DNA of 64,000 nucleotides from Gammaproteobacteria bacterium (GTDB lineage: Bacteria > Pseudomonadota > Gammaproteobacteria > S012-40), in assembly GCA_029881255.1 (NCBI GenBank), contig JAOUMY010000005.1, positions 259,531-323,530 on the forward strand. Direction: 5' to 3'. Below are positions 1 to 64,000 of this stretch, in pieces. The notes below the pieces were generated by a model, which saw only the letters and a program-made list of their open reading frames with translations, had not been told where the DNA came from and did not search any database. Numbering within the stretch: the first letter of the stretch is position 1; the number at the start of each line of letters is the position of its first letter. The translations under genes were made by a program, and so were the position numbers.

Positions 1-82
1 AATACAAACTTGCCCGGCGTATGTGCACAAGCGAGCAATAAGAAACTACAGCAAAGAACAACAAGGACGCGACGCATGGAAA

Positions 83-1231
83 TTACGGTAGCAACAACAT
101 TGCTGATTTCTGATCTACCGAGGTTTGTTCAGCTGGATTTTCGCCAGGCGCGGCGGGCACAGATTCTGGTTGTACTGGTTGAGTCTCTTTTGTCGACGGT
201 TTAGAAGCAGGACTTTTCTCCAGAACGGGCTGAGCTTTGGCAGGCGGCAGTATCTCGAAAACCTGGACGCGACCATTGAGACTGTCCGCGACATACAGAT
301 AACCCTTATGGACTTTCATGTCGCTAACGAATCGAAACTCGCCTCGACCGTAACCATTACTACCAATAACGTCGATCAACTTGCCCTGCTGAAAAACCTT
401 GATAATACTTTCATTCTTTTCGGAGACGTAAACACGCCCAAAGTTATCAACTGTCAGTGCGGTAGGGAATATCAACTGACCTTCACCAAAATGGGTCAGA
501 TAACGGCCTTCGTTGTCGAGTACCTGAACGCTGAGCTCAATACGATCGCTAAGATAAAACCCATCGGCCGTTTTAATCATATCGGTGATGATGCGAAATT
601 TACCCGGCCCTTCACCGCGACCACCAATACCGCGTAATGGCTCACCACGCTTATTGAAAACAACCACATGGCTATACACTTCGTCGGCGACGAAAACTTC
701 GCCATTGTCTTCATTGACAGAAACGGCAACCGGACGAGAAATGTTTGGGCCGTGAAAATAGCTACGGATTAGATTGCCATCGGGATCAAAATGCAGCACG
801 CGACGACCTTCGATATCAGCCAAATAGAATGAATGATCGGCTGCGACATAGATATCGGTGGCGTCTTCGGCGACTTCAGCACCAACACCTGCCATCGGGT
901 CCATACGTCCATCGACGAGTGAATAACGGAAAATATATCCATCACCGGCGTCGAAGATATACATGATGTCATCACGTAGCCCGATCGAGACAGGTCTTTC
1001 TAAATCATGGGAGTCGTCACCAACGAGAAATCTCTTAAATCCATCACCTGAGCCCAGACCGACACGGTCTATTGTTGCTCGGTAGCGCAACGTTTTGGCT
1101 TCGGTATCGACACTCGGATGTATGGGCGACATTTTCTCTGGCGCAATCGAACATCCCGCCATGAAAATCGCCAGTGCAATTGAGACTATTTGTAGCGCAG
1201 GCCTACGCTTTTTCTGGGTTCTCTGTGGCAT
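83..1231 (-). CDS. NHL-repeat (six-bladed beta-propeller) lipoprotein. The N-terminus has a lipobox (LAIFMAGCS) and the C-terminus is a Pro/Glu-rich tail. The 5' end overlaps the upstream gene by 46 nt, so the true start may be internal.
   Basis: Repeated [YF]VAD / GxGxGxF segments typical of NHL repeats (e.g. IYVAADHSFYLADIEGRRVLHFD, VFVADEVYSHVVVFNKRGE, LYVADSLNGRVQVFE). Lipobox present. Paralog of the ORF at 8904-9971. Confidence 0.6.
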   Translation of the reverse strand: MPQRTQKKRRPALQIVSIALAIFMAGCSIAPEKMSPIHPSVDTEAKTLRYRATIDRVGLGSGDGFKRFLVGDDSHDLERPVSIGLRDDIMYIFDAGDGYIFRYSLVDGRMDPMAGVGAEVAEDATDIYVAADHSFYLADIEGRRVLHFDPDGNLIRSYFHGPNISRPVAVSVNEDNGEVFVADEVYSHVVVFNKRGEPLRGIGGRGEGPGKFRIITDMIKTADGFYLSDRIELSVQVLDNEGRYLTHFGEGQLIFPTALTVDNFGRVYVSEKNESIIKVFQQGKLIDVIGSNGYGRGEFRFVSDMKVHKGYLYVADSLNGRVQVFEILPPAKAQPVLEKSPASKPSTKETQPVQPESVPAAPGENPAEQTSVDQKSAMLLLP

Positions 1232-1782
1232 CGATTACACTCGTAAGGTGGAAATGCAACTTTTCCATGACAAACACCGCAGTACTCACCTTCCATGATT
1301 TTTGCCATAGTGACCGGATTTCCACCCCGCTGAGGAATAAAAATACCGGGATGGCAGTTCTGACAGGTCAACCAGATGGTGTGCGGACGATGGGGAAAAC
1401 GCACATAAGGCATAGAAGCCGTGTTCTGAAAAATGACGTCGAAATCGACGGCGTGCATTTTGTCTTCTTGGGTAAGACCGGCGCGGGGATCAACCATTCC
1501 TTTGTCCAAGGTCTCGACCCAGTTAATCACACCACGTTCATCTCTGGGAAAATTAAGCATGGCTTCTGCGGGTGGCTGCAGTAATTTTACCGCTTCATTA
1601 GCGGGATCATGTATACCGTCTTCCGCAATAGGCGTAACGTCTCCGTGTAATTGAAAATGACCGGAGCTCTCTTCATATCGTCCTTCTATACGTCCCTCAA
1701 GGCTCGCAGCAAATACGGCCGAGGTGTAAATAAACAGCAAGGACAAAATGATAGTAATTTTCAAGATGTTATTATGGCGCAT
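1186..1782 (-). CDS. Triheme c-type cytochrome, secreted (cytochrome c3/c7-like).
   Basis: Signal peptide. Three heme motifs: CQNCH, CGVCH, CNRCH. Conserved block FPHRPHTIWLTCQNCHPGIFIPQRGGNPVTMAKI shared with the paralogs at 3624-4322 and 4337-4792. Confidence 0.7.
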   Translation of the reverse strand: MRHNNILKITIILSLLFIYTSAVFAASLEGRIEGRYEESSGHFQLHGDVTPIAEDGIHDPANEAVKLLQPPAEAMLNFPRDERGVINWVETLDKGMVDPRAGLTQEDKMHAVDFDVIFQNTASMPYVRFPHRPHTIWLTCQNCHPGIFIPQRGGNPVTMAKIMEGEYCGVCHGKVAFPPYECNRCHREPRKSVGLRYK

Positions 1783-1928
1783 AAAGCGTTTCTCTCTGTC
1801 CGCCCTCTCTTAGTCGAACGATTATACATAAATATTTGCAGAATTCTTGTATTTATTGGATTTTTGACCTCAGTAACACAGACTAGCTGTCATACCTTGC
1901 CCGGTCAGATTTTAGAGCAACGTCCCTC

Positions 1929-3404
1929 TTACATCGACACACCCAACAGCATCAATCCGCGTCTGACTTCCATCGTCGCATCCTTGATAATGACCAACGC
2001 TTCGGTATAGTTTCCCACACTTGCTGACTCTTGAGACTTATCGTGAAAGAACTGCCCTTTATCTACATAACGTTGCATCAAATCTACTGACGCCTTTGCC
2101 GGTTTTTTGACCTCAATTGCTACCGGAATCAGTTCCATATAACTGCGATAGCGATTGACTTCATATTCGTATTCATCTTTCGGCGTATCAAACTTTAACT
2201 CATAAACTAGCGTGCGCGAACCCAGCATCGCATTCATTGCTTCGGCGATAGCTCGCTCCGCAAGTCGAGCTTTGTTTATTGCCTGTTTGAAACTATTAGA
2301 CTTGGCAAGATTGTCTGCTTCCGCCAGTAGGCGCGCCACCTCTTTGGCATCGTAATCCACGATTTCGCGCTTTTCCTTTTGAGCGCTACGTTTTGCAGCG
2401 TCATGCGATTCTTCGAAACTCTGAACAGAAGCCAGGACACCCTCGTATTCGCCGCGCATCTCTTCAAGCTCTTCCTTACTAGGTCCCGCCTTTGGTTTTT
2501 TATTGAAAGCCGACACTACATCTTCAGCTAACGCCATGGCTTGATCCAACTCATTCTTATCTAAACTGGCCTGCGCCTGCTTAACTTTATTTTCTAAGTT
2601 ACTTTTCTCATCGGCATCAAGAGCTTTGCCTTTAAACATAATTAGCATGCTTGCATAACTGACTTTTTGTTTTACAACAGAAGGTGACAAGGTGCTCTTT
2701 GCACTTTGTTCCGGATTGGATTTTGAATATTGAGATTGCTCTGTATCGAGCTTAGCCTGCAATGCTTCGAGATCTGACCCAGCATCTACAATTAACAGCT
2801 TACCGCCCATAGACTGATGGTTACGACATTGATAATACAACTCGTCAGGCGTGTCTTTCTGCGGTTGGAAGGTAACATCTCCATTATAGGTAAATTGTCC
2901 GTCAACATTTCTGGTATAAACCGACGAACCCCAACCCTTGGGACTCTTACTCAAATAAAAATCGTGCTTTACGTTGGTTCTAACACGAAACGTATATTGC
3001 TTACCTCTTTCAAGGACTAACCATTTGCCTTGAACGCCATTCAAGGCGAATCCTTTTTCGTGTCCAATACCAAAAAACGGATGACTCTTGTTTTTTTCTT
3101 CAATATCGATCAGAAAAGTATTTGGCTCTTTTGGTAACTCCCTCGTTGGCTTTGAGACGGATGCCGCAATTGGCTCGGCTTTGAGCTCCGATACCGGCGC
3201 CGCCTCAATAATACTGATACTCGAAACTTCTAATTCGTCGTCCTCTGTTTTCTTCGGAGGAACCGGCTTAACCGCCTGCACTTCTGGCTGACTCGACTCT
3301 TTGGCAGGCATTTGGAAAAAAGCGCAACTCGATAATATTAACGCTGAGACGGCTATTGAACCTGATCGAAGAAGAACACTATTTAAGGACGAAATTCTCT
3401 TCAC
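1929..3404 (-). CDS. Lipoprotein with an N-terminal cupredoxin-like (type-1 copper) domain followed by a long alpha-helical/coiled-coil domain.
   Basis: Lipobox LSSCAF, then a Pro-rich linker. The domain carries candidate ligand His in SHPFFGIGH and VKHDFYL, and an amicyanin-like C-x2-H-x2-M site in YYQCRNHQSMGG; the upstream His lies about 48 residues before the Cys. The C-terminal ~280 aa is Lys/Glu/Ala-rich with heptad-like periodicity. Confidence 0.5.
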   Translation of the reverse strand: MKRISSLNSVLLRSGSIAVSALILSSCAFFQMPAKESSQPEVQAVKPVPPKKTEDDELEVSSISIIEAAPVSELKAEPIAASVSKPTRELPKEPNTFLIDIEEKNKSHPFFGIGHEKGFALNGVQGKWLVLERGKQYTFRVRTNVKHDFYLSKSPKGWGSSVYTRNVDGQFTYNGDVTFQPQKDTPDELYYQCRNHQSMGGKLLIVDAGSDLEALQAKLDTEQSQYSKSNPEQSAKSTLSPSVVKQKVSYASMLIMFKGKALDADEKSNLENKVKQAQASLDKNELDQAMALAEDVVSAFNKKPKAGPSKEELEEMRGEYEGVLASVQSFEESHDAAKRSAQKEKREIVDYDAKEVARLLAEADNLAKSNSFKQAINKARLAERAIAEAMNAMLGSRTLVYELKFDTPKDEYEYEVNRYRSYMELIPVAIEVKKPAKASVDLMQRYVDKGQFFHDKSQESASVGNYTEALVIIKDATMEVRRGLMLLGVSM

Positions 3405-3564
3405 AACATTTTCCTATATTCTGGATAAGCCAACGAAACTGATATCAAGGCAAAATAGAAATTCTCTCTAGCGATTGGCTTTTTCCCAAAGCATCGCTAC
3501 TACCATCCCCGTTTTTTATTTTTTCTTCCGGTCGTCAAATTCCGACATTTCACTCTAGCCAATA

Positions 3565-3595
3565 TGACACATCCCTCATAAAGAGGGATGTGTCA
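3565..3595. other. Perfect 13-bp inverted repeat with a 5-nt loop: TGACACATCCCTC-ataaa-GAGGGATGTGTCA. It lies 29 nt downstream of the 3624-4322 gene on the minus strand and has no U-tract on either strand.
   Basis: Read directly from the sequence. Sits between two co-directional cytochrome genes, 160 nt upstream of the cupredoxin lipoprotein gene. Confidence 0.5.
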
Positions 3596-3623
3596 GGTTG
3601 CTTGTACTATCAGATACCCGTGA

Positions 3624-4322
3624 TTATCTCCAAGGGTTCTTGACAGTTGCATCACTCAAAGGCGGAGTCCAGTCAGCTGGCTTGGGCTTGGAGTGACACT
3701 TGGTACAGGATTTCGTAGTCGGTGGAAAAGAAACCTTTCCATGACACACACCACATTTCTGACCAAGAATAATCGCAGACATATTGATCTGATTTGCACC
3801 GCGCTGAGGTATGAAAATCTTCGGGTGACAGTTAGAACAATGTAGCCATTGAGTATGCGGCTTGTGTGGAAATACCACGTCAGGCACAGAGGCCTTTACA
3901 GGACGGACGATATCGAGGTCCATTACGAACGGCTCGACATCAGGATCCTGACGATCGTAACGTGGATTCAACATGCCATCATTTAGTGACTTAACCCAGT
4001 CAATGTGGTTACCAAATTCCGTTGTTGGCAAACCTTCGTATGCAACCTTTGGCGGCTGCAGTGAGAAGGTAGGTTCGTTAGCGGTATCATGGATTCCATC
4101 TTCTGCCGGCGCAGCATTTGGATCTTTGATCTTTTTCAACAGACGGTTGAAAGTGTTGGCACCAGATACATTCATCTTTGAAGGCACGGAACCAGTCACT
4201 TCAGCAGAAGAAACCGGTGCACTCGCGGCAACCGCTAAAGGAGCGATCTCAGACGCCTGTACCATTACTGGCAACGCGGTAAAAGTTACCGCAATTGCAA
4301 AAGTTCTTAATACGTTTCTCAT
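3624..4322 (-). CDS. Triheme c-type cytochrome, secreted; paralog of 1186-1782.
   Basis: Signal peptide. Heme motifs CSNCH, CGVCH, CTKCH. Block FPHKPHTQWLHCSNCHPKIFIPQRGANQINMSAI matches the paralog. Confidence 0.7.
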   Translation of the reverse strand: MRNVLRTFAIAVTFTALPVMVQASEIAPLAVAASAPVSSAEVTGSVPSKMNVSGANTFNRLLKKIKDPNAAPAEDGIHDTANEPTFSLQPPKVAYEGLPTTEFGNHIDWVKSLNDGMLNPRYDRQDPDVEPFVMDLDIVRPVKASVPDVVFPHKPHTQWLHCSNCHPKIFIPQRGANQINMSAIILGQKCGVCHGKVSFPPTTKSCTKCHSKPKPADWTPPLSDATVKNPWR

Positions 4323-4336
4323 TGGTATTCCTCTCC

Positions 4337-4792
4337 CTACTTCTTATAGCCGTCTTGTACAGTGTCTTTCTGATCCAGGGCCTTATAGGCTGGCGCTACG
4401 AGACGTTGTACTGTACTTCCGCTGATGTGAGTTGGTGTACCTGGAATACCTGAGTGACACATGCCGCAGTTTTCAACTGACCATGAAATCTCTCCGTTGT
4501 GGCAAGCACCACAAAATTGGCCATCAATAATCTTCGCCATTGTAATCTTGTTTCCACCGGCCTTGAACTTAAAGCCCAAATCCGCGTGACAAACCTTACA
4601 GCGAAAACGAATGCGGTGATACCAATGAGGAAAAACTACTGGTCGCATACCCGCCGCATCCGCGTAGTTATTGATGACGACGTCTGCATATTCTGCGTGA
4701 GCCGGCTGTGGCATTACCACAACTGCAACCCATGCTAATGCACCGAATAAGGCGAACTTCCAAATGTTAGTGCGCTCTGCTTTGGCTCTCAT
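4337..4792 (-). CDS. Small triheme c-type cytochrome (c3/c7-like), secreted.
   Basis: Signal peptide ending AHAEY. Heme motifs CKVCH, CGACH, CGMCH. Block VFPHWYHRIRFRCKVCH...KITMAKIIDGQFCGACH is related to the other triheme paralogs. Confidence 0.7.
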   Translation of the reverse strand: MRAKAERTNIWKFALFGALAWVAVVVMPQPAHAEYADVVINNYADAAGMRPVVFPHWYHRIRFRCKVCHADLGFKFKAGGNKITMAKIIDGQFCGACHNGEISWSVENCGMCHSGIPGTPTHISGSTVQRLVAPAYKALDQKDTVQDGYKK

Positions 4793-4853
4793 AACTACGT
4801 TCTCCGTTTATTATAAAAAATCAACGTATAAAAAAACGCATTCCCGACCGAAA

Positions 4854-6671
4854 TCAGAAATTGCGATTAATCTGAAAAATCAACGATATGGATCCCAAAC
4901 CGGAATTACTTATAACACCACGCCCAACGAGTGAAGTCGCCAGTTTGCCAATGTTATACCCAAGCTGATTCTCCCAGTCTCCCTGCAAACGATCTTCCCC
5001 CGACTTATTGATCGTTGAAGAAAGATCAAACTTGGTCCGAAATTTGAGCTTATATATACCAAACAAACGCGAATGTTGGTAGCTCAATCTGCCCGTTGCC
5101 ACCGTCAGAAACTCGTCGAAAAATTTGGCATCGCTGCCTCCTTCGTCCCGACGAGAACTCTGCAAGGAAAAATTTCCACTCCAGGCGCTTAAGCGCGTGA
5201 TAGGCATGGATCGGGAGATTTGCATATTTATAATCTGCATCTCCAACGAATTATCGAAAAAGCTTCGAGTATCCATTGCCGTTAATTGCGCATACGCGCC
5301 GCCAGTGTTCACATCCAGATTCCACGCAAAGCTGCCTGAGTGTGACACCGTCAGTATCGAACCAAGATCTTTTGTTACTAAATATTCGCGTGCTTGTTGC
5401 GTGAAACTAGTACGCAAACTCGATCGGTTTCCCGTAATCCAATGTCGACTAATGCTATGACCAAGTCCTGCGTTCAAGTTTTGCGAAAGATCTAAGTCGA
5501 AGTCTGTTGAAGCACCTATTTTGCTGCGTTCACTTCCGGCGTCATTACCTATTCCAGCATTAGAAAACCAGCGATATTGAAAACCACGGCGTATCACTTG
5601 GTCAGATTGATACATTAACTGTACATTCTGTTTGGAACTTATATTCTGGCGACTCTCCGTATCGAGCGCGTTTCCACTAACTGACGCGGTCAGTTGCGTG
5701 CGACGATTTATCGTATAGGTACCTGAAAGAAAAGCATTCACGCCCTGGGTATCATTAATCAAAGAATCGTTATTATTGGTAAACTGGCGCAAATTTACAC
5801 GCAAAGCACCGTTAAGAACATATGGCCTGTAAACCGGACGCCAGTAGAAAAAGCTCGAGGCCTGACTCACTTCACTACTGCTGTCATTCGTACCACTCTT
5901 GTCCGTGTAATTGATATGAGACCCAAGAGTCTTTATATAAAACTCACTATTCGGAACGTAATGGTGCATGGCGGTGAGATACCCAGCTTGCGTTTTGCTC
6001 CCCGGGGTAATCCCTCCCTCTCTTGTCTGATAAGAACCTGTCGCATAAAAATTATGGTTGGCAACACGCGACTGTATTTTTCCGCCATAAGTCTGTTCAC
6101 TTGAATCACCAATCGTACTTGACGTCTGTCTGGCCCGATCCTGTATCCACAAATCTAACTGATCACCGCTACGACCGATAAAACTCTGCTTAACACCGAA
6201 AAAACGCGTTTTGATATCGAGCCCAAGCCTAAGCAGATCTTTTCCTGGAAATTTTACTACTGAATCACTAGTCGCAGGATCAAGATTGTTCTGCATGTAA
6301 AAAGAAGCCACCATCGGCGCACGACTGCGGGGTAAAAATCGAAAATCGCTTCTTGAAGACAACAATAAGGATCGCTTCTCTACGCCCTCTTCCACCAATG
6401 AAAACGCACCGGTACCGGATCCGCCCACGTTAAACGTCGCAAACCATGGCTGCCATAAATAACTATCCGCGTTTAATGAACCGACTACATAAGAGCTCTG
6501 TGATCGCTTTGCCTCTTCAGTGACATACAAAGCGTAGTTATAGCCCAAGTTGCCACTCAAATTCAGGGGAGACGTCGATGCCTGAACGGCCGACAGAAGA
6601 AGACCGCAAAATAATATCGCGAATACCACAGCTGCAGGTCTAAACATTATCACCTGCACTGTATGCACCAT
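4854..6671 (-). CDS. Large outer-membrane beta-barrel (porin-like) protein, about 600 aa. It has no CxxCH motif.
   Basis: Signal peptide (AVQAS). Ser/Thr/Asn/Gln/Gly/Tyr-rich composition with alternating hydrophobic residues throughout. C-terminal Phe (…INRNF) as in many outer-membrane proteins. Confidence 0.6.
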   Translation of the reverse strand: MVHTVQVIMFRPAAVVFAILFCGLLLSAVQASTSPLNLSGNLGYNYALYVTEEAKRSQSSYVVGSLNADSYLWQPWFATFNVGGSGTGAFSLVEEGVEKRSLLLSSRSDFRFLPRSRAPMVASFYMQNNLDPATSDSVVKFPGKDLLRLGLDIKTRFFGVKQSFIGRSGDQLDLWIQDRARQTSSTIGDSSEQTYGGKIQSRVANHNFYATGSYQTREGGITPGSKTQAGYLTAMHHYVPNSEFYIKTLGSHINYTDKSGTNDSSSEVSQASSFFYWRPVYRPYVLNGALRVNLRQFTNNNDSLINDTQGVNAFLSGTYTINRRTQLTASVSGNALDTESRQNISSKQNVQLMYQSDQVIRRGFQYRWFSNAGIGNDAGSERSKIGASTDFDLDLSQNLNAGLGHSISRHWITGNRSSLRTSFTQQAREYLVTKDLGSILTVSHSGSFAWNLDVNTGGAYAQLTAMDTRSFFDNSLEMQIINMQISRSMPITRLSAWSGNFSLQSSRRDEGGSDAKFFDEFLTVATGRLSYQHSRLFGIYKLKFRTKFDLSSTINKSGEDRLQGDWENQLGYNIGKLATSLVGRGVISNSGLGSISLIFQINRNF

Positions 6672-6845
6672 GCGTCACAAATAACAACGGCACCCCTCCA
6701 CCGATGAATGAGACTATTCATATGCTTTCAGGAAAACACAGACAGACCGTGAAACGGTCGTGACGAGCTCTCCTCCCTATTCAAATTTCTGAAGTCGTTT
6801 TAACTTGCAAAAACTCGCGACTTTCAGCGTTGTAAGGCTATCGGT

Positions 6846-7820
6846 CTATAGACCAGCCATATCGATTGTTATAGTTGCCCTGGATTTCAGATTTCGCAAC
6901 AAATCTGCCCAGGCTTGTTTAGCCCGCTCCCGTTGCCATAACTGGCGGACTCGATCCTTAACCTTCTCGTATTCATTCAACTGGGCGTCAAGCGTCTCAT
7001 CCAAACGCAGTATTGCAACGCCCTGCAACATCATCACGGGGTCACTAATTTCATTTTCTTTCATTCCATTGAGGACTTTCTCTGCCTGTGGAGAAAGCAT
7101 ACCCTGATGTAGAAAGCCCATATCGCCGCCGTTAGACGCCGATGGATCACCAGAATGTATACGTGCGGCGTCAGCAAAGTCCGCTCCACTACGCAAGCGC
7201 TTAACCAGTTTTTGCGCTTCGTCGCTAGCAGCCTGCCAAACGTCAGCACCAGACGACGGCGCGACCTTTAACAGGATTAGCGAAACGCGGCGCTGCATAG
7301 GCGTGGTAAATAGCTCGCGGTTTCCATCGTAAAATTTCTGCGCTTCTTTTTCATTCGGGACACCTATCTCTTGCACCCTCTGACGAAGTTGTTCCAGCAA
7401 ATTTTCTTCTTCCAGCGCCGCACGCAAACCAGCCAGCATGCCCTCACGGTTACGCTCCCAATCTGGACGTGACGCATAACGTTTCTCATAAGTCTTGAGC
7501 TGAGATTCAACAGACTTAGCATCGGCTGTAATTTTCTGCTTCTTCGCCTCACGCAACAACAACAACCGCTCAATCAAGGTATCAGAGACTTCTTGTTTGA
7601 ATGCCTCAAGCTGTTGTTCAGGAATCTTGCCGTGGTAAAAGCGCTTGCGCACACCCGCCTGATAGGCCATACGAAAATCGTGTTTGGAAATCTGTTCGCC
7701 GTCTACGACAGCAAATGCATCATTCTCTTTGGCTGTTGCTTTGGCATCGGGCTTGGCATAGGCAGCTACCTGCCACAAAACCAGCAAAACGACTAAGCCC
7801 GCTTTTACAACTCCGCGCAT
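6846..7820 (-). CDS. Periplasmic peptidyl-prolyl cis-trans isomerase, SurA/PpiD-like with a parvulin domain.
   Basis: Signal peptide. Parvulin signature ...SGDPSASNGGDMGFLHQGML... A chaperone-like N-terminal helical region is present. Confidence 0.7.
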   Translation of the reverse strand: MRGVVKAGLVVLLVLWQVAAYAKPDAKATAKENDAFAVVDGEQISKHDFRMAYQAGVRKRFYHGKIPEQQLEAFKQEVSDTLIERLLLLREAKKQKITADAKSVESQLKTYEKRYASRPDWERNREGMLAGLRAALEEENLLEQLRQRVQEIGVPNEKEAQKFYDGNRELFTTPMQRRVSLILLKVAPSSGADVWQAASDEAQKLVKRLRSGADFADAARIHSGDPSASNGGDMGFLHQGMLSPQAEKVLNGMKENEISDPVMMLQGVAILRLDETLDAQLNEYEKVKDRVRQLWQRERAKQAWADLLRNLKSRATITIDMAGL

Positions 7821-7844
7821 CTCTACTTACCTGTTCCGCACTGT

Positions 7845-8744
7845 TTACTTAACGTGACACGTCAAACACAAACCGCTTGGTGTGTCTGTATTGCTAATGC
7901 GCAGAAAAGTTGGGTTTACAGTTTCATGCGGATCATGGCAACTGGCGCATTCCACAAAAGGTTCTTGTTCAGACTGTCCAGGATAACCATTTTGTGCGTC
8001 ACGAGTATAAAGCAGGACATCATGTTTTGTACGCTCACCATCGCCGCCGTTGCGCCAATCATGGTCAACCCACCAGATATAACGACCGTCTTTTACTTTA
8101 TAGTTCACTTCAGCAAAATCAGGGTCGTTAGTGTCTCCACGACTGGGTTTCGGACGAGAAGCACTTACGCCGCCACCGGCATATTGCATTCCTATAGGGT
8201 GATCGTTGGTTAAGTCCGTTCCGAGATTTTGAACCAGACCCGGGGCAATCACAGAGCTATTGTCATTAGATCCGATTCCACCTAACTGCTGATCCGCGCC
8301 CGTCCAACGTCCAGCGGAAAAACTCGGGTTCTCTGCACCAGAACCAGGTTCATTGATGAGATTGTCGAGAGCTATGGTACCGTCATGACATGACAGACAG
8401 CCGATAGAAACAGAACCCACATCAGCAATACGTGCGTCGAATGTCGACGTGCCCAATTGATCATAAGTCTGATAAACAGCTGGATTGGCTAGTTTGCGAT
8501 TCCAGAGTGGAATAGCTGCGCTGGAATCACCACCATGAGGGGTATGACAGAAGACACAGATTTCGGCTGTTCCTGAAAATTCATTACGCTCGCCACCGTT
8601 GGCGCTGGTACTTGTACCCGTAACACCGAGATTGTGCACGGATTCGGCAATCCCAGCCCAGGCAACTTTTGTATTGACAGTCAACACAAGACCTATGCCT
8701 GCAACGACTGCAAAACTCGCCAAGGCCTTCAGGTTAGCTCTCAT
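7845..8744 (-). CDS. Tetraheme c-type cytochrome, secreted, with CxxCHxxH 'paired CXXCH'-style motifs.
   Basis: Signal peptide. Heme motifs CVFCHTPH, CLSCH, CASCHDPH, CLTCH. Gly/Asn/Asp-rich loops between the heme sites. Confidence 0.7.
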   Translation of the reverse strand: MRANLKALASFAVVAGIGLVLTVNTKVAWAGIAESVHNLGVTGTSTSANGGERNEFSGTAEICVFCHTPHGGDSSAAIPLWNRKLANPAVYQTYDQLGTSTFDARIADVGSVSIGCLSCHDGTIALDNLINEPGSGAENPSFSAGRWTGADQQLGGIGSNDNSSVIAPGLVQNLGTDLTNDHPIGMQYAGGGVSASRPKPSRGDTNDPDFAEVNYKVKDGRYIWWVDHDWRNGGDGERTKHDVLLYTRDAQNGYPGQSEQEPFVECASCHDPHETVNPTFLRISNTDTPSGLCLTCHVK

Positions 8745-8903
8745 TTCCCCCCCTAAATCTAGAATCCACGTATCAACAAGGCTGATCGATTTCTATCGCT
8801 CTACTATAAAGCCTTATCCCAGCATACTGGACAAAGGCCTTACTCTAGACGACTAACCTTGTTTTCGCAAGACTGAATGTAAGGAAATATAAGAGCAAAT
8901 CAG

Positions 8904-9971
8904 TCAACGAATCACAGACTTGGCGCTGTCTTCATCGAGTAGTCGCCAAACATCAATCGATCTCAAGGCCTGATCCACTATATAGATAAATCCCTTTTCA
9001 TCGCTCGCCACTCCCGAGGGAAGTAGATATCGCCCTGGTTCACCGGGCGGCTCTTGATTCCCCAGCACCAACAACAATTGTCCGTCGCTGTTAAAAAACT
9101 GTACATTCTGAAATGCTGTGTCCGAAATCACGAACAAACCGTTATGAGTTAGCGCCAATCCACGCGGCCTGGCCAATTGCCCCAAGCCGCGCCCAAGCCC
9201 GGCCCAACTGCTTTTGTACTTTCCCTCGGAATCGAACACCTGAACACGAAAGTTTCCCGCATCCAACACCACAAGATCACCCTGCAGACTTACCGTCACC
9301 TGGTTAGGATGATTAAACTGTCCTTCACCATGACCGCGTTCACCAATAAAGCGTTTGAATTTACCTTCAGAATCAAACTGAGTGACGCGATGCCGTGTTG
9401 AATCCACGCCACCTCGATCCAGGGCAAACACATCGTTATTTAACGATGAAACCGCAACATCACTAAGCCGATCAAACAGATCCGGCGTTCCAATTTCGCG
9501 CAGATAAAGGCCATATGCATCGTAGACTATGATCTTACCGCGCGCACTATCGGCAATATAAACCTGCTTGTTGTTGTCGATTGCAATTCCTGCAGGTTTT
9601 TCAAGTTTTCCTTCCCTCCGCCAGCCGAATGCAAAAAAGCGCCGACGTTGCAAATCGAACATATACGCGACGGCATCGCGACTATCCGTAATGGCAACTA
9701 AACCGTGCCGAGCCGCAATATCATAAGGCTTGTTCATGCCGGGAGCGGACTCCAACTCGCCGGTCGCAAAGCGCTGGAATCTTTGCAGAGTGGAATCGCG
9801 AACAAGATCTTCGCCAGAACGAAGACGTGCTTCCAGTTTCAATCTGGGCAAGTCCGGCGCGGGTGGCCAGTAAAAAGGTTTATTCTCAATTATCGGTGCG
9901 TTTGAACACGCTGATAACACCGACGTCAGAAAAGCAAAGCTCAACCAAAAAACCAGAATACTGAACCGCAT
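8904..9971 (-). CDS. NHL-repeat beta-propeller lipoprotein; paralog of 83-1231.
   Basis: Lipobox VLSACS. Repeated [IV]A[IV][TD]D / YV[AF]D segments (LVAITDSRDAVAYMFD, VYIADSARGKIIVYD, LVVLDAGNFRVQVFD, LFVISDTAFQNVQFF, IYIVDQALRSIDVW). Confidence 0.6.
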   Translation of the reverse strand: MRFSILVFWLSFAFLTSVLSACSNAPIIENKPFYWPPAPDLPRLKLEARLRSGEDLVRDSTLQRFQRFATGELESAPGMNKPYDIAARHGLVAITDSRDAVAYMFDLQRRRFFAFGWRREGKLEKPAGIAIDNNKQVYIADSARGKIIVYDAYGLYLREIGTPDLFDRLSDVAVSSLNNDVFALDRGGVDSTRHRVTQFDSEGKFKRFIGERGHGEGQFNHPNQVTVSLQGDLVVLDAGNFRVQVFDSEGKYKSSWAGLGRGLGQLARPRGLALTHNGLFVISDTAFQNVQFFNSDGQLLLVLGNQEPPGEPGRYLLPSGVASDEKGFIYIVDQALRSIDVWRLLDEDSAKSVIR

Positions 9972-9994
9972 TGGCCTGACTCTTACGCCACAGC

Positions 9995-10684
9995 TTAAAC
10001 TGCTTTTTTCAATTCCTCACGCATCTTGGCCACGATGCTATCGTAGCGATTCGGGTCTGAAACACCAGGCTTACCAAAAATTCCCGAGCCTGAAACAAAG
10101 GTATCTGCACCTGCTTCTGCTATCTCGCGAATGTTTTCCACTTTGACTCCACCATCTATTTCAAGGCGAATATCATAGCCAGACTCGTCAATAATTTTAC
10201 GCGCCTCTCTCAGTTTATCGAGAGTTGCAGGAATAAACGCCTGCCCGCCAAAACCAGGGTTCACAGACATCAACAAAATCATGTCGACTTTGTCGATAAC
10301 GTATTTCAGATAATCCAGAGGTGTCGCAGGGTTGAATACTAAACCCGATTTGCATCCACTACTTCTGATGAGTTGCAGGGTTCTGTCCACATGCTTGGAA
10401 GCCTCAGGGTGAAAGGTAATATAGGTGGCACCTGCCTCAGCAAAATCTGGGATGATGCGATCAACTGGCTCTACCATCAAATGCACATCAATTGGAGCGG
10501 TAATGCCATGTTTGCGCAACGCCTCACAAACCAATGGGCCAATCGTCAGATTGGGGACATAGTGATTATCCATAACGTCAAAATGGACAAAATCAGTTCC
10601 CGAATCTAATACGTTTTTGACTTCCTCGCCCAGACGGGCGAAATCTGCAGACAGGATGGACGGTGCAATCTTAAAATCTGGCAT
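9995..10684 (-). CDS. rpe: Ribulose-phosphate 3-epimerase.
   Basis: Full-length match to the Rpe family ([15 protein letters not shown]...[17 protein letters not shown]...[13 protein letters not shown]...EIDGGV). Co-directional with the cytochrome cluster and immediately upstream of it. Confidence 0.9.
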
Positions 10685-10736
10685 GACTTTAGCCTCTTAC
10701 CTTTACAATTCTGTTCGTAAAATCTGGCGACAAATG

Positions 10737-11690
10737 ATACTTGTCTATCCAAAAAGGACGCACTTTACCGCAATACGCCTCTATTTACAGCTTCTTTTTC
10801 GTCAGACACGCTGTCTCTTACCCGTTTCTTTTTCCGATGTGCGCGTTTACCTATTGGTGCCGACATTACTCTGCGCCCAGCCGGGATTCTCCAGTAATCT
10901 ATGGGAGGAACAACAAATCTGGCAGGAGATCGAGAACTCGGTCCCCAAAAGCCAGATTGTGAAATTAGATGCTGGGAAGCGCTACCCCGTATTGGGATTA
11001 TACATTGCGTCCAGCCTGAACGAGGCTGACGGCGGCGTGCTCATACTCCATGACTTCGGGCACCACCCGAATTGGCCACGTGTCAGTCGACCACTGCGTG
11101 AACAATTACCCGATTCCGGCTGGCATACCCTCGCGATCCAAATGCCCATTCCGGATCCTATGTGGAATTTTGACAATCCTGCGGATGTTCTCAAAGAGTC
11201 TGTAGCGCGAATCGAATCCGCGATTTCGTTTATGCAACAAAGAAACATCGAGCCTTTGGCTATTATCGCCCACGGCCAAAGCGCCGCAGTGGTCACGCAA
11301 TACCTGGCAGAAACGCCGCAACACCCATTTAAAGCACTGGTGGCCATTAGCCTACCTCACCAAGAACAAAGCGAAGACTGGCATAATATTAAGAAAAATC
11401 TGGTCAATCTTCAGTTACCCATGTTGGATATTTATGCCGAACGGGACTATACATCGGTAACTGATCACGCCCATATGCGCCTGGTTGCCGCCCGCGTCGC
11501 AGGAAAAAACTTGAAACTTGGGCCACCTCCCATTGCTCACTCCAGCAAGGTACAAGAACTCGCGAAAAACAAGACCAGCAATCTATGGTTTCGACAGATC
11601 ATGTTGCCTGGCGCCTTTCCAGACTTCCCCTACAATACCGACGAACTGGTGAAAGCCATTAGAGGCTGGCTTTCCGTATATAGCCGATAA
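10737..11690 (+). CDS. Secreted alpha/beta-hydrolase-like protein (DUF3530-like). Start is uncertain: the ATG at 10737 or the GTG at 10846 could be used; the 10617 ORF start overlaps rpe.
   Basis: Possible signal peptide VYLLVPTLLCAQP. Hydrolase-like core LILHDFGHHPNWP...AIIAHGQSAAVV. The family assignment is tentative. Confidence 0.45.
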   Translation: MLVYPKRTHFTAIRLYLQLLFRQTRCLLPVSFSDVRVYLLVPTLLCAQPGFSSNLWEEQQIWQEIENSVPKSQIVKLDAGKRYPVLGLYIASSLNEADGGVLILHDFGHHPNWPRVSRPLREQLPDSGWHTLAIQMPIPDPMWNFDNPADVLKESVARIESAISFMQQRNIEPLAIIAHGQSAAVVTQYLAETPQHPFKALVAISLPHQEQSEDWHNIKKNLVNLQLPMLDIYAERDYTSVTDHAHMRLVAARVAGKNLKLGPPPIAHSSKVQELAKNKTSNLWFRQIMLPGAFPDFPYNTDELVKAIRGWLSVYSR

Positions 11691-11818
11691 GCACTAGCAA
11701 CCTGAAAAGATTAAGTTTTTCCGCCTTATCGCGCGCAAAACCCACCTCTACCAGTGTCCCCAGCGTATCCATTGGTGCATAATTGTAAGTAGTATCACCA
11801 GCTGTTAGACGGAATATC

Positions 11819-12274
11819 ATGGCATTAGCGATCACTCTTCATCTTTTGGCCGCAATCGTTTGGATTGGGGGAATGTTTTTCGCGTATATGGCGCTTCGAC
11901 CGGCGGCCGCTAGGGTGCTAGAACCACCACCCAGACTCCATCTGTGGCAACTCACTTTTAAACGCTTTTTCGTCTGGGTCTGGGTGTGCGTATTAGTTCT
12001 GCCACTAACCGGCTACTGGATGGTTTTTTTCGTACTTGATGGGTTTGGTCAAGCTGCCCTGTACATCCATATCATGCATTTCCTTGGACTGGTCATGATT
12101 GCGATTTATATGTTTGTTTATTTTCGCCCGTACCAGGGACTTAAAGATGCCATACGCGCAGAAGATTTCCCGTTAGCAGCTAGCCATCTCAATAAAATGC
12201 GACAACTCATAGCAATCAATCTCAGCCTGGGGATTGCAACAGTGTTAGTTGCTAGTATGGGGCGATATTTTTGA
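11819..12274 (+). CDS. Small four-TM membrane protein, CopD-like (putative copper-resistance protein D family).
   Basis: Four hydrophobic helices. N-terminal motif [14 protein letters not shown] resembles the CopD-family signature. Confidence 0.45.
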
Positions 12275-14415
12275 AATTTGTACCGGCGCTTTATTTTGTC
12301 TCATTAATTGCGCTTACGTTGGGATATTCCACAACGCTGGTAGCCGAACGCTATGCATATGAAGAAATCCCACTCAGTGATGTCATCGTTATCAACAACA
12401 GTAATAAAGTTCTCGGGCACAACGCACTTGGACAACCCACCGTTCTGATTTATACGGCAGAAAATCGATACTCGAGAATCATTGGCGACACGACGGTTCC
12501 GAACACTGCAATACTATCCCTAGCCGGTTTGGATGCAAAAGAAGTACACGCAACTGATATCAATAGCCCTGCACCCGAAGATGAATCATCAGAAATAGTT
12601 TCAGGTTGGTATCTAGACCTAGACGATAAAGAACACGCCGTAATCTGGCGAAACACCGAAGGTGCGTATACCGACGAACAACTTCCGAACTTTAAAAAAG
12701 AGCAAAACATATGTCCCGAAAGTGGAGTTCAAGGGAATGATTGCATCCTGAGAGAAGAAATTGAAGATGTGCTTATCGCAGTACAAACTTCCCAGGGTTG
12801 TGACAATAGCGCGTGGACAGATTGGGTGGCAAGCGACCCCTTCCCTACACCTTCAATCGTGACAGAATGCGACTTCCGCAGCAAAGCATACGCACTCAAT
12901 GATAATGGCATTGTTGTTGGCATTTCGATTCGCTACGACGGCACAACACGCGCAATCGCCTGGGAGGAAGAAGAAATCACTAGCGACGACGAGACTGCCA
13001 CTCCCGAAGTTGCCTATGTGGCAAGGGACCTGGCAACCATCAATGTAGGAGGGAAGATTAACAGCCTTATTGCCCAAGCATCGAAAATTAATCGACACAG
13101 CAATGAAATTACCGGTGAAATATTCAAAGAAACCGAAGCTCGGTTCAACGCAACATTGTGGTCAGACACGACCAAAGCCCCGGTCGATATAGTCAAGGAT
13201 GCTGCCGGAACTCACTACGATAACCCAATAGGCATAACCAGCATCACATTAAATGGCGTTATTGGCTGGTATGCCGACAATAGCGGCTTGATTCGTCCAG
13301 TCCGTTGGCGCCGATTTCAAAACGATCAACAGGAATTGGTTTTTGAATCTAAGGACATCATAACGCTCGAGGAAGATATCGGATATGGCCGTATCTATCA
13401 GGCCAATGATCTAGGCGAATTCGTTGGTGCCTCAGGCCTGGATCCCGCAAACTACCGAGCATATAAATTAAGTCCGCAATGCGGTGTGCAAAATCTCAAT
13501 GAGCTGCTCGCGTTTCCAAACCCTGATTTATCATTAAAAAAAGCGCTATCTGTTACGACACGCATAAAAGAGAATTTTATCGTCGCATCTGGCCAAATGG
13601 CGGACGATACAACAGAGCGTTTCTACGTTTTGAGCCCTACCAGCGTCGATATCGATCTTCAAACTGCAATCATTTCTGATCATGAGCGACTGACAGTTGG
13701 TGAAAAACACACCTATTCCATAGTAATTCGAAACAATAGCGATATTGCAGAACCCAATAAATACGCAACCTGCCTTAGCGCTAATATTGCTCCGGTCATT
13801 CCTGTAAAGCGCGACACGTCTCTTAACCCGGATCTTTCGGAAATCTATTACAAATCTGGTGGCTTAACAATAATCAGTGCCGAAGGTACCGATGGAGTGA
13901 TTTGCAATTGGACACCCATAGATGTCAATTGTTTCGTTGACAGACTAGACCCCGGACAATTTGTCACCGTCACTCTTCTAACCGAGCCGCGTATTATTCT
14001 CGCAGATCGCACGATTGCTATGACGTCTATCATTCAATCAAGCGAAAACGAGATAAAGGAAGACGACAACAAAGCCATAACATTCACGCATATCGATCGT
14101 GAAGGATGCTTTATCGCTACAGCCGCCTATGGCTCATATCTCGAAGAACATGTACAGACACTCAGAAAATTTCGCGATGACGTTTTATTGAAGACATCTG
14201 TAGGCCGCTGGCTCGTACATCAATATTATAAATATTCCCCCGAGCTGGCAGATTACATCGCGCAACATTCAGAATTGCGGATGATCGTTCGATGGCTGTT
14301 AACACCCATTGTTTGGATCATCGAAAAGCCCTTGCTATTCCTTTTTGCATTAAGCGGAATGCTCATGTTTATTGCTTTGTTGAAAACATCAGCACGACGG
14401 ACTCAACCAATGTAG
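12271..14415 (+). CDS. Large acidic secreted protein (713 aa) with a C-terminal CFI-box-type sorting domain and a terminal TM anchor. Starts at a TTG that overlaps the upstream stop codon (TTGA).
   Basis: Signal peptide. C-terminus ...[30 protein letters not shown]...[35 protein letters not shown] matches what I recall as the CFI-box-CTERM motif ([10 protein letters not shown] followed by a TM helix and a basic tail). Confidence 0.55.
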
Positions 14416-14422
14416 TCCAAAT

Positions 14423-14450
14423 AAAAAAGGGCTCATTCTAGCCCTTTTTA
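14423..14450. terminator. Bidirectional rho-independent terminator between convergent genes.
   Basis: AAAAAAGGGCT-cattct-AGCCCTTTTT. Confidence 0.6.
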
Positions 14451-14468
14451 TGATTGAATGAATCGAAA

Positions 14469-14858
14469 CTAGCTTCCGAGTGCCGCGCAAACTCGTTGCA
14501 GCTTTTCCCTCACTTCCATTCCAAGCTTTTCAACCTCGGGACGGTTCACTAATCCCAATACGGATTTAGGATCCATAAATCCGATAGTAACAGCACCGTC
14601 TTCCTCTTCACGAACCACGACATTACACGGCAATAACAAACCAATATCAGGCTCGGCATCCAAGGCCTGGTTTGCATAGCCGGGATTACAGGCCCCCAGA
14701 ATCTTGTACGGTCTTTTTTCCACGCCAAGTTTCGCCTTTAATGTAGCCTGCACATCGATTTCGGTCAGAATCCCGAATCCCTCTTTTTTCAATTCGTCCG
14801 CAATGCGCACTTGTGCTTCGTCGAAGCTACCGGGAAATGTTGTGCTGAAACCGTACAT
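14469..14858 (-). CDS. DUF302-domain protein.
   Basis: Family-typical sequence FDEAQVRIADELKKEGFGILTEIDVQATLKAKLG...YKILGACNP. Confidence 0.75.
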   Translation of the reverse strand: MYGFSTTFPGSFDEAQVRIADELKKEGFGILTEIDVQATLKAKLGVEKRPYKILGACNPGYANQALDAEPDIGLLLPCNVVVREEEDGAVTIGFMDPKSVLGLVNRPEVEKLGMEVREKLQRVCAALGS

Positions 14859-14954
14859 AAAAAACCTCCTGTATATTCGGGTAAAAGGACTCGCTAGAAA
14901 CTCATCAACGTACCACTACTTTTAGCAGCATGCACTCATTTATCCAACTTCAAG

Positions 14955-15398
14955 TTATTGCCTATCGTTGATGTCTTGCCAAGCATGATATACCTGCATA
15001 GGCCACAAAGACTGGAACCAGGTAATCACGTTGTCTATATCCTGCTCGCTAAGCTTATCTCGCCACGCAGGCATATTGCCATTTGGCAAAGTACCGTTTT
15101 CGATGACTTCCTTCAGCACCTTTGTTGGATGGTGCCAAGCGTGTCCAGTCCCATTAAGCGGGGGCGGGGGAAACTTCCCTGAGGCGTCAGATTCGCGCCA
15201 GTTTTCTGCGCCAACCGCATTAACACCATGGCATTTCTGACAATGCGCAGAATAGATGACAAAGCCTTTATCAACTTTTTGTCGATCAAATACTGGCTTG
15301 ATCTTTCTAGCACCTGCCGATTCAGTGTTGTCTGAACAAGCACTCATTGCCACAAAGGTAATGCAAGCTACCACAAACAACACGCTACTAATGCGCAT
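14955..15398 (-). CDS. Monoheme class-I c-type cytochrome, lipoprotein.
   Basis: Lipobox AMSACS. Single CQKCH motif. Met-ligand region NGNMPAW. Confidence 0.75.
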   Translation of the reverse strand: MRISSVLFVVACITFVAMSACSDNTESAGARKIKPVFDRQKVDKGFVIYSAHCQKCHGVNAVGAENWRESDASGKFPPPPLNGTGHAWHHPTKVLKEVIENGTLPNGNMPAWRDKLSEQDIDNVITWFQSLWPMQVYHAWQDINDRQ

Positions 15399-16008
15399 GA
15401 GGTTTATTATCTGTGTGCTCGTGGGTTGGCATTTCTTCTCCAGACATTACCGCATCTCCACCCATTAAATCATCCTGGTGTGACAAATCGGAGGAAGAAG
15501 GTTGAACATTGTGTGCATGGCCTTCGCCATGATCGTGATCGTGGCCATCACCTTCAGACTTAGGCAAAGACATGACGCCAAGTCCATATCGATATACGAG
15601 TTCTCCACCCAACCATGAAGTCGATAGCAAAGCCACCAGTCCTATGACTAAAAGCCCGTTAAACGCCCTTGGTTCGTCGTTTTTCGATCTGTGACACCAT
15701 ATCGCCCACACCGCTGCAATTCCAAATACAAGGAAAGTTCCTAACGCGACGTTTCTATGTATAGTCATCCACTCATGAGACGGGCCGTCGTGATTCACTG
15801 TGTAGTACGCGTATACTCCAGCAGCCACTGTCAGCACGCTTAGTGCCGAACCTATCCATAGGCTCCATCTGGCCATAACCCGCAACTGTAGACGAGTTGT
15901 GTATTGAGCAGCAAAATTGGAAAATAAATAAATTACGACGGAGACACTTAGCAACGCGATAGTGTAATGAACAAATACTGGATGCCAATTTGGAATTATA
16001 TCTATCAT
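15388..16008 (-). CDS. DUF2231-type four-TM membrane protein with a His-rich C-terminal tail.
   Basis: Four TM helices. Tail ...SEGDGHDHDHGEGHAHN...HEHTDNKPHAH. Overlaps the downstream cytochrome c gene by 11 nt, so the two are probably in one operon. Confidence 0.6.
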   Translation of the reverse strand: MIDIIPNWHPVFVHYTIALLSVSVVIYLFSNFAAQYTTRLQLRVMARWSLWIGSALSVLTVAAGVYAYYTVNHDGPSHEWMTIHRNVALGTFLVFGIAAVWAIWCHRSKNDEPRAFNGLLVIGLVALLSTSWLGGELVYRYGLGVMSLPKSEGDGHDHDHGEGHAHNVQPSSSDLSHQDDLMGGDAVMSGEEMPTHEHTDNKPHAH

Positions 16009-16242
16009 TGAAGCACTTATACCTTTTCACTCGATCCCAGGGTATTAGATCACTTCCGGTTCAGCATCTCAATATCACTATGGAAAAGTAATGCGCCTAG
16101 AATCGTGATTAAGTTAGCCAGCGAGAGAGAACAAGACAAAAAAAGCTGAAAAAGTGCAAATTACGTAGAAAAAATAGGCATTCTGAATTTCTTAATACCG
16201 CTATCAATCGCTAGAAAACTAATTTGTGGATGCCTCTGTAAA

Positions 16243-16573
16243 AGAAAACCGGGGAGCAAACGTTCAGTTCACACCCCGGCAACACGTGGGAATTTATTAC
16301 TAATCTGTAAATACTGACATCAGAAATTTTAAAAAGTGCCGGGAGTAAAACTCCATTTGTTTTAACATCCCGGCAACACGTGGGAAGTCAGTACTCTCTT
16401 GTCTCTTACCATCCCATCTTGTTTAAAAATGCCGGGAGCAAAACTCCATTTGTTTTAGCATCCCGGCAACACGTGGGAAGTCTTAATATCTCGTCTCTTA
16501 CCGTCCCATCATGTTAAAAATGCCGGGAGCAAAACTCCATTTGTTTTAGCATCCCGGCAACACGTGGGAAGTC
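16243..16573. repeat. Tandem array of four ~92-bp repeats (units begin near 16243, 16331, 16425, 16516). Each unit contains a long imperfect hairpin and a CACGTG palindrome. On the minus strand each hairpin is followed by ATTTTT, so each reads as an intrinsic terminator.
   Basis: Units 3 and 4 are near-identical over the whole period, including the ~34-nt inter-hairpin segment; units 1 and 2 are degenerate. Core AAAAATGCCGGGAGCAAAACTCCATTTGTTTTAGCATCCCGGCAACACGTGGGAAGTC. Confidence 0.8.
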
Positions 16574-16688
16574 ATTTATTCGTTACAGTAAATTCTAAAT
16601 ATTCAGAAAGCTACGCTTCGATTACACACAATAAACACTGAATGAGCACTGAATAGAAGGGAAGCCGCGGACGGACTACTCCCTGAGA

Positions 16689-17072
16689 CTAGGCAGATAT
16701 CGGTGGACGAATGTCTGCTGGAAGTGAAACAGTAGTGAGCTTATAAATATCTCTGAACTGGACACCAGTTTTTTTCCAATTGGCGCCGCAGAAAACCTGA
16801 ACCTCGCTAACCGCAGCTGCAATCAATTGGGTTGAACAGGTATTATCCGGTCCGTAATCATTGTTGTCGCTCACCTGAATATCAGAAAAATCGACATCAC
16901 TCAGGTCAATTGCGCTGGAATGGGAAGAATGAGAATCGTGTTCGATAGAGGAGTTTATATCAACTCGATCATGGAAAAGACAGTCAACAGATGCGGCCAC
17001 CACAGACAACGGCATCCACGCTGCGATCAAAACGCAGTAAAAGACTATAGTTTTTTTTGTAAATCTTCCCAT
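16689..17072 (-). CDS. Small secreted His/Ser/Asp-rich protein; overlaps the czcA stop by 28 nt.
   Basis: Signal peptide. Mature part [35 protein letters not shown] with two Cys. Function unknown; possibly a periplasmic metal binder. Confidence 0.4.
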
Positions 17073-20000
17073 GTTTGAGATCTTTTCTTTTTTCTAAAAG
17101 AAGGCTTTTTAAACGTTGGTCGCCATGACCAAACTCGCCTCCAACTCCCCGGCCGTTTGATAGACCCGTTAATTGCTCCGTTATTTATAGCAAATTGTTT
17201 TCCTTTCCACAAGGCATATAAAGCGGGAATTAAAACCATGGAAACTAGCGGCGCGGTGATCATTCCACCCAGCATCGGAGCGGCAATCCGTCTCATTACT
17301 TCGGAACCAGTGCCGCCGCCAATCATTATCGGTGCCAACCCGGCCAATATCACCGCAGCAGTCATCGCTTTGGGACGGACACGCATTACCGCGCCATAAA
17401 CTATCGCGCGACGTAGTTCATTCAAATCCTTGGGATCAAAATCTTTTACTGCCTGGTTTAAGTAAACCAGCATAACAACACCAAATTCCGCTGACACTCC
17501 TGCCAGAGCGATCAATCCGACTCCGACCGCTACTGATAGATTGTAGTCAAGCAGATAAACCATCCACAATGCCCCCACTAGAGCAAGTGGCACAGCGCCC
17601 ATGACCATAAAGGATTCTGCAAAATTTCTGAAATTGAAATACAGCAACAACAAAATGATTACCAGGGTTAGAGGCACAACATAAATCAGCTTTTCCTTTG
17701 CACGCAGCATGTATTCGTATTGTCCGGACCAACCAAGGGCATAACCTGCAGGTAGTTCGACTTTTTCGAGAACAATTCTTTGAGCATCAGCGACGAAACT
17801 TCCCAGGTCGCGACCTCGGATATCAACATATACCCAGCCTGTTCGCCTCGCATCTTCACTTTTTATCATTCCTGGCCCGTCGGCGATGGAGACAAAGGCA
17901 ACATTGCCCAGGGTGATCTGACCGCCCCCTGGTGTAACAATCGGTAAAGCCATCAGGTCATCAATAGAATCACGTACGTGTTGTGGATAGCGGATATTGA
18001 CCGGATAACGTTCCAGTCCTTCAACTGTTTGAGTAACATTTGCCCCACCCACAGCCATGCTGATAATTTCATGTACATCAGCGATGTTTAAGCCGTAGCG
18101 TGCGGCTGCACGTCTGTCAATATCCAAGTTAATATATCGACCACCTGCCACGCGTTCCGAAAAAACACCGGCGGCTCCCGGTACACTCTTCACCGCAGAC
18201 TCAACTTGCTCGCCGATCTTTTGTATCACGCCCAGATCAGGACCAAGAATCTTGATACCCAACGGAGTTTTTATACCCGTAGATATCATGTCTATACGTG
18301 TTTTGATCGGCATAACCCAGGCGTTTGTCAATCCGGGAAACTTCACCGTTTCATCGAGAATATTTTTCAGCTTATCGGTGGTCATCCCCTTACGCCATTC
18401 ACTGCGGGGCTTTAATTTGATCGTGGTTTCGATCATTGTAAGTGGAGCAGGATCGGTGGCTGTTTCGGCCCTGCCCACTTTACCGAATACAACATCGACT
18501 TCTGGAATGGTCTTTATCAAACGATCCGTAATTTGTAACAACTCGCCAGCTTTGCCGATTGATACACCGGTGAATGTGGTCGGCATATAGAGCAAATCAC
18601 CCTCATCCAATTCCGGCATAAACTCAGAACCCAATTCTCCATAGGGATATATCGTGGTTAAAACAACTGCAAAAGAAAGGACTACGACCGTCTTTGGCCA
18701 ATTGAGCACGAACTTAATGACCGGCAGATACATCGATATAAGGAATCGATTGATCGGATTTTTATGCTCTGAGGGAATATGTCCCCTTATAAAATATCCC
18801 ATCAATACAGGCATAAGTGTTATCGACAAACCCGCCGCTGCAGCCATGGCATATGTCTTGGTATAGGCTAGCGGGGAAAATAGTTTTCCTTCTTGCGCCT
18901 CAAGTGTAAAAACAGGAAGAAAACTCAAAGTAATTATCAACAACGAAAAGAATAGTGCCGGACCCACTTCAACCGCAGCACGCTGCATAGCAACCCAGCG
19001 ATTCTCATCTGTGATATTGCCCTTTTCAATATGTTTATGCGCATTTTCAACCATCACAATGGCTGCATCGACCATGGCACCTATGGCAATGGCAATTCCG
19101 CCCAGGGACATGATGTTAGAATTGATATTCTGATAATGCATTACGATATATGAGATCAATATACCGAGAGGCAAAATAACTATTGCCACCAATGCAGAAC
19201 GCAAATGAAATAGAAAGATTCCGCAAACAATTGCGACGACGATAAATTCTTCAATGAGCTTATCGCGTAGTGTTGTTATCGAACGCATGATGAGATCGGA
19301 ACGATCATATGTTTCGATGATTTCCACGCCTTCCGGCAAGCCCTTGGCGACCTGAGCCAATCGTGTTTTAACTGCCTCTATCGTGGTCAACGCGTTTTCA
19401 CCAAAACGCATCACGATAATGCCGCCAACGACCTCACCTTCACCATCGAGCTCGGCGATACCACGGCGCATCTGTGGGCCGATACGAATATTGGCAACAT
19501 CCTGCAGCAACACAGGCGTACCTTCTTCACTCACACCAAGCGGAATATGGCGAAGATCGTCCAGACCCTTGATATAACCTTTGGCACGAACCATATATTC
19601 AGCTTCGGCCATTTCGATAACAGAACCACCCACTTCCTGGTTGGCCCGTTGTATCGCTGTCTTCACATGATTGATATGCATGTTGTAAGCACGCAGACGA
19701 TCAGGATCCACCACCACCTGGTACTGTTTGACCATTCCGCCAACAGTTGCGACTTCTGAAACACCTGGTACGGTCTGTAGTTCGAAGCGTATAAACCAAT
19801 CTTGCAAGCTACGTAGTTGAGCGAGGTCATGATTGCCGCTGCGGTCAACGAGCGCGTACTCATAGATCCAGCCTACACCGGTCGCATCCGGTCCTAGCTG
19901 AGGTGTTGCCGACGGAGGCAAGGCCCCGGCGACTTGCGACAAATACTCGAGCACGCGGGAACGCGCCCAATATATATCTGTGCCATCTTTAAAAATGACA

Positions 20001-20281
20001 TAGACGTATGAATCACCGAAAAAGGAATAACCACGCACTGCTGTAGTCCCGGGTACCGAGAGCATGGCTGTGGTAATGGGGTAGGTTACCTGGTCCTCAA
20101 CAACTTCCGGCGACTGACCTGGAAATGAGGTTTTAATAATAACTTGTAGGTCAGATAGATCAGGAATCGCATCCAAAGGTGTATTCTTTACCGAGTAAAC
20201 CCCCCAAACTGCGAGGATTATGGTAAAGATGAGTACTAGAGGCCTATTTCGAATCGACCAGCGAATTATTTGTGCAATCAT
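17045..20281 (-). CDS. czcA: CzcA/CusA-family heavy-metal efflux RND inner-membrane pump.
   Basis: 1078 aa with the 12-TM RND architecture. N-terminus [17 protein letters not shown]... matches the CusA/CzcA family. Lys-rich C-terminal tail. Confidence 0.9.
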
Positions 20282-20391
20282 ATCTACTACCGAACAATAT
20301 CCGCCGCGTCACTATACTTAATGAATGACATCGGCATGTCATTTATTTTTATTGAATTCTTGCCGATCAATTTCCCGGAAATTGTCAGATA

Positions 20392-21849
20392 TTATCCGCC
20401 GGCCATACGCATAAGGGCAGCACGCATGCTGCTTTCAGAATCGATCAAAAACTGGCTCGATACAACCACTTCCTGATCCTCTTCCAACCCGCCAACAACC
20501 TCGATGCGATCATCCGTTTCGATACCTGCATGAATAATCACGGGCTTGAATTTTCCTTCTCCAAGGTGGGTAATCACCCTGGTTTGATTGCCCTGGCGAA
20601 TCACTGCCTCACGTGGGACAGTCAAAACTTGCCGCTTTGGACGTGCGAAAATGCTGATATCGGCATACATATTAGGTTTGAGGACTTCATCGGGATTGTC
20701 AAAACGCAGACGCGCCTTCACACTTCTGGTGCGGGCATCGAGGCTTGGATAAATATATTCAACCTCGCCTTCCCATACCTTTTCAGGCATAAACGACAAC
20801 CTGGCTTCTGCACCTTGTCCTTCCTTGACCCAATCAATCTGATTTTCGAATACGTCGACCATCAGCCAGACTGTGGACAGATCGGCAATACTGATCACGG
20901 ACTTAGACGGTGGCACAAATTCCCCTTCCGATACATTCAAACGCGTGACGAATCCGTCCTGGGGCGCATAGAAACTGACCAGTTGCTCCACTTCACGAGT
21001 ATCGTTCAAACGGGCAATCTGTTGCTCCGAAACACCGAGGGCACGAAGACGCTCCCGAGAGGCATCAATCAATCCATTGGCGCTATCTCCCAGTTCAAGC
21101 GCCTGCAGAAATTCTTCCTGGCTATTGACGAGCTTGGGCGAGTATAGCTGGAACAAGAGATCACCCTTGGCAACCTTCTCACCTGTTGTTTTGACCGCGA
21201 GCTTCTCGACCCAGCCCTCGGTGCGCAAACTCACTGTTCTGAGATTGTTGTCATTATAATTGATATAACCGACGCTCTCGATCTTGCGATATATCGTACG
21301 CCGCTTCACCTTATCCAGTCTTACACCCAATGCATTGATCACGGTCGGCGCTAAGGTCACGACGCCTGAATCGCCGGTGTTCTCCAATGGCACCAGGTCC
21401 ATTCCACATATCGGACAGTCTGCCTCCGGATCTTCCATCACAATTTCCGGGTGCATAGGACAAACAAATTTAGGATTGGAGTGCTTTTGCGCGTGCTCTA
21501 CCGCAGTTTCTTTTGGCGCTTCGTTCACAGGGGAAATGCTCTGGTTTCCAAAAGAGTCATGGTTATGGCCATCACCGCTCAATTCACTCAGCATGGCAGG
21601 CGCTGCAACGACAGGGGCCGCCTGAATATGACTAGATGAATTCTCATCGGCAGCCACCGCCTGTCTATCACCCAGCCCGGAGAACACATATATATTGATG
21701 GGTACCCCAACCGCGAGTAACACGATTGCACCAAGTATCTGTTTACGTGCAACAGATGACATGTGTCGCGCATTCGGCAGGAAAATCTGTTCCAGCCACT
21801 TAAATACCAACCAAACACCGTAGCGTGTTGTTCTAGTAACACGTTCCAT
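20392..21849 (-). CDS. czcB: RND periplasmic adaptor (CzcB/CusB-like membrane fusion protein) with an N-terminal heavy-metal-binding Cys motif.
   Basis: FVCPMHPEIVMEDPEADCPICGMDLVPL metal-binding module, followed by MFP beta-barrel/lipoyl-like segments. Confidence 0.8.
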   Translation of the reverse strand: MERVTRTTRYGVWLVFKWLEQIFLPNARHMSSVARKQILGAIVLLAVGVPINIYVFSGLGDRQAVAADENSSSHIQAAPVVAAPAMLSELSGDGHNHDSFGNQSISPVNEAPKETAVEHAQKHSNPKFVCPMHPEIVMEDPEADCPICGMDLVPLENTGDSGVVTLAPTVINALGVRLDKVKRRTIYRKIESVGYINYNDNNLRTVSLRTEGWVEKLAVKTTGEKVAKGDLLFQLYSPKLVNSQEEFLQALELGDSANGLIDASRERLRALGVSEQQIARLNDTREVEQLVSFYAPQDGFVTRLNVSEGEFVPPSKSVISIADLSTVWLMVDVFENQIDWVKEGQGAEARLSFMPEKVWEGEVEYIYPSLDARTRSVKARLRFDNPDEVLKPNMYADISIFARPKRQVLTVPREAVIRQGNQTRVITHLGEGKFKPVIIHAGIETDDRIEVVGGLEEDQEVVVSSQFLIDSESSMRAALMRMAGG

Positions 21850-21851
21850 GT

Positions 21852-23159
21852 TTATGCTTCCCCTGCCAGATATTGAAGGTCGTAGTGTGCCTTTGCCCTT
21901 TCCACTCTCAAACGCAGAGTTTGTAAATTACTATCCAGTTCTCGCAAACGCGCACGAACCAATTCTGAGAAATCACTAGTCTGGCTTTGATAGGATTTTC
22001 TCGAAGACTCGGAATACTGTGCCGCCTTAGGCAACACATCATCCATGTAAAATTTTAAACGGTCACCCAAGCGGAACCAGTCCGCATAACTTGCATCTAG
22101 CAAACGTTTTAGCTCGCGACGCTGGCCATCTGCTGCGTCCGACGCAGAATTTACCAAATGGCCTTTTGCATTCAAACGACGATTCTGTCGCTTCTCAGTA
22201 AAAAACGGCATATCTACTGACACGACGGCAGACAAAAAATCACTTCTTGGAATAACACTACCATCAGCTGAATTGACGCCATCAGCCCGATAACCGTAGC
22301 TAATATCTACATTCCAGCTCGGCTTAAATGTAGACCGTTCTGCGAGAACATCCTTGCGACTTGCGCCTAACATGGCTTTTTTTACGGCCAGGGATGGGTG
22401 GTTTTCGAGACGATGATCGAGCTCCTCAACCGTAGGCAAGGTTGGGAGCTGAGGAAACACTGTCGATAGTGCATGTTTGCGCACTGAAGCACCCGTCCAT
22501 TTTTCAAGTTCTGCGATCGCTTTTTCACGCATTTGCTGTATGTCGTCTTCGCGATCTTGAAGTAAACTCAATTCTAATTGAGCACGTATCACATCTTGTT
22601 GTTGACCACGGCCTGCACGATATTGGTATCGAGTTACTTTCACTAACTGGTTAAATATCTCTTCGCTTTCTTTTACCAGGGCAAGCGAATGTGTTTGCAA
22701 ATAAACTTCCATCCACGCTTTGCGCAAATTTCGTAAAACTGTCATTGCCCTGTCGACAGCTTTCGCACGCTCGGCCTCGGCCATTAGCAACTTTTTTTCC
22801 GTCTTTGCCTCAAGCATGCCTTTCGAAGGAAAACCCTGATTGATGCCTACTATTGCCTGCGTCATACCTTCAGAGTTAAAACTAAACGCATTGTTACCGA
22901 TTATCGGAAAATTTACCGCGCCAACGCGAAATTTCGGATCAGGCAGTTGCCCGTCGGCTACTGACTCTTCCATAAAGGACTGGGCATTTGCCTGGAACTC
23001 GGCAATGAGTGGGTCGTTTTGGATGGCAACCGTCTCAGCATCCTTGATAGTCAATTCAAGCGCGTGAACGGTATTCACGCCCGCAATCACCGTCAGGATT
23101 ACTAAGACCCAAAGTCGCAAGTAATTCATACTTCCCACACCTGTTATCTTGCTCAACAA
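21852..23159 (-). CDS. czcC: TolC-family outer-membrane efflux protein (CzcC/CusC-like).
   Basis: Signal peptide. Two helical/beta repeat halves typical of outer-membrane factors. Confidence 0.8.
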   Translation of the reverse strand: MLSKITGVGSMNYLRLWVLVILTVIAGVNTVHALELTIKDAETVAIQNDPLIAEFQANAQSFMEESVADGQLPDPKFRVGAVNFPIIGNNAFSFNSEGMTQAIVGINQGFPSKGMLEAKTEKKLLMAEAERAKAVDRAMTVLRNLRKAWMEVYLQTHSLALVKESEEIFNQLVKVTRYQYRAGRGQQQDVIRAQLELSLLQDREDDIQQMREKAIAELEKWTGASVRKHALSTVFPQLPTLPTVEELDHRLENHPSLAVKKAMLGASRKDVLAERSTFKPSWNVDISYGYRADGVNSADGSVIPRSDFLSAVVSVDMPFFTEKRQNRRLNAKGHLVNSASDAADGQRRELKRLLDASYADWFRLGDRLKFYMDDVLPKAAQYSESSRKSYQSQTSDFSELVRARLRELDSNLQTLRLRVERAKAHYDLQYLAGEA

Positions 23160-23407
23160 CTTCGTTCAGAAAATTTATACCAACGCGCAAGATAACCAAG
23201 ACGAGTTAAAGGAGACTTAACCAGACGGGTAAGGGTTGCCTAACTATAAGACAAATCTGCAATTCTTCCCCAGTCCCACATGAAATTCTTTTTTTCTACG
23301 ATTCAGACATAGTCTGATTAAAAACTATTGTTCTACTTTTGAGCCTATTTATCAACAATTCAACGGGCTAATGTAATTAATACCTCATCTACAATTTTTA
23401 TATCAAA

Positions 23408-23438
23408 TAAAAAAAAGCGGCACTAGCCGCTTTTTTTG
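23408..23438. terminator. Bidirectional rho-independent terminator.
   Basis: AAAAAAAAGCGGC-acta-GCCGCTTTTTTT. Confidence 0.6.
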
Positions 23439-23454
23439 TTATTCGTTCAATGCA

Positions 23455-23745
23455 TTACTGCATATCCAAAATGACGAACCGACCTTTTCGATCAGTGGTG
23501 ACTACAAATTTGATCTTCTGGCCAGGTTTGACTTCCTTCAACATAAAAGGGTCAGCAACTGCGAAATCCATCGTCATTGCCCCCATTCCCATTGTCGTAA
23601 TCGGGCCATGACTGATATTGAGTGTTTTGTTCACGTTATCAATTGAGTTGATTGTACCGCTTGCCTCATGCTCGTCTGCTGCAAAAACAGTAGTAAATAC
23701 CGACATAAGCATGACGATTGCAGCTGATAAAAACGTTTTTTTCAT
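23455..23745 (-). CDS. cusF: CusF-like periplasmic Cu(I)/Ag(I)-binding protein.
   Basis: Signal peptide. OB-fold with His/Met ligands (ISHGPITTMGMGAMTMDF...KIKFVV). Confidence 0.75.
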   Translation of the reverse strand: MKKTFLSAAIVMLMSVFTTVFAADEHEASGTINSIDNVNKTLNISHGPITTMGMGAMTMDFAVADPFMLKEVKPGQKIKFVVTTDRKGRFVILDMQ

Positions 23746-23889
23746 ACCTCCCCCTCTACTTCATTTATGAGTCATTTCCGACATGGACGGAATCTATAAT
23801 TTCTTAGAAAACTACGACTTAAGCATGAAATCAGGATTAATTTCCGACTCTGACGCAGCGTTTCATCATTAAATCCTTTGGCTGGCTTG

Positions 23890-24825
23890 TCAAGCTCCCT
23901 GTATGAATTTTGGTAGCGAGGCAAATTTTTCCGCCTGCTCAAGCACGAATTCACTAAAACGCTTCGCCACAGGCGAGAGCCTTTTTCCTTCGCGATGAAC
24001 CAGATACCAGTGACGTAAAATCGGAAAGTGCTCCACATTCAATAGCTTCAACTTACCTATCTCCAATTCCAGGCGTACCGTATGTGCCGATACTATTCCC
24101 AGACCCAGACCCGCTTGAACCGCGTGCTTTATGGCTTCGTTACTGGTCATTTCCATCCTGGAGGCAGCTTCAAAGCCGTACTGCTGAAAAAATCGCTCCA
24201 TCGCTATCCGCGTACCCGAAACTTTCTCTCTGACAACAAAGGTTTCCTGCACCAGGCGCTTGAGAGAAATATTTGTTTCGTTTACCAGCGGGTGATCGGG
24301 GGGCGCAATAACTACCAATGGGTTATCCATAAAGGGTTCCGCCACAAGCTTCAGGTCTCGCGGTGGCCGACCCATGATGACCAGATCGGTCTGATTATTC
24401 TCAAGCTCATCAAGTAGCGTTTGGCGGTTAGTCACATCCAATTTGTACTGAATATTGCCAAACTGCTGCGAAAATGCAGCAAGTAGCTGGGTTGCAAAGT
24501 CGTTAGCTGTAGTCGCTACCGCGATGTTCAAGGTACCACGCCTGACACCGCGCAAATCTTCGAGCACGCCCTCTGCTTCATCTAGTAGACCGAGTATCTC
24601 CCTACTATAATGCAGCATCTCGCGGCCGGCCTCGGTAAGAAAGTTCTTTTTGCCGAACTGTTCGAGCAGGGAAACACCCACGTGATCTTCTAATTGTTTG
24701 ATCTGCATGGACACTGCCGGTTGTGAAAGATGAAGTTCTTCGGCCGCACGGGTAAAGCTCAAATGTCGGCCTACAGACTCAAAAACCTTTAATTGTCTTA
24801 GGGTTACGTGAAGCATTCGGGTCAA
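23890..24825 (-). CDS. cbbR: LysR-family regulator, CbbR-type (divergent from cbbL).
   Basis: HTH LRQLKVFESVGRHLSFTRAAEELHLSQPAVSMQIKQLE plus a LysR substrate-binding domain. Position divergent from RuBisCO is the classic CbbR arrangement. Confidence 0.85.
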   Translation of the reverse strand: MTRMLHVTLRQLKVFESVGRHLSFTRAAEELHLSQPAVSMQIKQLEDHVGVSLLEQFGKKNFLTEAGREMLHYSREILGLLDEAEGVLEDLRGVRRGTLNIAVATTANDFATQLLAAFSQQFGNIQYKLDVTNRQTLLDELENNQTDLVIMGRPPRDLKLVAEPFMDNPLVVIAPPDHPLVNETNISLKRLVQETFVVREKVSGTRIAMERFFQQYGFEAASRMEMTSNEAIKHAVQAGLGLGIVSAHTVRLELEIGKLKLLNVEHFPILRHWYLVHREGKRLSPVAKRFSEFVLEQAEKFASLPKFIQGA

Positions 24826-24990
24826 ATCCTGTCAATCATAAGCAATCATTTATGATTTTGATTATAAATATTTAATTTACTTTATGCCAGCGCGCCCGTA
24901 ACCTCTTTCTCACGAAATATCAGCGACACGATTTTCTTTAGTTCAATCACAGTTAACTCGTTTTTATACCTACTTTTTGGAGGAAATAAA
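24826..24990. promoter_or_regulatory. cbbR-cbbL divergent intergenic region with a putative CbbR operator.
   Basis: Palindrome ATCATAA-N8-TTATGAT at 24835-24856 with further ATCAT/ATGAT half-sites. GGAGGA RBS ahead of the cbbL ATG. Confidence 0.45.
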
Positions 24991-26412
24991 ATGGCAGAGA
25001 AGAAGTACAACGCGGGTGTAAAAGAATACCGCGAAACATATTGGATGCCTGACTACACGCCGAAGGACACTGACTTTCTTGCGTGTTTCAAAGTTACCCC
25101 ACAGCCTGGTGTACCTCGTGAAGAGGTTGCTGCTGCGGTTGCTGCGGAATCATCAACTGGTACCTGGACCACTGTTTGGACTGACCTGTTGACTGACCTG
25201 GATTACTACAAGGGTCGTGCATACGCCATCGAAGACGTACCTGGCGACGACACTTGTTTCTATGCATTCGTTGCATACCCAATTGACCTGTTCGAAGAAG
25301 GTTCAGTTGTAAACGTTTTCACTTCATTGGTTGGTAACGTTTTCGGCTTTAAAGCACTACGTGCACTTCGCTTGGAAGACATCCGTATTCCTATCGCTTA
25401 CGTAACTACTTGTGGTGGTCCTCCTCACGGTATCCAAGTTGAGCGCGACATCATGAACAAATACGGTCGTCCTCTGTTGGGTTGTACTATCAAGCCTAAG
25501 TTGGGTCTGTCTGCTAAGAACTATGGTCGTGCGACTTATGAGTGTCTTCGTGGCGGTCTTGACTTCACTAAGGACGACGAAAACGTTAACTCTCAGCCGT
25601 TTATGCGCTGGAAGCAGCGTTTTGACTTCGTAATGGAAGCAATCCACAAAGCTGAGCGTGAAACTGGTGAGCGTAAGGGTCACTACCTGAACGTTACTGC
25701 TCCTACTCCTGAAGAAATGTACAAGCGTGCAGAGTATGCTAAGGAAATCGGCGCACCTATCATCATGCACGACTACCTGACTGGTGGCTTCACTGCTAAC
25801 ACAGGTCTTGCTAACTGGTGTCGTGACAACGGCGTTCTGCTTCACATCCACCGCGCGATGCACGCAGTACTTGACCGTAACCCGCACCACGGTATCCACT
25901 TCCGTGTACTAACTAAGGCACTTCGTTTGTCTGGTGGTGACCACCTGCACTCAGGTACGGTTGTTGGTAAGCTGGAAGGCGACCGTGACGCAACTCTGGG
26001 CTGGATTGACATCATGCGTGATTCTTACATCAAAGAAGATCGCTCACGCGGCATCATGTTCGACCAAGATTGGGGCGCAATGCCTGGTGTAATCCCAGTT
26101 GCTTCTGGTGGTATCCATGTATGGCACATGCCTGCTCTGGTTAGCATCTTCGGTGATGACTCTGTACTCCAGTTCGGTGGTGGTACGCTGGGTCACCCAT
26201 GGGGTAATGCCGCTGGTGCAGCTGCAAACCGTGTTGCTTTGGAAGCGTGTGTTGAAGCACGTAACGAAGGTCGCGCTATCGAGAAAGAAGGTAAGGACAT
26301 CCTTACTAATGCTGCCAAGAGCAGTCCTGAGCTCAAGATGGCGATGGAAACTTGGAAAGAAATCAAGTTCGAATTCGACACAGTTGACAAGCTGGACGTT
26401 GCTCACAAGTAA
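24991..26412 (+). CDS. cbbL: RuBisCO large subunit, form IA.
   Basis: 473 aa. Form-I signatures [19 protein letters not shown] and the KPKLGLS active-site loop. Strongly biased, highly-expressed-type codon usage. Confidence 0.95.
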
Positions 26413-26540
26413 TTTAAAGCATCATGTGGCACGCTCTGGCGGCGTGTGTATACATACGACGCCAGAGCGCACCAACTAACGCTTTAAACACTTGAATTAA
26501 CGAAACCGAATTTGACTAAATAGATTTTGAGGAATTTAAA

Positions 26541-26897
26541 ATGTCTGAAATGCAAGATTACAAGTCAAGCTTGACTGATACTTCAAGCCGTAAGTTTGAG
26601 ACTTTCTCTTACTTGCCAGAAATGAGCGATGAGCAGATCCGTAAGCAGATCCAGTACATCGTTGATAAAGGATGGAATCCTGGTATCGAGCACACTGAGC
26701 CAGAAAATGCATTCGATAACTACTGGTACATGTGGAAACTGCCTATGTTCGGTGAAACTGACGTAGACAAAGTTCTGGCCGAATGCGCTGCTTGCAAGAA
26801 AGCACATCCAAAGAACCACGTTCGTTTGATGGGCTTCGACAACTTCGCACAGTCTGCCGGTGCTTCCATGGTAATTTTCCGCGGTAAAGCTGTTTAA
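26541..26897 (+). CDS. cbbS: RuBisCO small subunit.
   Basis: 118 aa, family-typical ([11 protein letters not shown]...MVIFRG). Confidence 0.9.
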
Positions 26898-26922
26898 TCA
26901 GCCGCCAGGGTAAAGACCTACA

Positions 26923-26960
26923 AAAAGCCCCTGGCCGCTCGCGGGCAGGGGCTTTTTTTA
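26923..26960 (+). terminator. Rho-independent terminator (or attenuator) after cbbS.
   Basis: AAAAAGCCCCTG-gccgctcgcgg-CAGGGGCTTTTTTT. Confidence 0.6.
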
Positions 26961-26985
26961 TCCATAGCAAGAAGGAATTCCATAA

Positions 26986-27297
26986 GTGAACAAACCCAAA
27001 GCTTACATCGGTATCGATAAAGATATAAATGGCGGCATGACACCTATCGGCAAAGTTATTCGAGACGCTTGGGTATTTGGTTTGATTCCGGAAACCCAGA
27101 CCTGTGAAGGCTGGACACAACAGGCCGTTGAGGCGTTAATGCACAAAGTAAACGCCGAATGGGATAAATATGGTTGCATGGTTAGATGTTTGCCTACTGA
27201 ACTGTTCGAAAAGCATCAACGCATTCACGGCGACGCTGTAAAGAAAGCCAACCAGGCTGGTTGGAATGGAAACGTCGAGACCGATGACGAAGAATAA
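26986..27297 (+). CDS. Small conserved hypothetical protein (103 aa) between cbbS and cbbQ; GTG start with an AAGGAA RBS.
   Basis: Reading frame with a good RBS. No recognisable family; two Cys (CEGW, CMVRC). Confidence 0.45.
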   Translation: MNKPKAYIGIDKDINGGMTPIGKVIRDAWVFGLIPETQTCEGWTQQAVEALMHKVNAEWDKYGCMVRCLPTELFEKHQRIHGDAVKKANQAGWNGNVETDDEE

Positions 27298-27380
27298 AAG
27301 GTTTTCTGATTAACCCATTATCCATACCAGGTTAATCAGAATGTCTTTCATCTAAACTTTCAAGAAATCGAAGGTGCACT

Positions 27381-28196
27381 ATGTCTAAACAAAATAGCGT
27401 AGATCCAGATCAATACAAAGTTAAATCAGAACCATTTTATAAGCCTGTTGCCAACGAAGTTGAAATGTATGAAGCAGCATACGCGGCACGCATGCCAGTT
27501 ATGCTCAAAGGCCCTACCGGTTGCGGTAAATCACGTTTCGTTGAATATATGGCTTATCGTTTAGGCCGTCCATTGATCACCGTCGCGTGTAATGAAGACA
27601 TGACAGCATCCGATCTTGTTGGCCGATTCCTTCTCGATAAAGACGGTACTGTTTGGCAAGATGGGCCCCTGACTATGGCAGCGCGCATAGGTGCAATTTG
27701 TTACCTGGATGAAGTGGTTGAAGCGCGCCAGGATACTACCGTTGTTATCCACCCACTGACTGACCACCGTCGTACGCTGCCACTAGACAAAAAGGGTGAG
27801 TTGATCGAAGCCCATCCTGATTTCCAACTGGTTATTTCCTACAACCCTGGATATCAAAGTCTAATGAAGGATCTCAAGCAATCAACCAAACAACGTTTTG
27901 GCGCTTTGGATTTCGATTATCCATCGGAAGAAATCGAAACAGAAATCGTTGCTAAGGAAACCGACATTGACAAGGAAACTGCGCACAAGCTGGTGCAGAT
28001 CGCACATCGCGCGCGCAATCTGAAAGGACATGGCCTGGATGAAGGTATATCCACCCGTCTTCTGGTTTACGCGGGTCAACTAATACAGAAAGGTGTCGAT
28101 CCTATTGCTGCCTGCAGCATGACACTGGTTCGTCCTCTAACAGACGACCCAGATATGCGTGAGACATTGGATGCAGCCGTCGGTACCTTCTTCTAA
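27381..28196 (+). CDS. cbbQ: CbbQ, MoxR-type AAA+ ATPase (RuBisCO activase component).
   Basis: Walker A GPTGCGKS, Walker B CYLDEV. Length and sequence are typical of CbbQ/NirQ/NorQ. Confidence 0.9.
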
Positions 28197-28343
28197 GCAG
28201 ATATTGGATTTGCGTAGCAAGCTATCTGGAAAAGACTAAGTAACCCGGTTAGCAAATGGCGTCAGTCGTCTGCTTGCCGGGTGTAAAAACTGAAAGGTTT
28301 AACTATTGTCTTATGCGCTTTCTCACTTCGGTGACATACACAC

Positions 28344-28940
28344 ATGGAAAAAAAACAATATATCGATAGCTTGCGTAAGGATATTGTTTTCAATGCGGAA
28401 TTGGGCGGTTTTCCGTTTACCTTCCACTCAACCTGGGGAATTTTTTCACCCCGAGAAATAGACGAAGGTACTGAATTATTGCTTGAACGCATAAACATCG
28501 CAAAAGAAGCCAATTGTTTTGACCTCGGTTGCGGATACGGCCCTATCGGCCTAACGATGGCACGCATGGCACCGGCAGGCCAGACCATTATGGTCGACAA
28601 GGATTTTATGGCGGTGGAATATGCAAACAAGAATGCAGAATTCAACGGCATCAACAATGCGAAAGCTTTGCTGAGTAACGGGTTTCAACACATTCCCCAA
28701 CAAAGCTACGATGTCATAGCGTCAAACATTCCGGCTAAAGTAGGCAAGGAAATGTTGCAGATTATTATGTATGACACATTCCATCGTTTGTCACCTGGTG
28801 GAAAATTTTATGTCGTAACGATTAATGGTCTAAGAGACTTTATGAAACGACATTTCAAAGAGACATTTGGTAACTACGACAAAGTCAAACAGGGCAAGAA
28901 TTACACTGTAGCGCTGGCAGAAAAGTCAGAATCGAGGTAG
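28344..28940 (+). CDS. Class I SAM-dependent methyltransferase (small RsmC/RsmD-like domain) inserted between cbbQ and cbbO.
   Basis: Motif I DLGCGYGPIGL. Post-I acidic residue in IMVDKD. NIPAKVG is the NPPF/DPPY-type motif region. Confidence 0.65.
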   Translation: MEKKQYIDSLRKDIVFNAELGGFPFTFHSTWGIFSPREIDEGTELLLERINIAKEANCFDLGCGYGPIGLTMARMAPAGQTIMVDKDFMAVEYANKNAEFNGINNAKALLSNGFQHIPQQSYDVIASNIPAKVGKEMLQIIMYDTFHRLSPGGKFYVVTINGLRDFMKRHFKETFGNYDKVKQGKNYTVALAEKSESR

Positions 28941-28942
28941 TC

Positions 28943-31282
28943 ATGAGCGTCGATATCGAAAACTATCGTGAAGTGCTGACCAAAGCAGCACCGGAATTGA
29001 AAAACACCTTGGACGGCATCGTACATGAAGCCGCACGCAACATGTCTCCCGCCGGACTCGAACAATACCTTAACGGCGCCAAGGGTCTAGCAAATCTTGG
29101 GCGCGGTAGCGACATCGTTGTCTCCTTTCTCGAAGACATGCCCAAGGTTGTCAAAGAATGCGGTGACGATATCATCAATGATGTTCTGGCCGCTGCATTA
29201 AAACTGTCCTCCTTGACCTCTGGTCAGGTAATCGCGCTACTCCTGGCGAGTTTGCCAACTGCCGCGAGTCGACTGGGCGATGCCGAATTATTGAAATCTT
29301 ATATCGCACTTGTACACCAGATATCGGCAAAAGCGCCGCGCGGGCTACGTCCAATGTTGGAACACATGGATGAATTGTTATCCAAGCTAACATTGAGTGG
29401 TCTACGTCGATGGGCGAATTTCGGTGCCGAAGCCTATCGCCGTGACTATGTTAATCAAGCGTCATACTTTGCTCTACAAACCGCAGACAGCCTAAAAGTG
29501 CTGCAGAAGGAACGACGTGGAACCTTGTTTATTGACATCCAACGCAAGATAAATTTCTATTTACGCGCCCTATGGGGGCGTGACTTTTTTTTACGCCCAA
29601 CAGCGGCTGACCATGACGGCTTCAAACCTTTTATTGAATCACGTATTCTGCATTTACCCGATGCCTTAGATGACATTGCTGACATTAAGGGCCTTGAGCT
29701 TTATCGCGCTACAGCCGCTCACCTCGCGTCACATATGGTATACACCAAATCGCGAATTTCAGCGGAACAATTATCCCCTGCACAAATGTTTTTCATCGGC
29801 TTAATTGAAGACTCACGAGTTGAGTATCTTGCAATTAAAGAATTCCCGGGACTCAAGAAACTGTGGAAGTCTCTGCTCGATATCGAATTCGAACAGGCGC
29901 CGCAGCATCCAACCATTGCTACATTGGAATACATTGCGCGCATGTTATTGGATGACAGTGTGACTTCCAATGATGCAGACATCCAGGCGTTTGTAGAAAG
30001 ATTTCATGCCAATATAGAAAACAATGCCGAAGATAGTTCTTTCTCATGGCATATGGGTATGGAGTTGTATAATATTTTCGCCGCGCGTCGTGATGTTCCA
30101 AGCCTACGAATCCTGGAGTCGATACGTATCCCTTATCGCGACGACAATCGTTATGTTTGGGAATTCGAAGAATTCGCCTGGGACAAACCAGCCGATTATC
30201 TTGCTGCAGCTATGCAACAGATTCGACGCAAAGTCAGTGTTGTAGAGATGGCAAATGAAGTAGATTGCGAATTGGCCGGCGACGATGCACAGGAAATCTG
30301 GATATGTGAAACAGAAATGTATCCCTATGAGGATGATCTGGAGAATACCCAAAGCTTTAACCAGATGTGGGGTAAGGAACCGATCTCTGAGCCTTTTCAC
30401 TATCAGGAATGGGATTACCAGGTGCAATTGCATCGTCCTGATTGGGCGACTATCTATGAACGCCGTCCTCAAAAAGGCGACCCAGAAGATATCGATCGTA
30501 TATTGCTCGATTACAAACCGGTTACACACCGTATCAAACAGATCATAGACCTTTTACAGCCGGAAGGCGTGCAACGTGTGCGCAATATGGAAGATGGTGA
30601 TGAAATCGATATCAATGCCGCGATTGATGCAATGATCGATATCCGCCAAGGTAGACAGCCAAACACGCGGATTACCATGCGTAACGTGATCAAGAATCGC
30701 GATCTGGCGGTTGTGGTATTACTCGACTTGTCTGAGTCTACTAATGAAACCGTAGAAGGATCAGATAAAACTATTCTTGAACTAACACGTGAAGCTGCAT
30801 CGTTGGTAGCGACTGCAATCAACGGCGTGGGTGATCCTTTTGCAATCCACGGTTTCTCCTCCGATGGACGACACAATGTCCAATATTTCCGGTTCAAGGA
30901 TTTCAATCAAAAGTTTAATGAAGAACCCAAGTCGCGACTTGCCGGAATGAAGGGTGGATTGTCTACTCGAATGGGTGCGGCAATGCGTCACGCCGGACAA
31001 CATTTGCTTCGACAGCAAGAGCGTAAGAAACTGCTTCTTGTCGTTACCGATGGCGAGCCTGCGGATATTGACGAACGCGATCCACAGTATTTACGCCACG
31101 ACACAAAAAAGGCAGTCGAAGAGTTATATGGCAAAGGGATTATGTCTTACTGTCTTACACTAGACCCCGATGCTGATGCCTACGTGAAGCGGATTTTCGG
31201 TGCTAACAATTACACCATTATTGACCACGTACAGCGTTTGCCTGAAAAACTGCCAGTGCTATTCGCATCGCTTACTACTTGA
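28943..31282 (+). CDS. cbbO: CbbO, von Willebrand factor A-domain partner of CbbQ.
   Basis: 779 aa. C-terminal vWA MIDAS motif VVVLLDLSESTNE. Follows cbbQ. Confidence 0.85.
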   Translation: MSVDIENYREVLTKAAPELKNTLDGIVHEAARNMSPAGLEQYLNGAKGLANLGRGSDIVVSFLEDMPKVVKECGDDIINDVLAAALKLSSLTSGQVIALLLASLPTAASRLGDAELLKSYIALVHQISAKAPRGLRPMLEHMDELLSKLTLSGLRRWANFGAEAYRRDYVNQASYFALQTADSLKVLQKERRGTLFIDIQRKINFYLRALWGRDFFLRPTAADHDGFKPFIESRILHLPDALDDIADIKGLELYRATAAHLASHMVYTKSRISAEQLSPAQMFFIGLIEDSRVEYLAIKEFPGLKKLWKSLLDIEFEQAPQHPTIATLEYIARMLLDDSVTSNDADIQAFVERFHANIENNAEDSSFSWHMGMELYNIFAARRDVPSLRILESIRIPYRDDNRYVWEFEEFAWDKPADYLAAAMQQIRRKVSVVEMANEVDCELAGDDAQEIWICETEMYPYEDDLENTQSFNQMWGKEPISEPFHYQEWDYQVQLHRPDWATIYERRPQKGDPEDIDRILLDYKPVTHRIKQIIDLLQPEGVQRVRNMEDGDEIDINAAIDAMIDIRQGRQPNTRITMRNVIKNRDLAVVVLLDLSESTNETVEGSDKTILELTREAASLVATAINGVGDPFAIHGFSSDGRHNVQYFRFKDFNQKFNEEPKSRLAGMKGGLSTRMGAAMRHAGQHLLRQQERKKLLLVVTDGEPADIDERDPQYLRHDTKKAVEELYGKGIMSYCLTLDPDADAYVKRIFGANNYTIIDHVQRLPEKLPVLFASLTT

Positions 31283-31302
31283 TCTCGACACTTTTCTCAC
31301 AT

Positions 31303-31336
31303 AAAACAAACACCACTTTTTAGTGGTGTTTGTTTT
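31303..31336. terminator. Bidirectional terminator between cbbO (+) and the convergent 31341-32594 (-) gene.
   Basis: AAAACAAACACCACT-tttt-AGTGGTGTTTGTTTT. Confidence 0.6.
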
Positions 31337-31340
31337 AGCT

Positions 31341-32594
31341 TCAGTAAATTGCTATGGTCTTCGAAGGCGCATGCAAACCAGACAATACCTTGCCAACTTC
31401 ACGCACGTCGGCAATGGCGAGTCGGCAAGTCCAGGTGCCTGGGCAAACCACCACATCGTTTTCCGCATTTGGAACGTGCAGACCTATACGTTCTAGTTTT
31501 TTCACTAGATCCTGTAATTGCGATTCGACTACATTGGGCAAAACCAGATTCTGGTTTTGAGTGAGTCTTATTTCCTGCAATCCGTATCGACTCAACAGTG
31601 CGTCCAACTGTTCGATGGTCTGAAAAGATAATTCACCTCTTGATAATTTCAAAGGGATTGCGACGTTTCGTGTTTGCCGTTGTGGTACGACTTCGTTCAA
31701 ATCACGAAAGTCGAATATTAGTTTCTCATCGGGTTCACGCCAGTTCTCGCCAACAGCAATCACCGGCACCGCATGTTCGATACGTTTTAACTCGCGCTTA
31801 TAGAGTTCACGCAATTCACCAGCCTCGACTCGCTCCACCAAGTCACTAAAACGTGACTTGGCGTGTTTGCTGCCGTCAGAATTTCGATTGTGCAAATTAA
31901 CTACAGCCTCAACAACTGAAAGTATGTTCCCCTCGTCGATGAATGCCTCCAACTCCACCGCTTCGCGTAGCTTGTGACCTAAGCCACCACCGACGTAAAC
32001 ACGAAATCCGAATCGTTCATTTTTTTTTGTTGCAACAAATGTTAGGTCATGAATCAAGGTCTGGGCACAGTCTTGTTCACAAGCCGAGAAACTTATCCTA
32101 AATTTTCGCGGTAAGTGCTGACAATCCGGGTTGCGCAAAAAATATTGCACTATCGCGTTAACATAGGCCTGCACATCCACATACCCAACCAGGCACACGC
32201 CCGTTAATACACAGGTCGTGATATTGCATATCGTATTACCGCAGGCCTCTCGCGTAGTTAGACCAACTTCGGCTAAACCACGTAGTAGTGACGAAACGTT
32301 TTCGAGTGCTACGAAGTGGAACTGTATATCCCGGCGCTTTGTGACATTTACAAAGGCTTTGTCCGAGTAGCGTCGTCCGAGTTCAGCAATTCGACTTAGT
32401 TGAGTACGAGCAAGCTTACCTCCTGGTACGCGTATCCGAACCGTAAACCTACCGCTCTGGCGCTGCGCGTAGACACCAAGCTGCAGACGACTGGCAACAA
32501 AATCTTCCTCAAAGAGCTCGCCCCGCTCAAAGGCATGACGCTTTTGCTCAAAGCGCGCAATATCCTCGAAAGTGTTTTGTATTGCTGCATTCAT
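31341..32594 (-). CDS. Nitrite/sulfite-reductase-family protein (ferredoxin-like half-domain plus a 4Fe-4S/siroheme-binding domain), about 418 aa. Start placed at the ATG at 32594, which has a GAGGAA RBS.
   Basis: NIR_SIR-ferredoxin-like segment GVYAQRQSGRFTVRIRVPGGKL...QLSRIAELGRRY, then Cys cluster CGNTICNITTC...C...C. A second ferredoxin-like segment lies near the C-terminus. Confidence 0.55.
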   Translation of the reverse strand: MNAAIQNTFEDIARFEQKRHAFERGELFEEDFVASRLQLGVYAQRQSGRFTVRIRVPGGKLARTQLSRIAELGRRYSDKAFVNVTKRRDIQFHFVALENVSSLLRGLAEVGLTTREACGNTICNITTCVLTGVCLVGYVDVQAYVNAIVQYFLRNPDCQHLPRKFRISFSACEQDCAQTLIHDLTFVATKKNERFGFRVYVGGGLGHKLREAVELEAFIDEGNILSVVEAVVNLHNRNSDGSKHAKSRFSDLVERVEAGELRELYKRELKRIEHAVPVIAVGENWREPDEKLIFDFRDLNEVVPQRQTRNVAIPLKLSRGELSFQTIEQLDALLSRYGLQEIRLTQNQNLVLPNVVESQLQDLVKKLERIGLHVPNAENDVVVCPGTWTCRLAIADVREVGKVLSGLHAPSKTIAIY

Positions 32595-32745
32595 CTGCCG
32601 TTTCCTCGACCAAAATAAGTTATATCCCGTCCCTGGGAACCAGCTCCATCTAAAAGCCACATAACAGGAGTAGTTGGAATATAGGCAGAAATGCTTATAA
32701 TCTGAAATAATATATATTAATTTTCTTATACGTTTTTAGATATAT

Positions 32746-33723
32746 ATGAATCTGACACAGTTACGCCATATCGATGCCATAGTAAAAAATGCTTACAACC
32801 TTTCCCGTGCAGCCGAAACGCTGCACACTACACAGCCCGGTGTGAGTACTCAGTTACGCGCTTTGGAAGACGAATTAGGAGTAATGATCTTTGAGCGCAA
32901 AGGCAAACGCATAATAGGCTTAACCGCTGCCGGCGAATCGATCGTCAGCATGAGCCAGGAAATCCTGCAAAAAATTCGTGCAATACGTGCTGTTGGGGAG
33001 GAGTTTAGCCAAGAGAAAAAAGGGACGTTTACCATAGCCACCACTCACACCCAGGCCAGATATGCGCTCCCAGCTATTATCACGCGCTTTGTAAAACGTT
33101 ATCCTGACGTTCAACTGCGTATTCGACAAGGACATCCACAGCAAATTTCCGAAATGGTGATTCAGGGCGATGCTGATATTGCAATTGCAACCGAGGCCAT
33201 CGCATCTTACCAACAGCTGCTTATGTTACCCGTGTATCGCTGGAACCGGTGCCTGATTGCACGCTCCGGACATCCAGTTTTGAAACCACGCAAACCGACG
33301 CTGGACCTGATCGCGCAATTTCCTATCGTGACCTATGACTTTGCCTTTGCCGGCCGTTCCGCGATGAATAAGTCGTTTATTGAGGCAGGACTCAAACCCA
33401 ACATAGTGTTAACTGCAATCGACTCCGACGTTATCAAACACTATGTGGAACTTGGGCTAGGGATAGGTGTACTTGCACATATGGCATACGATGAGAAACG
33501 AGACAAGAAATTGCGCTGCAAAGATGTCAGTCATCTCTTTGATGACAGTGTTACCAGTATCGGTATACGACGCGGCAGTTTTCTACGCGGTTACATGCTC
33601 GAGTTTGTCGAAATGTTTGCACCGCACCTCAGCATTGGACAGATTTCATCGTTACTGACTAAGCATAGTCCGGAACTGGAAAATGAGTTAATGCAAAAGC
33701 TGACAGACTTGCCTTTGCGCTAG
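32746..33723 (+). CDS. LysR-family regulator, CysB-like.
   Basis: HTH LSRAAETLHTTQPGVSTQLRALE; TTHTQARYALP motif typical of CysB-family members. Divergent from the sulfite-reductase-like gene. Confidence 0.75.
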   Translation: MNLTQLRHIDAIVKNAYNLSRAAETLHTTQPGVSTQLRALEDELGVMIFERKGKRIIGLTAAGESIVSMSQEILQKIRAIRAVGEEFSQEKKGTFTIATTHTQARYALPAIITRFVKRYPDVQLRIRQGHPQQISEMVIQGDADIAIATEAIASYQQLLMLPVYRWNRCLIARSGHPVLKPRKPTLDLIAQFPIVTYDFAFAGRSAMNKSFIEAGLKPNIVLTAIDSDVIKHYVELGLGIGVLAHMAYDEKRDKKLRCKDVSHLFDDSVTSIGIRRGSFLRGYMLEFVEMFAPHLSIGQISSLLTKHSPELENELMQKLTDLPLR

Positions 33724-35510
33724 CGAGTCAATAAGTGACAATCATTACAGCCAATAACCTGCCCACTACCGTACTGAATGACGCTACCGGCTTTTGTAAT
33801 AAAGCTACGAGCGGCCAGTGCACGTGATAGATGTGTACCTTCCAGCGACAAGCCATGACAGGATTGGCAACTTTTCGGATCGGCATTGTAAAATCGACCA
33901 TGTTCGGAACCCATCCACTGGGGATCATCAATATTGTGTAGTCCATGGGGGCCATTTAGAGAAACGGGAACGCCTTTTTCATGACATACCTCGCACTGAC
34001 TGATGGTACCGACGTGCCCTTGCAGCTGGATCGGGATCAAATTATCCACCATGCCGGGAATTGAGCTACTCCAAATAGCGTGCGGACTACCATGACAACC
34101 CTGACAGGCCACGCCACCGTGACCAACACTTTGACGATACAACTTATCCGGCTCTTCTGCATAGCGTCGATTAACGGCTAGACGCTGGGTGGCAAACACG
34201 TCGGATTCATCAAAGGTTCTGTTCAACACTATCGAGTCGCCCAAATGCTGAAGCGCATCGCCCGTATGGCAAGACTCGCAACGTGGTTCATCGAGAAACG
34301 GTCTTCGTTGTTCGGATGAACCGACCATAGGGGATTTACCTACCGCGAGCATGCCACCGTGACAGCTTTGGCAGTTGATTCCGCTCTTGCTCATAGCATC
34401 TCTAACATAGGGTGCTTCACGACCGTGACAATACATACAACTGGTATTCCCATCCTCTGGAATATTTTGTGTTTCGTTTGAAACGGCCAACTGATATTGG
34501 TTGTTTAAGGCATGTGCAGCATGTATTGAAATCGACAATGGTAATCGTCGTTGTTGATGAAAGGTTGACGGCCCCAAACCATCCGGATCTGCAACTGGCG
34601 AGTAGTGGCACTCAGCACACATCAGCGGTGTTCTCTTTAATAAATCGAGGCCTGTCGTTGCCCCATGCAATAGCAAAACGTTTTCCTTTCCTTGGTTGTC
34701 GATATCTGAATTTTGACTCCACTCAATATCGATACCCAGACGTTGACTGACGGCATCGTTTGCTGCAATCTCACCCGTCGCATGACAGTGGGCACAATCC
34801 ATTGGTTTAGCCATGGGTAACACAATGTTTGTAGATGCAAGCAAGCGTGGATGTTCTCCGCGAACGATCGCACTAATTTGGAATTGCGGAAAATAGTTTA
34901 GATTACCGTTATCATCTATTGGTGTAATCGGTACCCATGCAGCGGTAAACTCTTTGGTCTTCGCATCAAACAAACCAAATGTTTGTGGAATGTTATTAAG
35001 CCCGGGCATGTTCTGTCCATCAAACAGTAATCCTCGCACCCCGCCATCTAGCGGAATCCGAACTTGATTGCCAAGTAAAAACCGGTATAGCTCGCCGGCA
35101 TGTTCCCAAAAATTCGTCTTGCTGGCGCTGCTGGTATTGATAGAACCATAGCGGTCCATAGTGCCCTGATACTCAAGTTTAACTTCGGTATTATCGAGTA
35201 ATACAGGCAATTGCTTTTTATCGGTAGACGTTTTTATCACCTGAGCCTTGATGAAATTGGCAGGAGGAAATATTGCAAACACCGAAAAATCTTGATCAGG
35301 AAAGGCCATTCCCCTGCGGTTAACCGCAAGTACTTTATAGTGCTCAGTGCCGCCTAGATTGCTGCTTCCATTTGAGTCATTCTTGTGCCGCGATGAAAAG
35401 TCTCTTTCCGCACATCCTCCCAAAGCAATAAGTGAGAACAGCAGAACAAGAAGAAAATTTAGAATTCGTAAAATCGAAGCACTATTCGACATGAAATATT
35501 TGCCAACCAA
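33720..35510 (-). CDS. Nonaheme c-type cytochrome lipoprotein with a ~250-aa heme-free N-terminal domain.
   Basis: Lipobox LIALGGC. Nine CxxCH motifs: CAHCH, CAECH, CMYCH, CQSCH, CESCH, CQGCH, CEVCH, CQSCH, CNDCH, all in the C-terminal ~350 aa. Confidence 0.75.
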   Translation of the reverse strand: MVGKYFMSNSASILRILNFLLVLLFSLIALGGCAERDFSSRHKNDSNGSSNLGGTEHYKVLAVNRRGMAFPDQDFSVFAIFPPANFIKAQVIKTSTDKKQLPVLLDNTEVKLEYQGTMDRYGSINTSSASKTNFWEHAGELYRFLLGNQVRIPLDGGVRGLLFDGQNMPGLNNIPQTFGLFDAKTKEFTAAWVPITPIDDNGNLNYFPQFQISAIVRGEHPRLLASTNIVLPMAKPMDCAHCHATGEIAANDAVSQRLGIDIEWSQNSDIDNQGKENVLLLHGATTGLDLLKRTPLMCAECHYSPVADPDGLGPSTFHQQRRLPLSISIHAAHALNNQYQLAVSNETQNIPEDGNTSCMYCHGREAPYVRDAMSKSGINCQSCHGGMLAVGKSPMVGSSEQRRPFLDEPRCESCHTGDALQHLGDSIVLNRTFDESDVFATQRLAVNRRYAEEPDKLYRQSVGHGGVACQGCHGSPHAIWSSSIPGMVDNLIPIQLQGHVGTISQCEVCHEKGVPVSLNGPHGLHNIDDPQWMGSEHGRFYNADPKSCQSCHGLSLEGTHLSRALAARSFITKAGSVIQYGSGQVIGCNDCHLLTR

Positions 35511-35642
35511 AAAGCTGAAAAGAGCATATATAAGTGTCTTTAAACGCTCATTAAACAGGGCTTGGCAAAGTGGGATAAATCTAAAGAGAAAACAAACAGC
35601 TCTACAGCCTTTCGCGCTGTAGAGCTGCCTGCCATTTCATGT

Positions 35643-36392
35643 TCATGCAGCGCCTTTTGTCTTCTGGCCAAAATAGGCTTTCAGTTGTTCAGCGCCACCA
35701 ATATGCTTTCCTTCTATAAACACCTGGGGAACGGTATCTAGCCCGGTTATGGCGTGTACTGTACGCAGCGAAACATCGTGCGCAAGTGAGATCTCTTCAT
35801 AGGTATAGCCATGCCCGTCCAAAAGTTTTTTGGCTTCCGCACAAAATGGACAACCGGGTCGAGTAAGAATACTCACGGCAGCAGGGACTTCCGCCTGTGG
35901 ATTGATATATCGCAACATGGTATCCGCATCCGACACCTCGAATGGATCACCTGGCACTTCCGGTTCGATAAACATTTTTTCGATCACGCCGTCGCGAACC
36001 AACATCGAATAGCGCCAGGAACGCATACCAAAACCGATGTCGGACTTGTCCACCAACATACCCATAGCGTCGGTAAATTCGCCGTTGCCGTCGGGGATTA
36101 ACGTGAGATTGTCTGCATGTTGATCTTTTTTCCAGGCATCCATAACAAACGCATCATTGACCGACAAACAAACAATGTCATCAATGCCGTTAGCATGAAA
36201 AACTGGAGCGAGATCGTTAAAGCGCGGTACATGAGTGGACGAACATGTGGGCGTAAATGCCCCAGGAAGCGAGAAAAGAACCACAGTTTTGCCTTTAAAT
36301 ATGTCATCACTGCTCACATCCACAAATTCGTTATTAAGACGCGTCTTAAAGACGACTTGGGGGACTTTTCGTCCCTCGCAATTAGTTAACAT
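35643..36392 (-). CDS. Hybrid peroxiredoxin (Prx5-type) fused to glutaredoxin (PGdx).
   Basis: Peroxidatic motif PGAFTPTCS. C-terminal glutaredoxin domain with CPFC and GG. Confidence 0.85.
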   Translation of the reverse strand: MLTNCEGRKVPQVVFKTRLNNEFVDVSSDDIFKGKTVVLFSLPGAFTPTCSSTHVPRFNDLAPVFHANGIDDIVCLSVNDAFVMDAWKKDQHADNLTLIPDGNGEFTDAMGMLVDKSDIGFGMRSWRYSMLVRDGVIEKMFIEPEVPGDPFEVSDADTMLRYINPQAEVPAAVSILTRPGCPFCAEAKKLLDGHGYTYEEISLAHDVSLRTVHAITGLDTVPQVFIEGKHIGGAEQLKAYFGQKTKGAA

Positions 36393-36526
36393 GGTATTCT
36401 CCTTTAGGTTAAGAAAAGCTTAGCTGACTGAATACGGAGACATTATCGTGCGAAACCTACAATAGATATAATCGTTTGTTATTATCCCATGTATCGTTAA
36501 TTCCTATCACCCATAAGCAACTGAAT

Positions 36527-36557
36527 AACAAAGAAAAGAGGGCCTACTTAGGCCCTC
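36527..36557 (-). terminator. Rho-independent terminator for the 36577-36909 gene. Minus strand reads GAGGGCC-taagta-GGCCCTC followed by TTTTCTTT.
   Basis: Hairpin plus U-tract on the minus strand. Confidence 0.5.
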
Positions 36558-36576
36558 GATACTCAGAAATAGGGAC

Positions 36577-36909
36577 TTATGAGCCAAGTGCGCTAGAACA
36601 CGCTTGGGGCGTCATGCCTGATTCCGTTGGCTGCCAACGACGATGCATAAAGCGCCCGAATAAGAGATAGACCAAATACAAATCCACCCCGCCCATCAAA
36701 AGACCACTATTAAACACCGCGTCCAGGCCATGGTTGAAAGCAAACACATCGATCGAAGCGCCTGCCAGTAAAATACTATGAATTAGATTTCCTTTCGTCG
36801 AACGCCCGAACAGGCTTGGAAATCGAATATTTGCATAGGCATAGACCAGATGAAGAAACGCCCCTGCCAACAATATTCCACTTAGATAATCCCACCAATC
36901 GATACTCAT
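36577..36909 (-). CDS. Small membrane protein (3 TM), hypothetical.
   Basis: Hydrophobic helices. No recognisable family. Confidence 0.35.
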   Translation of the reverse strand: MSIDWWDYLSGILLAGAFLHLVYAYANIRFPSLFGRSTKGNLIHSILLAGASIDVFAFNHGLDAVFNSGLLMGGVDLYLVYLLFGRFMHRRWQPTESGMTPQACSSALGS

Positions 36910-37146
36910 AATATTTTCCTCTGTTGATTGTGAAAACCAGTCGTAACTGACTAAGGAAAACTCTAGCAGAGAGTGTTTGGATCAAGGTCTCACACGGGTA
37001 TCAAACGGTTACGAAATATTTCAGACACCCCCTGTGTAATGTATTGTTGCCAACAAGGAGAAAAGAGCCCCACGATCTGGATTCTTGAAATGTGTTGTTA
37101 CACGCCGATCACTGCAAATTTGTCATATCTGGTTTATAGTACCGAT

Positions 37147-37872
37147 ATGCAACAAGCACAGAAACAAGCCCATATTTTGATTGTTGACGATGACAGGGAA
37201 ATTTGTAGCCTGCTCAGTCGGTTTTTGTCTGACAATCACATTCGAACTTCTGTGGCATACAATGCAGCCGAAGCAGAAAACAAATTGGCTGCGGGACGTT
37301 TCGATCTTATTGTTCTCGACTTGATGATGCCAGGCGAAGACGGTCTGTCTTTTTGTCGGCGCTGGCGCATGCAATCAGAAATACCCGTTATTATGCTGAC
37401 GGCTATGGGAGAGGATACGGATCGAATTATCGGCCTGGAAATGGGCGCCGATGATTATCTACCTAAGCCATTTAATCCGCGCGAATTGCTGGCGCGCATT
37501 CGGGCAGTATTGAGACGCCTGCAACACGTTCCGAAATCCGCGTCCGAACATGCTACACACAGTTTTCGATTCGAGGGGTGGCGACTCGATGCAGCCAAAC
37601 GTGAATTACACAATCCGGACGGAGTGCTGGTTAGTCTAACCTCCGGTGAATTCGATTTGCTGCAAACCTTTGTCGAACATCCGCAACGCATACTCAATCG
37701 CGATCAACTTCTCGACCTGACCAAGGGGCGTGACAGCATACCCTTTGATCGTAGTATTGATGTTCAGCTCAGCCGACTCAGACAAAAAATCGAGCACGAT
37801 CCAAAGCAGCCCCAATTGATCAAAACCATTCGTAACAGCGGATATATGTTCACGCCTGAAGTAGAGTCGTGA
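37147..37872 (+). CDS. OmpR-family response regulator (receiver plus winged-helix). Start is the ATG at 37147; the ORF track extends upstream without support.
   Basis: Receiver ILIVDDD...LIVLDLMMPGEDG...MLTA. C-terminal OmpR/PhoB DNA-binding domain. Confidence 0.85.
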   Translation: MQQAQKQAHILIVDDDREICSLLSRFLSDNHIRTSVAYNAAEAENKLAAGRFDLIVLDLMMPGEDGLSFCRRWRMQSEIPVIMLTAMGEDTDRIIGLEMGADDYLPKPFNPRELLARIRAVLRRLQHVPKSASEHATHSFRFEGWRLDAAKRELHNPDGVLVSLTSGEFDLLQTFVEHPQRILNRDQLLDLTKGRDSIPFDRSIDVQLSRLRQKIEHDPKQPQLIKTIRNSGYMFTPEVES

Positions 37873-38849
37873 ATATGCGCTTTATCTATGACAATTTGAC
37901 TGGCCGCGTCATTCTCATCCTGTTGCTCGGTGCGGCACTGATTGCTCTTGATGTATTACTTGTTGGCTCGATGTTAGACAACAAACAGCAGGATGCCTCG
38001 AGTTGGATTAGTGTTTCGGCAGCGATACTGTTTGGACTGATATTCATTGGCTACATAATATCCCGACAACTAATCAAGCCCCTTAGACGCCTGGCCGAGA
38101 CAGCTCAGCGCTTTTCCACCGATTTGAAAAGCGAAACCCTGGTATTAAAAGGGCCAAAAGAAGTACGTGATACAGCGCAAAGTTTTAACCAGATGCAGCA
38201 ACGCATACAGCGCTTCGTCGAGGAAAGAATGCAACTGATCGCGGCTATCTCTCACGACTTACGCACCCCTCTCACGCGTTTGCGACTCCGAGTGGAAACA
38301 ATAGAGGACGAAGAACAGCGCAACAAGGCACTGCGAGACATTGAAGACATGCGTGCCATGATCCAAAGCACCCTCGCCTTTATCCGTGATGACGCTGCAA
38401 CCGAGGTAAGTGTCAAGGCAGATATCGCATCACTGGTGCAGACTATTTGTGACGATACCAGTGATATCTATGGGCCTGCGACATATACCGGTCCGGATCG
38501 TTGTATAAGCTTGTGCAAGCCGAACTCGTTGAAACGTGCCCTGGCCAATATTATCGAAAACGGCGTAATTTATGGCAAAAATGTCACTGTCACTTTGAGT
38601 TGTGGCGAAACAGAAATTTCACTGCTGATCGATGATCAGGGAGACGGCATTCCCCCTGATCAATTTGAAAATGTTTTTCTGCCGTTTTACCGCATCGACA
38701 AATCACGAAACCGAGAAACCGGTGGAATCGGCCTGGGTATGAGCGTAAGTCGCACCACGATACACGCACATGGTGGAAAGATACTACTCTCCAATAAAAA
38801 AGAAGGTGGCCTGCGCGTCGAAGTAAAACTGATTCGACATCAATCCTGA
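37869..38849 (+). CDS. Sensor histidine kinase with two TM helices separated by only a short loop, so effectively no periplasmic sensor domain. Overlaps the response-regulator stop by 4 nt.
   Basis: HAMP-like region, H-box AISHDLRTPLT, ATPase G-boxes DDQGDGIP, GGIGLGMS. Confidence 0.8.
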   Translation: MNMRFIYDNLTGRVILILLLGAALIALDVLLVGSMLDNKQQDASSWISVSAAILFGLIFIGYIISRQLIKPLRRLAETAQRFSTDLKSETLVLKGPKEVRDTAQSFNQMQQRIQRFVEERMQLIAAISHDLRTPLTRLRLRVETIEDEEQRNKALRDIEDMRAMIQSTLAFIRDDAATEVSVKADIASLVQTICDDTSDIYGPATYTGPDRCISLCKPNSLKRALANIIENGVIYGKNVTVTLSCGETEISLLIDDQGDGIPPDQFENVFLPFYRIDKSRNRETGGIGLGMSVSRTTIHAHGGKILLSNKKEGGLRVEVKLIRHQS

Positions 38850-39135
38850 GTAAGGCGCAACGATATTCAAACAAATCTTTTGCGTCTCCCAAAGCATAAC
38901 GAACGCTGCTATTAGTCAAACGTTTTTTCTCTTACAAGAAATAGAAACGTATTCTCACAATTTACTTCGCACAACTTTCATAACATTCGAAAAACATTGG
39001 CTATTCACTAATACAGATATTCTCATTCAAATAGCAAATATTGTCCTCGTCCTTTTCTCTAAAGGGATCGATTGCGCTATTTCACATCAATGTCTAGAAT
39101 AGGACGCATAGGAATACTCATATCGAACTGTCATT

Positions 39136-39663
39136 ATGGAAAACAAAAAAACTTCCCCGCTAATCATTGCATCGCTGTTGTTGTTAGTCTCCAACGTCTA
39201 TGCGGAGGACAACAGTTTTGGAAGTGCTAAACACGCATTCGGTGTCTCGGCTGGCACTGCATCTGGCGGGGGGCTAACGTTCCGGCAATATCTCTCCAAT
39301 GGGTTCCTGCAGGGGCGGTTTTTCTCTGTCGCAAATGGTTATGACAAGTTGACAAACTTGTTACTGGGCGCGTCGTATGGTCACGTCTTGAGTGAAATCT
39401 CAATGGTAAAAGCCCTCCCACCAACGGCCTTAGTACTGACAATTGGCGCCGACGGTCACTACACTCAAGATGATATCGTGGGCTCAGGCTTTAACAAATT
39501 CGCATCAGGAGTTGGAGTAGCGCTCGAAATCGGCAATACCTTTTCTCCTGGATTGATGTTTTCCATCGGCATGAATTACGCGTTAGTAATGGACAAGGAT
39601 ATCGGTAGCTGGAACTGGAATCTTGGTCCGCAACTAGACGTCAGCATGTTTTATAACTGGTAA
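39136..39663 (+). CDS. Small secreted beta-barrel-type outer-membrane protein; paralog 1 of 3.
   Basis: Signal peptide. Amphipathic beta-strand pattern. C-terminal aromatic residues (…MFYNW). Shared motifs with the next two ORFs. Confidence 0.5.
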   Translation: MENKKTSPLIIASLLLLVSNVYAEDNSFGSAKHAFGVSAGTASGGGLTFRQYLSNGFLQGRFFSVANGYDKLTNLLLGASYGHVLSEISMVKALPPTALVLTIGADGHYTQDDIVGSGFNKFASGVGVALEIGNTFSPGLMFSIGMNYALVMDKDIGSWNWNLGPQLDVSMFYNW

Positions 39664-39720
39664 CCGAATATGGACATTTACCTGCCGCATTTCTCAACCA
39701 GACAATCAGGCTTCAAAGGC

Positions 39721-40266
39721 ATGTTACCTTGGGTTATGGTTGTGTGCATACTTGTTGTGTGTTTTTCTTCACCGGCAATGGCCGAACAAAAAGCCAAACA
39801 CGGTATTTCGGGAGGCTTTGGTTGGATAGGCGGTAGTGGTTTAGGCTATATACATTACCTAGGCCCGAACATGTTACAGCTATCCTTTGCTGGAAATGTC
39901 GATGAATTTCGTAGTGACTACACAATCGGGGTATCTTTCGCCCGCTATCTCCACCATGTACGAGATCCACGCTCCATGGTTCCCGTTGCGCTGAAATTGA
40001 TTGTTGGAACAGATGTGCGCTATCAGTCTGGCATAATTAACTCCGGTCTTATTGTTACTCCTGATACGGATTACAACACACTTCAATCGGCATATTTCAT
40101 TACTACTGGCGCGGGTCTCGGAATCGACATAGGCAGTCCGGGAGAACCAGGACTGGTCTGGTCTTTAGCTATTTCCTATGCCTTGTCTATCGAAGATGTG
40201 AGCCCGCAAAAACGCGAGTGGCTCATTAGCCCGCTCCCGGCAATGGCACTGATTTATAGTTGGTAA
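39721..40266 (+). CDS. Small secreted beta-barrel-type outer-membrane protein; paralog 2 of 3. An alternative start lies at 39670.
   Basis: Signal peptide ...SSPAMA. C-terminal …LIYSW. Confidence 0.5.
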   Translation: MLPWVMVVCILVVCFSSPAMAEQKAKHGISGGFGWIGGSGLGYIHYLGPNMLQLSFAGNVDEFRSDYTIGVSFARYLHHVRDPRSMVPVALKLIVGTDVRYQSGIINSGLIVTPDTDYNTLQSAYFITTGAGLGIDIGSPGEPGLVWSLAISYALSIEDVSPQKREWLISPLPAMALIYSW

Positions 40267-40273
40267 TACGAAT

Positions 40274-40840
40274 ATGAAATGCTTTTCCCAAACACTGACA
40301 TTCCGCATTTGCTCAACGGTGCTAGGTATGCTTTTAACGGCTTCCGTCTACGCACTTGAACCTGCGCAACTAAAGCCAGCTAAACATGCATTGGGATTTT
40401 CTGCTGGTTGGGTCAATGGAAGCGGCATTACGTACCGACGATACTTTGGTGATCATTTTGCGCAAGGAACGATATTTGGTCTCGTGTCGAATAACGGCAA
40501 TGACGCTTATGTAGACGCTGCGTTCTCTGTAGGCACCTATCTAAGCCGATTGGAGTCCTTTGGCATACTTCCACCCATGGGTCTTAAACTCATGGCAGGC
40601 GCCGACCTTGTTATTGACCGGACTGATTCATCAAGAGACGGATTCACAACAGGTAGCTTTACTTACGACCGAAGCTACTATGGCGGAGGCGTTGCGCTCG
40701 AGTTTGGCAATCCTGGAAGCTCCGGACTTAGCCTGTGGGCAGCCTTAAACTATGTATTCACCTATGACGGAATAGGCTCTCCATCATTTCAAACATTTGA
40801 TATGCGGCCTTCTATGGGAATTCTATACGGCTGGAAATAA
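40274..40840 (+). CDS. Small secreted beta-barrel-type outer-membrane protein; paralog 3 of 3.
   Basis: Signal peptide. C-terminal …GILYGWK. Gene junctions TGGTAAyCGAATATG are repeated, indicating tandem duplication. Confidence 0.5.
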   Translation: MKCFSQTLTFRICSTVLGMLLTASVYALEPAQLKPAKHALGFSAGWVNGSGITYRRYFGDHFAQGTIFGLVSNNGNDAYVDAAFSVGTYLSRLESFGILPPMGLKLMAGADLVIDRTDSSRDGFTTGSFTYDRSYYGGGVALEFGNPGSSGLSLWAALNYVFTYDGIGSPSFQTFDMRPSMGILYGWK

Positions 40841-40857
40841 GACTTCAGCAACGTTAT

Positions 40858-41511
40858 TCAGCACTCAGTAGGCAAACCCATAATTCTCCATTCGGGAAAG
40901 CCCCCATCCAAACGCCGCGCGTGTATACCATGTTCACGCAGTAAAGCGACCGCATCAAATGCCAGCACGCAATGAGGCCCTCGGCAATAGGCGATATATT
41001 CTTGTGTCGCATCCAGTTCGTGTAGCCTTTTCTTGAGCTCTGACAGTGGCAGGTTAATAGCCCCCGCAATATGGCCGGCCTGAAACTCTTCGTCCGGGCG
41101 TACATCCAACACCGTTACCAGGCCGCTGCTGGCACGCTCATAGAGCTCAGCTGCCGGTATGGGCTCAAGGTCGTCCTTCACATTAAGATAATCGGTAATC
41201 AGCTGCTCTACCTCGTCCAGATGGCGTTCGGCGACCACTCTCAATCGATCGGTGAGTGCGATCACATCGTCACCACTCAGTTGGTAGATAACGTATTGCC
41301 CTTCCTTGCGACCGATCACTAAACCAACTTGTTTGAGCTGCTGTAAATGATGAGATGTGTTAGCAACACTTAGCCCCGTGAGCGTGGCCAAGTCTTCCAC
41401 CGAACGTTCGCTCTGAGCCAGAAACTCCAGCAACTCCAGGCGATTCTCATTGCCCAAGGCTTTAGCCACCCGTGAGAAATGAGCAAGCAACTGCTTTTTA
41501 AACGTTTTCAT
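40858..41511 (-). CDS. ArsR/SmtB-family transcriptional regulator fused to a rhodanese (sulfurtransferase-like) domain.
   Basis: wHTH LGNENRLELLEFL...VEDLATLTGLSVANTSHHLQQL. C-terminal rhodanese domain with CRGPHC. Confidence 0.8.
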   Translation of the reverse strand: MKTFKKQLLAHFSRVAKALGNENRLELLEFLAQSERSVEDLATLTGLSVANTSHHLQQLKQVGLVIGRKEGQYVIYQLSGDDVIALTDRLRVVAERHLDEVEQLITDYLNVKDDLEPIPAAELYERASSGLVTVLDVRPDEEFQAGHIAGAINLPLSELKKRLHELDATQEYIAYCRGPHCVLAFDAVALLREHGIHARRLDGGFPEWRIMGLPTEC

Positions 41512-41541
41512 ACCACTCGTCTCTTGCCAGTGAGATCAATA

Positions 41542-41607
41542 ATATTCAAATGAATACTTGAATACAAAACCGCGCGTCCGATATATTATTCAAACAATCC
41601 CTTGAAT
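41542..41607. promoter_or_regulatory. Two copies of a palindromic operator, TATTCAAA-N7-TTGAATACAAA, in the divergent ArsR/desaturase promoter region.
   Basis: Site 1 at 41542-41563 and site 2 at 41586-41607. TATTCAA and TTGAATA are reverse complements. Confidence 0.55.
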
Positions 41608-41627
41608 ACAAATTCACGGAGAAATTC

Positions 41628-42494
41628 ATGTCTTTTGACGAATGGCTGACTCACAACGAAGTGGTTATACGCCTCGGGTGTTTTTTCGGCGTATTGCTGG
41701 TGATGGCCACTTGGGAGATGCTTGCGCCAAGACGCTCACTGTCTATCGCCAAGGGCATGCGCTGGCTCAATAACCTGGGGTTGGTATTTCTGAACAGCCT
41801 CATTTTACGCATACTATTTCCCGCTGCCGCGGTCGGCGTTGCGGCCTTCGCAACAAACGCTGGTTGGGGGCTGTTGAATTTTTATCAACTGCCTTTCTGG
41901 CTCAGTGTTATTTTGGCCATCATCGCACTCGATTTAATCATTTATCTTCAGCATGTATTGGTACACGCCGTCCCTGCGCTTTGGCGCCTGCATCGGGTTC
42001 ACCATGCTGATCCCGATTACGATGTAACGACCGGCGCGCGCTTTCATCCCATCGAAATTATCTTATCTATGCTAATCAAGTTTGCCGCGATTATTGTGTT
42101 AGGCGCACCGCTTGTTGCCGTAATTATTTTCGAGGTCATTCTGAACGCAATGGCGATGTTTAATCACGCCAATGTGAAACTACCACTGCGGCTGGACAAA
42201 TACCTACGCCTTATCGTCGTAACACCGGACATGCATCGAGTGCATCATTCCGTGGAAGACGACGAGGCAAATAGTAATTTCGGATTCAATCTTTCCATTT
42301 GGGACCGCGTCTTCGGTACCTATCGTGCTCAGCCGCGCAATGGTCACGAAGGTATGAAAATAGGAATTCACCAATTTACCGAAACAAAAACCGTCACCTG
42401 GTTACCCGGTATGCTTATGCTGCCGTTCAAAGGAAAAGTAAGCGCTTACGCTATCAATCGACGCTCCTGGAAGAACACGGAACAGGATAAATAA
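41628..42494 (+). CDS. Fatty-acid hydroxylase / sterol desaturase superfamily membrane enzyme.
   Basis: His boxes HRVHHADPDYD and HRVHH in a multi-TM protein. Confidence 0.8.
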   Translation: MSFDEWLTHNEVVIRLGCFFGVLLVMATWEMLAPRRSLSIAKGMRWLNNLGLVFLNSLILRILFPAAAVGVAAFATNAGWGLLNFYQLPFWLSVILAIIALDLIIYLQHVLVHAVPALWRLHRVHHADPDYDVTTGARFHPIEIILSMLIKFAAIIVLGAPLVAVIIFEVILNAMAMFNHANVKLPLRLDKYLRLIVVTPDMHRVHHSVEDDEANSNFGFNLSIWDRVFGTYRAQPRNGHEGMKIGIHQFTETKTVTWLPGMLMLPFKGKVSAYAINRRSWKNTEQDK

Positions 42495-42495
42495 C

Positions 42496-43191
42496 GTGAT
42501 TAAGAATCTCCCCCGCGTGTTGATGGCGGGCTTGCTTGCCATTGGCATCGTCGTGGCTGTACTCAATCGTCACCAGTTTGATTCCGATGCTATTCAGTTG
42601 TGGATAAATGAATTAGGGGGAGCCGGTCCCGTAATTTTTGTTGGGGCATATATCATTGCCTGCGTCCTCTTCTTACCCGGTTCACTACTCACCCTAACTG
42701 CCGGCGCCCTATTCGGACCAATTTTGGGAAGCCTATACAGTTTAATCGGCGCCACTACCGGGGCAACACTCTCCTTCCTAATCGCTCGATATTTGGCTTC
42801 CGGCTGGGTCGAACAATACAGCCAAAACAAGCTGGGGAGCATCAAACACAGCATCGAACAAGAAGGCTGGCGCTTTGTTGCCTTCGTGCGGCTGGTACCA
42901 ATATTCCCATTCAATCTCTTGAACTATGCATTAGGACTGACTCGCATTTCACTGCGAGATTATGTGGTGACGACACTCCTATGCATGATACCCGGCGCCT
43001 TCGCCTATACTTATCTTGGATATGCAGGAAAAGAGGCAATTACCGGCGGCGAAGATCTGGTACAAAAAATCATTCTTGCAACTGCCCTACTTGCCTGCGT
43101 CGCTTTCCTACCCGGAATCGTGAAACGCGTTCGCCAGAATTCTTCCGCTGTCAGTGACAGTCATAAGAAAAACCACGGGCACGGTGATTAA
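42496..43191 (+). CDS. TVP38/TMEM64 (DedA-like) family membrane protein; GTG start.
   Basis: Family motif FLPGSLLTLTAGALFG; multiple TM helices. Confidence 0.7.
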   Translation: MIKNLPRVLMAGLLAIGIVVAVLNRHQFDSDAIQLWINELGGAGPVIFVGAYIIACVLFLPGSLLTLTAGALFGPILGSLYSLIGATTGATLSFLIARYLASGWVEQYSQNKLGSIKHSIEQEGWRFVAFVRLVPIFPFNLLNYALGLTRISLRDYVVTTLLCMIPGAFAYTYLGYAGKEAITGGEDLVQKIILATALLACVAFLPGIVKRVRQNSSAVSDSHKKNHGHGD

Positions 43192-43278
43192 AAATCCTTG
43201 TCCTCAAGTCTGAACGACTTTCGGCCGACGCAATCTAAAGAAGTTAAGTACTCAGAGTAATGTCTCGAAGGAGGTATT

Positions 43279-43473
43279 ATGATGTCGTCAGTTAAACTGT
43301 TCTTCGAAGCGTATGAACGGGACGTGTTCGACCTGACAGGCGCCTGCTCATGGCCGGACCTGGCGGAATGCTTTATATTTTATGCCTTTGTTGCTTTCTT
43401 TGTTTCATTCACACTTTTTCTACCGTTTGTATTTTTTATTCTATTAGTCTTGCTACCTTCACTACAGTTTTAG
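43279..43473 (+). CDS. Small (64 aa) membrane protein, hypothetical.
   Basis: Perfect SD GAAGGAGGT 5 nt before the ATG. C-terminal hydrophobic helix FIFYAFVAFFVSFTLFLPFVFFILLVLL. Confidence 0.45.
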   Translation: MMSSVKLFFEAYERDVFDLTGACSWPDLAECFIFYAFVAFFVSFTLFLPFVFFILLVLLPSLQF

Positions 43474-43493
43474 GTTTCCGCTGCTTACGCTAT

Positions 43494-44099
43494 TTAAAAT
43501 GAAACGCCGATATTTGCTCCCAGCGTGTTTCCGCTAACACCGTGGCTGAAACCAGGTATATTGTAACGTATCATGGTATAGCGTACTCCAACAAACATCG
43601 AAAAGCTGACGTCTCGTTCGCGTATTTCGTAATTGTATTCTGCTATCACACCGCCAACGTCGTTAAATTTGTAATGCCCATTGCATCCCCCTTCTACCTC
43701 ACAAAGATAACTCACAAAGAGATGGCGCGTTATTCCGAATCCTAAACCGTGCATGCGATAACGTAGCATAGCAAGTGCATCAATTGGAGCACGTGAGAAT
43801 ACCCCTCTGCCATCGCTTCCACCGACCCGGTTGCTCTTCCATCCTAAATCCAGACGTGCCTCAAATGATCGGTATGTTAGCGCAAGTCCACCGGCAAAAA
43901 ACAGGCCTCGTCCTGCTACTACGTCTTCACGTCGCGTTGTTTCACCGCTGGCTTCCTGCCTGATTATAATAAATCTTGCCACAGTTTCACCTGGAAGAAC
44001 GTCGTAGTGGGCAAAGGCAAATTTCTTCCAATCAAATCCATTTGCATACGAAACACTAGACAGTTGAGACATCAACAAAATTGCAGCAAAAATTCTCAT
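43494..44099 (-). CDS. Outer-membrane beta-barrel protein (OmpA-like/porin-family TM domain).
   Basis: Signal peptide. Alternating-pattern strands. C-terminal …NIGVSF. Confidence 0.5.
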   Translation of the reverse strand: MRIFAAILLMSQLSSVSYANGFDWKKFAFAHYDVLPGETVARFIIIRQEASGETTRREDVVAGRGLFFAGGLALTYRSFEARLDLGWKSNRVGGSDGRGVFSRAPIDALAMLRYRMHGLGFGITRHLFVSYLCEVEGGCNGHYKFNDVGGVIAEYNYEIRERDVSFSMFVGVRYTMIRYNIPGFSHGVSGNTLGANIGVSF

Positions 44100-44416
44100 T
44101 TACACACTTTATTTTAAATAATTGTATCTATGGATAGTCAATTATGAAAACTTTCCGAGCGGGAAACCGAATTTCCAGACCAAGTATATAATGTAGCCTC
44201 CTACCCTCCTGTATCGCCAGGAAACATTAAATTGTTTAGCTAACAAACCCCAAAAGATGAGGAACAATTTTCAATTGTTGAAATTTCGGATTCATTCTCT
44301 TCATTTTTGGTATTAGATGGGGGAAGTCCAGGTCTAAAACTATTCGCACTTGATCGCCACTAATTTGCTATCTATAGTTTATCTAAGACACAATAAATAT
44401 ACGTAGGGACGACTGC

Positions 44417-45904
44417 ATGGTGCGAATCTCGCTACTCGTATGGATTATTTTGACTATGGTGGCAGCATGTGCAGAAAACCTTCCACCAAGCCCAGCAACT
44501 TCATTGACATCCTCAAAAAATAGTCCCAGTTCAAGAAGCCACGGTATGTGGGATCCTGTCGTACAGCTATCCTCGGCCCAAGTTGACAACTCTAATCTTG
44601 CCCGAATTCGAGAATTCGCTGTAAGCCTGTCTCCGCAAGATGCTACGAGTATTTTTTCCTGGCAAAACGCGGTTTCGATGGATGCATTCTCGGGAAATGT
44701 CCTTTGGGGAAACTATCAGGTTCGCATCTTGGATGATATTGGTGCAGTCACCAGTGCTTCGCCGATTCCGGAAATACAACAAACGAATGCCCAATATCTA
44801 GACATACAATTCTCTCGCGACGCCAACAATGCGAAGGCGTTATGGTCAAACAATGGCGAAATATACAGCAGTGACATCTACGTGAATACTAGCCCTATAT
44901 GGCTGTTGCCTCAATTACAGGGAAACAGCACCGGCAAACCTCAATTGCTATTTTCGGCACAAACACTTCCTTTCTCACCACCCGTGGACACACAAGCATA
45001 CGCTATGGTTTGGCCTGCGCCAACGCTCAACAATTCTATTCAAGGCCGAGTTACCAGCCTGGCACGCGGTATGGGCGGTGCACCAATTGCCCAAATTGGC
45101 GACGTTCAGAATTTGTCGTTTGGTAGTGGTGTAGCGCTTGGCTCAGCTACAATTGACGACCAGACGAGGACATCACAACTTTGGCAACAATACAACATCG
45201 CCGGTCAACAAGAGTTAATCGTGAGTCAACTTGAACCGGGGAAAACTTGGTTCACACTATCCCCAACCCTCACCAGCATCAATTTTGATATTGCGAGAGA
45301 AATTGTTACTGCGAGCCTGCCTGGGAATGTTCTCATGCTTATCGGTTATGACCGCGGTGGCAACATTCTTTCGCAGAGCTTCCATCCAATTGTCGGCTGG
45401 GGAAACCCCCAAGTCATCAGCGAATCCACTCCTATACCATCTAGCCGTTCAAATCTACGCGCGAACTACAACGGACTCGGAGATATACAAGTTGTGTGGC
45501 TGAGTGAAGATACCAGTCCTGTATTTGTCACACGTGTATATGGAAATCGTTTTTCGCGAATCCAACAAGGTTTTGCCTGGAATGGTGTGACGGAATTTAG
45601 CAGCGATATTCCTGCTGCCGTGCACAGTAGCGTGATGGTAAAGGTGGCAGACAATAGCGATACGGTAGTTTTGTGGCAAACCCAAGCTGGTGTTGATCAA
45701 ACACTCCACTTCCGCGAATTTCGCCCTAGCACAGGATGGAGTGGCAGTATTTCTGTCGCCAGCTTTTCGAATATTAACGGTCAACAATTATTAGCCTCAA
45801 CGATTGATATAAATAAGATAGGCATTATTAGCCTCGCATGGGCAGAAGTGGGCATTAACGGACCACTGGCAAATCTAAATATTAATGCCTTACGCAGACG
45901 CTGA
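44417..45904 (+). CDS. Secreted lipoprotein, hypothetical (495 aa).
   Basis: Lipobox TMVAACA. No recognisable domains. Confidence 0.45.
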   Translation: MVRISLLVWIILTMVAACAENLPPSPATSLTSSKNSPSSRSHGMWDPVVQLSSAQVDNSNLARIREFAVSLSPQDATSIFSWQNAVSMDAFSGNVLWGNYQVRILDDIGAVTSASPIPEIQQTNAQYLDIQFSRDANNAKALWSNNGEIYSSDIYVNTSPIWLLPQLQGNSTGKPQLLFSAQTLPFSPPVDTQAYAMVWPAPTLNNSIQGRVTSLARGMGGAPIAQIGDVQNLSFGSGVALGSATIDDQTRTSQLWQQYNIAGQQELIVSQLEPGKTWFTLSPTLTSINFDIAREIVTASLPGNVLMLIGYDRGGNILSQSFHPIVGWGNPQVISESTPIPSSRSNLRANYNGLGDIQVVWLSEDTSPVFVTRVYGNRFSRIQQGFAWNGVTEFSSDIPAAVHSSVMVKVADNSDTVVLWQTQAGVDQTLHFREFRPSTGWSGSISVASFSNINGQQLLASTIDINKIGIISLAWAEVGINGPLANLNINALRRR

Positions 45905-46019
45905 TCCAACCCACCCTATAAATTTCTATAGTAGTACTTCATTAAAGAGCAAATTACTCTACCCGTTAGGAAAATATGGAAAGCTTCTCGCCAAAATGGC
46001 GTCTGGAAAAAGGAATTTT

Positions 46020-46388
46020 ATGTCGGGTGTAAATATACTGGTCGTAGACGACTCATTTATTGTGCGCAAAATTTTACGATATTATCTGGAAAACGCAGGT
46101 CACTTAGTTGAAGAAGCACAGGACGGTGGAAGCGCCTGGATGCTTGCCCAACATCAACAATACGGCTTAATTATTACCGAGATTAACATTTCAAGTATGG
46201 ATGGGGTTGAGCTTATTGAAAAGCTCCGCCAGGAGTCCTGCAACCGTTACACCCCTATATTGGCAATTAGTTCGGAACGCCGCTCTCATAAAAAAGACCG
46301 GGCAAGTAAGGCGGGGGCGTCTGATTGGATTTGCAAACCATTTATTGAAGAAACAGTGCTCAATGCTGTTGAAAAATTGATCGCCTGA
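46020..46388 (+). CDS. Stand-alone CheY-like receiver-domain protein. Start is the ATG at 46020 with an AAGGA RBS; an in-frame alternative lies at 45996.
   Basis: Receiver motifs ILVVDDS...LIITEINISSMDG...AISS...K. Confidence 0.75.
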   Translation: MSGVNILVVDDSFIVRKILRYYLENAGHLVEEAQDGGSAWMLAQHQQYGLIITEINISSMDGVELIEKLRQESCNRYTPILAISSERRSHKKDRASKAGASDWICKPFIEETVLNAVEKLIA

Positions 46389-46392
46389 AACG

Positions 46393-46424
46393 AAAAACCC
46401 GCCTTCTATTGAGGCGGGTTTTTG
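46393..46424. terminator. Bidirectional terminator between the receiver gene (+) and the cold-shock gene (-).
   Basis: AAAACCCGCCT-tctattg-AGGCGGGTTTTT. Confidence 0.6.
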
Positions 46425-46441
46425 ACAGAAACCGGTGAGAA

Positions 46442-46645
46442 TTAATCTACACGAACTTCGGTCGCCTGTGGTCCTTTTGCTCCATTTTCTACTTTGAAGG
46501 TTACTGTTTGACCTTCGTTCAGTGTGCGAAAACCGCTACCCTGAATGGCTGAAAAATGAACAAAAACGTCAGCGCTGCCATCGGAAGGTGTAATAAATCC
46601 GAAACCTTTGCTTTCGTTAAACCACTTGACTGTGCCAGTATTCAT
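46442..46645 (-). CDS. Cold-shock protein (CspA family).
   Basis: [15 protein letters not shown]...[11 protein letters not shown] motifs; 67 aa. Confidence 0.9.
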
Positions 46646-46810
46646 AGTGAGATACCTCGATAAGATGTTGAACTAAAAAGGTATTGCAAACATATCAAGG
46701 TAGCTTACTGAGAACACAGGGAGAGATGTGACCGAATGACCGTGATAATGTAACAATGCTCCAGGGGGCAAATTAGAGCATAAAGGGAATTCAATATCCA
46801 GCTATTTTTA

Positions 46811-46854
46811 AAGAAAAAAGTGGCAGCGGAACACCGCTGCCACTCCTTTTTCTA
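46811..46854. terminator. Bidirectional hairpin terminator downstream of the 46878-47333 (-) gene.
   Basis: AGTGGCAGCGG-aaca-CCGCTGCCACT flanked by A6 on one side and T5 on the other. Confidence 0.55.
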
Positions 46855-46877
46855 ATTATCGTAATACGTATTTCCGA

Positions 46878-47333
46878 TTAAGGTCTTACGTAAGAATAAC
46901 CGGCCATTTGAAGCTCCATGATGCGACCAACGCCAGCCTTAACAACCTGAACGCCTTCAGTCAGCACTGGATCTTTGCCAGTTTTTGCCTTAACTTTCTT
47001 CATTGTGTTGCCACAAGCGCTGAAAGTAATATTCTGAGTGGCCAGGCTCTTAACGCGGTCTGACTGCTTGTTACCTTTAGTCAGTAGACCCAGGCCAGGA
47101 CCGTAGGCAACGACTTCTACTGCGATATTGTCAAGACCGTATTCCTGTTGCAGGTTAACAGCATTGTTCAACGCAATAGTTTGGGTCTGAGCATCATCTG
47201 AGCTGACCTGGATAACGATTTTATATTTTGGATCAAAGTCAGCAGCTACGCTGTTTGCGGATACAGATACAGCCAGGATTGCGCTTGCAGCAGCAATAGC
47301 GAAAACCTTAGACACTAGTTTGCTAAATTTCAT
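46878..47333 (-). CDS. Secreted DsrE/DsrF/YchN-like protein (family tentative).
   Basis: Signal peptide. Core KIVIQVSSDD...IAVEVVAYGPGLGLL...ITFSACGNT...AGYSYVRP. Homologous to the C-terminal domain of the anti-sigma factor at 48043-48768. Confidence 0.5.
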   Translation of the reverse strand: MKFSKLVSKVFAIAAASAILAVSVSANSVAADFDPKYKIVIQVSSDDAQTQTIALNNAVNLQQEYGLDNIAVEVVAYGPGLGLLTKGNKQSDRVKSLATQNITFSACGNTMKKVKAKTGKDPVLTEGVQVVKAGVGRIMELQMAGYSYVRP

Positions 47334-47500
47334 TTTATTTCTCCCAAAATGTGATGACAGTTAAACAAAAACACCTACAGGACTATAGACGTTGGCCGAT
47401 AGACATTTATTCCACATTTGAAAAATATTTTTCCCTAAGGGAATAAAACCGTAGACCAAGCCGTCTTAAATAATACGTGGTAACGTTAGAAGGTTGCACT

Positions 47501-48046
47501 ATGTGGGAAATATTTACCCAGTCTCGCAAATCCCGCCAGAAGCTTGAAAGCCGCTGGCATCGCCTCTACCGCCTGGCCTATTCCTGGTGTCATGACCCAG
47601 ATCTTGCGGGAGATCTTACACAAGACACCCTTGCGAAAGCCTTAAAGAACATGCATCAGCTGAAAGATACCGATGCATTGGATGCCTGGCTGTTCAGTAT
47701 TCTAAATAATTGCTGGAAGGACTATTGGCGAAATCGCCGGGAAATGTCTGACTTGGACCAAATCGAACACGAACCTTTTGATGATATCCACACACATCAA
47801 CAACGAAATGATCTCATTTCCGGGGTTCGCCAAGCCATCGCACGTTTACCTTTGCACCAGCGTCAAGTATTGAGCTTGGTCGATATAGAGGAAATGAGCT
47901 ACAAAGAGGTTGCTCAAATTCTCGATATTCCTATCGGCACGGTAATGAGTCGCCTGTGTCGAGCGAGAAAAGAATTAAAGGATATCTTGATTACAATGGA
48001 GAGAGAGACCGTTTCCAATAAACCAGAATTGAGGATTATAAAATGA
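47501..48046 (+). CDS. ECF (sigma-70 family, RpoE-like) sigma factor. ATG at 47501 with an AGAAGG RBS.
   Basis: Region 2 (LAYSWCHDPDLAGDLTQDTLAKA) and region 4 (LSLVDIEEMSYKEVAQILDIPIGTVMSRLCRARKEL). Confidence 0.8.
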   Translation: MWEIFTQSRKSRQKLESRWHRLYRLAYSWCHDPDLAGDLTQDTLAKALKNMHQLKDTDALDAWLFSILNNCWKDYWRNRREMSDLDQIEHEPFDDIHTHQQRNDLISGVRQAIARLPLHQRQVLSLVDIEEMSYKEVAQILDIPIGTVMSRLCRARKELKDILITMERETVSNKPELRIIK

Positions 48047-48768
48047 GCCGCAAAGAAACAGTTTCAGATGAGAAATTAAACGCTTTGCTGGACAACGAAT
48101 TGGATAACGATGACAGAGCACATGTTTTGTCCATTATGCAACAGGATCAAGAGGTGGCTTCTCGCTATTGTGCCTTGCGTCGAACCAAAGACTCGATAGC
48201 ACTGGCATACTCCAACCCACCCCTACCATCGCAACTGGCGCATTCCAGAGTAAAAACAACAGAGAGACTGCCTTTTAGAAATTTCGCCGCCTCCTTTGCT
48301 CTCATTATTTGCGGCGCGATCGCAGGATGGATTGGTGGGCAATTTAATACTCAAGTTGCTGACCCTGGATTTCTCAGCATTGATCAAATTCAAAACCACA
48401 ATCTACAAAGCAACCGGGTTCTAATCCATATCAGTGATATGAACCCCAGACAAATACTTTCCGCGCTGGATACCGCAAAAGGTATGCTGGCTTCCCAGGA
48501 CAAGAGCAGCAATTTGCAGTTAGAAATTGTTGCCAACTCCGACGGAATCGACTTTATGCGCGAAGGATCACCTTTTGCGCAGGAAATTAGACAAATGACG
48601 TCGGACTTTTCCAACGTGACCTTCCGTGCATGTAGCTCGGCAAGAAGCAATGCCGAACTGCGGGAAGGCCGGAGAATTGCGATGCTGCCGGACGTACATA
48701 TGGTACCGATGGCATTTGATTTTATCCTCACTCGACTGAGTGAGGGCTGGACCTATGTTCGTGGCTAA
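48043..48768 (+). CDS. Anti-sigma factor: N-terminal anti-sigma domain, one TM helix, and a periplasmic DsrE/YchN-like domain.
   Basis: Overlaps the sigma-factor stop (ATGA). LNALLDNELD anti-sigma motif. TM FAASFALIICGAIAGWIGG. The C-terminal domain aligns with the 46878-47333 protein: RVLIHISDMN versus KIVIQVSSDD, LEIVANSDGIDF versus VEVVAYGPGLGL, VTFRACSSA versus ITFSACGNT, and both end ...YVRG/YVRP. Confidence 0.6.
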   Translation: MSRKETVSDEKLNALLDNELDNDDRAHVLSIMQQDQEVASRYCALRRTKDSIALAYSNPPLPSQLAHSRVKTTERLPFRNFAASFALIICGAIAGWIGGQFNTQVADPGFLSIDQIQNHNLQSNRVLIHISDMNPRQILSALDTAKGMLASQDKSSNLQLEIVANSDGIDFMREGSPFAQEIRQMTSDFSNVTFRACSSARSNAELREGRRIAMLPDVHMVPMAFDFILTRLSEGWTYVRG

Positions 48769-48820
48769 ATAAGTGACAGTCACGCATTGCATGTGCTGAG
48801 TCACGGCGTAAAATACTGGC

Positions 48821-50410
48821 ATGGATGCCACTATAAAAACACCGCGCTTTATACTGGCGCTGCTAGAACCAGAAGCCTATTCTCATCCTGTTTGGGAATG
48901 CAAGCTGATACAGACTCACATCTCCTGGATTATCCTGACGGGTAGATATGCCTACAAGATAAAAAAGCCCGTCAATCTTGGTTTTCTCGATTTTTCCAGT
49001 CTCGAAAAACGTCGTTATTTCTGTGAAGAGGAATTACGTCTTAATCGACGACTTGCCCCTTCCTATTACCTATCTGTTGTCCCCATTACCGGCCGAGAAG
49101 ACCATCCAATCATGAATGGTGACGGGCCAACGCTAGAATATGCTGTACGCATGCGCCAGTTTCAGCACCGGAATCAGTTTGACGAGATGCTGTCGCGAGG
49201 AGAATTGCAGGAGTCTCACATTGATGCGCTGGCCACTATGATCGCAAGTTTTCACAAGAACATCCCATCCTGTTCCGTCGAAGAGCCTTATGGTGATACA
49301 AATCATATAACCCATATCGTTACAGAAACCATAAAGAGCTTTAGGCAGGCTCTCAGCGAACCAGAAATGCTACGACAGCTAGATCAAATAGACACCTGGT
49401 GCAAACATCAATTTCAAACGCTTGGCCCAAGCTTTGAAAAACGTAAGATTGCTGGATTCGTACGGGAATGCCATGGTGATATGCATTTACGCAATATCGC
49501 GTGGGACGATGGAACACCACTGGTGTTTGACTGTATTGAATTCAGTCCAGGCTTGCGTTGGAATGACGTTATTAGTGAAATCGCTTTTCTGATCATGGAC
49601 CTCGATGATAGACAGCAATCACAACTGTCGTCGCGATTCATGAATACCTATTTGGAATACACAGGAGACTATGCGGGCCTATCACTGTTACGCTTTTATC
49701 TCACCTATCGTGCACTGGTCAGAGGCATGGTAGCGGCGATTCGACTGATACAGACCGACAGCACACAACAGGAACACATAAAGGTCGATAGGGAAGCCCA
49801 TGAATATTTGGATCTCGCTACAGCGTATACAAAAACGCGAACTCCCATGCTCATACTTACACGTGGCCCATCAGGAACGGGAAAGACAACCTACTCGCAA
49901 AATTTACTACAACATCTAGGCGCCATCAGAATTCGCTCTGACGTGGAACGAAAACGCCTACACGGACAGGATGCACACAAAATTACGAGAACAACACCTG
50001 GCGAGGGAATATACGGCGCATCCTCGACTGACAAAACTTACGCACATTTATTGAAACTCACGCAGGAAATATTAGACGCCGGATACCATGTCATTGTCGA
50101 TGCAACATTTCAATCTCCCGTACATATACGTGCGTTTCAAAAAACAGCGATCGAGAACAATATCGGCTTCATTATTGTTGAGTTCTATGCTTCAACCCAT
50201 ACGTTGAGACAACGAGTTTCCAAACGAACAGGCGACGCCTCGGATGCTGATATCGCTGTTTTAGATCACCAGTTACAATCGTGGCAGACTCTTAGCGAAC
50301 AAGACTATCCGCTATTTTTTCGTGTTAACACAGAGAGTAGAGAAGAAGCAACACTCGCGTTAAACACGGTTATTCAAACTGTCAAATCTATACAAACAAA
50401 CGACACATAA
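48821..50410 (+). CDS. Bifunctional aminoglycoside-phosphotransferase-like kinase domain fused to a P-loop (AAA-type) ATP-binding domain.
   Basis: Kinase-like catalytic loop ECHGDMHLRNIAWDDG and DxD. C-terminal Walker A LTRGPSGTGKTT. Confidence 0.7.
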   Translation: MDATIKTPRFILALLEPEAYSHPVWECKLIQTHISWIILTGRYAYKIKKPVNLGFLDFSSLEKRRYFCEEELRLNRRLAPSYYLSVVPITGREDHPIMNGDGPTLEYAVRMRQFQHRNQFDEMLSRGELQESHIDALATMIASFHKNIPSCSVEEPYGDTNHITHIVTETIKSFRQALSEPEMLRQLDQIDTWCKHQFQTLGPSFEKRKIAGFVRECHGDMHLRNIAWDDGTPLVFDCIEFSPGLRWNDVISEIAFLIMDLDDRQQSQLSSRFMNTYLEYTGDYAGLSLLRFYLTYRALVRGMVAAIRLIQTDSTQQEHIKVDREAHEYLDLATAYTKTRTPMLILTRGPSGTGKTTYSQNLLQHLGAIRIRSDVERKRLHGQDAHKITRTTPGEGIYGASSTDKTYAHLLKLTQEILDAGYHVIVDATFQSPVHIRAFQKTAIENNIGFIIVEFYASTHTLRQRVSKRTGDASDADIAVLDHQLQSWQTLSEQDYPLFFRVNTESREEATLALNTVIQTVKSIQTNDT

Positions 50411-50416
50411 AGGCAG

Positions 50417-51811
50417 CTACGGCCAGATTCCTCGCATTAATGTCGCTTTAGCGACACGCTCGATAGCAATAATCAAGGAAACTGTTCGAAAATCGGGTAG
50501 TTCATGCGGTATTGGTGAGTTCGGATCGGCCATACCGTTTTCACCAACCACATAACTTTGCCAACGACTAAACACATGATCCACTGTGTCATGAATTCTG
50601 CGTTGCAATTTGTCGATGACTTCCTCCAACGGCCAATGCTCATGCGCGTGATTCTGTACCCATTCGTAAAAGCTCACGGTTACACCACCGGCATTCGCGA
50701 GTATATCTGGCAATACAAAAATTCCTCTCGCCGCCAGCAATGCATCGGCCTGCGGTGTGGTGGGATTGTTTGCGGCTTCAACGACAAGCTTCGCCTTAAC
50801 GCAGTGCGCGTTATCCGCACGAATTTGGTTACCCATGGCTGCAGGAATCAGAATATCGCAATCCGTCTCGAGTATTTCTTCGTTGGTTATGGTTAGGGTT
50901 TCTGCCATACCAACAACGGTACCGTTTTGTTTTTTGAATGCTTCGACTGCCGAAGGATCCAAACCGTCCGCACAGTAGATGCCTCCGCGGCTATCGCTAA
51001 CGGCAACAATTTTTGCACCTTTGCGAAAAAAGGCATCCGCGGCAATCGCACCCACAGCGCCGAATCCTTGTATTGCGACACGACAACCTGCAACTTCCTG
51101 CTTCTCCGGTATCAGCGCCTTTGATAAAAAACGCTCCGTCGCAAACAACACGCCTAAACCGGTCGCTTCGCGACGGCCATATGATCCGCCCATTTCTATT
51201 GGCTTTCCCGTGACTACTGGCCTATTGTTGTGCCCAGGGTGCAACATGTCATAAGTATCGAATATCCAGGCCATAGTTTGCTCATCGGAATAGAGGTCCG
51301 GCGCCGGAATATCAATATGCGGACCAATTACGTCAGAGACCTCTGCAGTAAATCGCCGCGTGATACGCCGCAGTTCTCCGTCACTCAATTCCTTAGGATT
51401 ACAGACTACCCCGCCTTTTGCGCCTCCAAATGGAATATTCACTAATGCACATTTCCATGTCATAAGCTTTGCTAAAGCTACTACTTCGTCCTGAGTCACT
51501 TCAGGATGATATCGAATACCGCCTTTGCCCGGTCCAAACACGCGATTATGAACTACTCGATATGCCTGGAATGATTTCACCGAACCATCATCCAGCTCTA
51601 CTGGAAAATTTACGTGATAAATACGCTTTGGTTGTTTGAGAAAATCGATGAGACCTTGTTTTAGCCCGTGGATATATTGTTTTGCTCGATTAAATTGCTG
51701 CTCGCTTATGTAAACAGGATCAAGGTTTTCTTTTGCACTTTGGGATTGCTCGTTTGAAGATTGCTCTTGCATTTGGTCATCCATAATATTTTGCGTGACT
51801 TGCTTACACAC
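50417..51811 (-). CDS. Glutamate dehydrogenase (Glu/Leu/Phe/Val dehydrogenase family). The start is probably the internal ATG near 51784.
   Basis: Catalytic Lys region NIPFGGAKGGV. NAD(P) Rossmann motif GFGAVG. Confidence 0.85.
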   Translation of the reverse strand: MCKQVTQNIMDDQMQEQSSNEQSQSAKENLDPVYISEQQFNRAKQYIHGLKQGLIDFLKQPKRIYHVNFPVELDDGSVKSFQAYRVVHNRVFGPGKGGIRYHPEVTQDEVVALAKLMTWKCALVNIPFGGAKGGVVCNPKELSDGELRRITRRFTAEVSDVIGPHIDIPAPDLYSDEQTMAWIFDTYDMLHPGHNNRPVVTGKPIEMGGSYGRREATGLGVLFATERFLSKALIPEKQEVAGCRVAIQGFGAVGAIAADAFFRKGAKIVAVSDSRGGIYCADGLDPSAVEAFKKQNGTVVGMAETLTITNEEILETDCDILIPAAMGNQIRADNAHCVKAKLVVEAANNPTTPQADALLAARGIFVLPDILANAGGVTVSFYEWVQNHAHEHWPLEEVIDKLQRRIHDTVDHVFSRWQSYVVGENGMADPNSPIPHELPDFRTVSLIIAIERVAKATLMRGIWP

Positions 51812-52014
51812 TTTTAATACTCACGAGGAGTGAAAGCAAGCACAAATGAATTACGAAACTTTAATCGTCCGAAATAGTGAAAGGGTAACTCATCACAAAA
51901 GCTTCAAATATTTGACTCAAAAGAACGCGAAACATCTGTATTTACATACAAGTCTGAAAGCATTCTTCGTGCGAATAATGCTCTTTTGTTGTGAACGATT
52001 TGCTGCAGCGAGAC

Positions 52015-52983
52015 CTACGCCAATTGGCATACAGCTTCCTTACGCCGCTCCATCAATTGAGTGACTATCGGTTCACAAATCGTACGTATCGCCTGAGACA
52101 TGTGGGTATTGGGTATTAACAAGGTATTTGGGCGAGTAAATTTAGCACCAGGGAATTTCTCTTTATAGGCAATCAGATTATATTTTTTTGGCTCTCGAAA
52201 ACGCACCACCACCATACACTCGTCTTCCAGAGGAACATCGGTCAACACAAATGGATTGGAGGTATCCACCATGGGAATACGTTGAAAATTGATATCCGTC
52301 CAGGAAAACTGAGGCGTAATAAACTTTACGTAATCCGGCATGCGTCGCAGAATGAGATTAACAGCGTCCTGTGCGGAACAAAAAGTCAACTGACAGGCTC
52401 TATTGATTTTTTGCATCCACTCAAGGTTGATGCTCGGCACTATCCCTATCAGCAAATCGACCCACTGTGCGATATCGACACCTGGGTCTTCGATCGTTTG
52501 GGATTGCTGACGTTTTTGTATCACCAGCGGGTTATTTGACTGGCTCAATTCGCGTTTTGACCACAGAGATTCAATATAACCGCCATGATGCCCTTCGTAA
52601 AAAAGCACATCGGTATCCACAGGAATTTCTTCCCAAGCAGAAAACAACCCTTTTTCAACACCTAATCGCTGCGCCTGCTCATCGGACTCAACATATTCAC
52701 GCACCGTTCCACTACCGCTCCGTGAAAATTCCTGAAACAAGCCTTCAAGGCGATTCAATAAATTGATTTCGGGGCCAAAAGCACTCAATGGCGTTCCAGA
52801 CTTTTCTGCATCTCGAAACATGCGTACCAAGTCTTTACCGGGATATTTACGAAAACTATTGCCGTGGACAAAGCAGGCGTTTACATTTCCCCGCTGAAAA
52901 ATCTGACGAAAGTCGTTAGCCGCCGATGATATACCCGATCCCGCCGAGCCCGTAACTGCGATGACAGGGTATTGACTGGACAT
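52015..52983 (-). CDS. cbbP: Phosphoribulokinase.
   Basis: N-terminus YPVIAVTGSAGSGISSAANDFRQIF (P-loop) and overall length are typical of bacterial PRK. Confidence 0.8.
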   Translation of the reverse strand: MSSQYPVIAVTGSAGSGISSAANDFRQIFQRGNVNACFVHGNSFRKYPGKDLVRMFRDAEKSGTPLSAFGPEINLLNRLEGLFQEFSRSGSGTVREYVESDEQAQRLGVEKGLFSAWEEIPVDTDVLFYEGHHGGYIESLWSKRELSQSNNPLVIQKRQQSQTIEDPGVDIAQWVDLLIGIVPSINLEWMQKINRACQLTFCSAQDAVNLILRRMPDYVKFITPQFSWTDINFQRIPMVDTSNPFVLTDVPLEDECMVVVRFREPKKYNLIAYKEKFPGAKFTRPNTLLIPNTHMSQAIRTICEPIVTQLMERRKEAVCQLA

Positions 52984-53753
52984 AACTCACTCCCTTTGAA
53001 TTTCCCAAAAATACTACGATAAGCTGCATGATTATGCAATCAAGCCAATACTGACTAACGCGTATAACGTTTGCACGCTACAATCTGAATAAATATGACT
53101 ATTTTTGCATTTATCGCGTATTGGCTACTCGTACTGGTCGTGGGCTATCTCGCCTACTGCCTGACACACAGGGTAAGGTCTCAGACTATGTCGCGACTCT
53201 ATGCGTCGGTGCCAGCTATTCCATGCTGTGTCTGACTTCCCGTATTGCATTGACCATGGGTACGGTCATTATCATGTCAAATATTGTGATTGACGGATTC
53301 CTCGCAGTTTCGTAGACCGATCTTATTCAGGGTTTGCTTATGGCAGCAATACTGGTGAAAGTGTCGCTTATGTTGTTCTTTGAAGTGGTGGCCTATTTGA
53401 TGTCTAGGAAATTGTACCCGGTTTTATTTTTTCTCTAGCCAGCATCCTAGTCGTAAGCAGGTACAGCGCCCCTCTACCGCCACATATCATCAAAGATTTC
53501 GACGATGCTACAAAATAGGCATATTTGCTCTTCAGCCAACATTAAACTCCCCAGGGAATAATCAGTCTGCGTTCAGAAAACTATATTAATTTACGACCTA
53601 ACTATCAGATTTTAGGGGAATTGATCGAGGGCACAGCACCAGACAAATACTCTAAAATAATATAACCTATCGTTTCAGTTAGATTTTTTTACAAATAAAA
53701 TTGCTAACAATAAGAAAGAGCAGGACGCTCCAATGCTGGAGGGGAGTACGGAA

Positions 53754-55574
53754 ATGAAGTTGTACAGTGTAAAGGCAGTCTTATGTCTGTTTGTTTTTCT
53801 ATTTATCAGTTCTTGTGAAGCACCCCCAACATACAAACGCCCCGGCATTAAGGGATCAAACCTCCATATTCGCGAGGCCACTCTCGTCCCATTTGATCCA
53901 GCACTCTATGAGCTTGCAGACCTGCATTGGGGTGGTCGCCTATATGATCATTGGTGGACAAATCAAGATGGCACAATGTTGCCGGTACCTGCTGAAACCG
54001 CAACTACTCACGAGCTATGGCCGGTGGAAAATACCAACGAGGCCGGAGTAGTTACCTGGGAATGTAGCTCCTGTCATGGCTGGGACTACCAGGGAGTTGA
54101 CGGTATCAATGGCAAACCTGCCAGCCCATTTCATACCGGTATCAAAGGCATCATACCTATAAGCGGTGGTAGCCAACCCGTGCTACAGACACCGGAAGAA
54201 GTATATAACTTTCTACACGACGGCATGGTCGATACGCTGTCTCATTCATTTGGTCACGTGATTCTCGATGACATGGCGATATATGCCCTGACCAAATTTG
54301 TTATCACTATGCACGAAGACGCATTAGCGCAGCGCGCTCCAAGTAACTACATTAATCAGGAAACCGGACTTACGGCTGGTGTGGAAGCGGACGGAGCGAC
54401 AATGTTCGGCCTCGATATCACCGAAGGTGGTTGTCAGGCCTGTCATGGCGCAGATGGAAAGATGATCGATTTCATTGATGGTGACCCAGCGACTCAACCT
54501 AACGAATTTGTTGATACTCTGGCGCGCGAAAACCCTTGGGAAACACTGCATATCATCCGCTTTGGTCAACCCGGAAGCGAACCTGTATTCATGAAAGGCC
54601 TGGGCGAATATCCCGCACATGCAACAAAGGATGTGCTGCACGAGGCGGTCAATATTGTCGCCTACGCACAGAACGGCCTGATCGCCAGTGCGACTGGTTT
54701 CGACTTCAGAACCTTCCAGGCTGGCGCAGATCACGCTACCGCGAATCAACCCGCACTCGATTTCGCACGCGGCGGTATCCTCTACGACGAATGGTGGACG
54801 GCACATGACGAAACCGCACCGCTTGTTGTTCCACCGGAGATTGTCGGTGTCGATCATGCATTGTGGACACCTGCTGCGACTAACCTAACACCAGCAGCTG
54901 GAGAAATTACCTGGCGCTGTAAAGCCTGTCATGGCTGGGACTATGTGGGCGCAGACGGAATCAATGGTGTCAGTGGCAGCAGTTACGAAACCGGCATTAA
55001 GGGCATCGTAACGTCTCACAACACTATGCCAACCCATATGGAACCTGTAGCAATCTACGATTTCATCCATTCAGGAACGGTGCATGCTGAAGGAGATCAC
55101 GCCTTCGCAGCACACGTATCACCTGAGGACTTGTATGCGCTAACACGTTTAGTCGTCGATTTGCAGCAAGAAGCAATGCACGGCATGGCGCCTGATGACT
55201 TTATCGATCTCGCCACCGGAACCGTAACAGGTGGCAACGTCGAACATGGTCAGACGGTATTTCATGCAGCCGCAGATGCCGGAGGCTGTGGCGATGCCGC
55301 ATGTCACGGCCCAGATGGTACGGCGATTGATTTAGCACCTGCGGGCGAACCACCTATCTTTCTGCATAATTTTGTTCTTGCAGATCCGCAGGAAGCTTTG
55401 CATAAAATCCGATTCGGAAATCCAGGAAGTGCAATGCCCGGGCATGCCGATCATCATGATCTCCTGAATTTAATGGACTCAATTAGCGTTCTTGAGTTTA
55501 TCGAAGGCGGCATACTGCCACCCCCAACGGCTGCGCCGGCAGCAGGCTTTATAAGCAATTACTATCGGCGCTAG
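53754..55574 (+). CDS. Tetraheme class-I-type c cytochrome lipoprotein, built as a tandem duplication of a diheme module. The fourth heme site is CX4CH.
   Basis: Lipobox FISSCEAP. Heme motifs CSSCH, CQACH, CKACH and CGDAACH. Repeated blocks W.C..CHGWDY.G.DGING...GIKGI and GGC..CHG.DG..ID...IRFG.PGS. Confidence 0.75.
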   Translation: MKLYSVKAVLCLFVFLFISSCEAPPTYKRPGIKGSNLHIREATLVPFDPALYELADLHWGGRLYDHWWTNQDGTMLPVPAETATTHELWPVENTNEAGVVTWECSSCHGWDYQGVDGINGKPASPFHTGIKGIIPISGGSQPVLQTPEEVYNFLHDGMVDTLSHSFGHVILDDMAIYALTKFVITMHEDALAQRAPSNYINQETGLTAGVEADGATMFGLDITEGGCQACHGADGKMIDFIDGDPATQPNEFVDTLARENPWETLHIIRFGQPGSEPVFMKGLGEYPAHATKDVLHEAVNIVAYAQNGLIASATGFDFRTFQAGADHATANQPALDFARGGILYDEWWTAHDETAPLVVPPEIVGVDHALWTPAATNLTPAAGEITWRCKACHGWDYVGADGINGVSGSSYETGIKGIVTSHNTMPTHMEPVAIYDFIHSGTVHAEGDHAFAAHVSPEDLYALTRLVVDLQQEAMHGMAPDDFIDLATGTVTGGNVEHGQTVFHAAADAGGCGDAACHGPDGTAIDLAPAGEPPIFLHNFVLADPQEALHKIRFGNPGSAMPGHADHHDLLNLMDSISVLEFIEGGILPPPTAAPAAGFISNYYRR

Positions 55575-55590
55575 CCTAAACAGCGAGTCT

Positions 55591-55622
55591 ACCTGCCCTA
55601 CCCCTGGGGCAGGTGGATTTCG
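55591..55622 (+). terminator. Possible terminator after the tetraheme cytochrome gene; the T-tract is weak.
   Basis: ACCTGCCC-tacccctg-GGGCAGGT then GGATTTCG. Confidence 0.35.
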
Positions 55623-55699
55623 CCCAACGCAGGCAAACTAGCTGAGTTTTTTTCGCCGACGTGCTAAGGTCGTTCTTCCTGAATATCTGTGCCGAGGCT

Positions 55700-56533
55700 A
55701 TGACCAATAAAACCCGCGCCCTGCCCTGGCTTTCCTTTTTCCTGCTTACAATTGCTGTACTTGTCTTTCTTGCGAATTATTTTTCGGTTTCGCAGGAAAT
55801 TCACATCAATGATATGCAAGCACAGCAGATTGGAAAGCAAATATGGCAAAACGAAAGTGGTGGGAAGTTGGAGAACCTGATTTCCTGGAATGAAGGAGAA
55901 GATTTTCCATCTCTAGGTATTGGGCATTTCATCTGGTATCCGCAAGGTGTTGAACACACTTTCGAGGAAAGTTTTCCGAAACTGCTGCGGTTTCTCAGTC
56001 AAACGCGTAACTTGCCATCGGAATTGAATCCTGATAGCGCAGCACCGTGGAATTCGCGCGAAGAGTTTCTGGCAAATAGGAACAGTGAATTTACGCAAAG
56101 GCTACGTTCCTTCTTACAGGACAGCTTCGCCGAGCAAACTCAGTTTGTCATTATGCGATTGCAAGAAGCGCTACCGCGTATCCTGAGAAACACAAAGAAC
56201 CCGTTTGCGAAAATGCATATCCGCGAAAACTTCTACGCTTTAGCCGCCTATCCTAATGGCGTTTATACACTGGTTGACTACGTTAATTTCAAAGGTGAGG
56301 GCATTTCAGAAAAGGAACGTTACAACGGCCTCGGCTGGGGTTTAGCACAGGTTCTTGACCACATGAATAGCAGTCGGGAAAGCAAAACACACGCGTTTGT
56401 CGAAGCGGCAGATTTCATATTGACGCGCCGAGTGGAGAATGCGCCCCGTGACGAAAGACGCTGGCTACCCGGCTGGCGCAAACGACTGCAGACCTACCTA
56501 TCCGTCGAACAACACCAATCGTACACGCCCTGA
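55700..56533 (+). CDS. Membrane-anchored hypothetical protein (N-terminal TM, about 250-aa periplasmic domain).
   Basis: TM LPWLSFFLLTIAVLVFLANYF. No recognisable family. Confidence 0.4.
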   Translation: MTNKTRALPWLSFFLLTIAVLVFLANYFSVSQEIHINDMQAQQIGKQIWQNESGGKLENLISWNEGEDFPSLGIGHFIWYPQGVEHTFEESFPKLLRFLSQTRNLPSELNPDSAAPWNSREEFLANRNSEFTQRLRSFLQDSFAEQTQFVIMRLQEALPRILRNTKNPFAKMHIRENFYALAAYPNGVYTLVDYVNFKGEGISEKERYNGLGWGLAQVLDHMNSSRESKTHAFVEAADFILTRRVENAPRDERRWLPGWRKRLQTYLSVEQHQSYTP

Positions 56534-56578
56534 TTTCAACTGCGGCCTTCTATTCATAGAAAATAATAGTGTGATTTT

Positions 56579-57166
56579 TCAATCAAAGTCCGCAACTAAA
56601 GCATTGCGATAATTTTCGGGAAGTGGCTTCACTACCGTTGAATAGGCATTGTGATCAACACCTATCGCGATCGCTGCACCGGTTCGGGCCTTTTCGATCA
56701 TACCTGGGGTAAACTCGAATCGTAGAAAATGTACCGAGGAAGTTTTTTCATCAGTCTCGCGATCCAAATCTTCGTTTGCGATTGGATATACTTTGTCGCA
56801 ATCATCAATTTGCACCCAAACTTGGCGCTCTATACCGATGAGCTGCCCCAACATCTTTTTACGTTCATCCACGTCAGGGTATTCGATCATAAACGTGGCC
56901 TTCCAGTTAGATCCATCGGGAATGAGTGGATTGTAGGCTTCCAGTTCTTCTTTTATACCATCGGCTTCAAAGATCTTTTCGATGCGTAGCATTTCCTGCA
57001 CCTGATACTGAACCGTCAGACGGTCTTCAAAATACAAGGTCGCATTCTGCCCCAAGTGAACCGTTCGGTTCTTTTTATGTTCGATGACTTTGGCGCGAAA
57101 CTCCTTTCGAGCTTCCGCATAGGATTCCAGAGACATTAAATCACTACGTGTAAGTTTGTCAGACAT
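56579..57166 (-). CDS. DUF3501-family protein.
   Basis: Sequence and gene context: follows a CCG-domain Fe-S protein and a rubrerythrin, a recurrent triad. Confidence 0.6.
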   Translation of the reverse strand: MSDKLTRSDLMSLESYAEARKEFRAKVIEHKKNRTVHLGQNATLYFEDRLTVQYQVQEMLRIEKIFEADGIKEELEAYNPLIPDGSNWKATFMIEYPDVDERKKMLGQLIGIERQVWVQIDDCDKVYPIANEDLDRETDEKTSSVHFLRFEFTPGMIEKARTGAAIAIGVDHNAYSTVVKPLPENYRNALVADFD

Positions 57167-57204
57167 GCTACCTCTACTATCTGTCCATCACTGATACAGT
57201 AAAA

Positions 57205-58548
57205 CTAAATTCCGTAAGCCATACGCAAAAGACTCAAGGGATGTGTCGCACCACGACCATCTTTTAAACCGTTTTCTATCTGATCGCCCGCCATTGGACA
57301 GTCGCTGGTATAGTGATCTGGTTCAAATTTCTTGACCTTGTTGATCACGGGTCGACATATCTTCATGGAAATATCGTGGTACTCTTGCTTTACCGCATAC
57401 GTCCCATCGTGGCCCGAACATCGCTCAATAAGATCGATTTCAGTTCCTGGCGTTAATGCCAACACATCCCGGGTTTTCAAACCGATGTTCTGTACTCGCA
57501 AATGGCAGGATGCATGATACGACACCTTACCCAAACCTCGCTGGAAACTGGTGTTTAACTTTCCAGCCTTGTGTCTAAGCATGAGATATTCAAACGGGTC
57601 ATAGATGTGTTGTTTTACTTTTTGTACATCTCTATCATCCGGGAACATCAAGGGCAATTCCTGTTTAAACATCAATACACAGGACGGAACCGGTCCAACG
57701 ATATCAAAACCCTGCTCTATCATTTCAATCATTACCGGGATGTTTTTGTTTTTTGCCCTTTCAACTGCCTCCAGATCACCGAGCTCCAACTTAGGCATAC
57801 CACAACATACTTCGGAATCTATTAGTTTGGTATGAAGTTGATTGTGTTCGAACACGGCAACCAGATCTTCCACTATCTGTGGCGCATTGCGGTTGCCATA
57901 ACAGGTAACAAACACCGCAACCTTGCCTGCGGTCTGCTCCGTAGCCTCTGATTGCGCCAAAGACTTATGGCTGGCTAGCCGTTTGCGCGCTGTATGGCTA
58001 TGATATTGCGGAACCACCGCGTCAGTATGTATACCGAGTACGCTTTGTAAAATCTTGCGCGTAGCCTGAATTTTATTGGCGCTGTTTACCACACCAGACA
58101 CAACGGGAATACCTGCCAAAGAGCCAACGGCATCTGTCGAGGTCAGTATCTTGTCTCGCAGCTTCACGTCCCCCTTGCGATGCTTTACTGCCTTTGCACG
58201 CAACATCGTGTGTGGAAAATCCAGATTCCATTCGTGCGGGGGAACATAAGGACACTTCGTCATATAACACAAATCACACAAATAGCAGTGATCGACGACT
58301 TTCCAGTAATCTTTTTTCGCGACTCCATCAACTTCCATGGTGTCGGACTCGTCTACCAGATCAAAAAGTGTCGGGAAGGCATTGCAAAGACTGACGCATC
58401 GGCGACATCCATGACAAATGTCATAGATGCGCTCAAGTTCGTGCATGAGTGATTCTTCGTTATAAAACTCGGGGTTTTTCCAGTCGAGCGAATGTCGCGT
58501 AGGAGCCTCCAGGCTACCTTCACGCACAGGGGATTTCGGTCCAGACAT
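57205..58548 (-). CDS. (Fe-S)-binding oxidoreductase of the HdrD/GlpC type, with two 4Fe-4S ferredoxin motifs and two CCG cysteine-rich domains.
   Basis: CHGCRRCVSLC and CYLCDLCYMTKCP ferredoxin-like motifs. CCG-type motifs CCGMP...C and CSGHDG. Confidence 0.75.
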   Translation of the reverse strand: MSGPKSPVREGSLEAPTRHSLDWKNPEFYNEESLMHELERIYDICHGCRRCVSLCNAFPTLFDLVDESDTMEVDGVAKKDYWKVVDHCYLCDLCYMTKCPYVPPHEWNLDFPHTMLRAKAVKHRKGDVKLRDKILTSTDAVGSLAGIPVVSGVVNSANKIQATRKILQSVLGIHTDAVVPQYHSHTARKRLASHKSLAQSEATEQTAGKVAVFVTCYGNRNAPQIVEDLVAVFEHNQLHTKLIDSEVCCGMPKLELGDLEAVERAKNKNIPVMIEMIEQGFDIVGPVPSCVLMFKQELPLMFPDDRDVQKVKQHIYDPFEYLMLRHKAGKLNTSFQRGLGKVSYHASCHLRVQNIGLKTRDVLALTPGTEIDLIERCSGHDGTYAVKQEYHDISMKICRPVINKVKKFEPDHYTSDCPMAGDQIENGLKDGRGATHPLSLLRMAYGI

Positions 58549-58593
58549 AAAACTCCCTTGGAATGACAGTCTGTTTATTCTTTTTTTGGTGAG

Positions 58594-58622
58594 AAAAACT
58601 GGCCACGGATGTGGCCAGTTTT
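58594..58622 (-). terminator. Perfect hairpin terminator/attenuator between the rubrerythrin gene and the Fe-S gene. Minus strand reads CTGGCCAC-atcc-GTGGCCAG followed by TTTTTCTC.
   Basis: 8-bp GC-rich stem flanked by an A-run and a T-run. Internal to an apparent operon, which suggests polarity control giving more rubrerythrin than downstream products. Confidence 0.5.
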
Positions 58623-58638
58623 ACGTGTACTCTTTGAT

Positions 58639-59055
58639 CTAGTCGAGTGTGTCGAGGGCCTTCTGAAAACGATTAGCGTGAGAACGCTCGGCCTTTGCCA
58701 GTGTTTCAAACCAATCAGCAATTTCATCAAAACCTTCATCACGAGCCGTTTTAGCCATACCCGGATACATATCTGTGTATTCATGGGTTTCGCCCGCAAT
58801 CGACGCCTTGAGATTATCGGAGGTATTTCCAATTGGTAATCCTGTTGCAGGATCGCCTACCTCTTCAAGATATTCCAGGTGACCATGGGCATGACCGGTT
58901 TCACCTTCTGCCGTCGAACGGAAAACAGTTGCGACATCGTTATAACCTTCGACGTCTGCTTTGGCAGCAAAGTAAAGATAACGACGATTTGCCTGAGATT
59001 CGCCGGCAAAAGCGTCCTTCAGATTTTTTTCTGTTTTACTACCTTTTAACGACAT
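58639..59055 (-). CDS. Rubrerythrin-family ferritin-like diiron protein; no rubredoxin domain.
   Basis: ExxH diiron motifs ([18 protein letters not shown]) in a four-helix-bundle sequence. Confidence 0.85.
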
Positions 59056-59144
59056 GTTGCTCCTCCTGCAATAGATTAGCTCACCATTTGTTCATTTGCA
59101 TTCTGAAGAATAATTTGGACTTTGTCCAATATTTATCAAGGTAA

Positions 59145-60956
59145 TTATGATTCAACATCGACACGCGTTTGCCACTCAACAATTGCACTATATGATGAGT
59201 GTTCAGCAACAAGCTGTGAGTGAGTACCAACATCCACACTTCCATCACCGTTAAGATATACAACACGATCCGCTTCACGAATTGAAGAAAACCGATGGGC
59301 TATGATTATCGTAGTTCGTCCCACGCATAGTCGCCGAATACTTTGCATCAGATGCTGTTCCGATTCGCTGTCAAGCGCGGAACTGGGTTCATCCATAATC
59401 AGAATGGGAGCATTCCGCAAAAAGGCACGTGCAATCGAGAGCCGTTGCAACTGACCACCAGACAAAGTAAAACCGCCTTCGCCTATGGGTGTATCCAAAC
59501 CCAACTCCAGATTTCGAATAAATTCCCAACTACCACTATCGACACAGGCCTGTTGCAACATCGAATCACTTGCATCAGGACAAGCGAGCAGTAGATTCTC
59601 CCGAATACTGGTTGGTAGTAACAATGGTTCCTGCCAGACGACTGCAATGTATTTGCGCAGCGATACCGGGTCATACGCTGAAATATTCTTGCCGTTGAAC
59701 AAGATCTCGCCTTGCTGTGGATCATAAAAACGCAATAACACATTTACCAACGTAGACTTACCGCTGCCGCTCGCTCCTACTATGGCGACTGTTTCACCGG
59801 GAATGAACGCCAGATCGACACCACGAAACAAAGGTTGAGATCCGGGATAGGCAAACCACAAATCCTGTATATCGATACGCACGCCGTTATCACCGGCGAC
59901 GAAATTCTCGCACCCGCTCTGCCGTACATCTGCGCTTTGCGCCAGCACTTCTTCCAATCGTCTACTCGCCGCAAGTCCGGCTTGCGCCTGAAAGGGCATC
60001 TCTGCAAGACCTCGAACAGGAACGGAAAGATATCCAAGATAGATCAGAAAGCTGACTAAAGAACCGGCGTTTAGCCTGGATTGTTCGACAAAGCCGATAC
60101 CAACATATATGACAGCAAGAATACACACATACATCAATGCGCTCAGGCTGACGCCGAACGATGCCTCTAGCCAACGCTCTTTCATCGCTGCCCGATACGC
60201 GTCATTGAAACGCTGAAGGTGTTGCTGACGCATGCGTGTTGATGCGCCGAAACTGGTCATAGGTTTCAGAAAACTGATCAAGACATTTTCGAACGCCAAC
60301 AATTTGCCATTGTTGTGCATAAACTGGCTTGCGGCCTTGTGTTTACGATTAACAAATATTTTCTGGTGCATCACAAACAATGGCGTCAACATCGTTGCGA
60401 GTACCGCAAGATATGGATCTAAAAAAAACAACATCGCCACATAAAACAATATTGTTAAAATGTGAGATAAAACATATATCGGATATTCAATCACAACACG
60501 TTGAACTTCATCCACGTCATGACTTAAACGTGACAGCAGATCACCCTGCTCAAATTTGTCGGAAACTGGTGCAGAAACTTCCAATAAATGACCGAGAAAA
60601 CGGTTACGCAAGCGGCCAACAAATCGTAATCCCGCACCACTCGATAGTATACGCGCAATAAAATGGGCCGATTGATTCAGAATAACCATTACCATCAGCC
60701 CTAAAATGACAGACAATAGCTGCTGGTATTGACTTTGAAAAATGAGATTAAGCGGCTGACCTAACAACCAAATCAGTACTGTATTGGATATAGCGATCAA
60801 AAGCACCGCGATCGCTGCAAGCTTTATTGTCGATAACTCGTCAACCAACTCCTCCGCATAACGCTTTTTGATGCGGCGGGTTTCACTCAATAGCTCAAAT
60901 AGACCTTTAAACAGCAATGACTCATCTCCGACGGTTAGGTATCCATTCTGTACCAC
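59145..60956 (-). CDS. ABC exporter, fused TMD-NBD half-transporter (MsbA-like). It has no C39 peptidase domain. GTG start.
   Basis: Six-TM N-terminal domain. Walker A GASGSGKST, signature LSGGQLQRLSIARAF, Walker B ILIMDEPSSALD. Confidence 0.85.
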   Translation of the reverse strand: MVQNGYLTVGDESLLFKGLFELLSETRRIKKRYAEELVDELSTIKLAAIAVLLIAISNTVLIWLLGQPLNLIFQSQYQQLLSVILGLMVMVILNQSAHFIARILSSGAGLRFVGRLRNRFLGHLLEVSAPVSDKFEQGDLLSRLSHDVDEVQRVVIEYPIYVLSHILTILFYVAMLFFLDPYLAVLATMLTPLFVMHQKIFVNRKHKAASQFMHNNGKLLAFENVLISFLKPMTSFGASTRMRQQHLQRFNDAYRAAMKERWLEASFGVSLSALMYVCILAVIYVGIGFVEQSRLNAGSLVSFLIYLGYLSVPVRGLAEMPFQAQAGLAASRRLEEVLAQSADVRQSGCENFVAGDNGVRIDIQDLWFAYPGSQPLFRGVDLAFIPGETVAIVGASGSGKSTLVNVLLRFYDPQQGEILFNGKNISAYDPVSLRKYIAVVWQEPLLLPTSIRENLLLACPDASDSMLQQACVDSGSWEFIRNLELGLDTPIGEGGFTLSGGQLQRLSIARAFLRNAPILIMDEPSSALDSESEQHLMQSIRRLCVGRTTIIIAHRFSSIREADRVVYLNGDGSVDVGTHSQLVAEHSSYSAIVEWQTRVDVES

Positions 60957-60980
60957 ACCGTCCTTCCTGAAGCTGAAAAC

Positions 60981-61015
60981 AAAAAAAGAGAGGCCGAAGC
61001 CTCTCTTTCTCTTTT
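60981..61015 (-). terminator. Rho-independent terminator on the minus strand about 30 nt upstream of the ABC exporter start. Minus strand reads GAGAGGC-ttcg-GCCTCTC followed by TTTTTTT.
   Basis: Hairpin at 60988-61005 flanked by A7 and a T-rich tract. Confidence 0.55.
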
Positions 61016-61155
61016 ACTACGGTTTATCTGATGATGGAACAAGTCATCAGTGATAAGTGTTCGGGTAGATACCCGCTCCCCATATCACCGCATCTACACG
61101 GCTTTCGATGTGGCGCGTGTGGTGTTGTTGTTCTTGTACGGTAGTCTGGTGTGGC

Positions 61156-61236
61156 CTACATGCCACCGCCCATTCCTCCGCCCATACCGCCCATGCCGCC
61201 GCCTCCTCCACCACCCATACCACCCATGCCACCCAT
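61156..61236 (-). CDS. Putative 26-aa Met/Gly-only peptide, MGGMGGMGGGGGGGMGGMGGGMGGGM. An overlapping 107-aa ORF in another frame (61047-61370) is the alternative reading.
   Basis: Minus strand reads AAGGAGGT-cact-ATG GGT GGC ATG ... ATG TAG. The SD is a perfect 8-mer with ideal spacing. Confidence 0.35.
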   Translation of the reverse strand: MGGMGGMGGGGGGGMGGMGGGMGGGM

Positions 61237-61474
61237 AGTGACCTCCTTCGGATAATGTAGGTGAATGCAGTCTGGAACTGCGCCATAGTAGCGCCTTGAT
61301 TTAATAGAAAAAAACCAAGACACTCGTTGAGTATAGACAATATATGTCTATTTTTCCAAAACCGGGCCAAGCCGATTTCGGGCAGAGTCTAGGCAGGCAA
61401 GATTAATCCAGGTTTAAACGTTGGAAAAAGGCAATATAGCGGCCCGGCTTGATACCACCAACCAAAACGATCTT

Positions 61475-61924
61475 TTAGCCGCCAACCACTGGCATTAGCT
61501 TGATAAAGCTAACGTCCGTCGACGGCGTTATCGTCAGTTCGTGATCAAGGCTCTGCACTTCCCTGTGATCCACCATCACGAAAAATGCTTTATTTTCAAA
61601 GGCTTTTAGAGCCTCTTCGCATTGCACCTTCCAGTCAAGATCGCGATGTTGACGCAAACGATATCCCTGACTAGTCTCCTCAGCGTCCGCAGGCTGCACC
61701 AGGGCTCGAAAATTCACCGGGCGGCGCAGATTAAAGCTTTCGGCTTCGGCCTGTACACGTCGCTCTATCAGCTCACGTAATGTCAAGCGCTCGCTCGCAA
61801 GTTTCAATTGCACTCTATGGGTACGTTCTCCACGGGCTGTTTCGTCAAAAACCGTCAATGTGGAAGGCATGGCGACCTCGCTAAACAGATTGGCATCTCT
61901 TTTATAACGAGCGTCGAGCGACAA
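61475..61924 (-). CDS. Hypothetical protein ending in ...LMPVVGG. True start is possibly the internal ATG near 61873.
   Basis: ORF with a C-terminal Gly-Gly. No confident family. Confidence 0.4.
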   Translation of the reverse strand: MSLDARYKRDANLFSEVAMPSTLTVFDETARGERTHRVQLKLASERLTLRELIERRVQAEAESFNLRRPVNFRALVQPADAEETSQGYRLRQHRDLDWKVQCEEALKAFENKAFFVMVDHREVQSLDHELTITPSTDVSFIKLMPVVGG

Positions 61925-62043
61925 GCTTTAGTCTACGTTGTAGCTCAACTTCTCTAAAATCCCGACTCAACTTCAGCCTATTTTGTGACGTGATTACTTG
62001 AATCCAACATAGTGTTATTATCGTCCTTTGTCTTACCCCCTTA

Positions 62044-62643
62044 TTGGAAGAGGCTATAACAACATTGAACTTCCAAGACCGCCGCATAATCGTCATTGTT
62101 CTGGTCTGTATTTCCATAGTCGCACTCGCGTTATTGGGTGGACTCGGCATGAGTGCGTTTATAAAAACCACAAGCACTAACGAGTTCTGTATTTCCTGTC
62201 ACGAGATGGAAACGACGGTATATCAGGAGTATCGGCGAACCACGCATTATAAAAACGTCAGTGGCGTAAGCGCCGGTTGTGCTGATTGCCATATACCACA
62301 TGACCTCGGCACAACCATCATTCGCAAATTTGCAGCCGTCAAAGATATTTATCATCATCTCCTGGGGACAATCGACACTACGGAAAAATTCGAAGCACGT
62401 CGCCTGGAAATGGCGCAAAGAGTATGGGCTTCGATGAAAGCGTCAAACTCCCGCGAATGCCGCAACTGCCACAGTTTCGACTCTATGGATATGGACAAAC
62501 AACGTCAACGCGCCTCTAAAATGCACCAGCAAGCCACTAAAGACGGTGAAACTTGCATCGAGTGCCACAAGGGAATCGCACACAAAGCAGTTCATGATTT
62601 GATGGAAACATCAGAAGAAGAAAATATTATCTTGGAGTTTTGA
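62044..62643 (+). CDS. NapC/NirT-family membrane-anchored tetraheme cytochrome (quinol dehydrogenase). TTG start is needed to include the TM anchor.
   Basis: N-terminal TM IIVIVLVCISIVALALLGGLG. Heme motifs CISCH, CADCH, CRNCH, CIECH with NapC-typical spacing. Confidence 0.8.
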   Translation: MEEAITTLNFQDRRIIVIVLVCISIVALALLGGLGMSAFIKTTSTNEFCISCHEMETTVYQEYRRTTHYKNVSGVSAGCADCHIPHDLGTTIIRKFAAVKDIYHHLLGTIDTTEKFEARRLEMAQRVWASMKASNSRECRNCHSFDSMDMDKQRQRASKMHQQATKDGETCIECHKGIAHKAVHDLMETSEEENIILEF

Positions 62644-62660
62644 ATGACGGGGATGAAAAA

Positions 62661-63593
62661 ATGAGATCAGGGAAAATTGCTCTCCTGATATGTGCCGTTG
62701 TCTCACCAAATGTCTATGCAAACAACATTGATTGGGGACAAGTGGACAGTCAGGAATTCGTTCTGTTTTATCCAGGCCAGGCCTCATGGGAATGGTTACT
62801 CACACAACACAAGGGCTCGAAGAGTCTACGTAAAGGCACTCCCTGTCTCGAATGTCACGAGACAGAAGAAAAACAGATGGGAGCAGCACTCGCCAGCGGA
62901 AAAAAAATGGATTCGGATGCCATTGCGGGCAAACCGGGTTCTGTTACCGTCAGCATCCAGGCAGCCATTGATGCGGATTTTCTGTACCTGCGCGCACAGT
63001 GGCAAGACCCAGAGTTCAGCAGCGGAAAAAAGATGGATGCCAACCACGAAACCAAATTCGCAGTCATGTTTGACGACGGCCGGGTTAAGGAAGCCGGTGT
63101 CGCCGGTTGCTGGGGGGTATGCCATGTCGACGTTGCCAACATGCCTTCTGCCGATGGTGAAAAACGTGAGTTGTATACCAGCAAATCCCGGCAGACCATC
63201 ACTCAAAAGGGCGGTGGTGATAAATACAAAGGCGTCTCGGAGTTAAAGGCATTGCTCGACGAAAATAACTTTATGGAATTCTGGCAAGCACGCCCCGGTA
63301 AGAAATCTATGGAAACGGTTTCAGGATACATCCTCGAAAAACGACATCTCCATCAGGGACAGCCGGTAACCAGTGTAGCGGAAAAAAAAGACAACGTTTG
63401 GACAGTCGAATTCAAGCGACGCCTGAAAACAACAGGCGATGGTCTTAAAAAACTCGACGCTTCCACACCGTTGCAGATAGGATTCGCCATACACGACGAT
63501 TATACCAGCGGACGCTTTCACTACGTATCGTTCGGCAAACGCCTGAGCCTCAACGGTGAAAAATCTGATATTACAGTCAAGAAAATTCACTAA
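62661..63593 (+). CDS. Periplasmic heme-binding protein with one CxxCH and one CX3CH motif; possibly an EB_dh/DOMON-like beta-sandwich.
   Basis: Signal peptide ...NVYA. CLECH and CWGVCH motifs. Follows the NapC-like gene with a 17-nt gap. Confidence 0.5.
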   Translation: MRSGKIALLICAVVSPNVYANNIDWGQVDSQEFVLFYPGQASWEWLLTQHKGSKSLRKGTPCLECHETEEKQMGAALASGKKMDSDAIAGKPGSVTVSIQAAIDADFLYLRAQWQDPEFSSGKKMDANHETKFAVMFDDGRVKEAGVAGCWGVCHVDVANMPSADGEKRELYTSKSRQTITQKGGGDKYKGVSELKALLDENNFMEFWQARPGKKSMETVSGYILEKRHLHQGQPVTSVAEKKDNVWTVEFKRRLKTTGDGLKKLDASTPLQIGFAIHDDYTSGRFHYVSFGKRLSLNGEKSDITVKKIH

Positions 63594-63610
63594 TTCATAG
63601 AGACCAAATC

Positions 63611-64000
63611 ATGAACCAACTGAACAGATTTATATCGGGCGTAGTTAGCCTTCCATTTTTAACTCTAATTTTTTTATCCACATTTAGCATAGAATCGCAG
63701 GCCACCGGTGCCTTTGCACGCGCCACGGGTTCCAAATGCGACAAATGCCACACCCAGTCTTTCCCTCGCCTAAACACTCGCGGAGAGCGTTTCATGCGCA
63801 ATGGGTTTCAGCTAAAAAAGGAAAACGATGGCGGTTTCGGCCTGGACGATGATAAAGGTCAGGAAGAGGATAAACTGCTACGCAAGCTGGCCGAGACTCT
63901 CAGTATCACTGGTGATATGGAATTAATGAGTATGAAGGGTGGCACTGTCACTCCAGAGCTAGGAGTCCCTAATGCCGTGGGATTTCTGGCAACTGGTAGC
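63611..64000 (+). CDS. 5' part of a gene, truncated by the window end, for a secreted protein with a CxxCH motif directly after the signal peptide. Possibly a fused cytochrome-porin of the Cyc2 type.
   Basis: ATG at 63611. Signal peptide, then ...ATGSKCDKCHTQSFPRLNTRGERFMRNGF..., then an acidic linker. No stop within the window. Confidence 0.5.
   Translation, partial: MNQLNRFISGVVSLPFLTLIFLSTFSIESQATGAFARATGSKCDKCHTQSFPRLNTRGERFMRNGFQLKKENDGGFGLDDDKGQEEDKLLRKLAETLSITGDMELMSMKGGTVTPELGVPNAVGFLATGS

Follow-up and report, generated by a model that had tools for sequence, protein, structure and literature searches.

A probable copy of the uet electron-transfer gene cluster beside Calvin-cycle genes in a gammaproteobacterium

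Gene content of the locus

The window analyzed in this study is a 64,000-nucleotide stretch of DNA from a gammaproteobacterium. Positions 1-9971 of its minus strand carry the promoter-proximal part of a probable uet cluster, namely NHL0-uetA-B-C-D-E-F-G-H and the first codons of uetI, and all nine full open reading frames are co-directional. The uet names follow the published cluster considered below, while “NHL0” was coined here for the NHL gene upstream of uetA, which is not among the published uetA-J. All nine genes that a preliminary description had placed downstream of rpe were present with the domains and motifs given there, and Pfam and NCBIfam profile searches returned the NHL, Paired_CXXCH, Rotamase and c7 triheme (TIGR04257) assignments. 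Calvin-cycle functions are represented in the window as well, by RuBisCO, CbbQ, a CbbO-like protein, PRK and Rpe. The features are as follows.

9995..10684, minus strand: rpe, ribulose-phosphate 3-epimerase; context gene in the same direction, 23 nt upstream of NHL0
8904..9971, minus strand: NHL0, NHL beta-propeller lipoprotein (Pfam NHL 1.6e-18; DUF5128 6-bladed propeller; lipobox LSAC)
7845..8744, minus strand: UetA, secreted tetraheme c-type cytochrome (CVFCH, CLSCH, CASCH, CLTCH; Paired_CXXCH_1 1e-11)
6846..7820, minus strand: UetB, periplasmic SurA-like parvulin PPIase (Rotamase 2.4e-19; SurA_N_3 6.5e-12; signal peptide)
4854..6671, minus strand: UetC, outer-membrane beta-barrel (605 aa; signal peptide; C-terminal Phe; 28 strands in the AlphaFold2 model)
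4337..4792, minus strand: UetD, periplasmic c7-type triheme cytochrome (TIGR04257 7e-18)
3624..4322, minus strand: UetE, c7-type triheme cytochrome with a ~120-aa N-terminal extension (TIGR04257 6e-17)
3565..3595, minus strand: perfect 13-bp stem-loop, ~30 nt after the uetE stop and inside the 219-nt uetE-uetF gap
1929..3404, minus strand: UetF, cupredoxin lipoprotein (lipobox LSSC; C193-x2-H196-x2-M199)
1186..1782, minus strand: UetG, c7-type triheme cytochrome (TIGR04257 9e-18)
83..1231, minus strand: UetH, NHL beta-propeller lipoprotein (NHL 1.6e-8; DUF5128 8.6e-10; lipobox MAGC; Pro/Glu/Ser-rich C-terminal tail)
77..1, minus strand: 5' end of uetI, 25 codons, cut by the window edge (translation MRRVLVVLCCSFLLLACAHTPGKFV)

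The ATG at 77 starts a lipoprotein signal peptide (MRRVLVVLCCSFLLLAC...), in a reading frame truncated by the window edge, and the N-terminal codons at 77..1 resemble the UetI N-termini of relatives, for example that of locus L011 (...LLLSACAHKQYKF). The cluster thus continues past position 83, and the remainder of uetI and an 11-heme uetJ probably lie just outside the window. UetJ has exactly 11 CXXCH motifs in 52 of 55 cases. The impression that the cytochromes carry only three to four hemes each is most likely an artefact of the window edge, because all relatives with enough sequence place uetI and the 11-heme uetJ beyond the cut point, uetJ two genes past position 1.

The 3' end of uetG overlaps uetH by 46 nt, and locus L001 has the same overlap. 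The stem-loop after uetE (RNA fold -34.2 kcal/mol, z = -4.6) may act as a partial terminator or an mRNA stabiliser; strong perfect hairpins lie at the equivalent place in L001, L008, L011, L009 and L026.

Correspondence with the uet cluster and conservation among relatives

The uetABCDEFGHIJ (“undecaheme electron transfer”) cluster of “Ca. Tenderia electrophaga” and the Tenderiales was described by Eddie et al. 2022 (bioRxiv 10.1101/2022.05.06.490989), and a uet cluster has been reported in Gallionella too (PMC10734462). Its published parts are the tetraheme UetA, the PPIase UetB, the 28-strand UetC, the c7 trihemes UetD, UetE and UetG, the oversized cupredoxin protein UetF, the NHL proteins UetH and UetI and the undecaheme UetJ (10.1101/2022.05.06.490989). 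As far as the window shows the locus, its layout is identical to this series: a tetraheme, a PPIase, a barrel, two trihemes, a cupredoxin, a third triheme and two NHL proteins. The view that the combination was not a described system is thus superseded, since its order and content match those of the Tenderia cluster, the cupredoxin UetF included. We consider the window cluster to be a new copy of uet; this reading, together with the conduit function proposed below, has a probability of about 0.75. Orthology to the named Tenderia proteins was assigned by architecture, by published descriptions and by the ccsBA link. Both hosts are autotrophic proteobacteria with RuBisCO, and in relatives of the window locus an 11-heme cytochrome comes next, as in Tenderia.

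Several features differ between the two. The window has an extra NHL lipoprotein gene between rpe and uetA, which the ccsBA-linked clade lacks. Of the 59 loci with upstream sequence, 37 have an NHL gene as the immediate upstream neighbour of uetA, whereas the eight sampled loci of the ccsBA-linked clade have a beta-barrel porin there instead (Porin_4 in seven, a weak BBP2 match in L024). The genes past uetJ also differ: the published block is ccsAB-nrfG-bat, and in the window's own clade a radical SAM gene (L001) or an ABC ATPase gene (L009) follows uetJ rather than ccsAB-nrfG-batABD. As described for Tenderiales, uetJ is followed by genes for ResB-like (CcsB) and/or CcsA proteins in eight scanned loci of the L015-L031 and Thiohalophilus clades. 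UetH has a clear lipobox in the window, while the Tenderia protein is predicted to be cytoplasmic, and the UetC barrel shares only 26-29 % identity with that of the ccsBA-linked clade.

The cluster is conserved as a unit in relatives. Gene order was kept across 80 loci retrieved with the barrel protein alone. In 52 of the loci the sequence extends 10.5 kb or more beyond uetC, and 50 of these have the full set of C, D, E, F, G, I and J. The recurrence of this order in loci identified by the barrel alone shows that the arrangement is not due to chance. Conservation is strongest in the small cytochromes (70-90 % identity), compared with 36-50 % for the barrel and UetF, and a PPIase occupies the position of UetB in related loci. 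Rpe lies directly upstream of the cluster in eight of the ten closest loci (L001, L003, L006, L007, L009, L010, L012 and L014; identity 77-84 %), and Ribul_P_3_epim was matched at the equivalent position in L001 and L003.

Barrel, cytochromes, cupredoxin and propeller proteins

The AlphaFold2 model of UetC is a large plug-less barrel of 28 long strands (mean pLDDT 79.9), which bears out the earlier assignment of a ~600-aa outer-membrane beta-barrel and agrees with the published 28-strand prediction. UetC had no Pfam or NCBIfam family match (Pfam at E<=0.1). A search for homologues gave 882 cluster representatives at E<=1e-3 among 1.84 billion, and a C-terminal Phe is present in 56 of 84 homologues. 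The three trihemes are of the c7 type. UetD is 84-90 % identical in the nearest loci and matches GSU1996 (3ov0_A, E 1e-41), with the best stretch, residues 172-242, corresponding to domain C as published for UetDEG. UetE and UetG are paralogous (40 % identity, E 2e-49).

UetF (491 aa) consists of a disordered linker of ~70 aa, a cupredoxin domain at ~96-206 and an all-helical domain at 212-486. The predicted cupredoxin fold carries a complete, conserved His/Cys/His/Met type-1 copper ligand set, so that prediction and conservation confirm the type-1 copper domain with C-x2-H-x2-M recognized earlier. The best PDB match of its beta-sandwich is rusticyanin of Acidithiobacillus ferrooxidans Fe(II) oxidation, which likewise has a His/Cys/His/Met type-1 copper site and is encoded among electron-transfer cytochromes. 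However, identity is only 15-19 %, and UetF, a lipoprotein, combines a disordered tether with a helical domain of 275 aa, has the ligand spacing C-x2-H-x2-M and belongs to an organism that is probably neutrophilic. A lipobox-like motif was found in 70-83 % of the NHL proteins, compared with 36 % of UetF and 1-12 % of the cytochromes, UetB and UetC.

Competing readings and proposed function

A porin-cytochrome conduit is the published hypothesis for the uet cluster (10.1101/2022.05.06.490989), supported in the uet papers examined by comparative genomics and expression data. To that extent the earlier proposal of an MtrAB/PioAB/MtoAB-type conduit stands, but its type does not, as the cluster has neither a decaheme MtrA-type protein nor a Pfam match to MtrB/PioB. 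MtrCAB, MtoAB and PioAB likewise encode a large plug-less outer-membrane barrel with secreted multiheme cytochromes, presumed to transfer electrons across that membrane, and in Foldseek, where UetC matched large outer-membrane barrels, MtrB (6r2q_B) had the highest TM-score (0.44) among the 50 PDB matches listed. Against this, identity to MtrB is ~10 %, there is no sequence homology, their barrels have 26 strands, the accessory genes differ, and the DmsE/MtrA decaheme that such a complex needs is missing; the tetraheme scored 31.9 bits against the TIGR03508 cut-off of 192. PCC3 is also a bioinformatically predicted porin-cytochrome cluster of iron-oxidiser genomes (Sideroxydans, Leptothrix and others) and shares the general plan, in which secreted multiheme cytochromes flank a barrel without heme. 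He et al. 2017 (PMC5566968) defined it by a porin, a 5-TM inner-membrane protein and two cytochromes, one periplasmic with ~21 hemes and one extracellular with 10-63. A PCC3 would thus need a periplasmic cytochrome of ~21-27 hemes. Its extracellular cytochrome is repeat-rich, and the definition holds no NHL, PPIase, c7 triheme or cupredoxin genes. In a profile survey, the clusters of the window and of 85 loci contained no cytochrome with >12 CXXCH. The PPIase and NHL genes, once compared with PCC3 accessory genes, belong to Uet, and the paper defining PCC3 never mentions NHL (PMC5566968). Membership in PCC3 or the Mtr family was rejected on heme counts, the TIGR03508 score and the missing MtrB/PioB match, and is highly improbable; a functional analogy remains.

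UetA, by sequence, is a homologue of the OmcE nanowire subunit, that is, an OmcE-family tetraheme. By phmmer it matched the filament subunits of Geobacter sulfurreducens (7tfs_A, E 7.2e-21) and Desulfuromonas soudanensis (9yuq_N, E 6.4e-21; PDB 7TFS and 9YUQ). Across 70 UetA sequences, conservation is 99-100 % for H37, H70, H182, H273, W81 and the four CXXCH motifs and ~1 % for other His, which makes exactly eight conserved His; for OmcE homologues, conservation of four CxxCH and four further His has been reported. In relatives, the first four hemes of UetJ form an OmcE-like module and seven others come after it; in 52 of 52 sequences this module retains the same 8 His, 8 Cys and W81. Clusters around omcE are described as combining OmcE with a large beta-barrel, a pair of beta-propeller lipoproteins and two multiheme cytochromes, and homologues occur in Pseudomonadota (bioRxiv 10.1101/2025.10.22.684050); Uet likewise includes a large beta-barrel, and its NHL proteins are mostly lipoproteins. 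The system might therefore be mainly of the OmcE nanowire type, with UetA polymerising outside the cell into an insulated tetraheme filament, UetC serving as secretion pore or anchor rather than as sheath for a trans-membrane cytochrome, the NHL lipoproteins and PPIase as assembly factors, and UetJ as the base or tip joining the filament to the barrel and the periplasmic trihemes. This is possible but doubtful, and it refines the conduit reading more than it excludes it. OmcE-like tetrahemes are widespread and most are not known to polymerise, sequence cannot reveal filament formation or which His ligates a neighbouring subunit's heme, the N-terminal His of UetA is offset by 4 residues in the OmcE alignment, and no filament was reported from a Uet-carrying organism in the uet and OmcE literature examined. 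Unlike the OmcE cluster, Uet adds a PPIase, three c7 trihemes, a cupredoxin lipoprotein and an 11-heme protein repeating the OmcE module at its N-terminus; and where the OmcE hosts are metal reducers, the Uet host is an aerobic or microaerobic autotroph.

In the conduit reading, a multiheme cytochrome (UetJ and/or UetA) would pass through or sit on the UetC barrel and meet an electron donor outside the cell, for example a cathode or Fe(II) minerals. Electrons would then be relayed to the inner-membrane respiratory chain by the periplasmic trihemes, which are very conserved, and possibly by the membrane-tethered blue-copper UetF; the PPIase and NHL propeller lipoproteins may help the complex to fold and assemble or may scaffold it. 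Electrons most likely flow inward on balance, because Calvin-cycle genes adjoin the cluster and the orthologues in Tenderia are highly expressed on an oxygen-reducing biocathode. On that cathode, the Tenderia trihemes and UetF orthologue ranked with its most highly expressed genes, while its undecaheme and trihemes showed no significant regulation by electrode potential (PMC5371394). An outward conduit for dissimilatory metal or electrode reduction, as in OmcE, Geobacter porin-cytochrome complexes and Shewanella MtrCAB, would fit the homologues of known function (OmcE and the GSU1996- and PpcA-type c7 cytochromes), which work outward in Geobacter, and Mtr-type conduits are reported to be reversible. 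It is nevertheless unlikely: besides that cathode expression, the host encodes RuBisCO, CbbQ/O, PRK and an Rpe whose gene adjoins the cluster, the described carriers (Tenderiales and Gallionella) are electroautotrophs or iron oxidisers, and a blue-copper protein with rusticyanin-like top structural matches would suit a high-potential uptake chain.

The OmcE likeness of UetA and of the first module of UetJ is an addition to the published description of uet. The function of the window cluster is probably electron uptake in a Calvin-cycle autotroph.

Identity of the gene cluster

The nine co-directional minus-strand reading frames proposed in a preliminary description of this DNA, made by a model, are all present, and the domains assigned to them there were upheld by Pfam and NCBIfam profile searches. 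The rpe gene has the same orientation as the cluster and lies 23 nt upstream of its first gene (8904-9971).

Genes of the cluster in the window. UetD, UetE and UetG all pass TIGR04257 (the three trihemes at 6e-17 to 7e-18).
8904-9971, minus strand: NHL propeller lipoprotein (NHL 1.6e-18; lipobox LSAC)
7845-8744, minus strand: UetA, tetraheme cytochrome (CVFCH, CLSCH, CASCH, CLTCH; Paired_CXXCH_1)
6846-7820, minus strand: UetB, SurA-like parvulin PPIase (Rotamase 2.4e-19)
4854-6671, minus strand: UetC, 605-aa secreted protein with a C-terminal Phe, without family match
4337-4792, minus strand: UetD, c7-type triheme cytochrome
3624-4322, minus strand: UetE, c7-type triheme cytochrome
1929-3404, minus strand: UetF, 491-aa lipoprotein (C193-x2-H196-x2-M199)
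1186-1782, minus strand: UetG, c7-type triheme cytochrome
83-1231, minus strand: UetH, NHL propeller lipoprotein (NHL 1.6e-8; lipobox MAGC)
77 to 1, minus strand: uetI, first 25 codons, running off the window edge, which cuts the cluster

From 8744 down to 83 the gene order is tetraheme, PPIase, barrel, triheme, triheme, cupredoxin, triheme and NHL, followed by the start of uetI. The stop codon at 83-85 is followed by 5 bases and then, on the minus strand, by an ATG at 77 that opens MRRVLVVLCCSFLLLACAHTPGKFV, a lipoprotein signal peptide similar to the N-termini of the next gene (uetI) in relatives. The cytochromes had been described as carrying only 3-4 hemes each; this limit most likely reflects the cut made by the window edge, because the cluster of L001, a related locus, continues to a cytochrome of 792 aa with 11 CXXCH motifs (UetJ). 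In the window copy uetJ would lie beyond the edge.

The combination of genes had been taken for a system not yet described. Its layout is, position for position, that of the published uetABCDEFGHIJ cluster ("undecaheme electron transfer") of "Candidatus Tenderia electrophaga" (Eddie et al. 2022, bioRxiv 10.1101/2022.05.06.490989), and the window cluster is the uet cluster, already named in 2022 and resurveyed in 2023. In the published cluster UetA is a tetraheme cytochrome, UetB a peptidylprolyl isomerase, UetC a beta-barrel with 28 strands by PRED-TMBB2, UetD and UetE c7 trihemes, UetF a cupredoxin "much larger" than soluble cupredoxins, UetG a triheme, UetH and UetI NHL proteins and UetJ an undecaheme cytochrome (bioRxiv 10.1101/2022.05.06.490989). 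Orthology to the Ca. T. electrophaga proteins ALP54622-ALP54629 was assessed through published descriptions, architecture and the genes downstream of uetJ.

For the genes downstream of uetJ, the scan covered eight loci from the Thiohalophilus and L015-L031 clades. A ResB-like (CcsB) gene follows uetJ directly in seven of them (L016, L018, L020, L021, L022, L030 and L046); in the eighth, L050, a gene of CcsA type is found downstream of uetJ. Since ccsB/ccsA after uetJ is the arrangement published for Tenderiales (bioRxiv 10.1101/2022.05.06.490989), these eight loci tie the retrieved family to the published cluster. Tenderiales carry a ccsAB-nrfG-batABD block downstream. The corresponding stretch of the present cluster falls outside the window; in its clade uetJ is directly followed by a radical SAM gene (L001) or an ABC ATPase gene (L009). 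The window copy differs from the published cluster in an additional NHL lipoprotein gene, placed between rpe and uetA. In 37 of 59 loci the direct upstream neighbour of uetA is likewise an NHL gene, and this neighbour is a porin in all eight sampled loci of the ccsBA-linked clade (Porin_4 in seven, a weak BBP2 match in L024). One or two classical Porin_4 genes adjoin uetA upstream in L016, L018, L020, L021, L026 and L030, replacing the NHL gene of the window, and in L018 a gene for a di-heme cytochrome c peroxidase is present upstream of uetA too.

Several features of the non-coding and overlapping sequence were also noted. The uetG and uetH genes overlap by 46 nt (1186-1231), and the identical overlap in L001 suggests translational coupling. 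A perfect 13-bp stem-loop lies at 3565-3595, just past the uetE stop codon; the 84-nt region that contains it folds at -34 kcal/mol (z -4.6), and comparable perfect hairpins occupy the same spot in L001, L008, L011, L009 and L026. The stem-loop might act as a partial terminator, or it might stabilise the mRNA and in this way raise the dosage of uetD and uetE. A promoter scan was uninformative, sigma-70-like sites being rarer than in shuffled sequence.

Conservation and distribution

When one genome per species (185,579 in all) was scanned with the barrel alignment, 124 relatives emerged, and 80 loci were retained. In an exhaustive profile search of 1.84 billion proteins the barrel family numbered 882 cluster representatives, with E<=1e-30 for 597; a word-indexed protein search found 11 barrel homologues, and a 33-sequence profile gave the same 11. 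The gammaproteobacterial hosts are mainly uncultured and labelled Ectothiorhodospiraceae, Chromatiales or Thiohalophilus. The betaproteobacterial hosts include Gallionella, Rhodoferax, Oxalobacteraceae and Sideroxyarcus. Gallionella has been reported as a genus with Uet (PMC10734462), and Gallionella MAGs are among the loci retrieved with the barrel of the window.

All reading frames of the related loci were searched with the window proteins and with UetI and UetJ of L001. The cluster had been expected to be conserved as a unit, and its gene order is near-universal in the related loci. Where at least 10.5 kb of sequence follows uetC (52 loci), UetC to UetG, UetI and UetJ are all present in 50. 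The order in L001 and L003, two long metagenome contigs with the closest barrel homologues, is rpe, NHL, tetraheme, PPIase, barrel, c7, c7, 500-aa protein, c7, NHL, NHL and cytochrome. All ten closest loci have UetJ, six of them as a full-length protein with 11 CXXCH; in the other four, L003 included, the contig end truncates it. The small cytochromes are much better conserved than the other components when the window is compared with these ten loci, with identities of 84-90 % for UetD, 75-81 % for UetE, 71-78 % for UetG and 70-76 % for UetA; the values are 47-56 % for UetB, 46-57 % for UetH, 42-50 % for UetF and 30-43 % for UetC.

Variant clusters were observed in betaproteobacterial loci, among them L035, L038, L041, L044, L045, L047, L054, L068 and L078. 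In these variants the single gene of about 500 aa gives way to a pair of short UetF-like ones of about 290-415 aa, UetE-like proteins have 4-7 hemes, and an additional small triheme follows uetG. The only record among the 80 loci not labelled as a MAG is that of Hydrogenophaga sp. RWCD_12 (L072, NZ_JBKIXC010000006.1), which carries the NHL gene, uetA-G, uetI and uetJ; uetH was not detected in it. This Hydrogenophaga may be a culturable host and could permit a genetic test.

Components, related conduits and direction of electron flow

An outer-membrane barrel had been predicted for the 4854-6671 product. The AlphaFold2 model of UetC (12 sequences) agrees, being all-beta and plug-less with 28 long strands and a mean pLDDT of 80, and its strand count equals the published PRED-TMBB2 count. 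Foldseek comparison with the PDB returned large outer-membrane barrels, and the top TM-score among the 50 matches listed was 0.44, for MtrB (6r2q_B), at 10 % identity. The likeness between MtrB and UetC is one of fold alone, and on the predicted structure MtrB is an analogue of UetC without detectable homology.

The cupredoxin domain seen earlier in UetF is borne out by conserved ligands and a beta-sandwich model. In 107 homologues the conservation of H147, C193, H196 and M199 is 90 % or higher. In the model (pLDDT 86) the lipobox is followed by ~70 disordered residues; residues 96-206 form a beta-sandwich and residues 212-486 a helical domain, for which no informative match was found. As in the published UetF, the cupredoxin domain lies inside a protein far bigger than soluble cupredoxins. 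Among the trihemes, UetD matches the c7-type cytochrome GSU1996 (3ov0_A) at E 1e-41, with the best stretch at residues 172-242, its domain C, which is also the published best match of the Uet trihemes; UetE and UetG are paralogues with a common N-terminal extension. The NHL proteins are mostly lipoproteins across the family, with a lipobox-like motif in 70-83 %; the motif occurs in 1-12 % of the cytochromes, UetB and UetC and in 36 % of UetF.

The first interpretation stands in so far as the cluster is of conduit type, bears a cupredoxin and is conserved as a unit; it fails on novelty and on PCC3. The PPIase and NHL genes had been likened to PCC3 accessory genes, and this attribution was wrong. 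PCC3 is defined by a porin, a periplasmic cytochrome of ~21 hemes, an extracellular one with 10-63 and an inner-membrane protein with 5 TM segments, and NHL is nowhere mentioned in the defining paper (PMC5566968); the periplasmic cytochrome has ~21-27 hemes and the extracellular one is large and repeat-rich (PMC10734462, PMC5566968). In a profile survey of the window and 85 related loci no cluster cytochrome had more than 12 CXXCH, against these ~21-27 hemes, and PCC3 membership was rejected. Membership in the MtrAB/MtoAB/PioAB group was also rejected, as the cluster has neither a DmsE/MtrA decaheme nor an MtrB/PioB-family barrel. The best TIGR03508 score in the window was 31.9 bits, on a 4-heme protein, against a cut-off of 192, and UetC had no match in Pfam and NCBIfam at E<=0.1.

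The published reading of uet, sharpened here, is the best-supported mechanism. As a 28-strand barrel in the outer membrane, UetC would carry or anchor the multiheme cytochromes UetJ and/or UetA, and the three abundant, highly conserved periplasmic trihemes would act as shuttles. UetF, as a membrane-tethered blue-copper protein, may add a further relay, and the PPIase and propeller lipoproteins would be assembly or scaffold factors. We infer that electrons flow inward through Uet, because Calvin-cycle genes share the window and the Tenderia orthologues are highly expressed on the biocathode. In the 2017 metatranscriptome the three trihemes and the UetF orthologue ranked with the most strongly expressed genes of Tenderia on the biocathode, and electrode potential did not regulate them significantly (PMC5371394). 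The host of the window is an autotroph. In addition to rpe, which adjoins the cluster, the window encodes RuBisCO (large subunit, with a divergent LysR regulator), CbbQ, a VWA (CbbO-like) protein and phosphoribulokinase (PRK) at 23890-31282 and 52015-52983.

Other genes of the window also concern redox or copper chemistry. A 596-aa lipoprotein (33720-35510, minus strand; LGGC) with nine CXXCH and weak matches to MtrC/MtrF domains II/IV is a candidate second surface cytochrome. Two further periplasmic redox proteins are one of 613 aa containing several cytochrome c domains of class I (53733-55574, plus strand) and an EB_dh (ethylbenzene-dehydrogenase-like heme-binding) protein (62640-63593, plus strand). 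Copper-related genes flank the uet cluster at 10617-14415 and 17045-23159. Genes for a 714-aa unknown protein, DUF3530 and a CopD-family membrane protein adjoin uet; all three are conserved beside uet in L001, and the first two also in L003. Farther from uet lies a CusCBA-type RND efflux system whose CusB is of the heavy-metal-binding kind. These copper genes might serve copper supply for UetF or might merely reflect shared ancestry.

UetA, UetJ and the OmcE nanowire subunit

Two Uet cytochromes, UetA and UetJ, match OmcE, a Geobacter cytochrome nanowire subunit. By sequence alone, UetA matches the filament subunit of G. sulfurreducens (7tfs_A) at E 7.2e-21 and the D. soudanensis OmcE nanowire bundle (9yuq_N) at E 6.4e-21. 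Exactly eight histidines are 99-100 % conserved in 70 UetA sequences, namely those of the four CXXCH motifs together with H37, H70, H182 and H273, and the other two are about 1 % conserved. OmcE homologues, which have been reported in Pseudomonadota, conserve four CxxCH and four further His (bioRxiv 10.1101/2025.10.22.684050). The N-terminus of UetJ also matches OmcE (E 1e-15) and aligns to UetA over all four hemes. UetJ has exactly 11 CXXCH in 52 of 55 full-length sequences, and its first module has the shared 8 His, 8 Cys and W81 in all 52 of the eleven-heme sequences. UetJ is thus an OmcE-like module followed by seven further hemes.

The gene clusters are also alike. Those of omcE encode, besides OmcE itself, two multiheme cytochromes, a large beta-barrel and a pair of beta-propeller lipoproteins (bioRxiv 10.1101/2025.10.22.684050), and the uet cluster of the window shares with them an OmcE-homologous tetraheme, a large outer-membrane beta-barrel and beta-propeller lipoproteins. 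No Uet-OmcE connection was found in the searchable literature; a single paper there names both UetA and OmcE, without linking the two, and the OmcE preprint mentions neither Uet nor Tenderia (bioRxiv 10.1101/2025.10.22.684050). UetA-like proteins with five CXXCH occur at the cluster edges in L040, L044 and L081; five-heme OmcE-like proteins have been considered a possible separate nanowire family (bioRxiv 10.1101/2025.10.22.684050).

A tentative reading, to which we give a probability of roughly one in four, is that Uet clusters encode an OmcE-type cytochrome nanowire for electron uptake in aerobic autotrophs, with UetJ as its base or tip. A UetA polymer would form extracellularly, and the N-terminal module of UetJ, which has every heme ligand of the OmcE fold, would dock on the end of the filament by way of the usual subunit interface. 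The seven-heme tail of UetJ would then thread the 28-strand UetC barrel as far as the trihemes of the periplasm and UetF, the copper protein. Geobacter-type OmcE operons are without an evident tip-protein candidate (bioRxiv 10.1101/2025.10.22.684050).

Only one point of this analysis could repay further work, the homology of UetA and UetJ to OmcE. The match of these proteins to solved OmcE subunits joins two literatures, that of Uet in electroautotrophs and that of nanowires in Geobacter. The link between Uet and OmcE also provides a concrete, testable model for how a cytochrome filament might be anchored to a porin; if the proposed arrangement is true, UetJ would be a dedicated base or tip protein of a cytochrome nanowire.

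Follow-up and report, generated by a model that had tools for sequence, protein, structure and literature searches.

The uet (undecaheme electron transfer) gene clusters are the leading candidate route for electron uptake from cathodes or minerals in Tenderiales and related uncultured Gammaproteobacteria. For the Tenderiales cluster, Eddie et al. listed a "Cupredoxin UetF" among the encoded proteins (Eddie et al. 2022, bioRxiv 10.1101/2022.05.06.490989). In Ca. Tenderia electrophaga the gene at the orthologous position between the trihemes, Tel_16525, was termed a tetratricopeptide-repeat protein in a metatranscriptome study, where it was cotranscribed with three triheme genes that ranked among the highest-expressed genes of this organism, and its peptides were detected by proteomics on biocathodes (PMC5371394). 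In our study we analyzed a further cluster of this kind in a stretch of 64,000 nucleotides from a Gammaproteobacteria bacterium (assembly GCA_029881255.1, contig JAOUMY010000005.1), hereafter the window. The open reading frame at its center of interest is the uetF gene of this cluster and a fresh copy of an already named family; it is not new as a kind, because the place of uetF in uetABCDEFGH has already been annotated as "cupredoxin". New here are the ligand analysis, the conserved design of a lipoprotein with a tether, the assignment to PF25489 together with the size of that family, and the modular history of the helical part.

The uet locus in the window

The genes in the window follow the order uetABCDEFGH as defined for Tenderiales (Table 1). 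uetI and uetJ (undecahaem) are present in related loci and would here fall past the left edge of the window. The unnamed NHL-repeat lipoprotein gene is found at the same upstream position in the loci L002-L004, L083 and L085. For UetC, which owes its name to the Tenderiales description (bioRxiv 10.1101/2022.05.06.490989), the Pfam search returned no family. The first-pass annotation of this DNA had placed the gene inside a multiheme cytochrome cluster, which is borne out by the triheme genes uetD, uetE and uetG and the tetraheme gene uetA around uetF.

Table 1. Positions of the uet genes in the window and of the parts of uetF
Feature	Position	Strand	Basis or remark
NHL-repeat lipoprotein (unnamed), lipobox LSA-C	8904..9971	(-)	upstream of uetA
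uetA, tetraheme cytochrome	7845..8744	(-)	4 CXXCH, PF09699
uetB, SurA-like PpiC-type peptidyl-prolyl isomerase	6846..7820	(-)	PF00639, PF13624
uetC, 605-aa putative outer-membrane beta-barrel	4854..6671	(-)	position and homology, 70+ syntenic loci
uetD, triheme c7-type cytochrome	4337..4792	(-)	3 CXXCH
uetE, triheme c7-type cytochrome, Sec signal	3624..4322	(-)	3 CXXCH, TIGR04257, PF14522
uetF	1929..3404	(-)	ORF, GTG start, 491 aa; public gene call identical; between uetE and uetG
Signal peptide with lipobox LSS-C27, residue +2 Ala	3324..3404	(-)	sequence
Disordered Pro/Glu/Ala/Ser/Lys-rich tether, residues 28-95	3120..3323	(-)	pLDDT, composition
Cupredoxin domain, residues 96-208, Pfam PF25489	2781..3119	(-)	fold, profile match
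His147, predicted N-terminal copper ligand, in invariant H-D pair	2964..2966	(-)	conservation, amicyanin alignment
Predicted ligand loop C193-R-N-H196-Q-S-M199 (C-x2-H-x2-M)	2808..2828	(-)	conservation, alignment
Helical module, residues 209-491, weakly YfdX-like	1932..2780	(-)	model, conservation
uetG, triheme c7-type cytochrome	1186..1782	(-)	3 CXXCH
uetH, NHL-repeat beta-propeller lipoprotein, lipobox MAG-C	83..1231	(-)	PF01436, PF17170

The same 491-aa protein, identical throughout, was also called by JGI on a metagenome contig of 328 kb (P0001), and the closest relative in a genome, from an Ectothiorhodospiraceae MAG, is 50% identical. In a full-length BLASTP comparison UetF shared 31-33% identity (E = 1e-76) with the syntenic open reading frames of the Ca. 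Tenderia sp. MAGs L036 and L046, these MAG proteins standing in for the reference protein ALP54627.1. The NCBIfam search found no family matching the protein, and a PDB sequence search with full-length UetF returned nothing meaningful. A set of 107 homologues was available for comparison.

A tethered cupredoxin domain and its candidate copper ligands

In the UetF chain the lipobox LSS-C27 is followed by a 68-residue tether, the beta domain and the helical region. The AlphaFold2 model of the full-length protein (104 sequences, mean pLDDT 86) displays a signal helix, a segment of low pLDDT, the beta domain and about ten helices; since its pTM is low (0.48), the mutual arrangement of these parts is not reliably predicted. 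The signal peptide matches the lipobox pattern [LVI][ASTVI][GAS]C, and a lipobox is present in at least 81 of the 107 homologues. At position +2, 73 of these 81 proteins carry G, S or A and eight carry V, Q, T or L; Asp occurs in none of them. Because residue +2 of UetF is Ala and not Asp, the protein most likely resides in the inner leaflet of the outer membrane, as predicted by the +2 rule of Lol sorting in E. coli, a rule that may not transfer to this host. Exposure at the cell surface is a possible alternative location.

Between residues 28 and 94 the chain behind the anchor consists of 15% Pro, 15% Glu, 12% Ala and 12% Ser, and the pLDDT is mostly below 50 across residues 28-81 of the AlphaFold2 model. 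The tether of the homologues is rich in Ala, Pro, Glu, Val and Lys; its length is conserved (median 94 residues, with 69-135 as the 5-95% range, among 113 lipobox-bearing homologues) and its sequence is not. A polymer estimate suggests a typical reach of about 6 nm at a contour length of about 24 nm, which would be comparable with periplasmic dimensions. Both the lipobox and the Pro-rich linker, which had been recognized at first pass, recur in the homologues.

The beta domain is an eight-stranded Greek-key beta-sandwich of the cupredoxin type, with its strands located between residues 96 and 206 and modeled at a pLDDT above 90 in the full-length prediction. A model of residues 88-212 alone (31 sequences) reached a pLDDT of 96.4 and a pTM of 0.89, and the top 50 Foldseek matches to the domain in the PDB were all cupredoxins, so that structure prediction and fold comparison both confirmed the fold suspected beforehand. 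The best Foldseek match was rusticyanin (E = 1.2e-4, TM 0.51-0.54), followed by two-domain laccases and CueO. A comparison of the domain with known copper proteins gave scores of 9.5 for the copper nitrite reductase 6tfd, 7.9 for rusticyanin, 7.7 for nitrosocyanin, 7.5 for AcoP, 6.9 for auracyanin B, 6.5 for azurin and 6.4 for the lipid-modified azurin of Neisseria. By profile, the isolated domain matches PF25489, the At5g54830-like domain, with 31.0 bits at a gathering cut-off of 27, as do all 31 aligned homologues (31/31); the score of full-length UetF, 26.2 bits, lies slightly below the cut-off. PF00127, the classical plastocyanin/azurin family, was not matched by the UetF domain and was weakly matched by four of the 31 homologues (best E = 0.0027). 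Moreover, the PDB profile search with the domain returned no significant cupredoxin, pseudoazurin appearing at E = 0.42, and a literature search limited to the gene name At5g54830 yielded no copper or electron-transfer role for the PF25489 domain.

The first-pass annotation had drawn candidate His ligands from two motifs, SHPFFGIGH (residues 107-115) and VKHDFYL (145-151), and had read YYQCRNHQSMGG (190-201) as a C-x2-H-x2-M loop as in amicyanin and plastocyanin. Counted wherever the 107 homologues align, H147 of the second motif and the adjacent D148 are each kept in 102/102, whereas H115 is kept in 38 of the 107 homologues and drops out as a candidate. H108 is also conserved (100/103), but it lies in the beta1-beta2 loop outside the four canonical ligand positions. 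In the loop, C193, N195 and H196 are each kept in 103/103, R194 in 102/103, and M199 and G200 in 104/105. The C-x2-H-x2-M spacing is that of amicyanin, whereas plastocyanin has C-x2-H-x4-M, and of the proposed likenesses only the one to amicyanin stands. In a profile-profile alignment with hhalign H147, C193, H196 and M199 fell on H53, C92, H95 and M98 of amicyanin (E = 5.8e-5); the numbering of the amicyanin sequence used reproduces the known ligand numbers. An alignment with rusticyanin set C193, H196 and M199 on C138, H143 and M148 with two gaps of two residues.

In the model, H147 immediately precedes strand 149-152, C193 is the last residue of strand 188-193, and the loop that leads into strand 201-206 holds H196 and M199. 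By sequence position this is the layout of a type-1 site, with a His before strand 4 and Cys, His and Met in the loop that joins the last two strands. Conservation in the homologues, the check proposed at first pass, gave a clear answer: H147, C193, H196 and M199 are essentially invariant in about 100 homologues, and very probably they form the predicted type-1 copper ligand set of UetF. C193 is the sole Cys of mature UetF, and beyond residue 45 a single Cys is present in 97 of 100 homologues. Because this lone Cys is invariant, C193 reads as a copper thiolate ligand and not as part of a disulfide, which was rejected since the mature protein offers no other Cys. A degenerate haem motif was likewise rejected for CRNH, as the sequence is C-x-x-H and not C-H, a second Cys is absent and the fold is all-beta.

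When the domain profile was run through an exhaustive HMMER search, 4,910 cluster representatives passed E <= 1e-3 and 855 passed E <= 1e-10, the clusters being defined at 50% identity. Many members of this domain family are large, with two to seven or more tandem copies, and some of the large proteins also carry a MopE copper motif, DOMON, CHRD, SprB or PKD repeats, or a T9SS sorting domain; one passes PF00127 as well. After realignment of the best 150 with the UetF set, H...H-[P/D]...C-x-x-H-x-x-M was found in almost every complete copy. The UetF type reads H-H-D...C-R-N-H-x-x-M, and in most other family members the first ligand is followed by Pro. The H...C-x2-H-x2-M set is retained in at least 4,900 clusters at 50% identity, frequently as tandem copies in surface proteins. 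Because the four ligand positions are under selection across a divergent domain family, a real metal site is supported. The company of SprB, PKD and T9SS sorting domains in large surface proteins could also point to a binding or adhesion module, whose site would hold another metal or none and whose Cys, His and Met would be conserved for structure; many cupredoxin folds are indeed copper-less, for instance the CyoA and coagulation factor domains among the matches. However, copper-less cupredoxins normally lose their ligands, while here thousands of divergent copies retain all four, and the relatives co-occur with the redox- or metal-related MopE, DOMON and CHRD. We therefore regard a module of that kind as very improbable.

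The helical module and the composition of related clusters

Residues 212-491 of UetF contain 12% Ala, 11% Glu and 11% Lys and are predicted to be helical, in agreement with the Lys/Glu/Ala-rich helical region of about 280 residues described at first pass. The long coiled coil and the stalk that had been read into this region did not hold. In the model, about ten short helices are placed between residues 212 and 486 (pLDDT above 90), rather than uninterrupted helices or an extended rod between anchor and domain, and the structural matches of the region were three-helix bundles only. As the order in the chain is anchor, tether, cupredoxin and helical module, the helical region lies distal to the cupredoxin and cannot be a stalk; only the 68-residue tether spaces the domain from the membrane.

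The last 100 residues are the best conserved part of UetF apart from the ligand loop, and the most conserved stretch of the helical module runs from LVYELKFDTPKDEYEYEV (399-416) through the C-terminal LGV. With a profile built from this module, about 37 stand-alone proteins of 208-318 aa were found, mostly from Magnetococcales and often encoded as adjacent pairs, with ordinary Sec signals and without a lipobox. The Magnetococcales protein P0105 (285 aa) and the adjacent open reading frame (306 aa) match UetF residues 317-489 and 398-489 only, and in P0105 LVYELKFDTPKDEYEYEV is identical to UetF. Read from sequence, the helical module is an independent and apparently older unit of the Uet system. 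One stand-alone relative is named "YfdX family protein" by NCBI, and PF10938 (YfdX) was weakly matched by 8 of 27 helical-module sequences. Some UetF homologues reach its gathering cut-off, such as P0095 with 28.6 bits at a cut-off of 26.6, whereas UetF of the window itself gave no hit to PF10938. YfdX is, like the helical module, a periplasmic helical protein, and to our knowledge it has no established function. The PDB profile search with the module returned no sequence-related structure, with weak matches to designed TPR, MIT and S20 helical hairpins and YfdX at E = 9.4. Other Pfam matches were weak and scattered as well, and the names TPR, HEPN and YfdX, which sources use for some homologues, were for this reason not adopted.

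The cupredoxin domain was found in 136 genomes, all of them MAGs, in a scan of one genome per GTDB species. They include the gammaproteobacterial Ectothiorhodospiraceae, Chromatiales, Ca. Tenderia and Thiohalomonadales, and besides these Gallionella and Nitrosomonadales. Of the 80 species-level loci fetched, 75 have uet neighbours; uetD-uetE stands upstream in 71, uetG downstream in 68, and the full order from A to H is present in 52. The remaining five comprise four small cupredoxin-only proteins (L060, L067, L071, L081) and a two-domain protein (L080) whose gene is not part of a cytochrome cluster. There are cupredoxins with type-1-like sites that work in copper tolerance and not in respiration, and the window does encode a CopD-like gene and a CusCBA efflux system 2-13 kb away. 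On this basis the domain might handle copper, as a periplasmic chaperone or tolerance protein like CopI or of the CupA type, or by delivering copper to an oxidase. We consider such a role improbable, since the ligand set and its spacing are those of electron-transfer type-1 sites and not of Cys/Met-rich chaperone sites. The gene, moreover, lies between cytochrome genes in 75/80 loci and elsewhere is not found beside copper-resistance genes, and in the window neither the cop nor the cus genes belong to the conserved cluster, the CopD-like gene even being on the other strand.

Five uet-like loci lack the cupredoxin, four from Magnetococcales (L002, L084-L086) and one from a Burkholderiales MAG (L083). 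Their frame is A-B-C-D-E ... G ... NHL-large multihaem cytochrome-CcsBA, and the position of UetF is taken by helical-module genes alone, of which L083 has one and the other four loci two each. No match to the cupredoxin profile was found in any reading frame of these five loci. All five contain four genes with three CXXCH each, compared with three in the cupredoxin type, and in none of 68 cupredoxin-type loci is there an extra c7 gene between uetG and uetH. The uetE of L083 additionally carries a class-I cytochrome c domain. In this sample of five loci from about two lineages, the variant looks like an exchange of redox modules, copper against a triheme cytochrome. The fourth triheme where the cupredoxin is absent supports an electron-transfer role of the domain. 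A conduit can evidently exist without the cupredoxin domain, as the variant has none, and this weighs against a copper relay.

The same loci bear on the possibility that UetF is mainly a scaffold or assembly factor, the helical module of which organizes or chaperones the trihemes, the NHL propellers or the UetC barrel, with the cupredoxin as a lineage-specific accessory off the main electron path. The helical module is common to all cluster variants; in the uet-like clusters of Magnetococcales and Burkholderiales it is encoded as a protein of its own with a Sec signal, mostly in two copies, and the identity of LVYELKFDTPKDEYEYEV between UetF and a Magnetococcales protein fits this picture. That the cluster encodes a peptidyl-prolyl isomerase and NHL propellers suggests a system that depends heavily on assembly, and the 2017 Tenderia study took the orthologous gene as TPR-like and aligning cytochromes (PMC5371394). 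Nevertheless, the invariant ligand set and the lone Cys argue for a copper site under selection, and a fourth triheme where the cupredoxin is missing fits a redox role. As the principal function of UetF, scaffolding thus appears unlikely, though better founded than copper handling; it may also hold together with an electron-transfer function, one for each half of the protein.

Proposed role of UetF and comparison with known cupredoxins

The best explanation, and one we think probable, is that UetF is a tethered type-1 copper relay between the Uet trihemes and high-potential carriers. UetF would be made as a lipoprotein whose anchor sits in the outer membrane's inner leaflet, next to the UetC barrel, and its disordered tether of about 70 residues would let the small cupredoxin domain move within the periplasm. 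The domain would bind one type-1 copper via His147, Cys193, His196 and Met199, with the shortest known ligand loop, that of the amicyanin type. As we infer its redox partners and the direction of electron flow, the copper centre would act as a one-electron relay that exchanges electrons with the triheme proteins UetD, UetE and UetG encoded on either side, and through it the cytochrome conduit of the outer membrane would be connected with periplasmic carriers of high potential and with oxidases. The helical module, as a separate and older part, would probably dock UetF to other Uet components. A role as electron shuttle is plausible and is in line with how UetF has been annotated in print.

Type-1 copper sites typically have potentials of about +180 to +680 mV. 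Potentials in this range would fit electron uptake from a source at about +300 mV, such as the Tenderia biocathode. If confirmed, a type-1 copper in a conduit otherwise built of haems would delimit the potentials at which the pathway is likely to work and would predict a copper requirement for electroautotrophy. More tentatively, PF25489 as a whole may be a large unrecognized class of minimal-loop blue-copper domains, with UetF as a copper-haem junction in a pathway of extracellular electron uptake at neutral pH, its lipid-tethered copper centre being swappable in evolution with a fourth triheme and set on an older helical core; we hold this to be possible but less probable than the relay itself. 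With about 113 residues the domain would then also be a small and easily expressed target, with a clear optical and EPR read-out for a first Uet biochemistry. Natural comparison sets are the clusters with anchor, tether, cupredoxin and helical module on the one hand and the cupredoxin-less clusters with a fourth triheme on the other.

Among known cupredoxins, amicyanin of Paracoccus denitrificans has the same His...Cys-x2-His-x2-Met spacing, with all four ligands aligned to UetF, and it is a small single-copper periplasmic carrier, as proposed here for UetF. It differs in being soluble, with about 105 aa, in having methylamine dehydrogenase and cytochrome c551i and not multihaem cytochromes as partners, and in carrying Asn after the first His ligand where UetF has Asp; a shared sequence family is not recognizable. 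Rusticyanin and AcoP of Acidithiobacillus ferrooxidans are only 13-19% identical to the UetF domain, and rusticyanin is a soluble, acid-adapted protein with the longer loop C-x4-H-x4-M in contrast to C-x2-H-x2-M of UetF. Lipid anchoring is shared with Laz of Neisseria as well as with auracyanins, halocyanin and sulfocyanin. However, Laz ends after its azurin domain, whereas UetF continues into a 283-residue helical module, has a longer tether and belongs to a different cupredoxin subfamily. Within PF25489, most members have H-P after the first ligand and the UetF members H-D.

The closest described system is UetF of the Tenderiales cluster uetABCDEFGHIJ. The publications on Tenderia UetF are without a ligand analysis, a description of the lipoprotein and its tether or a separate helical module, all of which are given here. 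As in the window, the Tenderiales gene lies between two triheme c7 genes in a cluster with the order A-H, and Tenderia UetF, with about 500 aa, likewise consists of two parts, one of them the cupredoxin domain; its MAG homologues align with our protein over the full length.

The uetE-uetF gap and neighboring genes

The 219-nt gap between uetE and the gene of the predicted lipoprotein UetF contains, directly past the end of uetE, an inverted repeat whose 13-bp arms (TGACACATCCCTC ... GAGGGATGTGTCA) match perfectly around a loop of 5 nt; this repeat is found nowhere else in the window. The RNA of this gap was predicted to fold more stably than shuffled sequences (z = -2.9). Since the coding strand shows no clear T-tract, the repeat may function as an intercistronic stabilizer or attenuator and thereby control how much triheme cytochrome is made relative to UetF.

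Besides, copper-handling genes are located near the predicted cuproprotein UetF, yet outside the conserved uet synteny. These comprise a CopD-family gene 2 kb from the uet cluster and, farther away, a CusCBA-type efflux system consisting of an OEP, a CusB-like protein with a heavy-metal-binding domain and an AcrB-family pump. The divergent pair of a LysR-type regulator and a RuBisCO large-subunit gene agrees with an autotrophic lifestyle of the host, one that has been proposed for Tenderiales-like bacteria.

Coordinates of features in the window and, in the last row, in a related locus
Feature	Position	Strand	Remark
uetH	83-1231		NHL beta-propeller protein
Asp148 of UetF	2961-2963		directly after first ligand
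His108 of UetF	3081-3083		beta1-beta2 loop
Inverted repeat	3565-3595		flanked by uetE (stop 3624) and uetF (start 3404)
uetA	7845-8744		299-aa tetraheme cytochrome, paired-CXXCH motif at C-terminus
Second NHL gene	8904-9971		NHL beta-propeller protein
CopD-family gene	11819-12274	+	membrane protein
CusCBA-type system	17045-23159	-	heavy-metal RND efflux
LysR-type regulator and RuBisCO large subunit	23890-26412	divergent
UetF-like gene in L080	7187-8596		two-domain protein, Nitrosomonadales MAG

UetA and the predicted NHL lipoproteins

Close to uetA lie genes for a PPIase, for NHL propellers and for a large putative barrel, a set reminiscent of the neighborhoods of filament-forming cytochromes in Geobacter. 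Polymer formation has also been raised by Eddie et al. (2022, bioRxiv 10.1101/2022.05.06.490989). Both UetH and the second NHL protein have a lipobox (MAG↓C-S and LSA↓C-S, respectively), which, with UetF, brings the predicted outer-membrane-type lipoproteins of the cluster to three. For UetH, a PSORTb call of 'cytoplasmic' was given by Eddie et al. (2022).

Occurrence of the two UetF domains

In four Magnetococcales loci (L002, L084, L085 and L086) and in one Burkholderiales MAG (L083) the uet cluster lacks the cupredoxin. The helical module is encoded here by stand-alone genes, two in 4/5 loci and one in L083, together with four triheme c7 genes and CcsBA. In L084 and L086 CcsA is followed by a COX1-like gene, and in L083 uetE carries a class-I cytochrome c domain as a fusion. 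Relatives of UetF also exist beyond uet clusters: the gene of the two-domain UetF-like protein in L080 lies alongside housekeeping genes, and L060, L067, L071 and L081, from Gallionella and other Pseudomonadota MAGs, each contain a small cupredoxin-only ORF of roughly 150-190 aa, counting ORF calls that are not over-extended.

No fewer than 4,900 protein clusters contain the PF25489 cupredoxin-like domain of UetF (examples P0108-P0244), often in tandem with 2-7 or more copies per protein, all of which retain H...C-x2-H-x2-M. The proteins with such copies are large, such as P0108 (1400 aa), P0109 (2159 aa), P0120 (958 aa) and P0212 (1730 aa), and also contain MopE copper motifs, DOMON, CHRD, SprB or PKD repeats, or T9SS sorting signals. 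These large tandem proteins may be multi-copper surface redox proteins.

Conserved residues His108 and Asp148

His108 is conserved in 100 of 103 UetF proteins and occurs in many other PF25489 copies; Asp148 is invariant among UetF proteins. Both are candidates for tuning or extending the predicted copper site. At the position of Asp148, classical cupredoxins have Asn, whereas other PF25489 members have Pro.

Follow-up and report, generated by a model that had tools for sequence, protein, structure and literature searches.

A tandem array of four head-to-tail units was found at positions 16240-16572 on the minus strand of a 64,000-nucleotide stretch of DNA (the whole stretch is referred to here as the window), downstream of a cus-like metal-efflux operon. 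Each unit contained an 18-nt box followed by a terminator-like hairpin, and the box was found to be complementary to the region upstream of cusC. Judged from these sequence features, the odds are put at roughly even (about 0.5) that the array consists of sibling small-RNA modules which derive from the 3′ end of the cus operon and pair with the operon's own 5′ region. Such modules would form a new small-RNA family, probably with a feedback effect on copper export.

The array and its genomic setting

The four-unit tandem array described in the initial annotation was confirmed, with periods of 94, 93 and 91 bp. Tandem Repeats Finder reported 16328-16574 (period 91, 2.7 copies, 92% matches, score 415), and a repeat search returned three 60-nt copies (identity 100/100/93%, spacing 93 and 91) together with a wider family of four copies that included the unit near 16268 (spacing 94, 93, 91). 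The 37-nt hairpin was present three times at ≤2 mismatches, where shuffles expect 0, and the 18-mer CCCGGCAACACGTGGGAA occurred four times exactly in the window against 0.07 expected. The array was also found to break metagenome assemblies, with five contigs ending within it.

On the minus strand, each unit was found to contain TTCCCACGTGTTGCCGGG followed by a 13-15-bp hairpin and a T-run, forming a module of ~57 nt (about 55-60 nt). The hairpins (about -19 to -21 kcal/mol, z about -3) were followed by ATTTTT, CTTTTT or TTTTCTTTT, in agreement with the earlier description of terminator-like minus-strand hairpins between the metal-efflux and the DUF2231/cytochrome c operons. The box TTCCCACGTGTTGCCGGG was present in four exact copies on the minus strand (16553-16570, 16462-16479, 16369-16386 and 16275-16292) and is proposed to comprise a seed and the 5′ base of the stem.

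The module coordinates were refined as matches to covariance model R1 on the minus strand, and the modules were numbered in transcription order, the reverse of the earlier numbering. Module 1 (16514-16572, formerly unit 4; 70.3 bits, -20.9 kcal/mol) contained the box ACTTCCCACGTGTTGCCGGG, a 15-bp hairpin and the tail ATTTTTAA, and was the first intrinsic-terminator-like site downstream of cusCBA-orf127. Module 2 (16423-16481, formerly unit 3) was the same as module 1 over 60 nt. Module 3 (16330-16388, formerly unit 2; -18.8 kcal/mol) showed 93% identity to modules 1 and 2; modules 1-3 are recent duplicates. Module 4 (16240-16294, formerly unit 1; 55.3 bits), the terminal one, ended in the tail TTTTCTTTT and had been called degenerate; it was found to contain an intact box and a divergent but stable hairpin with three G·U pairs (-20.5 kcal/mol on the minus strand vs -14.1 kcal/mol on the plus strand). 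Its hairpin matches the last unit of loci L045 and L050, and module 4 thus looks like a conserved terminal unit.

A sequence complementary to the box, the anti-box AACATGATGGGA, was found at 16504-16515 on the minus strand, directly 3′ of the T-run of module 1. It complements the box with 11 pairs and one bulge (-14.3 kcal/mol, where shuffles average -6.9; p = 0.004), and a weaker anti-box, AAACAAGATGGGA, was found after module 2 on the same strand (16412-16424; duplex -10.5 kcal/mol, p = 0.08). Among the arrays compared, an anti-box was often present in the spacers after internal units and was missing after every last unit. The initial annotation had overlooked the 18-nt box, the anti-boxes of the internal spacers and the complementarity between the box and the cusC upstream region.

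The genes flanking the array were all found on the minus strand, in the order cusF, cusCBA, orf127, array, DUF2231, cytochrome c and DUF302. The upstream operon (16689-23159), identified by Pfam and NCBIfam matches, contained cusC (21852-23129), cusB (20392-21849) and cusA (17045-20281), followed by orf127 (16689-17072), which encodes a secreted protein without a Pfam domain and closes cusCBA. The gene cusF (23455-23745), with a CusF_Ec match, lay farther upstream. The CusF_Ec match, the best match of CusB and the CusA/CzcA-family pump mark the operon as cus-like, and not as czc as had been annotated. No regulator gene adjoining the cus operon was found among its neighbours. The downstream operon (14469-16008, minus strand) contained the DUF2231 (15388-16008), cytochrome c (14955-15398) and DUF302 (14469-14858) genes, and a conserved promoter-like element, GTG(G/A)T(G/C)TAAT, was present ~55 nt upstream of the DUF2231 start. 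The window also encodes form I RuBisCO and cbbR.

A candidate promoter was found just upstream of the array at 16621-16654 on the minus strand. It contained two copies of ATTCAGTG (16636-16643 and 16647-16654) with an 11-bp period, followed by TGTAAT (16621-16626), and was seen in the alignment of the window with loci L044 and L045 and also in L047. A scan for two-hexamer sigma-70 promoters did not call this site, which we infer may be an activator-dependent promoter.

Conservation and RNA-level features of the unit

Homologous units, 31 in total, were found in nine uncultured gammaproteobacterial lineages, with 1 to at least 7 units per locus; the samples from which these loci come include ERZ27296366, ERZ27296342, ERZ27251097, IMG Ga0224506, SRR24605003 and SRR28702530. 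Their synteny was strict, the units being located after cusA, usually after a homologue of orf127, and before DUF2231 or DUF302. A single unit preceded DUF2231 in L053, and the genome JAOUJM was found to contain a solitary unit ~200 nt upstream of DUF302. No units were found at the more distant DUF2231 loci L046, L048 and L049. A search of metagenomes for the tandem pattern returned 10 loci, of which four (L035, L037, L042 and L043) were true; the remaining ones were satellites, tRNA-fragment arrays or coding repeats.

The box was invariant or one base off in the 31 units, and the flanking proteins were only 44-69% identical across lineages. Roughly 30 homologues of CusC were found at 56-69% identity. 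The stem base and the T-run were likewise near-invariant, whereas the hairpin interiors and the spacers diverged even inside one array. On the minus strand the conserved 18-mer reads TTCCCACG(T/G)GTTGCCGGG and covers the 5′ base of the stem. The CACGTG palindrome, which had been noted in each unit, was replaced by CACGGG in L051 and L053, and the truly conserved element is the 18-nt box; the seed was partly self-complementary (CACGUG) in most lineages. In the window, CACGTG was not enriched.

In the 21 units tested, 35 G·U pairs were counted and the cus-strand fold was better than the antisense fold in 17. The G·U pairs and the better folding of the cus strand indicate that the array element acts as RNA. 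In a chimeric-arm test, the native arms paired with -18.7 kcal/mol against -14.2 kcal/mol with the arms of other units. Covariation of homologous arrays had been suggested earlier as a check, and it gave no signal above control: in the covariance-model alignment 73.8% of the cells pair vs 72.6% in shuffles, and RNAalifold on a MAFFT alignment returned only a 4-bp invariant helix. The lower stem is nearly invariant and the upper stems are unalignable, so that the support for the hairpin comes from the chimeric-arm and strand-asymmetry tests, which were used in place of column-wise covariation. A GC-rich stem-loop followed by at least four U within 0-3 nt, on the strand of the upstream gene, was present in 31/31 units. 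The hairpins ranged from -16 to -24 kcal/mol, apart from a solitary unit at -9.3 kcal/mol, and the runs were T4-T7; by this pattern the units are intrinsic-terminator-like.

No sigma-70 promoter was found for the individual units, as all positions from -45 to -1 contained ≤0.75 bit and the best -10-like hexamers were scattered. The spacers between a T-run and the next box were 21-45 nt overall; two in L047 measured 21 and 25 nt, and one in L044 measured 26 nt. The lack of a positionally conserved -10/-35 and the spacers of 21-26 nt make a separate gene for each unit doubtful. The initial annotation had offered an array of small RNA genes, a reiterated insulator or terminator and a REP-like family; the first of these comes nearest to the present reading, although it is doubtful that each unit is a gene of its own. 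Two other readings were discarded. On inspection, CCCACGTGTTGC does not qualify as a sigma-54 promoter, the GG/GC spacing being wrong and a GG being absent. For a leader peptide M-S/T-S-H-V-L-P-G, a start codon was found in just 4 of ~21 units, and the box was invariant at first, second and third codon positions alike, so that coding constraint does not explain the box.

Complementarity of the box to sequences before cusC

The complementarity between the box and the intergenic region upstream of cusC was found to exceed that of dinucleotide shuffles in 3/3 array genomes for which this region was available (p = 0.015, 0.026 and <0.001). In L053, which has a single unit, no site was found in the cusC upstream region (p = 0.2). 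The best site in the intergenic region of the window was GTGGGAAGT at 23130-23138 on the minus strand, directly before the cusC ATG (23129-23127), which is a perfect 9-nt complement of ACUUCCCAC in the box and overlaps the cusC ribosome-binding site (-17.9 kcal/mol, p = 0.015 with 1000 dinucleotide shuffles). This site was not conserved in JAOUJM. A further site, TTCATGTGGGA, was found at 23274-23284 on the same strand, ~150 nt before the start codon. Within it, CAUGUGGGA pairs with UCCCACGUG of the box in nine pairs including one G·U (about -15 kcal/mol), and the site falls in the longest block of invariant columns of an otherwise poorly conserved alignment of the cusC upstream regions of the window and JAOUJM.

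Matched changes were observed in L051, where the box contained CACGGG and the leader contained CCCGUGGG: U has become G in the box, and A has correspondingly become C in the leader. Pairing continues into the lineage-specific flank (UUUACC with GGGGUAA), and the resulting helix of 16 contiguous pairs had about -30 kcal/mol (-29.6 to -30.5), no other site in the 19 kb going beyond -22. The helices of the window and JAOUJM were short (9-10 pairs) and ranked about 3rd to 6th among the non-self sites of their own loci. Within the box-leader helices, all departures from perfect complementarity were G·U pairs. The place of the target site varied: in L051 and JAOUJM it lay 213-243 nt before cusC, and only in the window did it involve the ribosome-binding site. 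Other targets in the window were at chance level apart from the array, with 22 matches to the complement of the box at ≤3 mismatches vs 17 expected.

In the proposed mechanism, each module would consist of a short single-stranded seed, (C)UUCCCACGUGUU, fused straight onto an intrinsic terminator hairpin with a U-tail. Since module 1 is the first terminator met by cusCBA-orf127 transcripts, the modules would most likely arise from the 3′ end of the operon, and perhaps also from the candidate activator-dependent promoter that precedes the array. Termination would be incomplete, and the later modules would result from read-through together with processing; per-unit promoters are unlikely. With efficient terminators, few transcripts would extend into the downstream modules, which counts against this explanation. 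Two sites in the window would be targets of the seed, one (GUGGGAAGU) at the ribosome-binding site of cusC and the other (CAUGUGGGA) ~150 nt before the gene, and this pairing with the leader may bring about post-transcriptional feedback on copper efflux. From these features we infer that the array is transcribed, where the RNAs begin, that they act in trans and in which direction they regulate. The anti-box of a spacer could serve as a target mimic that masks the seed of a read-through module, so that only the 3′-terminal module of a transcript would keep a free seed. Taken further, the locus could be a self-contained RNA feedback device, a variable-length array of seed-plus-terminator modules in which the anti-boxes leave one active seed per transcript and a copy number that changes fast between lineages (1 to at least 7) tunes the strength of the feedback; this extension is speculative and is put forward as unlikely.

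The box may instead be a protein-binding site, which is considered doubtful. An RNA-binding antiterminator or processing factor could bind the box and the 5′ stem base, or a DNA-binding metal regulator could recognise CCCACG(T/G)G at the cus promoter and in every unit, with the array acting as an operator or decoy cluster. The conserved part, which joins a single-stranded box to six initial stem bases that show no co-variation, is footprint-like, and the lack of a regulator gene next to the cus operon would suit this reading. In three genomes the leader motif followed a -10-like hexamer (GATAAT, AAGAAT and GTGAAT) at a distance of 4-8 nt and could be an operator at the transcription start; as the reverse complement is the same site for a DNA-binding protein, the box-leader co-variation would fit equally well if the motif lies in a promoter. 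However, in every unit the box runs without a gap into an RNA-selected hairpin and T-run, which a DNA operator does not need. The leader sites depart from the box complement only in wobble-compatible ways, as expected of RNA pairing and not of a shared DNA consensus, and the 16 contiguous pairs of L051, which reach into a lineage-specific flank, are long for a shared operator. It is less probable again that the array is a reiterated terminator or insulator with no role in trans, which keeps a strongly induced cus transcript out of the DUF2231/DUF302 genes. The position between two co-directional operons, the sole terminator-like sites after cusA, the -10-like element that DUF2231 has of its own downstream of the array and the single unit with which L053 manages all fit an insulator, but termination needs no 12-nt upstream sequence that stays invariant across lineages with such diverged flanking proteins, and both the anti-boxes and the complementarity to the cus leader are left unexplained.

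A slightly lower probability still is given to cis-acting regulated attenuators in the 5′ leader of the DUF2231-cytochrome c-DUF302 genes, in which serial conditional terminators would give a tight cooperative switch. The units are always followed by DUF2231 or DUF302, including the solitary unit of JAOUJM and the single unit of L053, the box directly adjoins the terminator's 5′ arm, where known systems have their antiterminator sites, and the first unit of three arrays contained an in-frame ATG with a short ORF running into the hairpin. Against this, most units lack the mini-ORF, no antiterminator structure is conserved and the sole candidate for one is a 4-bp UCCC/GGGA helix, DUF2231 is separated from the array by a conserved promoter-like element, and the unit tracks cusA as closely as it does the downstream genes. 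Very improbable, finally, is a selfish REP-, MITE- or BIME-like repeat amplified here by chance. The box and the anti-box form inverted repeats around the hairpin like MITE termini, and a MAG of the Planctomycetaceae was found to contain at least seven dispersed copies of a two-hairpin element with the same 18-mer; this element scored 18-25 bits with the model, lacks the hairpin architecture and was judged unrelated. In the nine lineages the units are confined to one syntenic position, every copy is in direct orientation and the anti-box is missing from the last units. The covariance model, run with filters off, found no copy beyond the four units in the window, plasmid and phage searches gave no match to the unit, and the exact 18-mer was confined to the cus locus in the genome of JAOUJM, the one related whole genome scanned. 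These results speak against the REP-like family of the initial annotation, and the unit is not a dispersed multi-copy repeat within the window and the JAOUJM genome. Other matches to the 18-mer in the genome scan were mostly coincidences in coding sequences (rough chance estimate about 17).

To our knowledge, the regulation of cus and czc efflux is known almost wholly as transcriptional, through two-component systems and MerR- or CsoR-type sensors. The cus operon described here has no adjacent regulator gene and has a conserved RNA element at its 3′ end that is complementary to its 5′ end. The reading as sibling small-RNA modules, if true, would add a new family of small RNAs in uncultured sediment chemolithoautotrophs and an array form of operon autoregulation by 3′-end RNAs. 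It would also provide a natural example of small-RNA dosage being shaped by the number of repeats and by target mimics built into the array, and the module, at ~57 nt and with a defined seed, would lend itself well to use as a compact part in synthetic regulation.

Comparison with known systems

The array was compared with several classes of repeated elements. CRISPR arrays contain 21-48-bp repeats and unique spacers of similar size, usually together with cas genes, whereas the units here were ~91 bp with inter-repeat segments that are themselves repeated and no cas genes among the neighbours, and the earlier exclusion of CRISPR was thus upheld. The many dispersed copies of REP, BIME or MITE elements were absent from the 64-kb window, scanned with the covariance model, and from the JAOUJM genome, scanned for the exact 18-mer. 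Type III toxin-antitoxin loci of the ToxI-like type contain near-identical repeats of ~36 nt before an endoribonuclease toxin, in contrast to units of 75-95 bp with divergent interiors followed by DUF2231, cytochrome c and DUF302 genes. A tandem riboswitch or attenuator was not recognised, as the region had no Rfam match and its sole conserved alternative structure was the 4-bp UCCC/GGGA helix. Ordinary tandem intrinsic terminators share with the array a GC-rich stem and U-run repeated after an operon, but we know of none with a common invariant upstream box or with conservation as a family across genomes.

LhrC1-4 of Listeria, Qrr and PrrF1/2 are multi-copy small RNAs, often in tandem, in which an identical C-rich (UCCC) seed acts against Shine-Dalgarno-like targets and the rest diverges. 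They are separate genes of ~100 nt or longer with their own regulated promoters and are unlinked to a metal-efflux operon. In the NsiR1 array of heterocystous cyanobacteria, the repeats lie beside a gene of related function and each encodes a ~60-nt small RNA (PMC4030482). Every NsiR1 copy is driven by a promoter of its own (~70 nt) that includes a conserved DIF motif, whereas the spacers here are 21-45 nt and contain no conserved promoter element, so that the promoter-per-repeat layout of the NsiR1/LhrC type was not found before the units.

The CcsR1-4 ('cuckoo') small RNAs of Rhodobacter sphaeroides are four homologous tandem RNAs right after a small ORF; they are co-transcribed with this ORF, RNase E frees them from the ccaF1 3′ UTR, and each has a conserved C/U-rich pairing motif (PMC8034643). 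The array resembles them in its tandem homologous units behind an ORF and in the conserved, putatively pairing motif of each unit. CcsR RNAs contain two hairpins with CCUCCUCCC in the loops, whereas the units here contain a linear UUCCCACGUGUU 5′ of a single hairpin that is the terminator. The upstream ORF of CcsR encodes a DUF1127 RNA-binding protein and here a secreted protein without a Pfam domain that ends cusCBA, and the CcsR host belongs to a different phylogenetic class. With CCUCCUCCC absent, a single hairpin and nothing in Rfam at the array (gathering thresholds on the window, E ≤ 10 on the region, including ar14 / CcsR), the units were not assigned to the Cuckoo/CcsR family.

OppZ and CarZ of Vibrio cholerae are 3′-UTR small RNAs that share the terminator of their operon and pair with the mRNA of their own operon in a feedback manner (PMC7398697). 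They are single-copy and pair at internal translation-initiation regions, whereas an array is present here, and their processing and effect were shown experimentally, both of which are predictions for this array. Module 1 has the position of the first terminator after cusCBA-orf127, and the complementarity to sequences before cusC was significant in 3/3 array genomes; an action of the OppZ/CarZ type would depend on transcription of the target site and processing of the RNA. The sequence pattern of a tandem sibling small-RNA array, a direct tandem in which one short sequence is kept and the rest has diverged, was found across the 31 units.

The repeat array and its gene neighbourhood

The minus strand of the window was found to contain four tandem units, matched by a covariance model at 16514-16572 (module 1), 16423-16481 (module 2), 16330-16388 (module 3) and 16240-16294 (module 4). 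The tandem array claimed in the initial annotation was thus confirmed, since Tandem Repeats Finder placed the strongest and only strong array of the window at 16328-16574 (period 91, 2.7 copies, 92% matches, score 415), and repeat searches returned three 60-nt copies (100, 100 and 93% identity, spaced 93 and 91) as well as a four-member family including a copy near 16268 (spacings 94, 93 and 91). The 37-nt hairpin occurred three times in the window against 0.00 in shuffles and the 18-mer CCCGGCAACACGTGGGAA four times against 0.07. The covariance model, run with filters off, found no fifth unit within the 64-kb window, the next best score being 10 bits. The array copy numbers, including the four of the window, may have been collapsed by assembly; five metagenome contigs (L001, L035, L037/L043 and L050) break within the array, so the copy number may be under- or overstated. 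A further tandem repeat at 61159-61237 (period 33, sub-periods 9 and 12 nt, CATGCCACCGCC..., score 101) is probably a coding repeat, and the sole Rfam family found in the window was the cspA thermoregulator at 46391-46736 on the minus strand (81 bits, gathering threshold 78).

The genes flanking the array were all located on the minus strand of the 328-kb source contig, which comes from an uncultured gammaproteobacterium, in the order cusF (23455-23745, with its own terminator), cusC (21852-23129), cusB, cusA and a gene for a 127-aa secreted protein overlapping the cusA end, followed by the array and by the DUF2231, cytochrome c and DUF302 genes. The placement between a metal-efflux operon and the DUF2231/cytochrome c genes was therefore correct, and the operon, earlier labelled czc, was found to be cus-like from CusF_Ec, the CusB best match and the CusA/CzcA-family pump. 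No metal regulator gene adjoined the cus operon in the window or in the related MAG JAOUJM01. The 127-aa ORF (orf127, 16689-17072, minus strand, 28-nt overlap with cusA) contained a signal peptide, a C-x-F-H motif and a C-terminal IRPPI, had no Pfam or NCBIfam match and may encode an uncharacterised protein accessory to this cus system; homologues were found at L043 11939-12316, L044 145-540, L045 491-802 and L051 14989-15348. Directly 3′ of its stop, the 12-mer GGTAGTCCGTCC was kept in four lineages (window about 16668-16680, minus strand; L044 about 544-556; L035; L031 about 7650).

The window also contained, on the plus strand, a weak CopD-like membrane protein (11819-12274) followed by a 714-aa protein without known domain (12271-14415), and a comparable pair (849-894-aa protein and CopD) was present next to DUF302 in both L051 and L053, so that the pair seems to belong to this conserved copper neighbourhood. 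The cus cluster was adjoined by a CbbR-like regulator (23890-24825, minus strand), a form I RuBisCO large subunit (24991-26412, plus strand) and a CbbQ/GvpN-like ATPase (27381-28196, plus strand), which indicates an autotrophic host.

Relatives and conserved parts of the unit

An exact 18-mer scan of 185,579 species genomes returned one true relative, JAOUJM01, and the remaining matches were rejected as coding coincidences or as an unrelated Planctomycetaceae repeat. The JAOUJM01 array, interrupted by a contig break (end of contig 92, start of contig 3), had seven or more units, which alternate between two types and lie immediately 3′ of the orf127 homologue; an additional solitary unit was found about 200 nt before a DUF302 gene. 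Further arrays were sought by a metagenome scan for two boxes (the box being the 18-nt conserved element at the 5′ side of each unit) 65-95 nt apart, and on contigs encoding DUF2231, orf127 or CusC homologues. These searches yielded L035 (at least two units, contig ending in the array), the near-identical contigs L042 and L045 (three units), L044 and L047 (four each), L050 (at least one, contig starting in the array), L051 (four, variant box) and L053 (one, variant box), and 26 + 5 units scored 36-70 bits with the covariance model. The units followed cusA in every case, with an orf127 homologue between in seven lineages and missing in L053, and the downstream gene was always DUF2231 or DUF302. 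No units were found at the more distant DUF2231 loci examined or in the plasmid and phage collections searched. A dispersed multi-copy repeat, which the initial annotation had set against its own reading, was ruled out as far as the data reach by the one syntenic locus and by the lack of other copies in the 64 kb, plasmids and phages.

The Planctomycetaceae MAG CAZFMS01 contained at least seven dispersed GC-rich two-hairpin REP-like elements (L009, L011, L012, L015, L018, L025 and L028) with the identical 18-mer TTCCCACGTGTTGCCGGG between the hairpins; they scored only 18-25 bits with the unit model, and the shared 18-mer, though odd, is probably a coincidence.

In lineages whose flanking proteins were only 44-69% identical, the units shared nearly invariant TTCCCACG(T/G)GTTGCCGGG, its CCCGG(C/T) counterpart and a T-run (T4-T7), mostly with AA after it. 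The hairpin interiors, loops and spacers were variable, even within one array; the arrays of the window and JAOUJM01 contained recent duplicates with conserved spacers and those of L044, L045 and L047 old duplicates. Module 4, earlier described as degenerate, had a hairpin resembling the last units of L045 and L050, which marks it as the conserved end unit and not a decayed copy, and the CACGTG palindrome earlier emphasised was not essential, being CACGGG in L051 and L053. A mini-ORF (M-S/T-S-H-V-L-P-G...), opened by an in-frame ATG that precedes the box by 5 nt and reading into the terminator hairpin, was found in the opening unit of three arrays and once in an internal unit (window 16571-16575, minus strand; L045 about 930; L047 about 1525; L044 about 741) and was lacking in the others.

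On the minus strand all window units formed a hairpin with a fold energy of -19 to -21 kcal/mol (z about -3) and a T-run 3′ of it, in agreement with the terminators first described. The hairpins of 21 distinct units contained 35 G·U pairs, the cus strand folded better than its complement in 17 of them, often by 4-10 kcal/mol, and the T-run was 3′ of the stem on the cus strand only. Chimeric hairpins, with the 5′ arm of one unit and the 3′ arm of another, reached -14.2 against -18.7 for native ones (average loss 4.5 kcal/mol) and the native pair ranked in the best two of 16 for 11 of 16 units, so the arms co-evolve. Individual compensatory changes were seen (GCCGGG/CCCGGC to GUCGGG/CCCGAC in L047, and A-U alternating with G-C at the seventh stem pair). 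In the column-wise covariation test on the model alignment, the paired fraction of 73.8% was not above the 72.6% of the shuffle control. The lower stem is nearly constant and the upper stems are out of register, so the structural claim rests on the strand-asymmetry and chimera tests and not on classical covariation.

Many internal spacers contained box-complementary sequence (anti-box) directly 3′ of the T-run, namely AACAUGAUGGGA in the window, AACACGGGAAU and AACAGGGGAAG in JAOUJM01, GCGAUGGGA in L035, AACACAAUGGG in L045 and AAGUGGGGAUAAC in L051. Against shuffled spacers the individual p values were 0.004 to 0.9, and about 1e-4 combined in a rough Fisher test over about 13 independent spacers. 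No anti-box followed the last unit in any array.

Transcription and complementarity to the cusC upstream region

Upstream of the box (-45 to -1) no position exceeded 0.75 bit and the best -10-like hexamers were scattered. The T-run and the next box were as little as 21 and 25 nt apart in L047, and 26 nt apart in L044, leaving no room for a separate sigma-70 promoter; the units are probably not one gene each. Module 1 was the first terminator-like site 3′ of cusCBA-orf127, so transcripts of the cus operon are expected to terminate in the array or to extend into it. A direct repeat ATTCAGTG-N3-(A/G)TTCAGTN of 11-bp period, followed by a TGTAAT- or TTCAAT-like hexamer, separated the orf127 stop from the first box in the window (16636-16654, minus strand), L044, L045 and L047, and could be an activator-dependent promoter. 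An 8-3-8 palindrome AATCAGAC-TAT-GTCTGAAT was found upstream of cusC (about 23301-23319, minus strand), and its half-site ATTCAG, common to both sites, hints at one regulator. The DUF2231 gene had its own conserved element GTGGTGTAAT downstream of the array.

Upstream of cusC, the window and JAOUJM01 aligned poorly overall, and the longest block of invariant columns covered TTCATGTGGG, a complement of the box if one G·U pair is allowed. The best duplex of each upstream intergenic region with its own box was compared with 1000 dinucleotide shuffles in the three array genomes for which that region was available and in the single-unit L053. The window gave -17.9 kcal/mol (p 0.015) 18 nt before the cusC start, at GUGGGAAGU on the ribosome-binding site, and a further site, CAUGUGGGA, lay some 150 nt upstream; JAOUJM01 gave -17.2 kcal/mol (p 0.026) at 243 nt, L051 -29.6 kcal/mol (p <0.001, shuffle minimum -19.7) at 213 nt and L053 -13.1 kcal/mol (p 0.2) at 67 nt. 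In L051 the box was changed to CCCACGGG and the leader was CCCGUGGG, and the lineage-specific flank UUUACC paired with GGGGUAA, giving 16 contiguous pairs, and no other non-self site in 19 kb came near this one (-30.5 against -22.0); the seeds (the proposed pairing part of the box) of other lineages were 10-13 kcal/mol weaker on this leader. The internal non-Watson-Crick positions of the three helices were all G·U, a count biased by helix delimitation. A -10-like hexamer (GATAAT, AAGAAT or GTGAAT) was present 4-8 nt before the motif in all three genomes, and the motif may thus lie right where the mRNA begins or else within the promoter.

Interpretation of the array and known systems

An invariant 12-13-nt single strand in fixed fusion to a terminator hairpin with a U-tail has the standard layout of base-pairing sRNAs. 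The array is read here, with a probability of about 0.5, as tandem sibling sRNA modules that would arise from the cus operon's 3′ end and whose seeds would pair with the 5′ region of that operon. This reading draws on the diverged copies with identical seed, the strict linkage to one operon, the leader complementarity with matched changes in one lineage and the putative target mimics in the spacers. Within it, transcription of the cus strand and terminator function are judged close to certain from the sequence, and seed pairing with the cus leader plausible. The anti-boxes would be transcribed solely upon terminator read-through and would then mask the seed of their own module or of the next, as built-in target mimics.

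The invariant stem base and the co-variation of box and leader would be accounted for equally well by a protein-binding site, as RNA or as DNA common to the cus promoter, which is considered unlikely and accounts less well for the terminator fusion and the wobble pattern. Fainter is the case for a pure insulator, under which box, anti-box and leader match are left unexplained, and slightly fainter again that for serial attenuators of DUF2231/DUF302, since no competing structure was conserved and a promoter-like element was located downstream of the array. A selfish repeat is contradicted by the single syntenic locus and is very improbable.

Membership of the array in the CcsR, OppZ/CarZ or NsiR1 families was rejected from the lack of an Rfam match and from other motifs and architecture. 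The sRNA modules proposed here have their closest precedents in CcsR1-4, a tandem set of four sRNAs released by RNase E cleavage of a small ORF's 3′ UTR (PMC8034643), and in OppZ and CarZ, 3′-UTR sRNAs repressing their own operon (PMC7398697). The tandem layout is also similar to that of NsiR1, but there every copy comes with a 70-nt promoter of its own (PMC4030482).
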